Shown: positions 1-25,779, counted from the stretch's first letter. The stretch is 25,779 nt of DNA from Candidatus Eiseniibacteriota bacterium (GCA_043810925.1 JBDRNT010000121.1:1-25779), one strand, 5' to 3'. The notes: a model not told the origin generated them from the letters alone. Made by a program: numbers and translations.

Positions 1-15
1 AGCTTGTTTGTCCAT
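1..15 (-). CDS. 5' end of a gene running off the window (MDKQA...)
   Basis: Minus strand reads GGAGGAGGGAGCC-ATG GAC AAA CAA GCT, with a strong SD and a consensus promoter at 62-90. Product unknown. Confidence 0.6.
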
Positions 16-61
16 GGCTCCCTCCTCCGGGTGTGTCCGCTCTTTGCTCTCCGAGTCTTGG

Positions 62-90
62 ATATTACACCGTCCGCACGCTTGTGTCAA
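62..90 (-). promoter_or_regulatory. sigma70-type promoter for the truncated gene
   Basis: TTGACA (90-85), 17-nt spacer, TAATAT (67-62) on the minus strand. Confidence 0.7.
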
Positions 91-124
91 GGTGGGGCCA
101 AGCCTGACCCCATCTTTGACCCCA

Positions 125-1474
125 TTACAGTTTGAGGACGAACCTGGCAATCTCGAGATAAATGATGAGAGCTACTACATCGAGGACGCTGGCAATGAAC
201 GGACCGGAAACGACCGCGGGATCCAGTCTCAGTTTCTTGAAGGCCAAGGGAAGGACCGCCCCCAGCACCGTTGCAAACGTTACGACCGCAACCATCGCAA
301 GCCCGACAGTCACTGCGAGCCTGATGTTATTCTCAAGCACGAAACCCCTGAGCGCACCTACAAGCGCCACGACAACTCCGATGGTCAGCCCGACAACGAT
401 CTCCTTCCAGAAGATCCGAACCGAATCGGAGAGTGTTACCTCCCCCGTGGCAAGGCCTCTTATTATAACGGTGGACGCCTGTGTCCCGGCATTCCCACCG
501 GACGCATTTATGACCGGTATAAAGATGGCGAGTGCAAACATGGTTGTTATCATCGATTCATACCGATGTACGATCATCCCCGAGATGAATCCCACGGCGG
601 CAAGCAGGATCAGCCAGACAACCCTCTCGCGCGCCAGCCGGAACGGGTTCGTGGGCAGATACCGAAGATGCTCGCCGGCGGCGCCGAAGTGGTACATGTC
701 TTCCGTTGTCTCTTTTACAACGACGTCGACAACATCATCGTGTGTCACAATTCCAAGGAGCTTGCCCCCGGAGTCAACAACCGGGACGGATACGAGATCA
801 TAGTCTTTTGCGACTCTCACGACTTCCTCGACATCAGCAGTCGCGTCAACGGACTTGACATCCCCCTTCATAACATCCTTCACGCTTGCGAGGCTTGGGA
901 GGACGAACAGGTCTTTGAGTGGAATCACACCGACAAGTTGTCTGGAGTTGTCGACAACAAAGACGTTATACAGAGTGTCGCGGTCGGGCGCTATTCGTCG
1001 AAGTTCCCCGAGCGCACCGCCAATCGTCAAATCACCGCTTACGGCAGCGTACTCGGTCGTCATGACCGATCCCGCCGTTCCCTCTTCATAGGTAACCAGT
1101 TTGGCGATCTCATTGCGTTTGGCCTGCGCGAGCATAGGTAGAATCCTCTCCGCCACCTCCTCGGGAAGGGCCTTGATCAGATCCACCCGCTCATCCGGAT
1201 CCATCCGCTCAATCAGGTGTGCATTGTCAGGTCGTGGCATGATCTGGAGCACCTCGACCTGCACTTCGGTATCAAGCTTCTGAAAGGTATCGGGGCCGAG
1301 CGGGTCACCGAGAAGCAGGACAATCCGGGAAATCACCGGTGGCTCAAGTTCACCAATGAACTCCGCAATGTCGTAGGGATTCTGTACGCTCAGGAAATCC
1401 CTGACGGCATCGAACCGGCCTTCCTCCAACATCCCCGTGATCTCGGGCCCTATGATTGAATCTCGTTCTCCCAT
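125..1474 (-). CDS. mgtE: Magnesium transporter MgtE
   Basis: MgtE N-domain (DIAE..., MDPDERVDL), 'TAGSVMTTEY', a CBS pair, and TM motifs 'SGGNAGTQA' and 'DPAVVSGPFIASVLDV'. SD GGAG precedes the ATG. Confidence 0.96.
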   Translation of the reverse strand: MGERDSIIGPEITGMLEEGRFDAVRDFLSVQNPYDIAEFIGELEPPVISRIVLLLGDPLGPDTFQKLDTEVQVEVLQIMPRPDNAHLIERMDPDERVDLIKALPEEVAERILPMLAQAKRNEIAKLVTYEEGTAGSVMTTEYAAVSGDLTIGGALGELRRIAPDRDTLYNVFVVDNSRQLVGVIPLKDLFVLPSLASVKDVMKGDVKSVDATADVEEVVRVAKDYDLVSVPVVDSGGKLLGIVTHDDVVDVVVKETTEDMYHFGAAGEHLRYLPTNPFRLARERVVWLILLAAVGFISGMIVHRYESMITTMFALAIFIPVINASGGNAGTQASTVIIRGLATGEVTLSDSVRIFWKEIVVGLTIGVVVALVGALRGFVLENNIRLAVTVGLAMVAVVTFATVLGAVLPLAFKKLRLDPAVVSGPFIASVLDVVALIIYLEIARFVLKL

Positions 1475-1514
1475 ACGTCTCCATGCGATATCTGATCGCG
1501 CTGGTCAGGATTCG

Positions 1515-1544
1515 ATGATAAGGTGTCCGGCTAGGGGAATTCAA
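1515..1544 (-). promoter_or_regulatory. Probable sigma70 promoter of mgtE
   Basis: TTGAAT (1544-1539), 18 nt, TATCAT (1520-1515). It leaves only a ~35-nt leader. Confidence 0.5.
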
Positions 1545-1572
1545 GCGTTATGATCCAAGTTGCGGTCGCCGG

Positions 1573-2661
1573 TTACTCCACCGGCTCAAACCTCACACGG
1601 TCCATCCTTCCCTTCGGACCGTCAAGATGGGTGAATCTCAGAGTACACCAGCCACCCGTCAACTCGAAGCGGCTGCTCCCGGCAGCCTCATGATACTCCT
1701 CAGTTCACCCAATGCCGGAGCCCTGATCGAGCAAGTAACTGTCCTCTTGAGGTAAAGGACCCGCGTCGATCACTGTGACTTGAACTTCAATTGAAAAACC
1801 AATGTTAGTCGAATACCAGACAGAAGCAATGTAGGTGCCGGTGCCGGGAACGCGCACGGGAACCTCCAGATACTCCCCGGCTATGTCTAGCCCCTCGACG
1901 GCGTGTTGCTTGCTGGCAGCTCCACAGTACGACACTGATATGCCATACCCGCCCAGATCAAGATGATCCGTGTAGTCCTCCAGTTCGACATCGAACGCCT
2001 TGGCCGCGCCGGCCACAAGCACTTTCGCCACTCCACTCTTCTCGGGACAGCTCACGCTTGTGGCCCGTACCATTAGATCGAAGGTGGAACCCGCGGCAAG
2101 AGGGGCGACATAGGTGCCGTTGGTTCTTATCGTCCCGATCGAGTCCGCATCCCCCGCCACGGCTGCGACCGACCACACTACCTCTGTGGTCGGACAGCCC
2201 GAGACTTCACTCGAAAACTCGATCGAATCCGCCACGAGCACAGTAGCCGTATCAGGGGTGACATTGACAAATGCCGTCGTGTCTTCCCTGGTGATAAAGA
2301 TCGTCGCCTCAGCCTCGACCGTTGCATCTTCCACCGCCACGGCCCTCAAGGTGACGGATGGTTGCACAAGTCCGAACAGAGAAGGCAGGCTATCCGGTGC
2401 AACATAGAGGCCTTCGGTCGTTATCATTCCTATCCACGGATCACCGCCCGGAATTCCGTTCACATACCATCTTACCTTGGGCCTATCGCCATCGTAGTCA
2501 ACGTCGAAGGTCCGGAAGCAGCTGATCTCAAGTGTCAGGGAATCGGGGATTATTACCAGCTGCAGCTGGGGACCGGGGCCCTTGTCATCACCACAATGAA
2601 GACCGAGCATTACGCCGCCGGCAAGTGCCAGAACACACACCAGTCTAAGCTTGCTCGTCAA
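1573..2661 (-). CDS. Exported lipoprotein with two Ig-like domains and a C-terminal CBM6/35-like beta-sandwich; in-frame TGA at 1707-1705, probably recoded (candidate selenocysteine); 362 aa if read through, 318 aa if not
   Basis: TTG start with AGGAGG SD and signal peptide 'MTSKLRLVCVLALAGGVMLGLH-C'. Two repeats of the 'V.W.V....G.I...G.YVAP' type. After TGA the frame reads TEEYHEAAGSSRFELTGGWCTLRFTHLDGPKGRMDRVRFEPVE-TAA (1575-1573). Confidence 0.75.
1671..1687 (-). promoter_or_regulatory. Putative bacterial SECIS element
   Basis: mRNA hairpin GGCUGC-CGGGA-GCAGCC starts 17 nt after the UGA. The apical loop is 23 nt from the UGA and has G at its second position. Confidence 0.6.
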
Positions 2662-2688
2662 CGTCGTCCTCCTGTTGCGGAGAACCTT

Positions 2689-4224
2689 CTACCTTTTCCA
2701 GACCAGACCGATCTTTCCAGACTTTGCTTCCACCGCATTCAGTATGTCCCAGCCGGCGACCTTCTTTGCTATCGCCTGAATATCGGGATAAAGCACCCGG
2801 TCCTGCTTAAGAGGCCTGACCACCTTGCGGATCTCCTTATACGCGGCAGCCGTGCCGACCCCGGGCTTCCCGTCAAGGAAGTCGAGGGCTTGTGCAGCCG
2901 ACATCATTTCGATGGCAAGAATGTTAATTACGTTTCGCACTATCTCTTTGAGCTTGCGCGCGGCAATCGGACCCATACACACATGATCCTCCTGATCCGC
3001 AGCCATGCTGAAGTTGTCAACGATCGCCGGATGGGAAAGCAACTTGTTCTCGGAGCAGAGCGACGCCGCCGTGTATTGCGCGACCATCAGACCGGAGTTC
3101 AAGCCCTCACCTTTCACAAGAAACGCCGGAAGACCCACGTTGAGGTTTGGATTCATAAGCCGGTTTGTGTGCCGTTCGCTGAGGCCCCCGATCTCGCTCA
3201 CCGCGATCGCAAGCAGGTCGAGCACCATCGCAACCGGCTGGCCATGGAAGTTGCCGCAGGATATGCGCTCCCTGTCGGCCGAGAAGAAGAGCGGATTATC
3301 CACCGCCGAGTTCATCTCGATCTCGATCTGTTGTCTTGCATAGTGAAGTGCATCAACCGACGGTCCGTAAACCTGGGGAATACACCGCAGGCTGTACGCA
3401 TCCTGAACCTTCGTTCCTTTGCCGGCAAGCCTGCTGCCTCTGAGCAGTTTCCTCAGGTTGGCCGCAACGATGTTTTGTCCGTTGTAGGGCCTGATCTCGT
3501 GTACCCGTTTGTCATACCCTCCCAGAGGAGTCCTGAGGGCATCCGCCGACATGGCGCTCGCTATCATAGCGGTCTTTGCCAGCTTGATCGCATCATAGAG
3601 CCGGAGCGCGCCGCAGGCAGTGAACATCTGTGTCCCGTTGATCAGCCCCAGACCCTCTTTGAAGCTGAGATTGACGGGCTTAATGCCCGCCGTCGCCATT
3701 GCTTTCTTCCCGCTCATCAACTTGCCTTTGTAAAACGCTCTGCCCTCCCCCATCACAACCTCGGCCATCTGTGAAAGCGGTGAGAGATCACCGCTCGTCC
3801 CGACCGAGCCTTTCTCGTTTATCGCAGGAATAACGTTCTTGTTGATCATCTTTATCAGGGTCCGAAGCGTACTGAGCCTCACGGCCGAATAGCCTTTGGC
3901 CAAGAGATTCGCCCTGAGCAGCATCGCCCCTCTCACCTCATCTTCCTCAAAGAAGTCACCCACGCCTGCCGAATGACTGTAGACGATCCGCTTCTGCAGC
4001 TCTTCGCCCACCTCCGGGGGAACACGAACCCTTGAAAGTTCTCCGATACCGGTGGTCACACCGTAGATCAACTGGCCTTCGGCCACCAGATCCTCGACGG
4101 TCTTCCTGCACCTGACGACAGCTCTCGCAGCCTTAGGGGCAAGCTTCACGCGGGCGTGGTTACGTGCTACTTCGTGGACATCCTCGATCTTGAGTCTCTC
4201 GCCGTCAATCTGCACGATCATCAT
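2689..4224 (-). CDS. hutH: Histidine ammonia-lyase (MIO-dependent aromatic amino acid lyase family)
   Basis: Motifs 'IYGVTTGIGEL', 'IVYSHSAG' (His-specific SH), MIO loop 'GSVGTSGDL', 'KEGLGLINGTQ', 'QDAYSLRCIPQV', 'GNFHGQP' and 'QEDHV'. The start is probably ATG 4224 or 4221 after GGAGG, not 4245. Confidence 0.9.
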   Translation of the reverse strand: MMIVQIDGERLKIEDVHEVARNHARVKLAPKAARAVVRCRKTVEDLVAEGQLIYGVTTGIGELSRVRVPPEVGEELQKRIVYSHSAGVGDFFEEDEVRGAMLLRANLLAKGYSAVRLSTLRTLIKMINKNVIPAINEKGSVGTSGDLSPLSQMAEVVMGEGRAFYKGKLMSGKKAMATAGIKPVNLSFKEGLGLINGTQMFTACGALRLYDAIKLAKTAMIASAMSADALRTPLGGYDKRVHEIRPYNGQNIVAANLRKLLRGSRLAGKGTKVQDAYSLRCIPQVYGPSVDALHYARQQIEIEMNSAVDNPLFFSADRERISCGNFHGQPVAMVLDLLAIAVSEIGGLSERHTNRLMNPNLNVGLPAFLVKGEGLNSGLMVAQYTAASLCSENKLLSHPAIVDNFSMAADQEDHVCMGPIAARKLKEIVRNVINILAIEMMSAAQALDFLDGKPGVGTAAAYKEIRKVVRPLKQDRVLYPDIQAIAKKVAGWDILNAVEAKSGKIGLVWKR

Positions 4225-4266
4225 CTTCCTCCATCGTATGAGCAATTGTACGTTCAGGCTCCCACG

Positions 4267-4295
4267 AATCTACTACATAACCCGGTCATGGTCAA
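4267..4295 (-). promoter_or_regulatory. sigma70-type promoter of hutH
   Basis: TTGACC (4295-4290), 17 nt, TAGATT (4272-4267). Confidence 0.55.
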
Positions 4296-4336
4296 GACAG
4301 CTGCCGACCCGCCGGCACAGGCCGGACTCCTTGGCG

Positions 4337-4365
4337 TTGACACGAGAACCGCTTTGAGTCAGATT
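4337..4365 (+). promoter_or_regulatory. Divergent sigma70-type promoter for MATE/GT4/flippase
   Basis: TTGACA (4337-4342), 17 nt, CAGATT (4360-4365). The -10 is weak. Confidence 0.4.
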
Positions 4366-4424
4366 AAGGGATAAGACCAATGACAGGCCTACAATAGGCC
4401 GTACCAGGGGGGGGCCGGAGCTTC

Positions 4425-5777
4425 ATGGAAAGGCGCGTATTCGAAGAGCACAGAAAGGGCGGGTATGCCGAGGTATGGCATATTGCCTACCCGGCGGTGC
4501 TCACGATGATAAGCCAGACTCTGATGAGCTTCACCGATGCCGTAATGGTCGGTCGCCTGGGTGCGGTCGAGATTGCGGGAGTCGGCCTGGCCGGCACGCT
4601 TGTCTGGGGGCTTTATTCGTTCTTCAACGGGCTGGTAAACGGGATAAACACATTTGTCGCCCAGGACTACGGCGCCAAGCGCTATCACAACATTGGTCCA
4701 ATGGCCTGGCAGGGGGTCTACCTCGCCGTATTCTCAGGCATCCTCCTTTTCGTGTTGAGCAGTTACAGCTCCCATCTTTTCAGATTGATGGGACCCGATG
4801 AGGCCGTCCAGACGGTCGGCTCATCCTACCTCAAGATCAGGATGCGGGGAGGCACGTTCATAGTCCTCTGGATGTGCTTCTCGGCGTTCATGCGAGGCCT
4901 GGGTGATACACGGACGCCACTTAAGATTACGGTGATGGCCAACCTCATAAACATCGTGGGCGACTACACCCTGATTTACGGTAAGCTCGGGTTTCCAAAA
5001 CTCGGGACCGATGGCGCGGCCATCGCGACGATCTTTGCGAACGGTGTGGGTGCCGCTGCGTTCTTCTGGGTCTTTCTCTCGGCCAGGCACTCGACCGACT
5101 ATTCGACCCGGACGGGATGGCGTCCCAGAGCGCAGTCGATGAGGAGGCTTGCCAGGATCGGTCTTCCGATCGGCCTGCAGTGGTTTCTCGATATGGGCAG
5201 CTTCGTAGTCTTCTCCGCAATGATCGGCAGGATAGGTACGAATGAACTAGCCGCCAATGAGGCTGCCATAAGACTGATGTCACTGTCATTCATGCCGGTG
5301 TTTGGTCTTTCGATAGCTGCGACCACACTTGTAGGACAGTACATCGGCTCGGACGAGATGCATCTTGCCGTGCGCAGCGGGAATTCCTCGCTGAGGATAG
5401 GGTTTTTCTACACGCTCTTCATAGCTTTCGTCTTTCTGATCTTTGCGGGCAGGCTTGTGTCGATAATAAATTCAGACCCGGAGGTCGTGCGCGTCGGGAG
5501 CGGTATTATAAGAGTGGTCGCGATCTTCCAGGTGTTTGACGGCTTCGGAATAGTGAGCAACGGTTGTCTTCGTGGTGCCGGTGATACCCGGTGGGCCATG
5601 TATATCGGTGTGGGCTATGCCTGGCTGCTGTTTGTGCCGCTGGCCTACATTGCAGGCTTTGTGCTCAAAGGAGGAGCGGTCGGGGCCTGGGCCGGGGCGA
5701 CCGTCTACATTATCACCCTCGGGCTCACGTTCTTCTTCAGATTCAGGAGCGGCAAGTGGCAGTCTATTAAGATATAG
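4425..5777 (+). CDS. MATE family efflux transporter (NorM/DinF-like)
   Basis: About 12 TM segments, with 'D.VMVGRLG', 'RGLGDTRTPL', 'NIVGDYTLIYGKLGFPKLG..GAAIAT', 'RIGLPIG' and 'LRGAGDTR'. Confidence 0.93.
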   Translation: MERRVFEEHRKGGYAEVWHIAYPAVLTMISQTLMSFTDAVMVGRLGAVEIAGVGLAGTLVWGLYSFFNGLVNGINTFVAQDYGAKRYHNIGPMAWQGVYLAVFSGILLFVLSSYSSHLFRLMGPDEAVQTVGSSYLKIRMRGGTFIVLWMCFSAFMRGLGDTRTPLKITVMANLINIVGDYTLIYGKLGFPKLGTDGAAIATIFANGVGAAAFFWVFLSARHSTDYSTRTGWRPRAQSMRRLARIGLPIGLQWFLDMGSFVVFSAMIGRIGTNELAANEAAIRLMSLSFMPVFGLSIAATTLVGQYIGSDEMHLAVRSGNSSLRIGFFYTLFIAFVFLIFAGRLVSIINSDPEVVRVGSGIIRVVAIFQVFDGFGIVSNGCLRGAGDTRWAMYIGVGYAWLLFVPLAYIAGFVLKGGAVGAWAGATVYIITLGLTFFFRFRSGKWQSIKI

Positions 5778-5811
5778 AACGCCGCTTGAAGATAGGTTAC
5801 TATGGACGCCG

Positions 5812-6933
5812 ATGTGTTCGATCACAGGTAAGATCAACATTCTCTATGTAACTCATGATACCGGCCTGATCGGTGGAGCCGAGCGGCAGCTGCTTGAGCT
5901 CTTGAAGGGCCTCGATCGGGACAGGTACGCCCCCCATCTGGTCTGTATTGAGGTAGGTGGTCTTGTTGCCGAGCGTGCACTCGAGATTGGAGTCCCCGTT
6001 CATCACGTAACCCGGAGTTGGAGATGGGACCTGGGTGTGGCCATGAGGCTCAGGCGTTTCATCAAGGACAAGCAGATCTCCATCGTACATGCGTACCTGG
6101 GTCTTCCGGGTTTCTATGGCGCGCTTGCAGGGAAACTCGGCGGGGCGAAGGTGATCACAACGATAAGGATCGCCGGACCGAGGATGCGCTTTACGGATGT
6201 AAGTGAACGGTTTGCCTTCTTGATATCCGACAGCATTCTATCCAACTCCAAGGCAGGCGCCGACTTCTATTTCAAACACTTTCCCGGCAGGCATAAGACC
6301 CGGGTGATCTATAACGGCTACAGGCTATCGGAATTCGACCGGACTGAAGCGGTGTCCCGGGCCGACCTTGGACTTCCCGAGGACAGTCTGGTGATCGGCC
6401 ACGTCGCAAACCTGACATATCTGAAGGACTACCCGACTTTCCTCCAGGCGCTCACGCGCGTCTTCCGCGCGGAACCCCGGGCTGCAGCGGTAATAGTCGG
6501 AGACGGGGCCAAGCGGGACGACTATGAGTCGCTTGCCGGGTCTCTGGGGATAAGCGACCGCACGCATTTCCTTGGTCACCGGCGTGATGTGCTCGGTCTC
6601 GTCATGACATTCGATGTCGGAGTACTCGCATCCCATCCGGACTACAGCGAAGGTCTTTCAAACAGCGTAGCGGAATACATGGGTATGTCAAAACCCGTTG
6701 TCGCAACCGATGTCGGTGGAAACTCGGAGCTGGTGGCCGACGGGGCAAGCGGCTTCTTGAGCCCCGCAGGCAAGCCCGAACCACTCAGCGACCGGATCAT
6801 CGATCTGCTTCGAAACCACGATCTCCGCCGGGATATGGGGAGACAGGGAAGGAAGTTCTTCGAGGAAAATCTCACCCTCGAGAGGATGGTAGACGAAACC
6901 CAGCGCGTCTATGAACGCCTGCTTGCGAGTTAG
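5812..6933 (+). CDS. Glycosyltransferase family 4 (GT-B)
   Basis: Motifs 'GGAERQL', 'VIYNG', 'K.Y.TFL' and 'EGLSNSVAEYMGMSKPVVATDVGGNSE'. The start is probably ATG 5812, because the ORF-track start at 5572 overlaps the MATE gene. Confidence 0.9.
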   Translation: MCSITGKINILYVTHDTGLIGGAERQLLELLKGLDRDRYAPHLVCIEVGGLVAERALEIGVPVHHVTRSWRWDLGVAMRLRRFIKDKQISIVHAYLGLPGFYGALAGKLGGAKVITTIRIAGPRMRFTDVSERFAFLISDSILSNSKAGADFYFKHFPGRHKTRVIYNGYRLSEFDRTEAVSRADLGLPEDSLVIGHVANLTYLKDYPTFLQALTRVFRAEPRAAAVIVGDGAKRDDYESLAGSLGISDRTHFLGHRRDVLGLVMTFDVGVLASHPDYSEGLSNSVAEYMGMSKPVVATDVGGNSELVADGASGFLSPAGKPEPLSDRIIDLLRNHDLRRDMGRQGRKFFEENLTLERMVDETQRVYERLLAS

Positions 6934-6935
6934 TA

Positions 6936-8432
6936 ATGTCCAAAGAATCAAACATGGGTCTTATCGTAAAGAACGCGGGCATCGACACCTTCGGCACCGG
7001 CATCAATATCATCATCACGTTCTTTGCAAGTGTTGTTATCACGCGGACCATCGGAGCTGAGCTCTTCGGCAAGTACTCCCTTGCCAACAGTATTTTTCAA
7101 GTCCTGAGCGTATTCGCGATCTTCGGTATGAACGCAGGTGTGGTCAAGCTCACTTCCAAGTATAATGCACGGCAGGATCCGCCGGCCGTGAAGGGCACGC
7201 TGATGAGCGGGATCGTGCTCACGGCCGCAATATCCGCCGTGATCGTGGTTGCGGTCGTTTTCCTCTCTCCGCTGCTGGCAACCAAGGTCTTCAGCAAGGC
7301 CGAGGGCCTGAGTCCGATTCTAAGGATCTTCATCATCGCACTTCCCTTTTATTCCCTTATGCTTGTGATCAACGGCTACACACAGGGCCTCAAGACGCTC
7401 AAGTACACTGTGCTGGTGGAATTGATCTCCCGTCCTTTGATCCGGCTTGCCGCAGTTGTACTGCTTTTCCTGATCGGGTGGAGATTGTTCGGTGTGATTG
7501 TTGGCACGATCTTCGCCTACGTCGTCGCCACGCTGATGGCATTCCATTTTGCCAAGAAGGTCTCCCCTTTCAATTTCAAACGCACCCGGGTCAGACCGGT
7601 CTACAATGAACTCTTCTTCTACTCTCTCCCGCTTGTGTTCTCACGTTTCATGAACGTGATCATGGCGAGATCGAACACCATACTGGTGGGTTATTTCGAG
7701 GACCCCACGAGCATCGGGCTCTTCGGCGCGGTCGCCCAGTTGGCCCCGTTCGTGTCACTGGGTCTTGTCTCCTTCACCAAGATCTTCTCACCGGTAATCG
7801 CCGACCTGTGGGAGCGGAACAATCTGGAGGAGCTCAAGAGCACTTTCAAGACCGTGTCAAAGTGGGTTTTCAGTATCGGGCTACCGGTCTTCATCGTCTT
7901 GATGGTTTTCGCCCCGTCGCTGCTGAGCGTTTTTGGTCCCGAGTTCGCCGGTGCGGCGACAACCCTGAGGCTGATGGCTGTCGGACAGATACTGACCGTG
8001 ATTATAGGTCCGCTTGGATATCTCCTGGCTATGACAGGTCGCCAGAAACTCAATCTGGTGAACGCCATTGCGCTTGCCGCCGTAAACGTTGTGCTCAACA
8101 TCGTGATGATTCCAAGATGGGGAATAGCCGGTGCAGGACTCGCAAGTACGATCTCGGTCGTTGCCATAAACCTCGCGAGACTGATTCAGGTCAAGCGGAT
8201 CTACGGTTTCACGCCGTTCAGACGAGACATCTATAAGCCCGCACTCGCCGCAGCCATCGCGGCGGCGGTTTTCTATTTCCTGAGACTCCAGCTGGGGTGG
8301 GAAGATATCGGTCGGACGCTGCTTCTCTCGGCAGCCTGCGTCGTCGTTTATGCCAGCCTCCTCTATGTCTTCGGACTGAGAGAAGAAAAAGAGATCCTTC
8401 TCGAAATCCTCAGACGCAGAAAGCGTGCGTAA
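6936..8432 (+). CDS. Polysaccharide flippase (Wzx/RfbX-like, MOP superfamily)
   Basis: Multi-TM protein with 'RTIGAELFGKYSLA', 'ELFFYSLPL', 'FGPEF..A...L' and 'LNIVMIPRWGIAGAGLAS'. It begins 2 nt after the GT4 stop. Confidence 0.88.
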   Translation: MSKESNMGLIVKNAGIDTFGTGINIIITFFASVVITRTIGAELFGKYSLANSIFQVLSVFAIFGMNAGVVKLTSKYNARQDPPAVKGTLMSGIVLTAAISAVIVVAVVFLSPLLATKVFSKAEGLSPILRIFIIALPFYSLMLVINGYTQGLKTLKYTVLVELISRPLIRLAAVVLLFLIGWRLFGVIVGTIFAYVVATLMAFHFAKKVSPFNFKRTRVRPVYNELFFYSLPLVFSRFMNVIMARSNTILVGYFEDPTSIGLFGAVAQLAPFVSLGLVSFTKIFSPVIADLWERNNLEELKSTFKTVSKWVFSIGLPVFIVLMVFAPSLLSVFGPEFAGAATTLRLMAVGQILTVIIGPLGYLLAMTGRQKLNLVNAIALAAVNVVLNIVMIPRWGIAGAGLASTISVVAINLARLIQVKRIYGFTPFRRDIYKPALAAAIAAAVFYFLRLQLGWEDIGRTLLLSAACVVVYASLLYVFGLREEKEILLEILRRRKRA

Positions 8433-8444
8433 CCCGACATCCCC

Positions 8445-9017
8445 TTAATCGAACTTGACTTCAGGGACCTCCTGAGCCTCCGGTGCGGCCTCGAAATACG
8501 GCTTCGGCTCCGTGAGTCCCCTGCGCTTCGCAAAGAACTTCCCGAAAACTTCCCTTATATAGGTGTTGAAAGCGCGGACGGCTTCATTGTAGCGGCTCCG
8601 CTCGACGGCTATCCGGTTCTCCGAACCTTCAAGCTGGGCCTGAAGCGTCTGGAAGTTCTCGGTCGCCCTGAGCTGCGGATAGTTCTCAACAACGACCATG
8701 AGGCGCCCGAGTGCCGACTCCATCGCACGCGCGTTTTCGATCTTCTCGCCCACCGTTGCGGCTCCGGCCCACTGACTCCTCAGTCTCGTGATCTCGGAGT
8801 AGAGCTCTTCCTCATGACTCGCATAGCCCTTGACCGTATTCACGAGATTGGGAATGAGATCGTTACGGCGCTGGAGCATCGTCTCAACCTGTGCCCAGCT
8901 GCTGCCCACGCCCTCATGCATTCTCACCACCCGGTTGAGTCCATTAATGTACCATCCCACGACTCCAATGATCACAACGGCAATTACTACAATCGCTATC
9001 CAGCCACCTGCCTTCAT
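8445..9017 (-). CDS. lemA: LemA family protein
   Basis: N-terminal TM, then 'WAQVETMLQRRNDLIPNLVNTVKGYASHE', 'VVVENYPQLRA..NF..LQ.QLEG.ENRIAVER.RYNEAV'. The start is probably ATG 9017 after GGAGGT. Confidence 0.95.
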   Translation of the reverse strand: MKAGGWIAIVVIAVVIIGVVGWYINGLNRVVRMHEGVGSSWAQVETMLQRRNDLIPNLVNTVKGYASHEEELYSEITRLRSQWAGAATVGEKIENARAMESALGRLMVVVENYPQLRATENFQTLQAQLEGSENRIAVERSRYNEAVRAFNTYIREVFGKFFAKRRGLTEPKPYFEAAPEAQEVPEVKFD

Positions 9018-9096
9018 TTGTCCACCTCCGTCGACTTGACACTCATCATGAAAAGCATCCAATCAGGCATAAACACACTCATCCCTATTGTGCAGT

Positions 9097-9909
9097 TTAC
9101 CACCCGCCACCTGCCCCACCTCCACCCGCAGAACCGCCACCAAAGCCTCCGAAGCCGCCCCCGAAGCCACCCGACGAGCCGCCTGATCCCCCGATCCAGA
9201 AACCACCGTACCGGCCCCCGCGGCCTGCGCGCCCGGCTAAGATGCGAAGCAGCATGAAGAACCCGATCGGGAAGAAGAGAAAGAGGAGCCGCATCAAGGG
9301 CGCGGCCTGTGACGGCTCTCTCGGCGCCAGCAGATACTGGCCGGGAACAGAGTCGTTAAAGGCAAAACTCTGGCCGCTTTCGGCAAGTATGCGCTCGGCA
9401 AGCATCTTGGTGGCAGTTACCAGGGCCTGGTCATACTGTCCTGACTGGAACCCGGGCCTGAGTACCTGCCGGTAGATCATGCTGGCATCGGCATCGGGGA
9501 TTGGCCCCTCGAGCCCATAGCCTGTCTTGATCCACATGCTCCGATCCTCTACGGCAACGAGAATGAGCACGCCATTGTCCTTACCCCTCTCCCCTATCCC
9601 CCACGCCATGAAGAGCCCGACGGAATAATCATGTATGTCGATCCCGCCGGTCGTCTTTATGATTGCAACTGCTATCTCGGCTCCCGTCTTCGCCTTTACC
9701 TCTCCGGCGATGCCACCGATCAGGGTCTCGGCCTGGTGTGATAACAGGCCGGCATAATCACTCACATAACCGATAGGCCTCGGATAGCCTGATTGTGCTG
9801 ACACCGTTCCGATCCAAACGAGCAAGATCAGGACGACGTTCAGCGCAATCCCACATCGCGGTCTTCGCAGCACATCTCTAATATCCGGAATCATGCATAT
9901 CCCCGGCAT
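9097..9909 (-). CDS. TPM-domain (YgcG/MOLO-1-like) membrane protein with Gly-rich tail
   Basis: 'GYVSDYAGLL', 'WGIG..GKDNGVLILVA..DR...I.TGYGLEG.IPD', and a C-terminal 'GGFGGFGGGS.GGGGAGGGW'. Exact start uncertain. Confidence 0.92.
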   Translation of the reverse strand: MPGICMIPDIRDVLRRPRCGIALNVVLILLVWIGTVSAQSGYPRPIGYVSDYAGLLSHQAETLIGGIAGEVKAKTGAEIAVAIIKTTGGIDIHDYSVGLFMAWGIGERGKDNGVLILVAVEDRSMWIKTGYGLEGPIPDADASMIYRQVLRPGFQSGQYDQALVTATKMLAERILAESGQSFAFNDSVPGQYLLAPREPSQAAPLMRLLFLFFPIGFFMLLRILAGRAGRGGRYGGFWIGGSGGSSGGFGGGFGGFGGGSAGGGGAGGGW

Positions 9910-9923
9910 ATGTATCTGCCTGC

Positions 9924-10694
9924 CTACAGTTTATCCACCCTGGCGGCGAGCTCTTCGACTCTCGTGACATAGTCTCCGAGAACTCCATGCGCTTCCTTGC
10001 CGCCTATCTTCTCATCCCCTGCCTTGTCCTTGAGAATTGCGACAAAAGGCTCGGTATCGACGCCGAAGACCTCACCTACCGATCTTACAACATCAAGCTT
10101 CGGGCGCGGTACCTCCACCCCCTTAAGCCTCAGCATCGCTCTGAAGACGGGAATCAGTGAGGTGAGCGAAGTGTGAAGCACTGACTCTGCTCCCTTCTTG
10201 GCCAGACCGACCTCGAGATAAGCCTGGCGCGTCCTCAAGACGGCGGACTTAAGCTGGGATTCGCATTCAAGCCGCAGGTGGGCCGGGACAACATCAATCG
10301 ATGAAAAGTGATCCTCACCCATCAAGAGCACCTGGTCCGCCTTGATCTCTGCGAACTCTATTGCGAAGACGTCAAGCGAGGTCGCGATGTAGTCGGCCGT
10401 AAGAAGAAGGGGCGGGACTATTTTCCTCTTTGCACCCCACTTAACGACTTCCAGCAGACGTGTGAGCACGCTTTGGCTGAGATCGGCTGCAACGATAACC
10501 AGATTGACATTGGACTTGCCGCGGATGAAGTCCGGACCCGTGGCACTGCCATAGGCGGAGATCGATTTCACCCCCGGGCCGAGCGCCGAGATTACTTTGT
10601 GGCAATAAGCCTCTACATCCGACCGTACCGACTCATGAAGTCTGTCCAGGTTCTGAAGGATCGTCATCTGGTTCCTCGCTTGACTTGAAATCAT
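9924..10694 (-). CDS. Nucleotidyltransferase-fold protein (pol-beta superfamily-like), probably lacking the catalytic DxD
   Basis: 'SISAYGSA.G.DF....SNVNLVIV' and 'S.DVFAIEF.EI'. It lies upstream of TPM and lemA. The start may be ATG 10667 (GAGG SD). Confidence 0.75.
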   Translation of the reverse strand: MISSQARNQMTILQNLDRLHESVRSDVEAYCHKVISALGPGVKSISAYGSATGPDFIRGKSNVNLVIVAADLSQSVLTRLLEVVKWGAKRKIVPPLLLTADYIATSLDVFAIEFAEIKADQVLLMGEDHFSSIDVVPAHLRLECESQLKSAVLRTRQAYLEVGLAKKGAESVLHTSLTSLIPVFRAMLRLKGVEVPRPKLDVVRSVGEVFGVDTEPFVAILKDKAGDEKIGGKEAHGVLGDYVTRVEELAARVDKL

Positions 10695-10726
10695 GGATTG
10701 CGTGAAGTCTCGTCATGTCGATGGTG

Positions 10727-10756
10727 AGTTTAATGACCCGCACGCTGGCAAGTCAA
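10727..10756 (-). promoter_or_regulatory. sigma70-type promoter of the NTase-TPM-lemA unit
   Basis: TTGACT (10756-10751), 18 nt, TAAACT (10732-10727). Confidence 0.5.
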
Positions 10757-10815
10757 CACAAACAGGGGAAATCCTTCATTGCCGCTCCCCGAGGCAGACG
10801 AGATGAGGCCGGCAG

Positions 10816-12297
10816 CTAAACCGACTTACTGAGATCGAGTCTGCGGATGAACTCATCCATGACACGCCGGTATAGCTCATCGCCCAGAATCTTGTCTTCA
10901 ACGCCGGAATCGATACTCGGATTGTCGTTGATCTCAATTACGACTACGCCTTTGGACGTGTCCTTCAGGTCGACCCCGTAGAAGCCATCTCCAATGAGAT
11001 TCGCCGCCTGCACGGCAATATCCACAACCGCCTTCGGTGCGTCTTCAATGCGCCACGTCTTATGGGCGCCCTCGCTGTATTCACCGGATGGCCCATGCTT
11101 CATGATCTGCCAGTGACGGCGCGACATGAAGTATTGGCAAGCGAAAAGCGGCTGCCGGTTCAAGACGCCTATTCTCCAGTCGAATTCAGTATACATATAC
11201 TCCTGTGCCAGAATCACATCGGAATCTGAGAACAACTCATCGGCGATCTTCTTGAGCTCCTCCTGCGTGGCGACCTTGTGTACCCCTCTTGAGAACGAGC
11301 TGTCCGGGATCTTCAAGACAACCGGGTAGGGGATCTCGGATTCCAGCGACTTGACATCCCCGATCTCGTCTTTCTTGAGTATCTCGGTCTTAGGGATGGG
11401 AATCTTGTGTGCCGCCAGCAGCTCCGCCAGGTAGATCTTATTGGTGCACTTCATTATTGAATCAGGATCGTCGATCACCACTATCCCCTCGTTCTCCGCT
11501 CTTCGGGAGAAGCGATATGTATAGTGTCCCACATCGGTGGTCTCGCGGATGAACAGCGCGTCGTACTCGCTAAGTTTCGAGAAGTCCTTCCTGGTTATGA
11601 GCTCAACCTCGACCCCGAGCTTCTTGCCGGCGTTTACGAACTTCTTGAGGGCCCGGGCATCCGAGGGAGGCAACTTCTCGTCGGGGTCATGCAGGATTGC
11701 CAGGTCGTACCGGCCGAAGCTCTTGGCCCTGGGTCTCCGCCACCGTCTGGTTGAGTAGGCATTCAGTGCCCGTATGAAGAACTTCTCATCTTGCTTGCTG
11801 ATAGCGTGTATGTACCCCGGCTTTATCGCCGATATCTGCCATTTGCCGTTGAGCTTGAAATCCACTTTGAGGATCGGACACGGGAACAAATCGAAAACCT
11901 GGCGGGCGAAATCCTGGAAATCCTTGTCTGCGCATTGACCGAAGTAGATATCTATCGATATGGATGAGTCCGAAGGCATGTCCTTCTTGGCCTTGATGCT
12001 ACGCTGGATTATCTCATGCAAATCCTCGATGCTCAGCCCATACAGAGACTTGCTCTGAAGGTCCGTGATCGTCCGCACGGAGGGCAGCACCCTGTGGCTT
12101 CTGGCCTCGGCCAGTAGCGAGCAGTAGTGCCCCAGCCTGAGATAGCGATAGCTCCTGCAGAGGTTGATGACCCGGACGTCTCTTAGTTTGAAATACTCCT
12201 GCCGGCTCACATAATCCTTCGCCAACACGACGACCGCATCTGGGACGCGGGCTTTCCAATCACCCGCTTGTTCGACAACGACTATTTGCGCAGCCAT
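10816..12297 (-). CDS. RimK-family ATP-grasp ligase with N-terminal RLAN domain
   Basis: RLAN 'VINLCRSYRYL..GHYCSLLAEAR.H.V.PSV.TI' and ATP-grasp 'YDALFIRETT', 'CTNKIYLAE', 'VLKIPDSSFSRGV', 'QEYMYTEFDWRIGVL', 'YGVDLK......VIEINDNP'. The start is probably ATG 12297. Confidence 0.92.
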   Translation of the reverse strand: MAAQIVVVEQAGDWKARVPDAVVVLAKDYVSRQEYFKLRDVRVINLCRSYRYLRLGHYCSLLAEARSHRVLPSVRTITDLQSKSLYGLSIEDLHEIIQRSIKAKKDMPSDSSISIDIYFGQCADKDFQDFARQVFDLFPCPILKVDFKLNGKWQISAIKPGYIHAISKQDEKFFIRALNAYSTRRWRRPRAKSFGRYDLAILHDPDEKLPPSDARALKKFVNAGKKLGVEVELITRKDFSKLSEYDALFIRETTDVGHYTYRFSRRAENEGIVVIDDPDSIMKCTNKIYLAELLAAHKIPIPKTEILKKDEIGDVKSLESEIPYPVVLKIPDSSFSRGVHKVATQEELKKIADELFSDSDVILAQEYMYTEFDWRIGVLNRQPLFACQYFMSRRHWQIMKHGPSGEYSEGAHKTWRIEDAPKAVVDIAVQAANLIGDGFYGVDLKDTSKGVVVIEINDNPSIDSGVEDKILGDELYRRVMDEFIRRLDLSKSV

Positions 12298-12366
12298 CTC
12301 AACCCTCAAGCTCCGATAATATAATGAGATCCGTACAAGCGCCAGGCCATAGATCCCGGGTTCGGC

Positions 12367-13476
12367 TCACTGCACATGAGCCCCCTCTTTTCCTCTTAGA
12401 ATTATAACCGCTTTCTGCCCGGCTTTGCCATACCTGGACATGCGCTCGAAATCTTTCTTGAGAATGGGCATGTTGATGCTATCAGCTTCGGTTTTGCCCT
12501 CATCAGAATCGACGAATGAATCATGGACGTAAATGTACCTCTCGTCGAAACCGGTCACCACCACCCAGTGAGGGGTCTTCTCGTGGTAGATGCGGTAGGA
12601 ACTGATCAGGACGATCGGGATGCTGCCCGCCGAGAACTGTCGCTGTATGTCCTCGACAGTCAGGACACCGTAATGGACCGTTATCGGCAGTCCCTGTATC
12701 TCCTCCATCTGGTCTTCCTGAACCAGACGGATGATTTCTTTCTTCTTCGGATCACGAACCGAATCTACAAAAAACGCCGCCGGGCCGTTTACGTAGATCT
12801 CCACGCCGAAGCCGCGTTTGAAGGCCGACAGCCCGAGACCGAAAGGGCCACACCCCCCGTGACCCGACATCATGAAGATGCTCGTAGACTCGCGCCAGAT
12901 TCTAATCTCCAGCTTGCGGTCGATCTCGAGACCGGGTTCAAGCGCTTTCATGGCCATTATCAAGGCCGCCGGGCCGCAGGTGAATTCCAGCGTCTGCCTG
13001 TAAAAAGGTATTCGTACCATCTCGGGTGGAAGGTGAGGCACCAGGTACTTCTCGAAGCGGAGGGCTTCCATGTGGTCTTTGTAGTAGTCGGGCACCACAT
13101 CGAAAGACTTGTAACCGTGCCGGCGGTACAGGTTGACGGCAGCCTCGTTGTCCTTTCGCACTTCAAGCCGCATGATTACACATTCGTTCTCGACGGCATC
13201 CTTCTCCGCCGCATCGAGGAGATTGAGGCCAAGCCCACGCCCCCGAAACGCAGCGTCCACGACAATGGAATAGAGCCGCGCCAGGGAAGTACCTCTGTTG
13301 TATAAGACCAGCACGTAGCCGCGGATTATGCCTTTCTCCTCATCGACGAGCGTGGTCGCGTTTCCCCTGGCGAGAAGATGTCGCATACTCCGGCGCGACA
13401 GCCTGTCGCTCTCGAAGGAATTGTTCTCAAGAAGTGTCAGCGCATGCAGGTCCGTACTTTGCGCCTTCCGTATCAC
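12367..13476 (-). CDS. GNAT (RimI-like) acetyltransferase fused to a peptidase C39-like (papain-fold) domain
   Basis: N-terminal 'ARLYSIVVD...RGRGLG', 'LEVRKDN..A..LY...GY', and C-terminal 'Y.QT.EFTCGPA', 'GHGGCGPFGL', 'PHWVVVTG', 'VHD'. GTG start. Confidence 0.9.
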   Translation of the reverse strand: MIRKAQSTDLHALTLLENNSFESDRLSRRSMRHLLARGNATTLVDEEKGIIRGYVLVLYNRGTSLARLYSIVVDAAFRGRGLGLNLLDAAEKDAVENECVIMRLEVRKDNEAAVNLYRRHGYKSFDVVPDYYKDHMEALRFEKYLVPHLPPEMVRIPFYRQTLEFTCGPAALIMAMKALEPGLEIDRKLEIRIWRESTSIFMMSGHGGCGPFGLGLSAFKRGFGVEIYVNGPAAFFVDSVRDPKKKEIIRLVQEDQMEEIQGLPITVHYGVLTVEDIQRQFSAGSIPIVLISSYRIYHEKTPHWVVVTGFDERYIYVHDSFVDSDEGKTEADSINMPILKKDFERMSRYGKAGQKAVIILRGKEGAHVQ

Positions 13477-13555
13477 TGCTCGCTCACCTGCCTCGAACTC
13501 GGGACCGCCCCTTTCGACACGCCGGACATGACTCTATCAGAGTCTCCACTTCGTC

Positions 13556-14548
13556 TCAATCCCCCCATCGCGACCGGAATCCCCTGACATCGACGTGGAC
13601 AAACGGCCCGTGGAACCCGGTTTTCTTGTACCTTCCAAGACCACCCACAAACAATTGGTACCAGGGCTTGCCGTACATCTCATCAACGATGTCATAGAGG
13701 ATGGCGGCATCCCGGTAGTCGTGTTTGCCGTCCTTGTTAAGGTCATCCATTATGCAATCTCGCGGTTCTTCATCGATGAAGATGTCAGCTGCGCCTCCCC
13801 AAACGTGCCGGCTGTATTTCACGTTCCCAATCATCTTGTTGTAATACGGAGTCCGGTAGCCACTCATCACCTCAAAAGTGCTGGCGGGATAACCCATCTC
13901 GTTCACTTTCTCCAGGACAAGTTCAAGCTTGAGAAGCAATTTCTCATTGAGTACAAGGTACTTGGGATAATCACTGTCCTGCTTGCATATGAACTGTTTC
14001 AGCCTGAAGTGGGAACCGACAAGTGTTTCTTCGTTTGCAGGTGTAACCTCTATGAATCCCCGGGGCGGCTTGTATATGGGAAGATCCTTGAGGGGAATCG
14101 TGGGATACCTTCCGATCCGGTAGCCGTTCAGATACTCACCCTTGAGATTCTCATACGGCACCATGACAAAAACGTTAAGAGTCACCGTGTCCGATGTTGA
14201 CGATCGCCCAAGCACAAGGTGGTATGAGCCGGTCTTCCCCGGAGCCACCCATTGCCACTTGTTGGGAGCCAGACGAACGGTCTCTCCGGCCGAGGCGATG
14301 AATTCGTATTCGCCGCTATCAGCCAAAGGCAAGGCCTCAACCGGCAGGGTCTCACCCGGCAGTACGAACACACCGATCACGCGATATGGCGATGTCACGT
14401 CTTTGACCTTGACCTGAAAGCCCGCCCTCTCAGGCGCGAACGCATGGGATGGTGAAACCTCCGGACCAGCCAGGAGTATCGCCAATACCGCAATCAGCAG
14501 GCCCCCCGTGACTCGTGTGCCGGCAATTCCCGAGATCAGCCGATTCAT
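13556..14548 (-). CDS. Exported peptidase M15A family (Zn D-Ala-D-Ala carboxypeptidase/endopeptidase-like)
   Basis: Signal peptide, then 'SGYRTPYYN', 'SRHVWGGAADI' and 'HGPFVHVDVRG' (H-x6-D ... HxD). Confidence 0.85.
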   Translation of the reverse strand: MNRLISGIAGTRVTGGLLIAVLAILLAGPEVSPSHAFAPERAGFQVKVKDVTSPYRVIGVFVLPGETLPVEALPLADSGEYEFIASAGETVRLAPNKWQWVAPGKTGSYHLVLGRSSTSDTVTLNVFVMVPYENLKGEYLNGYRIGRYPTIPLKDLPIYKPPRGFIEVTPANEETLVGSHFRLKQFICKQDSDYPKYLVLNEKLLLKLELVLEKVNEMGYPASTFEVMSGYRTPYYNKMIGNVKYSRHVWGGAADIFIDEEPRDCIMDDLNKDGKHDYRDAAILYDIVDEMYGKPWYQLFVGGLGRYKKTGFHGPFVHVDVRGFRSRWGD

Positions 14549-14574
14549 TGCTTCCCCTCTTCACAATCATAGGA

Positions 14575-16317
14575 CTACATGGGAGGCTTCTCGGCAAGAG
14601 CTTCCGCCAGTAGCTTATCCCGCCCGTAGATATCTTCACGAAAGTGGACTGTGCCGAAAGCGTCCACCCAGGCGGTCCAGTAAAGCACGTGAACAGGGAT
14701 CGACTCTGGAAGCCGGACCGTCTGTTCGACGCGCCGGCCGATCACAGCAAGCACTGCATCGCGATTCCACTTCGGATCATCGCGCAACACGTATTCCGCG
14801 AGTTCGATCGGCTTCTCCACCCTTATGCAGCCGGAACTGAAGGCCCGGGCGGTCTTCGCAAAGAGATCCTGGGACGGAGTATCATGGAGATACACGTCAA
14901 ACTTGTTCGGAAACATGAACTTCACACGACCCAGAGCATTGACGGGACCAGGTTCCTGACGGAACCTGTACTTGAAATCCTTGGCGGTCACCTTGGGCCA
15001 GTCCACGCTGTTCGGATCGATCTCTTTGGTGTCGCCTCCCCACCCCTGAAATATCTTGAATCCCTTCTCGGTCAGGTAGCCGGGATTCTTGCGCACCTGA
15101 GGCAGAATGTCCTTAACAGCAAGGCTGGGAGGAACGTGCCAATACGGATTCAGGACGATATAGGTCATCCTGCCGCTGAAGACCGGAGTCCGCCGGTAGT
15201 CCCTGCCCACAATGACCCGCATTGTCAACACTTCCTTCTCAGCCTCGACGACATCCAATTCAAAATTGGCAATGTTGACAATTATGTAGCGCGGGCCCAG
15301 ATCCTGGGGAAGCCAGCGCCATCGCTCCATGTTTATTTCAATCCGGCGTACGCGGTCCTCGGCACTTCCGTTGAGAGCGGAGAGAGTCGCTGGCCCCACT
15401 ATCCCATCGACATCCAGACCGTGCCGTTTCTGGAAGTGCTTCACAGCTGCTTCAAGGCCGTCATCGAACTCTTCCCGGTCAACGGCCTCACCCTCGCGCA
15501 GGTCGCCCGTAACTCGGAGCCGCTCGCGGAGGGATGTTATCCGGCTTCCGGAATCACCCTTCTCGAGTTTTGGCCCGGCAGGCACAACAGGCCAGCCGCC
15601 TTTCTGAGCGATGTCGCGATAGGCCGCCAGGGCTTCTCTAAGTCTGACGTAACCGGCCTGCGAAGGGCGCAGATTCTCAAGCGTTTCCTGAACCGCACTG
15701 CTGGATATCGCCGTCTCAAGCACCTCGGCCATATCCACGTCCCTTCGATTCGCGAACCACTCCGGGTCGAATGTCTCAGGGTTGACACGCCCCGCCACAA
15801 GATGGGAACCGTATATCAGAAACGCGTCGGTCAGCAGGAGCTCAAGATCGACCAGTCCTCTAGGGTTGGCCCGGCCTTGGTTGGACGACAGATCACCAAA
15901 GCGCTCGAGCATAGTCCCGATCCTGGCGAGGTCGTAATCACTCGACCTGAGACCCTCTGCATCGGCTCCCCGCAATGCCCTGAGCAGTTCACGTGACGCC
16001 GGCGATATCCCGGATTCATCGATCCAGATGGGCAGGTATGAACGTTTCTCGTAGAAACGGGGCAGTGCAATCGAGGCATACAAGTCCCGCCCGCAGACTA
16101 TGAACTCAGGGGCAGTGCACCCGGTTTCGATGCGGTTCCGCAGCAGCTCCCGGACTTGTCCATAGAGATCTCTGTTATTCAGGCGCTCAGCTCTTGCTTC
16201 TGGCGGACCGCACAGCAATAGAGCAACCATGAGCAAACACAGCGCAGCTGTCGTGGTGGCGCAGACTGCTGCCCACCTCTTTGGGATTACATAAAACAGG
16301 ACTGAGTTCCTTTCCAT
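14575..16317 (-). CDS. L,D-transpeptidase (YcbB/LdtD type, with scaffold and peptidoglycan-binding domains)
   Basis: 'AVKHFQKRHGLDVDGIVGPATL' (PG-binding), 'NMERWRWLP', 'IVNIANF', 'NPYWHVP', 'NALGRVKFMFPN...YLHDTP' and 'SSGCIRV'. Start is ATG 16317 or GTG 16326. Confidence 0.93.
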   Translation of the reverse strand: MERNSVLFYVIPKRWAAVCATTTAALCLLMVALLLCGPPEARAERLNNRDLYGQVRELLRNRIETGCTAPEFIVCGRDLYASIALPRFYEKRSYLPIWIDESGISPASRELLRALRGADAEGLRSSDYDLARIGTMLERFGDLSSNQGRANPRGLVDLELLLTDAFLIYGSHLVAGRVNPETFDPEWFANRRDVDMAEVLETAISSSAVQETLENLRPSQAGYVRLREALAAYRDIAQKGGWPVVPAGPKLEKGDSGSRITSLRERLRVTGDLREGEAVDREEFDDGLEAAVKHFQKRHGLDVDGIVGPATLSALNGSAEDRVRRIEINMERWRWLPQDLGPRYIIVNIANFELDVVEAEKEVLTMRVIVGRDYRRTPVFSGRMTYIVLNPYWHVPPSLAVKDILPQVRKNPGYLTEKGFKIFQGWGGDTKEIDPNSVDWPKVTAKDFKYRFRQEPGPVNALGRVKFMFPNKFDVYLHDTPSQDLFAKTARAFSSGCIRVEKPIELAEYVLRDDPKWNRDAVLAVIGRRVEQTVRLPESIPVHVLYWTAWVDAFGTVHFREDIYGRDKLLAEALAEKPPM

Positions 16318-16420
16318 CGAAACCACCTTCCGTCTGTGAGCCGGACCTCTTCCCTGGGGCCACCTTCTTACTCTGAAGCAGGCAACCGGCTTATTTCAAT
16401 TATGAGATCCATCGATCGCG

Positions 16421-16450
16421 AGTCTAATAAGCCAACGCCCGGCAAGTCAA
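16421..16450 (-). promoter_or_regulatory. sigma70-type promoter of the L,D-transpeptidase unit
   Basis: TTGACT (16450-16445), 18 nt, TAGACT (16426-16421). Confidence 0.5.
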
Positions 16451-16469
16451 CCTAAACAGAAATGTGGAC

Positions 16470-17207
16470 CTACTCAAGCTGCCACGCCTTGTTGAAGAAG
16501 GCGCGGTGAATGAAGAACGAGGATACGAGTACGGCTATCGTACTGCTTGCCGCAAGCATGTACATCACTATGAGCTGTATCTTCGCGGCCTCAACGGGAG
16601 GTGCGCCCGCAAGCAGCATACCGGTCATCGCACCCGGCAGGTGTACAAGGCCTATGACCTTCATCGTGTTCATAAGAGGTAGGAGCGAGGCTCGCACCGA
16701 TCTCCTGGCGAGCGGCTCGATGGCCCTCCGCGGGGACGCCCCGAGACTCAAGGCGGTTTCGATCTCACCTCGTTTGTCCCTGACCTCGGATGAGATCCTG
16801 TCGAGGCCAAGCGATACGGCATTCATAGAGTTTCCGATCATCATTCCGCCAAGCGGGATAAGATACGTCGGTGACGTATCGATGATCCTCAAGGCCAGCA
16901 TCAGCCCGACCGTACAGGTGACCCCGGCGAGGATCGAGACGAAAGCTATGGTAAAGGCACCCTGGACGGACTTCGCCCTCCCTCTTGCCGTGAAGGCGGC
17001 CACGACCACCATCGTGAGAAGGAGAAGTACCTGGTACTGGAGCCGATCAAGGTCGAATACGAACTGGATGACATAGCCCACCGCCATGAGCTGTACGAAG
17101 GTTCTCAAGGTACCGATCAAGAGTTCCTTGCCCACGCCCAGCCGTCGTATTTCGATAATGGCTATGGCAATCCCGATAAGGGCAGTGGAGGCGATCAACC
17201 GGCTCAT
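16470..17207 (-). CDS. fetB: ABC transporter permease, FetB/YbbM (UPF0014) family
   Basis: 'R.FVQLMAVGYV', 'YLIPLGGMMIGNSMNA', 'IETALSLGASP', 'GLVHLPGAMTGMLLAG..P.EA...Q'. ATGA overlap with the upstream ATPase gene. Confidence 0.88.
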   Translation of the reverse strand: MSRLIASTALIGIAIAIIEIRRLGVGKELLIGTLRTFVQLMAVGYVIQFVFDLDRLQYQVLLLLTMVVVAAFTARGRAKSVQGAFTIAFVSILAGVTCTVGLMLALRIIDTSPTYLIPLGGMMIGNSMNAVSLGLDRISSEVRDKRGEIETALSLGASPRRAIEPLARRSVRASLLPLMNTMKVIGLVHLPGAMTGMLLAGAPPVEAAKIQLIVMYMLAASSTIAVLVSSFFIHRAFFNKAWQLE

Positions 17208-17914
17208 TTGAGTTCACCTCTTATGAATTTCAAGGTCCGTGCATCCTGCGGATGGTCGAGAAAATCCGACATCGGTCCCTCCTCGACCTTTCTGCCGCTT
17301 ATAAGCAGAATGGCGGCGTCTCCCATCCGCTTCGCCTGCTCGATATAGTGAGTCACGAATATGCAGGTGAGGCCAAGGGTCTTCACCAGACGCTTGACCA
17401 GCTCTTCGATCTGAAGACAGGCCGTTGGATCGAGCCCGGAGGTGGGCTCATCGAGAAGCAACACCTTGGGACCGACCGATATCGCCCGGCCGATTGAGAC
17501 CTTCTGTGCTTCTCCTCCCGAGAGGCTCCTGGCATCCTGCTCTAGCATGCCGGCATCAAGACCGACAAGTGACATCACTTCTCCAATGTCGACGTGGATG
17601 TCGTGCAGGGCCGGACCGAAACGCAGGTTGGCTTCCACCGTACCTTCAAAGAGCTCCGGTCTCTGAAAGACCATACCGACCTCCCGCCTGAGGGCGCACA
17701 CATCCCACGATGAAATCGGCTTGTCCTTGTAGAGAACCCGTCCTGACGCCGGATCATCGAGGCGGTTAAGAAGTCTCAGAACGGAGGTCTTGCCCGAACC
17801 GCTCGGACCGAGGATCGTAGATGTCCTGCCATCCGCAACGCACCAGTCCAGCGACTCAAGCACGGGCTTACCCGACTTGATCACTTGCACCTTTTCCAAT
17901 CTGAAAACATCCAT
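17204..17914 (-). CDS. ABC transporter ATP-binding subunit (FetA/PstB-like)
   Basis: Walker A 'GPSGSGKT', Q-loop 'MVFQRP', signature 'LSGGEAQK', Walker B 'LLLDEPTSGLD' and 'VTH'. Confidence 0.92.
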   Translation of the reverse strand: MDVFRLEKVQVIKSGKPVLESLDWCVADGRTSTILGPSGSGKTSVLRLLNRLDDPASGRVLYKDKPISSWDVCALRREVGMVFQRPELFEGTVEANLRFGPALHDIHVDIGEVMSLVGLDAGMLEQDARSLSGGEAQKVSIGRAISVGPKVLLLDEPTSGLDPTACLQIEELVKRLVKTLGLTCIFVTHYIEQAKRMGDAAILLISGRKVEEGPMSDFLDHPQDARTLKFIRGELK

Positions 17915-17948
17915 GGGTCGCCACGGTTTCCTGTATGTCTACCCTCCC

Positions 17949-17977
17949 ATTCTATGCCCAAAGTCTACCCATGTCCA
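17949..17977 (-). promoter_or_regulatory. sigma70-type promoter of the ABC pair
   Basis: TGGACA (17977-17972), 17 nt, TAGAAT (17954-17949). Confidence 0.55.
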
Positions 17978-18109
17978 CACTTCCTCACTTGATGTCGATC
18001 CTCAGCACAGGACGCTACTGATCTGGAAGTGTGCCGTATGGTGCGAGGTCCGAGGCACCGGCTCCAAGCCACGGTCGTTGATTTACCTGGCCGGGAAGCC
18101 AGAACAGGC

Positions 18110-18138
18110 TTGAATAAGCGGCTCGTCTATGGTATAAT
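18110..18138 (+). promoter_or_regulatory. Near-consensus sigma70 promoter with extended -10 and no adjacent CDS
   Basis: TTGAAT (18110-18115), 17 nt, TATAAT (18133-18138), preceded by TGn. Confidence 0.65.
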
Positions 18139-18144
18139 ATGGAC

Positions 18145-18398
18145 TGGAGTGGTGAGTTTTACTCCTTGACCGTATCGCGAACCAACAGGGTGTTGATGAG
18201 GGGACCACAATCTCGGTTTACACTGATTCCCGGACCCGATGGCGTTGGCGCATGTGTACGTCAACACCGGCATTGCGGGGCGAAGAAAAGGATTGTGCCG
18301 ATTAGATAAAACAAGCGGGAGATCAGCCATTGAAAGGACTGGTTAGACCGATAGTCCGAGTAAAGATCCCGGTCCTGCCTTTGTGGCGGGCCGGGATC
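18145..18398 (+). ncRNA. Putative structured non-coding transcript (unclassified)
   Basis: Follows the strong promoter, contains several nested complementary segments, and ends in a GC-rich hairpin at 18365-18398. No SD-led ORF. Confidence 0.3.
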
Positions 18399-18429
18399 CC
18401 GCTTATGTAGCGTCGGGGTCCCGCAATAA

Positions 18430-18582
18430 TGTCGTCGCGAGCTCCCGAAGGGAGCGTGGCGATCTGTAGAGATTGCCACGTCACTACGTTCCTCGCAACG
18501 ACACGTCCTGTGTCGGATTGCCGCGGCTCCTTCGTCGCCTTGCAATGACGTGGGGATCGAACCTTCGTCGTCCCGCGATGGC
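18430..18582. repeat. Cluster of 3-4 short palindromic repeats (CGTC/'GTCATTGCGAG...GCAATC'-type REP-like)
   Basis: (+)18430-18465 TGTCGTCGCGAGCTCCCGAAGGGAGCGTGGCGATCT; (-)18468-18503 TGTCGTTGCGAGGAACGTAGTGACGTGGCAATCTCT; (-)18515-18550 CGTCATTGCAAGGCGACGAAGGAGCCGCGGCAATCC; a degenerate fourth copy at ~18555-18582. Confidence 0.75.
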
Positions 18583-18738
18583 ACGGAGGGCGAATCTCTC
18601 TGTGTCACTTCAACAACAACGTGGTACAGATCGCACTCAGAATACTCTCGGACGGATTCATCCACAGCATCTTAACATCTTATCTCACAAAGTAATAGGA
18701 GCTCCATGAACCGTAATTGGTGGGTGCCGGCGAGTAGA

Positions 18739-18754
18739 GGGCATGGATTATGCT
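18739..18754 (+). promoter_or_regulatory. Putative sigma54 (-24/-12) promoter
   Basis: GGGCATGGATTATGCT versus consensus TGGCACG-N4-TTGCW. Exact GG-N10-GC spacing (18740-41 / 18752-53), about 40 nt upstream of the small ORF. Confidence 0.45.
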
Positions 18755-18793
18755 GTTGCTAGCCCATGAACGCCCCGGGGAAGGAGGTATACA

Positions 18794-18919
18794 ATGCTTA
18801 AGCTACTGGCAACACTCGCGATTGTCGGCCTGCTGTTTAGCGCCGGTTGCTGCTGTGATCCCGATGACTGCTGTGATGACTGTCATGACGATTGCTGCTG
18901 TTGTGACTGCTGCGGCTAG
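18794..18919 (+). CDS. 41-aa Cys/Asp-rich micro-lipoprotein MLKLLATLAIVGLLFSAG-CCCDPDDCCDDCHDDCCCCDCCG
   Basis: Perfect SD AAGGAGGT (18781-18788) 5 nt before the ATG, a Lys + hydrophobic + SAG|C lipoprotein-type signal, and a TAG stop. It is below the ORF-track length cutoff. Confidence 0.8.
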   Translation: MLKLLATLAIVGLLFSAGCCCDPDDCCDDCHDDCCCCDCCG

Positions 18920-18974
18920 TGACCAGGCAAGGCAATTGGAACTGAAAGCCATACATGGAGGGTATGCAATTATC

Positions 18975-20225
18975 CTATGAACCGCTGCCCGTGGATGAAG
19001 CAGCCGCCACCTGCCGGTACCGCAGACCTTTGAGCACGACGTCCCGGGCTGCGAAGTAGGCTTCCCTCAGATCTTCTCCGATGGGCTCGCCCCTGGGGTA
19101 GTCTATGGTGAGGGGGTTCACATATGAGCCGTACCTCTTGACCCTGAAATCGAGGTGGGGCCCTGTCGACAAGCCGGTGGAGCCGACATAGCCGACAACC
19201 TGCCCCTGCTTGACTCTGGTTCCCTTTCTTACGCCCTTGCCGTAACGGGACAGGTGACCATAGCAGGATGAATAAACATGGTTGTGCCTTATCTCAACGA
19301 AATTACCCATTCCACCGTTCCACCCGGCTGATACCACGCGGCCGTCACCGATCGAGACAACCGGGGTCCCCGTGGGCGCCGCATAATCTACTCCATGGTG
19401 TGCGCGGTATCTCTTGAGGATAGGGTGAAATCGCCGGTTTGTGAAGTAGCTTGAGATACGCCTGTAATTAAGCGGTGACTTCAGGAAGACACGCTTGACC
19501 GAGTTACCCTCGTAGTCATAATGCTGCATCCTGCCGTCCTCGTCGGGATATCCAAATGCGAGGTGTTCATCGTCCTCGTTGAGGTACCCGGCGCCTATTA
19601 CATCGCCGATCCCGATCTTCCGGTCTTCGCAGTAAAGCTCCTCGAATATCATTATGAAGGTGTCCCCCACCCTCGGATCGGTGACAAAGTCGATCTCCCA
19701 TCCCAGCACATCTGCAAGTTTGAGGGCGATCTGCGGATCTTCCCCGATCCCGGTGAAGGCTTCCCACAGTGAGGACTCAAGCACACCCTCGATACGTCTT
19801 GTGACCACAACGATCGGAATCTCATCCTTGGCCACGGTATACCCCGTTGAGTCCCGGTGGACCATGAAGAGCTGTGTCATTCCCTTCTTGTAGCAGAGCG
19901 ATGCAATGAATCCATCCGAACCGAGGTCGGCGGTATACGAGTCGCCGGGCTTGCATGATCTCAGGTTGACTTCCTTGCCGAGAACATCGAGAACATCGAC
20001 CACGTCAGAAGCTTCAAGCCCGCTCGAGACAAGTGAGGTATAAAGCGATTCACCGGATGATAGTGTGTCCGCGATGGCCGCCGGAGCTTGAGTGACTTCG
20101 GGAGTCTCTACGGAGCTTTCACTTCCGGAATCCGATGTCCCGCATCCCTGGACTGAAAACGAGGATATGACAAGTGCGGTGGTGACGCACCATGCGGCTA
20201 CTGTTGTTGTAAGGCGTTCCGTCAT
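18975..20225 (-). CDS. M23 family peptidoglycan DD-metalloendopeptidase (MepM/Csd3-like)
   Basis: N-terminal signal/lipobox-like 'SVQGC', then 'WEIDF', 'FLKSPL...RISS.F...RFHPIL....HHGVDYAAP.GTPV', 'YGHLS' and 'GYVGSTGLSTGPHLDF'. Confidence 0.93.
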   Translation of the reverse strand: MTERLTTTVAAWCVTTALVISSFSVQGCGTSDSGSESSVETPEVTQAPAAIADTLSSGESLYTSLVSSGLEASDVVDVLDVLGKEVNLRSCKPGDSYTADLGSDGFIASLCYKKGMTQLFMVHRDSTGYTVAKDEIPIVVVTRRIEGVLESSLWEAFTGIGEDPQIALKLADVLGWEIDFVTDPRVGDTFIMIFEELYCEDRKIGIGDVIGAGYLNEDDEHLAFGYPDEDGRMQHYDYEGNSVKRVFLKSPLNYRRISSYFTNRRFHPILKRYRAHHGVDYAAPTGTPVVSIGDGRVVSAGWNGGMGNFVEIRHNHVYSSCYGHLSRYGKGVRKGTRVKQGQVVGYVGSTGLSTGPHLDFRVKRYGSYVNPLTIDYPRGEPIGEDLREAYFAARDVVLKGLRYRQVAAASSTGSGS

Positions 20226-20321
20226 CTAATGAACTGCCGTCCCCTCAGGAGATGCGTCAATCACACTGGGCGTGCAGTCAATTTAGTGCAGGACGTGTTG
20301 GAATTGCAAGCTCTATTCTGA

Positions 20322-20399
20322 ATCGTCGGGGGTGGAACCCCGACGCTACCGGTAAACACAAGTAGGACGGTGCGGTGTCGGGCCTCTGTGCCCGACGAT
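20322..20399. repeat. Divergent pair of GTAG-type REP-like palindromes
   Basis: (-)20349-20322 GTAGCGTCGGGGTTCCACCCCCGACGAT and (+)20372-20399 GCGGTGTCGGGCCTCTGTGCCCGACGAT. The same GTAGCGTCGGGGT head also occurs at 18407-18419(+). Confidence 0.6.
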
Positions 20400-20411
20400 C
20401 CTCCACCCGGA

Positions 20412-23357
20412 TTACTGCAGCAGAACCATCTTACGTGTCGCGGTTCCGGCTTCAGTCGTAACCACATAGTAATACACACCGCTGGCGACCCTTCGAGACC
20501 GCCGGTCGGTTCCATCCCACGGGATCTGGTGCGCTCCAGGAGAAGCAACACCCTCCCACAGGCGCGTTACCTGCCTGCCGTCGACAGAGACAACATCGAG
20601 CCTGAGCCATGTGGGTCTGGCCGCTTCAAATGCAATGCTCGTTGTCGCCTTGAACGGATTAGGGACATTCTGCAGAAGTCTGAGCTCGCCGGATCCATAA
20701 TCACGGCTGGAGATTTCCTCATCCCGGTAGAGGCCATAGGTCCCGAAACGGACGGCATGGGCAATCACGGTCCCCTTGCCCTCATCGACGTATGACTCGA
20801 GAGGAATCACCTGCCCATCTTCGACTCTTGCAATACATAGATGACGGGGATCACACACGCTCTGATCGTAGGCCATCGATATCGTGACCGCACCGTCGAG
20901 CTCATGCGCGGGCGGCGAGACCTTATATGCGGATATGAGCCCCTCGGTCGAAACGGGATCATCCATTATCACCACGTACATATCACCCGACACCGTGCCC
21001 GCCGGCAAAGCCACTTCAAGACATCCGTCAACGCTCCGCGCAACGCCGCCCGAACGGGCGAGAACCAGAGACGCGCCGAACGCACGGGCCTCTTGAGCCC
21101 AGTTGGAATTCAGGTCCCTCCCACAGGCTTCGATCCTGAGCAGACCGCCGGACTGGAGAGTGTAGTCGCACCTGAACACGCTTGTTCCGGGAACGGCCTC
21201 GGGTACGAGATCCTCATCGGGTTCAGGTACGTCCAGGCCGACCCTCACAAAGAAACTGCTATCTACTATCGCTTCAGACAGAGTGATATAGATATCGAGA
21301 TAACTCGTCAAGTACGGGTTCTGAAGAACTGAGATCGCCAGACCCGGAGGTACGAGATCCTGCGTGTACGCACTGTCACTGGCTATCGGGGAGTAATTGA
21401 TCATCTCATCAAACGCGGTGATGCAGTAGTAATAAGTCGTCTCGTTAATGAGCCCCGTGTGCGTGAAGCTGTCGGGCCAGGCGGGGATAGCGTCAAACAC
21501 ACCATTATTACCGTTCTCAACGGGCTGGCCGCCTGCAGGTGATGACAGCGGCCCGTCGGTCGAATAGGAGATCAAGACCCCTGTGAGATCGAGATCACTC
21601 GGACCGGTCCAGCCCAGAGTGACCGACCGGTCGCTTCCGGTAGCCGTGAAGGCTGAAACAGCGCCGGGCGGTACCGAATCTTCCGCGGTGGCCGAGGCAG
21701 TGACGGCTACCGAGTAGTTGGGAACGATGTCGCCTGCAAACGCCGAGTAGTAGTAGGTCACATCATTTTCAAGACGCGTATGCACAAAGCCGTCTGAGCT
21801 TGAGGGTGAATTGTGGAACTTCCCGCCGGCACCGTTTTCAACCGGTGTCCCGGCCGACGGATTCGCCGGATAGTCCGTCTCAGAGTAGACTATCAGCGTG
21901 TGCTCGAAATCCTCATCACCCGGATTCACCCAGCTTAAGGTCACCGTTGTATCACTTCCAACGGCACCGAAGGTTGAAGGAGCTGCGGGGGCGGCGGCGT
22001 CCCACACAACCCGCGCTCTTATACCGAGATCACGACCCAGAACCTGGTACCAGGTGTTGCCGTTGGGACTCTTGTAGGACTTCCCGGCGGCCTGCGTGCT
22101 CTGGTCGTCGGCCGGCAGGGGTTCTGCAAAAGTGGCATATGTGATCTTGGCCATCACGTATATGTCGTCTCCCGCGCCGATGCCCACGGGCGTGGTCAGT
22201 TCTACGGAGTGATAGCCCGGGTGCTCGAAAGACACGTTGAGCCGGTTTCCGAGAAGGTTCGTAAGCGAACCTCCGGTGAAATCGTCATAGACGTAGACAT
22301 CCACGTCCGTTATTTCATCGACCGCGAAGAACTCGACCCGTTCCACCGTACCGCTGCTGGCGGGTATGTACTTGCAGAAGCCCCACGCTGTGTTGCTGCC
22401 GGGATAGCCCTCCGCCATCGTGTAGCCGGCCTCGTCGTAGTGAAGCAGATCGCCGCTCGGATCATAGTCCTGCCACTCGTAGAGGAAAGAGGCCTCCTGC
22501 CCTATTTTCGCAGAACCATAGGCAATCGTGAAGTAGCCACCCTCGGTCCCATAGCCGCACGGGCCTCCCCATGACTTCCCCCAGCTGTTCTTGACGATCC
22601 AGGCACCCTGGCCCCCTGGATGGGTCAAGTCGTCATCCCACCCCACTATCACCACTGCATGATTGACCACATCGCCGCCCGGGTGGTAGAGCGTATAGGA
22701 ACCGTCATAGTTCGCAAACTCGTTGGCCCAGGCGTTGCCGTCACCCACATATATCGCGGTAAAAATCGGGCCGTGATCGTATATATATGACTTGAGCACC
22801 TCCTCATCGGGTGTCACGCTGTACGAGATCACCCGCCAGTCAAGAAGCGTCTTGATATGGTCGCAGTAATCCCTGCAGTTGAACTGTACGTAGGAAGCAT
22901 AGGGATCACACGATTCGAGCACGGTGCCTTGCTTGGAGAGGAAATTGGCAACTCTCCAGTAATTACCTCCCTGACAGGCGGAACCGTACCAATAACACTC
23001 CTTGACATTATTCTCGGAAAAGTCGTAGAGGCTTTCGCCGTCAATCAGGAGCTCGGATTCGAAATCGGCAAGGGCCGCAAAGGCAAAACATGTTCCGCAT
23101 GACCCCTGGTCCTGAACCAGGGTCACAACGCCCAGATCGCGCCAGTCGTACCTTGTCGGAAGAGGCAGAGTCGTTCTGGGCATCCTCCCGGCAGCAACGT
23201 CGGGATGGTCGAACTCCGGCGGGACATAGCCTCGCCCGTAGACGGGGGCGTCTGAAACGGACACCTGAGCGCGCGAACCCGATGCGGCACCAAACAAGAG
23301 ACCTGCAGCGAGTGCCAGGCCGATTGCAATGTGTATGTATCTACTTGATATATCCAT
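20412..23357 (-). CDS. Secreted papain-family (C1A) cysteine protease with lectin-like domain, two FN3-like repeats and C-terminal FlgD/T9SS-like domain
   Basis: Signal peptide, 'YDWR', 'QDQGSCGTCFAF', 'NHAVVIVGWDD', 'WIVKNSWG', and C-terminal 'QNVPNPF...WDG.D.....VASGVYYY.......TRKMVLLQ'. AAGGAG SD. Confidence 0.92.
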   Translation of the reverse strand: MDISSRYIHIAIGLALAAGLLFGAASGSRAQVSVSDAPVYGRGYVPPEFDHPDVAAGRMPRTTLPLPTRYDWRDLGVVTLVQDQGSCGTCFAFAALADFESELLIDGESLYDFSENNVKECYWYGSACQGGNYWRVANFLSKQGTVLESCDPYASYVQFNCRDYCDHIKTLLDWRVISYSVTPDEEVLKSYIYDHGPIFTAIYVGDGNAWANEFANYDGSYTLYHPGGDVVNHAVVIVGWDDDLTHPGGQGAWIVKNSWGKSWGGPCGYGTEGGYFTIAYGSAKIGQEASFLYEWQDYDPSGDLLHYDEAGYTMAEGYPGSNTAWGFCKYIPASSGTVERVEFFAVDEITDVDVYVYDDFTGGSLTNLLGNRLNVSFEHPGYHSVELTTPVGIGAGDDIYVMAKITYATFAEPLPADDQSTQAAGKSYKSPNGNTWYQVLGRDLGIRARVVWDAAAPAAPSTFGAVGSDTTVTLSWVNPGDEDFEHTLIVYSETDYPANPSAGTPVENGAGGKFHNSPSSSDGFVHTRLENDVTYYYSAFAGDIVPNYSVAVTASATAEDSVPPGAVSAFTATGSDRSVTLGWTGPSDLDLTGVLISYSTDGPLSSPAGGQPVENGNNGVFDAIPAWPDSFTHTGLINETTYYYCITAFDEMINYSPIASDSAYTQDLVPPGLAISVLQNPYLTSYLDIYITLSEAIVDSSFFVRVGLDVPEPDEDLVPEAVPGTSVFRCDYTLQSGGLLRIEACGRDLNSNWAQEARAFGASLVLARSGGVARSVDGCLEVALPAGTVSGDMYVVIMDDPVSTEGLISAYKVSPPAHELDGAVTISMAYDQSVCDPRHLCIARVEDGQVIPLESYVDEGKGTVIAHAVRFGTYGLYRDEEISSRDYGSGELRLLQNVPNPFKATTSIAFEAARPTWLRLDVVSVDGRQVTRLWEGVASPGAHQIPWDGTDRRSRRVASGVYYYVVTTEAGTATRKMVLLQ

Positions 23358-23446
23358 CAGTCTGCTCCTTTAGACGAGACCACGGTGTTTCGGTCTCACA
23401 CTACGAAGTAACTTCGGATCCTTTGGATTGCATGTATTTCCATCTA

Positions 23447-23475
23447 ACTCTATCGACTACAGGCCTGGTTATCAA
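23447..23475 (-). promoter_or_regulatory. sigma70-type promoter between the two protease genes
   Basis: TTGATA (23475-23470), 17 nt, TAGAGT (23452-23447). Confidence 0.5.
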
Positions 23476-23517
23476 GAGGACATTCTGGGTGTGGGAGACC
23501 CGCGTTGCGCCAGTGTC

Positions 23518-25668
23518 TTACTCGATCAGCACCAGCTTGGCGGTGTGAACCTCGTTTGATGTCACAAGTCTCGCAAAATAGAGACCGGGAGAAAGCCTTG
23601 TGTCGGCACCCGCGCCCGGTTCCCATGTGGCCGAGTGCGGACCTCCGTCTGAGTAGCCCTCTTTGAGGATGGCGACTCGTCTGCCTGTAACATCAAAGAC
23701 CTCAAGCCGTATCCAGTCGGGCCGAGCAAGCTCAAACCGTATCGCGAAGCCGTCACGTGCCGGATTCGGCTCAGGTATTTCAAGGAGCGTTTTGGGCGCA
23801 CTTTCCGGAGCTGACTCACCGGCCTTTGCATGGTCCGTCGGACGCGTGCGCGGGAGCATTCCAAGGTCATCCACCGAGCAACCCCGGTCCACAGGTGAAT
23901 CGAAATGCTCCCTGATATCCCCGGTATGTGCGGTAATGCAGTAGTAGGTCCAGCATGAGTCCGATCCCGTGGAGTCGCAGTGTGTCGCGGCGGTGAAGTC
24001 ATAGCAGCAGTTGCCTGTGGCAGCCACCGTTGCCAGCAATTCCCACACAGGGCCTTCCTCACCATGCTCGTAGGGACCGCCTGTGACGTAGTTCGCGGCC
24101 AGAAGCGTCGGGAGTGTCTCTATCCGTTTTCTCCAGACCTTGTAGCGCACTACCTCCGGAACGGAACCCTCGCTGTCATAGAGGCTTCTCCTCCACTCCA
24201 GATCAACGTAACCTCCGTTATCGGCCGGCACATCGATGACGCTCACAATCGCAGGTGTCTCTATGATCACGCCGCAGGAGGCATCATCGGTCACGCGCAG
24301 ACGTATGCCAAGGTCGCCACCAGCCCATGCGGAGTACGACGCACCTGTGGCACTTATGTGGCAGTAACCTGCGGCCGGGGGACCGGCATTGTCGAAGGCA
24401 AGCGGATACGTATAGGAGTTGTCCGTGATTTTGACCACTGCATATATGTCCTCCCCGGAAGCGACCTCAAGCGGCTCGGAGAGTTCGACCGAGTGGTAAC
24501 CCGGAAGCGAGAAGGAACTGTTGAGTCTGCTCGCGAGCAGGTTCGAAGGAGAGACTCCGCTAAAGTCGTCGTAGATGAAGACATCTATATCCGTCGTTGT
24601 ATCAAGCGTCCAGAACTCCACCCTCTCTACAAGGATATCCTCGGTCGCGATGAACTTGCAGAGACCCCATGCGGTGGTAAGACCGTAGCCCACGGCTGAG
24701 GTGTAGCCGCCATCATCATGATAAAGCAGCGAGCCGTCGGGATCGTAGTTCTGCCAGTCATATAGGAATGAAGAGTAGGATCCGATTTTGGCGGAACCGT
24801 ATGCGATGTAGAAATAGCCGCCTTCGGCCCCGTAACCGCAGGTGCCGCCCCAGGAGGTTCCCCAGCTGTTCTTGACGATCCATGCCCCCGAGCCGCCAGG
24901 ATGGGTCTGGCTGTCGTCCCAGCCGACTATGAGGACTGCATGGTTGGTCAGTTCCGACCCGGTATGGTAGAGCACGTAGGAGCCGTCGTAGGCGTTCATT
25001 TCTGAGTGCCATGCATCATAGAACCCCGCGTACATCGAAGTGTAGAGCGGGCCGTATGTCTGGAGATAGGACTTGATCACATTCGTCGCGGGTACATCAC
25101 TGGACGATATAACCTGCCAGTCAAGCAGCGTCTTCGCATAGGCGCACGCACCGTTGCATGCGACGTCGCTTGCGACGTATGGGTCGCAGGCTTCAAGGAC
25201 GGTGCCGTTGGCTGCAAGAAAGCTGGCAACCCGCCAGTAGTTACCTCCGCCGCAACTTGATTCGTGCCACTCACACTCTTTGGCGTTGTTCTCCGAGAAG
25301 TTGAATGTGCTTCCACCGTCAACGAGCATCTTCGATTCGAAGTTACCGATCGAAGCAAACGCGTAGCACGAACCGCACGTTCCCTGGTTCTTAACCGGCG
25401 TTACCTTGCCCGTAACTCGCCAGTCAAAGGTTGAAAGCAGAGGAGCCGGATGCTTGGCCATCGGCGCGCTTATATGCGATAGGTCCCCGGGCGGAGGGAC
25501 AAAGCCGTTACTGTAGAACCCATCAGGCACGGTCTCGATTTTTTCAGGTGCGACCCGGGGAAGAGGATCACCCGCATACACGGGAATCGAGAAGCCCACT
25601 CCGATAGCTACGATGATCAACAGTATTAGCCCGATGGGGCAGTGGTTTCCATGTTTGCATTTCCGCAT
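23518..25668 (-). CDS. Second secreted papain-family (C1A) cysteine protease with lectin-like domain and C-terminal T9SS-like domain
   Basis: Signal peptide, 'FDWR..GKVTPVKNQGTCGSCYAF', 'NHAVLIVGWDD', 'WIVKNSWG', and C-terminal 'PNP....IRF....VFDVTGRRVA...PGLYFARL.......KLVLIE'. GAGGAG SD. Confidence 0.92.
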   Translation of the reverse strand: MRKCKHGNHCPIGLILLIIVAIGVGFSIPVYAGDPLPRVAPEKIETVPDGFYSNGFVPPPGDLSHISAPMAKHPAPLLSTFDWRVTGKVTPVKNQGTCGSCYAFASIGNFESKMLVDGGSTFNFSENNAKECEWHESSCGGGNYWRVASFLAANGTVLEACDPYVASDVACNGACAYAKTLLDWQVISSSDVPATNVIKSYLQTYGPLYTSMYAGFYDAWHSEMNAYDGSYVLYHTGSELTNHAVLIVGWDDSQTHPGGSGAWIVKNSWGTSWGGTCGYGAEGGYFYIAYGSAKIGSYSSFLYDWQNYDPDGSLLYHDDGGYTSAVGYGLTTAWGLCKFIATEDILVERVEFWTLDTTTDIDVFIYDDFSGVSPSNLLASRLNSSFSLPGYHSVELSEPLEVASGEDIYAVVKITDNSYTYPLAFDNAGPPAAGYCHISATGASYSAWAGGDLGIRLRVTDDASCGVIIETPAIVSVIDVPADNGGYVDLEWRRSLYDSEGSVPEVVRYKVWRKRIETLPTLLAANYVTGGPYEHGEEGPVWELLATVAATGNCCYDFTAATHCDSTGSDSCWTYYCITAHTGDIREHFDSPVDRGCSVDDLGMLPRTRPTDHAKAGESAPESAPKTLLEIPEPNPARDGFAIRFELARPDWIRLEVFDVTGRRVAILKEGYSDGGPHSATWEPGAGADTRLSPGLYFARLVTSNEVHTAKLVLIE

Positions 25669-25779
25669 GTAATCCTCTCCTCAAGAACGGTAAAACGCCA
25701 CTCATCTATGGTATCGGCGTTTCGTGGTGCCCACATTAGACCTGGGGTCAGGCTTGCATATTTGGTGTTCCGGATCACA

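Follow-up and report, generated by a model that had tools for sequence, protein, structure and literature searches.

A predicted exported selenoprotein family with a CBM6/CBM35-like beta-sandwich in Candidatus Eiseniibacteriota

Does the TGA that closes a 318-aa open reading frame in a contig of Candidatus Eiseniibacteriota end the protein, or is it read as selenocysteine (Sec)? The contig, referred to here as the window, is the whole stretch of DNA that we analysed (25,779 nt; GCA_043810925.1, JBDRNT010000121.1:1-25779) and belongs to a 3.85-Mb genome that is 91.7% complete. The frame lies on the minus strand (1705-2661), starts with TTG at 2661 and has the C-terminus ...YLLDQGSGIG, followed by TGA (1707-1705). 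In the same frame, 43 further sense codons (TEEYHEAAGSSRFELTGGWCTLRFTHLDGPKGRMDRVRFEPVE) lead from this TGA to TAA at 1573-1575, giving a gene span of 1573-2661 on the minus strand and a read-through product of 362 residues, which runs ...GSGIG-U-TEEYHEAAGSSR across the UGA. The original prediction was built on this arrangement of a 318-aa frame ending GSGIG-TGA and a 43-codon continuation to TAA at 1575-1573, and every part of it is present in the sequence. We propose that the gene very probably encodes a 362-residue exported selenoprotein, in which the UGA at 1705-1707 would be decoded as Sec by SelB and tRNA-Sec under the direction of a hairpin. The features of the gene are as follows.

2668-2673, minus strand: Shine-Dalgarno-like AGGAGG, 6 nt 5' of the TTG start, seen directly in the sequence
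2593-2661, minus strand: TTG start and predicted signal peptide, residues 1-23, to Cys23-Gly24 (LGLH-CG)
2287-2565, minus strand: predicted Ig-like beta-sandwich domain 1, approximately residues 33-125 (model strands 36-124; Foldseek)
2008-2274, minus strand: predicted Ig-like beta-sandwich domain 2, approximately residues 130-218 (model strands 131-218; Foldseek; weak Pfam I-set match)
1576-2004, minus strand: predicted Sec-containing CBM6/CBM35-like beta-sandwich, residues 220-362, spanning the UGA (AF2; Foldseek; hhalign)
1924-1926, minus strand: TGT, encoding Cys246 (position 27 of the domain, in 'SYCGAAS'), with which Sec is proposed to pair (conservation)
1705-1707, minus strand: in-frame UGA, residue 319, in the motif D-x-G-x-G-x-G-U (conserved TGA column; Sec/Cys pair)
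1671-1687, minus strand: putative SECIS hairpin GGCUGC-CGGGA-GCAGCC, which doubles as the codons for (E)AAGSS (covariation; bSECIS model)
1576-1704, minus strand: 43-codon extension 3' of the UGA, predicted to supply the final three sandwich strands (model; dN/dS)
1573-1575, minus strand: TAA, the true stop (sequence)

Used as the query of a six-frame search, the read-through product had matches in 20 of 61 related genomes. Exactly one TGA was present in each match that extended into the C-terminal ~145 residues, and matches limited to the N-terminal Ig-like part contained none. A profile search of 18 species genomes from the phylum of the window (E ≤ 1e-8) found the domain in 18/18, with one to five copies each, and exactly one in-frame TGA was present in 44/44 of these matches. 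Across 401 genomes (E ≤ 1e-12), 48/48 domain matches again had exactly one in-frame TGA; the 21 genomes that carry them are the 18 of the phylum together with G052, G104 and G264, which represent two other families. Neither Trp nor TAA nor TAG occurred at the UGA column among these 48 domains, and there are relatives with Cys. The TGA fell in a single alignment column, within the motif D-x-G-x-G-x-G-U, in an alignment of 21 copies and then in one of 41; as both alignments took only TGA-containing frames, the unbiased counts are the 44/44 and 48/48 given above. Identities among homologues ranged from 26 to 65%, which excludes copies of one contaminating sequence. Together with the covariation of the hairpin described below, we consider this comparative evidence decisive against a chance arrangement. 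By the same searches, the family is present in every genome of the phylum that was examined (18) and in a few other lineages, with Cys forms being rarer.

The database homologues give a similar picture. We searched 1.84 billion representative proteins with the family profile, obtaining 1129 matches (E ≤ 0.001), and examined the best 150. Among these 150, 54 domain matches end together with their protein at profile positions 97-100, which indicates gene calls cut at the UGA; 8 are short proteins (177-206 aa) with G-x-G-x-G-C in place of the Sec motif, and the others are long multi-domain proteins. At locus level, L065 has TGC at the Sec column, and L066 and L067 of the same subfamily have TGA. 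The idea that Cys forms are a sign of a lost Sec trait was rejected, as SelA is also encoded in a Cys-form genome. The 15 database orthologues of the full protein are all 278-321 aa long and align to no more than 88% of the read-through query. They lack Pfam domains and, where named, are called "hypothetical protein." A homologue search using the C-terminal domain alone yielded no match. In the protein atlas, a natural Cys-form protein hit only unnamed clusters, with Candidatus Poribacteria as the commonest taxon, and CBM_6 clusters at scores below 0.9; we treat both as leads only.

The motifs Y..AAGSS, G.C.LR and D..F are conserved downstream of the UGA. In 7 pairs, dN/dS over 39 codons 3' of the UGA was 0.06-0.46; a further pair (window versus L026) contained an indel and was left out. 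By these comparisons, the frame 3' of the UGA is under purifying selection, in agreement with the downstream conservation that the original prediction had called for. The extension also appears to be needed structurally. An AF2 model of residues 220-362 had 11 strands and a pLDDT of 95.9, and the strands E105-115, E118-128 and E132-141 (domain numbering) all come from the extension, that is, from after domain position 100. These three C-terminal strands are required for the confident model, so that the extension would indeed supply the missing final strands of the sandwich, as had been predicted. A reading in which the TGA arose by nonsense mutation, as a pseudogene lesion or through an assembly error, leaving a truncated or dead product, is scarcely credible: the public gene calls do all stop there (15/15 orthologues), but the same TGA recurs in 48/48 domains of 21 independently assembled genomes, selection is purifying after it, and a truncated product would miss three strands of the sandwich.

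The full-length model of the read-through product (pLDDT 85.9) had a signal helix at residues 4-20 and a low-confidence linker after it at residues 18-30. Two Ig-like sandwiches span residues 36-124 and 131-218, and a third sandwich, at the C-terminus, covers 223-360. Just past the hydrophobic stretch, Cys23-Gly24 is invariant in 12/12 orthologues, which suggests lipidation despite a non-canonical preceding residue (H, N, S, Q, G or R in the orthologues and not the canonical small residue). The Foldseek matches of the N-terminal part were tandem Ig/Big domains, LigA (8gyr) among them, and cadherins, and Pfam I-set gave a sub-threshold match at residues 134-165 (E = 0.0046).

The C-terminal domain is, on the basis of its predicted structure and profile matches, a divergent CBM6/CBM35-type beta-sandwich with Sec in a glycine-rich loop. 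Foldseek matched it to CBM35 (2w1w/2w47) and CBM6 (2cdo/1gmm) structures with TM scores of 0.64-0.77 and E values of 4e-7 to 1e-5. The family profile hit the C. thermocellum CBM35 2w47 among PDB sequences (E = 6.5e-4), hhalign aligned the family to canonical CBM6 repeats with a probability of 99.2% (E = 1e-19), and the distant profile matches, the long proteins mentioned above, are Pfam CBM_6/CBM_35 repeats. A direct Pfam search gave CBM_35 at E = 0.14, with 12.9 bits against a cutoff of 28, and zero CBM_6 matches. The predicted CBM6/CBM35 assignment is thus borne out at the level of fold and profile (Foldseek, hhalign) and falls below the Pfam gathering threshold. With CBM6 and CBM35 (PF03422/PF16990), the family shares a core consisting of the initial E-x-E, G-E/D-W-I-E, G-x-Y and the terminal D-x-x-F. 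It differs in that the 'TGGW' loop is enlarged into D-x-G-x-G-x-G-U with Sec, 'N-l-D' has become 'r-l-D', an extra conserved Cys precedes 'ASG', and no glycoside hydrolase is attached. In canonical CBM6/35 domains, the 'TGGW' and 'N-l-D' positions have a role in sugar binding. The hhalign profile alignment placed Sec in a 5-residue insertion directly after the canonical 'TGGW' loop. We also considered an origin of the UGA from the canonical Trp by a change of TGG to TGA and found it unsupported, with Sec placed one residue before the Trp by HMMER and after it by hhalign.

The hairpin claimed by the original prediction, a 6-bp stem GGCUGC/GCAGCC with the loop CGGGA beginning 17 nt 3' of the UGA, was found as described. 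Its 5' arm GGCUGC lies at 1687-1682, its loop CGGGA at 1681-1677 and its 3' arm GCAGCC at 1676-1671, and the stem is perfect. The bacterial SECIS (bSECIS) model, as quoted in a 2026 review (PMC13188914), allows a loop of 3-9 nt with G in the first two loop positions, a stem of 4-16 bp, 16-37 nt from the UGA to the loop and a minimum free energy of at most -7.5 kcal/mol. The hairpin lies within each of these limits, having a 5-nt loop with G at position 2, 6 bp, a distance of 23 nt and, for the 17-nt element, a folding energy of -9.6 kcal/mol. The fold of 76 nt around the UGA was unexceptional (z = 0.23), and single-sequence energy is uninformative on its own. The combination of stem and loop is rare: only 388 hairpins of at least 5 bp with a CGGGN loop occur on both strands of the 3.85-Mb genome, which corresponds to ~0.001 expected per 22-nt spacing window.

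The hairpin also covaries. In the 41 copies, the CGGGA loop hardly varies, and changes in the stem are compensatory: GCUGC/GCAGC (encoding AAGSS), GUCGC/GCGAC (VAGSD) and GCCAC/GUGGC (ATGGG) occur, as do GCCGC/GCGGC and GCUAC/GUAGC. In the alignment, 93.3% of cells were paired, 5/6 pairs were double-changed and 56 cells were doubly changed. The covariation score was 0.549 compared with 0.242 in shuffles, none of the 500 shuffles reached 0.549, and all six slid registers scored far below the hairpin register. The covariation that had been proposed as a check was therefore found, with 5/6 pairs compensatory across the 41 copies. The stem codons also encode conserved residues (AAGSS/VAGSD), and conservation of the hairpin could be partly at the protein level; against this, some of the compensatory changes replace the encoded residues (AAGSS to ATGGG).

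A second hairpin of this type is found in the same genome, at one of its SelD genes (G000:C89). The SelD SECIS likewise lies 3' of a UGA, has a 5-nt CGGGN loop closed by C:G and is similarly spaced, with 16 nt from the UGA to the loop versus 23 nt in the family gene. It differs in having another stem sequence, a stem of 7 bp (one longer) and the loop CGGGU, in which the last base is U and not A. Scanning the genome for an in-frame TGA followed by a CGGGN hairpin gave 29 candidates, of which the real-looking genes were SelD and two family genes; this genome-wide scan yielded no additional selenoproteins. The 41 natural SECIS variants with a fixed CGGGN-type loop should be useful for defining recognition by the SelB of this lineage.

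The machinery for Sec insertion is encoded in the genome. We found SelA (507 bits), SelB (376 bits, above the model cutoff), tRNA-Sec (74 bits) and two SelD genes, one with the in-frame TGA of its own; selA, selB, selC and selD, which the original prediction had listed as genes to look for, are thus all accounted for. Of 19 genomes carrying the TGA form, 18 also have SelA, the exception being G012, which is only 57% complete. The prediction that TGA is otherwise an ordinary stop was confirmed as well. Genome-wide, frames of at least 400 codons end in TGA 496 times, TAG 438 times and TAA 266 times (1200 frames), making TGA the commonest stop of long frames, and the ATGA overlap at 17204-17207 on the minus strand is real: the TGA of an ABC ATPase gene overlaps the ATG of a UPF0014 gene. 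Moreover, in 6/41 family genes a TGA beyond the domain seems to serve as the actual terminator.

These observations bear on whether the UGA is read without Sec, either through a changed code (Trp or Gly) or through near-cognate read-through inserting Trp, Cys or Arg. The canonical CBM6/35 Trp in the adjoining 'TGGW' loop, with TGG one step from TGA, would fit such a reading, which we nevertheless judge highly improbable. TGA is the commonest long-frame stop, ends genes in the window and is the apparent terminator in those 6 family members. There is one TGA per domain, always followed by the covarying hairpin with its SelD-like SECIS loop, and the relatives have Cys and not Trp, with Sec sitting in an insertion after the Trp position and not on the Trp itself.

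A further reading, also very improbable in our estimate though less so, is that the UGA acts mainly as a stop, with a functional 318-residue product and a regulatory or terminator-like hairpin, or that selenium supply sets a balance of two products. Bacterial Sec insertion competes with release factor 2, and some truncated product is to be expected from that competition. We also detected no intrinsic terminator after the true stop TAA, which counts in favor of this reading. A regulatory hairpin would, however, leave the amino-acid-level selection on all 43 downstream codons unexplained, the Cys forms encode the same domain uninterrupted, and the truncated fold would be incomplete. The dual-product version is compatible with decoding of the UGA as Sec and is not a true rival to it.

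Next, we characterized the genomic neighborhood of the family. The gene order aromatic-amino-acid lyase (HAL), family gene, MgtE is conserved, with the lyase found in 13 loci and MgtE in 9. Across loci, the flanking genes are 64-96% identical and the family gene 36-65%, a contrast that is typical of a fast-evolving surface protein. The second copy in the genome (contig C60) is a short paralogue of ~200 aa with a single domain. It is flanked on one side by a GT4 glycosyl-phosphate transferase that ends a sugar-nucleotide gene cluster (14 loci) and on the other by a conserved Cys-rich secreted protein (8 loci). GT1 and flippase genes are also present in the window. Neither the long-form nor the short-form loci revealed a redox partner, a catalytic domain or an informative operon.

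What Sec does in such a protein may be approached through its likely partner. A Cys at domain position 27 ('SYCGAAS') is present in 38/41 copies and in all 8 Cys-form proteins, and the 3/41 copies without it carry C-x-U instead (GGCGU or NSCTU). As the copies that lack the position-27 Cys have C-x-U, this pattern argues that Sec needs a Cys partner, and it lends indirect support to the pairing with the Cys of 'SYCGAAS' that the original prediction had suggested. In the mechanism we propose, Sec and the conserved Cys 73 residues upstream would form a reversible selenylsulfide, and in the C-x-U variants Sec would pair with the Cys two residues upstream. The ligand-binding end of the lectin-like scaffold would thereby have become a redox-active or capturing site (for a thiol, a chalcogen or a soft metal) at the cell surface, and the short paralogue, which stands free and would be sorted by its C-terminal WGxIKxLYR tail, would have an equivalent role. 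We hold only tentatively, at a little short of evenly balanced, that the Sec-Cys selenylsulfide serves as a redox-active or ligand-capturing surface site and that the short paralogue functions likewise. The fuller version, in which a lectin-type CBM6/35 scaffold has been turned into a cell-surface selenol device whose Cys-Sec or C-x-U pair captures or exchanges thiols, chalcogens or soft metals, is possible but somewhat doubtful. If this were true, the module would be present in multiple copies in the cell envelope throughout an entire candidate phylum, and it would be the first selenoprotein with the fold of a carbohydrate-binding module. Very few other selenoproteins would have their Sec at work on the cell surface and not in a cytoplasmic or periplasmic redox enzyme.

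The main rival to a redox or capture function of the Cys-Sec pair, which itself remains the most likely of the functional readings, is an ordinary carbohydrate-binding lectin, in which the Cys-Sec bond would be only a structural staple of the loop with no redox or capture role. The CBM6/35 core and its E-x-E ... D residues are kept, the short paralogue stands beside an envelope polysaccharide cluster in the 14 loci described above, and GT1 and flippase genes accompany the gene in the window, all of which would suit a lectin. A structural bond does not require Sec, which is costly; Sec forms are nevertheless far more common than Cys forms (48/48 in genomes), and the canonical 'TGGW' and 'N-l-D' positions have been remodelled. 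On balance, we think an ordinary lectin unlikely, though far from negligible.

For a redox or capture function of the Cys-Sec pair, periplasmic Ig-like sandwiches with a reactive Cys are known from the sulfur carrier SoxY and the N-terminal domain of DsbD. In SoxY, the reactive Cys lies in a Gly-rich 'GGCGG' segment at the C-terminus. Some C-x-U variants of the family read GGCGU where the SoxY segment reads 'GGCGG', and SoxY and the DsbD domain might by analogy serve as working models. The SoxY Cys is C-terminal, whereas Sec of the family sits in an internal loop, and no sequence or profile relationship was found; the likeness is a lead only.

As far as our searches show, this selenoprotein family has not been described before; it combines a canonical mechanism of insertion with a scaffold that is without precedent. 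A search of NCBIfam returned 0 families at E ≤ 1; the families of Haft & Tolstoy 2025 were compared only through their NCBIfam models. None of the 119 prokaryotic selenoprotein families in Table 1 of the 2026 review (PMC13188914) is CBM-like. The predicted extracytoplasmic bacterial selenoproteins in that table include an FCYXU-type TonB-dependent receptor, DUF1573 'UGC', a GSU2204/MtrB-like barrel and DsbA/DsbG-like proteins. The family resembles this set in being exported, in having a single Sec and in being predicted from a conserved TGA, a SECIS and Cys homologues; none of the set has its fold or motif, and their NCBIfam models gave 0 matches. Sections of the deep-Sep (PMC12013277) and BSepDB (PMC13326102) papers contain no such family, and their supplements may hold more candidates. 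Full-text literature searches combining selenocysteine or selenoprotein with carbohydrate-binding terms returned nothing relevant, and no Sec-containing CBM was reported there.

If the assignment is right, the family extends the folds known in Sec biology by one class, a lectin-like beta-sandwich without an enzyme domain, and suggests that selenium-dependent chemistry takes place on the cell surface in an uncultured phylum, in which 18/18 genomes examined are carriers. Annotation and selenoprotein catalogues appear to have missed it because its orthologues are cut at the UGA and named as hypothetical. According to the sections concerned, BSepDB searches previously reported families only (PMC13326102), and deep-Sep requires Cys-containing homologues among the top matches of a candidate (PMC12013277). 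Against that requirement, as stated there, Cys forms of this family are rare.

The window's genome (G000) carries a Sec-type selD gene, with an in-frame TGA and the motif CAGU, and a tRNA-Sec gene about 120 nt after it. A second SelD-like region in this genome is of the Cys type and lies within a 738-aa frame on contig C38.

G000, contig C89, 56288-57423: Sec-type selD

Most orthologues of the long form, the window-type gene between the aromatic-amino-acid lyase and MgtE, contain an additional pair of cysteines, in the motifs G-C-G... and G.C.LR. The window protein has Ala at the first of these positions ('VIDAGPL'; Sec domain at 1576-2004, reverse strand), leaving its Cys339 ('GGWCTLRF') unpaired. 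Sec domains were also found at two loci in the phylum's most distant family.

G017, contig C6, 46350-50219: locus L037
G016, contig C171: locus L038

The proteins here are much larger, with frames of 508-807 aa, and end in the Sec domain; a C-x-U motif replaces the distant Cys, and the spacing from UGA to hairpin is 6 nt longer. One contig of this family encodes two Sec domains close together.

The short Sec paralogue, the second family copy in G000, is adjoined in 8 loci by a conserved 280-aa secreted Cys-rich protein, for which we found no Pfam family. This neighbour is a candidate partner or substrate for the paralogue.

L068 (G000, contig C60), 7549-8391, reverse strand: 280-aa secreted Cys-rich protein, upstream of the short Sec paralogue

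A WGxIK-type C-terminal tail, which the window's own gene lacks, is found on the Cys-form homologues as well as on the short Sec paralogue. Across the genome, a tail of approximately (A)TEP(S/T)TWGxIKx(L/M)(Y/F)R-COOH ends 56 of the 11619 G000 frames of at least 100 aa, without an accompanying transmembrane helix, and in several carriers it is directly preceded by a Cys-rich 'PGNHPDGYDCGLIGAWG.GC.CG' module. The tail appears to be a tag for sorting or anchoring that is specific to the lineage.

G000, contig C60, 15723-16394, reverse strand: example of a tail-bearing frame

Finally, the window encodes two large tandem proteins, each with a papain-family cysteine protease domain and a lectin-like domain, and a set of genes just upstream of the lyase that places the long form, too, near envelope-polysaccharide genes.

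Window 20412-23357 and 23518-25668, both reverse strand: tandem protease/lectin-like proteins
Window 4425-8432, forward strand: MatE efflux, GT1 glycosyltransferase and Wzx-like polysaccharide flippase genes

Follow-up and report, generated by a model that had tools for sequence, protein, structure and literature searches.

A predicted 41-residue lipoprotein-type peptide rich in cysteine and aspartate from Candidatus Eiseniibacteriota, a candidate metal binder of the cell envelope

A small gene at 18794-18919 (+) of the window, the 25,779-nt stretch of DNA from Candidatus Eiseniibacteriota bacterium analyzed here, encodes a peptide in which a lipoprotein-type signal is followed by a 23-residue tail dominated by cysteine and aspartate. 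The ORF is probably a real gene, a view that rests mainly on its intrinsic signals together with the retention of its frame and composition in one close relative. Our preferred reading, to which we assign a probability of about 0.4, is that this genuine small gene produces an exported, lipidated peptide that binds several metal ions via thiolates and carboxylates, in the manner of metallothioneins or phytochelatins. Export, lipidation, the reduced state of the thiols, metal binding and localization are all steps that we infer.

Results

Sequence features of the peptide gene

The gene comprises 41 codons, with its ATG at 18794 and a TAG stop codon at 18917-18919 (+) that is immediately followed by a TGA. 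A strong Shine-Dalgarno sequence, AAGGAGGT, is located at 18781-18788 (+) and separated from the ATG by a 5-nt spacer, which is an ideal distance. Translation gives the full product MLKLLATLAIVGLLFSAGCCCDPDDCCDDCHDDCCCCDCCG. Residues 1-18 (MLKLLATLAIVGLLFSAG; 18794-18847, +) form a predicted signal peptide with Lys3 in the n-region, a hydrophobic core of about 13 residues (about residues 4-15) and the lipobox F-S-A-G preceding Cys19. The predicted mature peptide, residues 19-41 (CCCDPDDCCDDCHDDCCCCDCCG; 18848-18916, +), has 12 Cys, 8 Asp, 1 Pro, 1 His and 1 Gly in its 23 residues, i.e., 52% Cys and 35% Asp with no aromatic or aliphatic residue, and its predicted net charge is about -8. Three xDDC units with a period of 4 (PDDC-CDDC-HDDC; 18860-18895, +) precede a poly-Cys tail, and the spacings CC, CxC and CxxC occur in addition to the (xDDC)3 periodicity. 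The peptide therefore has the composition by which metallothioneins are recognized, being small, Cys-rich, devoid of aromatics and provided with CC/CxC/CxxC motifs. An AlphaFold2 model without metal showed a helix at residues 4-16 with low confidence and an unstructured tail without secondary structure (pLDDT 56.8). A peptide that depends on metal for its folding would be expected to look like this, although the model speaks neither for nor against metal-thiolate clusters.

Synonymous codons are mixed in the tail, with 7 TGC and 5 TGT for Cys and 4 GAC and 4 GAT for Asp. A DNA repeat finder detected imperfect 17-nt copies across the tract of xDDC units, and the composition of the tract leaves the alternative frames open as well. 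A preliminary description of this DNA had proposed the same coordinates, the arrangement AAGGAGGT-N5-ATG, the translation MLKLLATLAIVGLLFSAG|CCCDPDDCCDDCHDDCCCCDCCG, the 12 Cys, 8 Asp and His of the 23-residue mature part, and the mixing of Cys and Asp codons. Re-reading of the sequence, together with a count of the composition, reproduced every one of these points exactly.

The window peptide and its ortholog in a related locus, L001 (see below), both have a charged n-region, a hydrophobic h-region and a lipobox Cys within residues 15-35, as expected of lipoproteins. Both also match a relaxed lipobox rule (after PROSITE PS51257), with the Cys at position 19 in each case. Position -3 of the lipobox is Ser in the window and Gly in L001 instead of the usual Leu, so processing by signal peptidase II (SPII) is not certain; judging from this residue, signal peptidase I might cleave instead, or the signal might stay in place as an anchor.

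Comparison with chance expectation

The density of Cys in the tail was compared with the rest of the window and with simulated DNA. Cys accounts for 1.06% of the 7153 codons of the 16 large genes in the window. Outside the ORF, six-frame translation of the window gave at most 7 Cys in any stop-free stretch of 23 residues, and the maxima in 30 windows simulated with a first-order Markov model were 4-6 Cys per 23 residues. The Cys-rich tail is far beyond chance.

A similar comparison was made for the translation and export signals. Among the 1084 start codons of ORFs with 30 aa or more in the window, nine satisfy the relaxed lipobox rule, and just one of these nine, the start of the peptide gene, is preceded by a Shine-Dalgarno match. 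Simulation of 20 windows gave 71 starts matching the lipobox rule, of which 1 had a Shine-Dalgarno match. The proposal of the preliminary description that this is a gene for a lipoprotein-type exported peptide is supported, in that the ORF looks like a real gene of this kind; the Shine-Dalgarno sequence and the lipobox-rule signal are both kept in L001.

The related locus and its ortholog

The related locus was found by using the adjacent M23 protein as a query against genome contigs, which left one locus from 107 pattern matches. This locus, L001, lies on a public MAG contig, of which 13.2 kb was covered, represents the only related genome found and encodes an M23 protein 90% identical to that of the window. 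Its gene order is the same, namely two proteases, the M23 gene, a small ORF, the ATPase and the permease. The syntenic small ORF (L001 7307-7435, -) encodes a 42-aa ortholog, MRKLLVTLTIVGLLFGAGCCLDCDDRCDDCRDDCCCGCCDCC, whose mature part, CCLDCDDRCDDCRDDCCCGCCDCC, also contains 12 Cys and 8 Asp. The Shine-Dalgarno sequence AAGGAGGT is identical in L001, which also retains the ATG, the TAGTGA at the end of the gene, the reading frame, the hydrophobic core, the lipobox and Cys19. In L001, the n-region carries Arg2 and Lys3, and the signal ends in FGAG|C19, compared with FSAG|C19 in the window. From the window to L001, Cys21 is replaced by Leu, Pro23 by Cys, Cys26 by Arg and His31 by Arg, so that three Cys positions differ despite the equal Cys count. 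The three period-4 units are common to both peptides and read CDDR-CDDC-RDDC in L001. By eye, the C-terminus appears rearranged, L001 having an additional TGC-GGC and the window an additional GGC.

The frame, whose conservation in relatives the preliminary description had put forward as a check on the gene, is intact in this one relative. The alignment of the two ORFs contains a single indel, of 3 nt. By contrast, the non-coding flanks have 7 indels, 5 of which are of 1 or 5 nt, and this would count in favour of coding. However, a TGC-rich tract would favour multiples of three even without selection. In L001, a 1-nt indel disrupts an alternative-frame ORF whose start in the window is at 18750.

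The two peptide ORFs differ by 6 synonymous and 10 non-synonymous changes, giving a dN/dS of 0.39 (Nei-Gojobori), which is not significantly below 1 (6 of 16 changes synonymous versus 21% expected, by a rough binomial estimate). For five neighboring genes, dN/dS is 0.07-0.14 and dS is 0.50-0.71 between the same two genomes. Nucleotide identity to L001 is 82% for the ORF, 81% for the adjacent non-coding DNA upstream, 86% for that downstream and 75% for the intergenic region overall. Sequence conservation proves little here, because there is a single close relative and the ORF is no more identical than its flanks. We therefore regard the comparative support for the peptide gene, as read from the alignment, as modest.

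Searches for homologs

Searches with the peptide gave no Pfam family at E<=0.001, no NCBIfam family at E<=1 (DUF2282 likewise absent) and no PDB sequence at E<=10; similarity to the known metallothionein families (SmtA/BmtA etc.) was thus absent from Pfam, NCBIfam and PDB alike. A word-indexed search of 5.8 billion clusters returned no candidate of near length for either the window or the L001 peptide; among longer proteins, it returned two candidates for the window peptide, none at E<=10. A tblastn search of plasmids with the low-complexity filter on gave no match to the peptide. The sole phmmer match among 1.84 billion representatives (E=2e-5) was a repetitive 287-aa protein aligned on its repeat, which we judged spurious and rejected. 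By sequence, the peptide belongs to no described family. Little weight can be given to these blank searches, because HMMER and BLAST penalize a biased composition and ORFs of 41 aa are seldom called. In the literature searched, no natural metallothionein that is lipidated or bears a lipobox was described.

An exact look-up in about 15 billion predicted proteins found neither the window nor the L001 peptide. The absence of both copies suggests that very short, low-complexity exported peptides may escape standard annotation and filtered searches. The ESM Atlas contains the 41-aa peptide of the window letter for letter, and therefore the ORF has also been called by another pipeline; no look-alike besides this entry was found there.

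Genomic neighborhood

The nearest gene lies 55 nt downstream in convergent orientation (18975-20225, -) and encodes an M23 (MepM/ShyC-like) peptidoglycan endopeptidase (PF01551 at 1.6e-32), with the NCBIfam matches to ShyC and MepM falling under their cut-offs. Its N-terminus (20142-20225, -) resembles a lipoprotein signal, ending in ...SSFSVQG|C28 and followed by a linker rich in Ser, Asp and Glu. In view of this G|C lipobox, the nearest neighbor of the peptide is probably also a lipoprotein. Farther downstream, Pfam and NCBIfam identify two tandem papain-family (C1) proteases with lectin-like domains (20412-23357 and 23518-25668, both -). The two protease genes have a 300-nt stretch in common at 71% identity, and both are kept in L001. 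The protease at 23518-25668 has a T9SS type A sorting domain (26.9 bits against a cut-off of 23), which points to an FCB-type diderm as the host. A weak FlgD-Ig/PorU-like C-terminus was seen in the protease at 20412-23357.

Upstream, a gap of 879 nt (17915-18793) separates the peptide ATG from the start of an ABC ATPase gene (17204-17914, -; PF00005), which is followed by a UPF0014 permease gene (16470-17207, -; PF03649 at 8.4e-76). The preliminary description had taken these genes for a divergent FetAB-type pair associated with iron export. The divergent geometry holds, with the ATPase starting at 17914 on the minus strand, but both genes score below the equivalog cut-offs for FetA and FetB. 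The permease scores 184.6 bits against a cut-off of 410 for the NCBIfam equivalog FetB (TIGR00245), and the ATPase scores 130.6 bits against 292 for FetA (NF007601), behind its top match PstB. The permease is a member of UPF0014, and the transporter is FetAB-like at the family level only. Adjacency to these genes carries no weight, because the two genomes are collinear close relatives, and the suggested link to iron export is not supported.

An 8-kb block of the window (8445-16326) is absent from the L001 locus, where the permease abuts the polysaccharide genes (window 4425-8432). The block includes genes for LemA, a TPM-domain protein, a 256-aa unknown protein, a RimK-like ATP-grasp protein with an RLAN domain (10816-12309), a GNAT domain fused to a C39-like DUF3335 (12367-13476), an M15-like peptidase and a YkuD L,D-transpeptidase. 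The ATP-grasp and C39-like genes are on the strand opposite to the peptide gene, 5.3-8 kb from it, and are likewise missing at the L001 locus. A 48-nt direct repeat, with copies 73% identical at 10718-10765 and 16412-16459, lies upstream of two minus-strand genes, those for the 256-aa unknown protein and the YkuD transpeptidase, and may be a shared regulatory site.

Of the 19 large ORFs in the window, three (1705-2661, 9924-10694 and 18261-18665) had no Pfam match, and none carried a metal-sensor or RiPP-maturase domain. Domains of the MNIO (DUF692), DUF2063, radical-SAM, YcaO and lanthipeptide types were found in 0 of these 19 ORFs and in 0 of the 7 L001 ORFs scanned. The locus thus has neither the adjacent MNIO gene of bufferins, oxazolins and DAG-RiPPs nor the adjacent radical-SAM gene and precursor-model match of SCIFF peptides and ranthipeptides. 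No tRNA genes were found in the window.

Upstream region

A 35-nt block identical in both genomes (18655-18689, +) is located 105 nt upstream of the ATG and is the longest identical run in the alignment of the window with L001. Within it are the tandem octamers CATCTTAA/CATCTTAT, and the window has no second copy of the block. On this basis, we consider it a candidate promoter or operator of the peptide gene. Farther upstream, a promoter-like site with a TG extension, TTGAAT-17-TATAAT (18110-18138, +), is directed towards the peptide gene; it is a consensus match only and is largely kept in L001 (TTGAAT ... TACAAT). Downstream of this extended -10 site, a hairpin of 14 bp (18365-18398; L001 about 7668-7701, -) is kept in both genomes, with a folding energy of -33.7 kcal/mol and a z-score of -4.7 in the window and a z-score of -3.4 in L001. 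The hairpin has no U-tract and no Rfam match; it may mark the end of an sRNA or a processing site, or belong to a long 5' leader ahead of the peptide ORF.

Relative to L001, the region between the ATPase and peptide genes contains two insertions, of 164 nt (18412-18575) and 102 nt (17986-18087). The 164-nt insertion, which has no plasmid match, contains an imperfect inverted repeat (18471-18483 and 18546-18558) and the motifs CTCGCAACGAC and TTGCAATGACG, and looks like a small repeat or MITE-like element. A 134-aa ORF on the minus strand (18261-18665) spans this insertion, which is missing in L001, has no Pfam or NCBIfam match and is probably not a gene.

Rfam gave nothing at gathering scores in the window; at E<=1, the sole match in 17800-19100 was isrG, with 12.8 bits against a cut-off of 100. 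Neither Pfam nor Rfam pointed to a metal-responsive regulator, a riboswitch or a recognizable operator near the peptide gene, and no intrinsic terminator was found on the plus strand after the ORF. We also considered a Cys-sensing leader peptide or attenuator and rejected it, because the next gene is convergent and no same-strand gene lies downstream to be regulated.

Discussion

Proposed function

In the mechanism that we propose, the 18-residue signal would direct the peptide to Sec for insertion, Cys19 would be lipidated, and signal peptidase II would remove the signal. The product would be a strongly acidic 23-residue peptide, with 11 further Cys and 8 Asp, tethered to the membrane on its extracytoplasmic side. 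The most likely role of the tail would then be to hold several metal ions of soft or borderline character (Zn, Cd, Cu(I), Fe(II) or similar) in clusters with its thiolates, assisted by the carboxylates. Such an action would be metallothionein- or phytochelatin-like, yet carried out at the envelope, to which the peptide would be attached on the extracytoplasmic side. The numbers of Cys and Asp are kept between the two copies while their positions drift, and therefore a cluster-forming or bulk-chemistry role fits better than a precise fold. Extracytoplasmic thiols may, however, be oxidized to disulfides, which would count against metal binding, as do the absence of similarity to metallothioneins and the absence of a recognizable metal-responsive regulator, riboswitch or operator in the vicinity.

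Both copies have Asp at +4, +6 and +7 after the Cys predicted to bear the lipid, and these residues might route the peptide to the cell surface. Lipoproteins of Bacteroidota are directed to the surface by acidic residues that lie about +3 to +6 past the lipidated Cys (PMC5080379). By analogy, surface display is conceivable if the present lineage shares the Bacteroidota pathway. A more specific version of the proposal, in which a gene-encoded, lipid-anchored analog of metallothioneins or phytochelatins sits on the envelope of this uncultivated, FCB-type host, possibly at the surface, and captures or nucleates metal or metal-sulfide clusters outside the cytoplasm, is tentative and in our estimate rather doubtful.

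Alternative explanations

If the ORF were a non-functional chance product, it would simply overlie a TGC/GAY-rich low-complexity tract behind an SD-like sequence. The lack of homologs in very large protein sets, an ORF identity to L001 no higher than that of the flanks and the openness of the other frames for reasons of composition would all agree with this. On the other hand, a strong Shine-Dalgarno sequence, an ATG, a positive n-region, a 13-residue hydrophobic core and a lipobox are jointly rare by chance, and all of them are kept in L001, where the alternative-frame ORF from 18750 is broken and the Cys and Asp numbers survive substitutions; we consider a chance ORF improbable. The main rival to metal binding is instead a structural lipoprotein resembling OmcA, in which intra- or intermolecular disulfides would stiffen or cross-link the outer membrane or envelope. 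This reading has in its favor that the best-known small Cys-rich lipoprotein is built in the same way, from a lipobox and a short Cys-dense mature part, that envelope enzymes are encoded nearby (the M23 endopeptidase, itself a predicted lipoprotein, the YkuD L,D-transpeptidase and the M15-like peptidase), and that thiols outside the cytoplasm are commonly oxidized. However, the peptide is without similarity to any family, the chlamydial one included (no Pfam match); 8 Asp in 23 residues and runs of CC, CCC and CCCC make a poor geometry for ordered disulfides; lipidation of Cys19 would leave an odd number of 11 Cys; and the block with the YkuD and M15 genes is missing at the L001 locus. A disulfide-based role is therefore unlikely in our judgment, though it is the competitor we take most seriously.

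The same composition that speaks for metal binding would also suit a thiol carrier or buffer that carries sulfane sulfur or polysulfide, scavenges oxidants or electrophiles, or seeds iron-sulfur or metal-sulfide particles at the envelope, and a Cys count that is kept while positions move points to bulk chemistry over a precise fold here too. Yet no sulfur-metabolism gene was seen when the 19 large ORFs in the window were scanned, and no precedent is known to us; we hold out little expectation of such a role. Least probable of all is the RiPP-like alternative raised in the preliminary description. In this case, the peptide could be a lipidated precursor of the DAG-RiPP or bufferin-like kind, and a maturase gene elsewhere in the genome would account for the conversion of its Cys. 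RiPP precursors that combine a Sec or lipoprotein signal with modified Cys are known, some of them copper-binding (PMC13056109, PMC11626156), and the window contains a RimK-like ATP-grasp protein and a GNAT/C39-like protein. But the DAG-RiPP and bufferin families are defined by an adjacent maturase, and none of the 19 large ORFs in the window or the 7 scanned in L001 has a maturase domain, leaving this alternative without support from either locus; the ATP-grasp and C39-like pair is distant, on the other strand and missing in L001. Moreover, bufferins are folded and have cores of 61-68 residues rather than 23-mers (PMC11626156), and the peptide has no DUF2282 or other NCBIfam match.

If our preferred reading holds and the peptide is both produced and metal-binding, the buffering of metals by thiolate clusters would reach beyond the cytoplasm to a lipid-anchored face of the envelope. 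Should the lipid-anchored reading be true, the peptide would be both the smallest metallothionein and the first lipidated one outside the cytoplasm, and it would found a family that protein databases have missed because such ORFs are rarely called.

Comparison with known systems

The known bacterial metallothioneins, such as SmtA/BmtA and MymT, are cytoplasmic and have no signal peptide. The peptide shares with them small size, abundant Cys, the CC/CxC/CxxC motifs, the lack of aromatics and the lack of a stable fold predicted without metal. It differs in being shorter (23 residues), in being richer in Cys (52%) and Asp (35%), and in having a lipoprotein signal, and it shows no sequence similarity to them. 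SmtA and the general definition of a metallothionein are also covered in PMC7558416. Csp1, a copper storage protein exported in folded form by the Tat pathway, is a four-helix bundle that assembles into tetramers and binds many Cu(I) ions via thiolates (PMC7558416). Csp1 and the peptide would both be exported and Cys-rich, in the latter case by prediction, but the peptide is a 23-residue Sec/lipoprotein-type product without similarity to Csp1. For DAG-RiPPs, lipidation of the +1 Cys has been shown (PMC13056109). Bufferins, oxazolins and DAG-RiPPs require an adjacent MNIO enzyme, which converts specific Cys (PMC11626156, PMC13056109). These products resemble the peptide in having a signal peptide, with a lipobox in some, followed by a Cys-bearing core, and their role is metal binding; their cores are longer and folded, however, and no MNIO gene is present at the locus of the peptide.

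OmcA is a small Cys-rich lipoprotein of the chlamydial outer-membrane complex that acts via disulfide cross-linking and is known from one phylum. Like the peptide, it is a small lipoprotein with dense cysteines, but it is several times longer, is not Asp-rich and shows no similarity to the peptide (no Pfam match).

Phytochelatins are synthesized enzymatically and contain gamma-Glu linkages, and synthetic (Glu-Cys)n-Gly peptides have been displayed on bacteria via lipoprotein anchors as an engineers' design for metal capture. In common with both, the peptide has a short chain in which an acidic residue alternates with Cys, and the window copy ends in a C-terminal Gly. Unlike phytochelatins, it is ribosomal, uses Asp and has runs of Cys. 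In the papers searched, no natural lipid-anchored peptide of the phytochelatin type was described. If our reading is true, the peptide would be the natural counterpart of the engineered, anchored Cys-rich peptides for metal capture, with a 23-residue scaffold that is accessible by synthesis.
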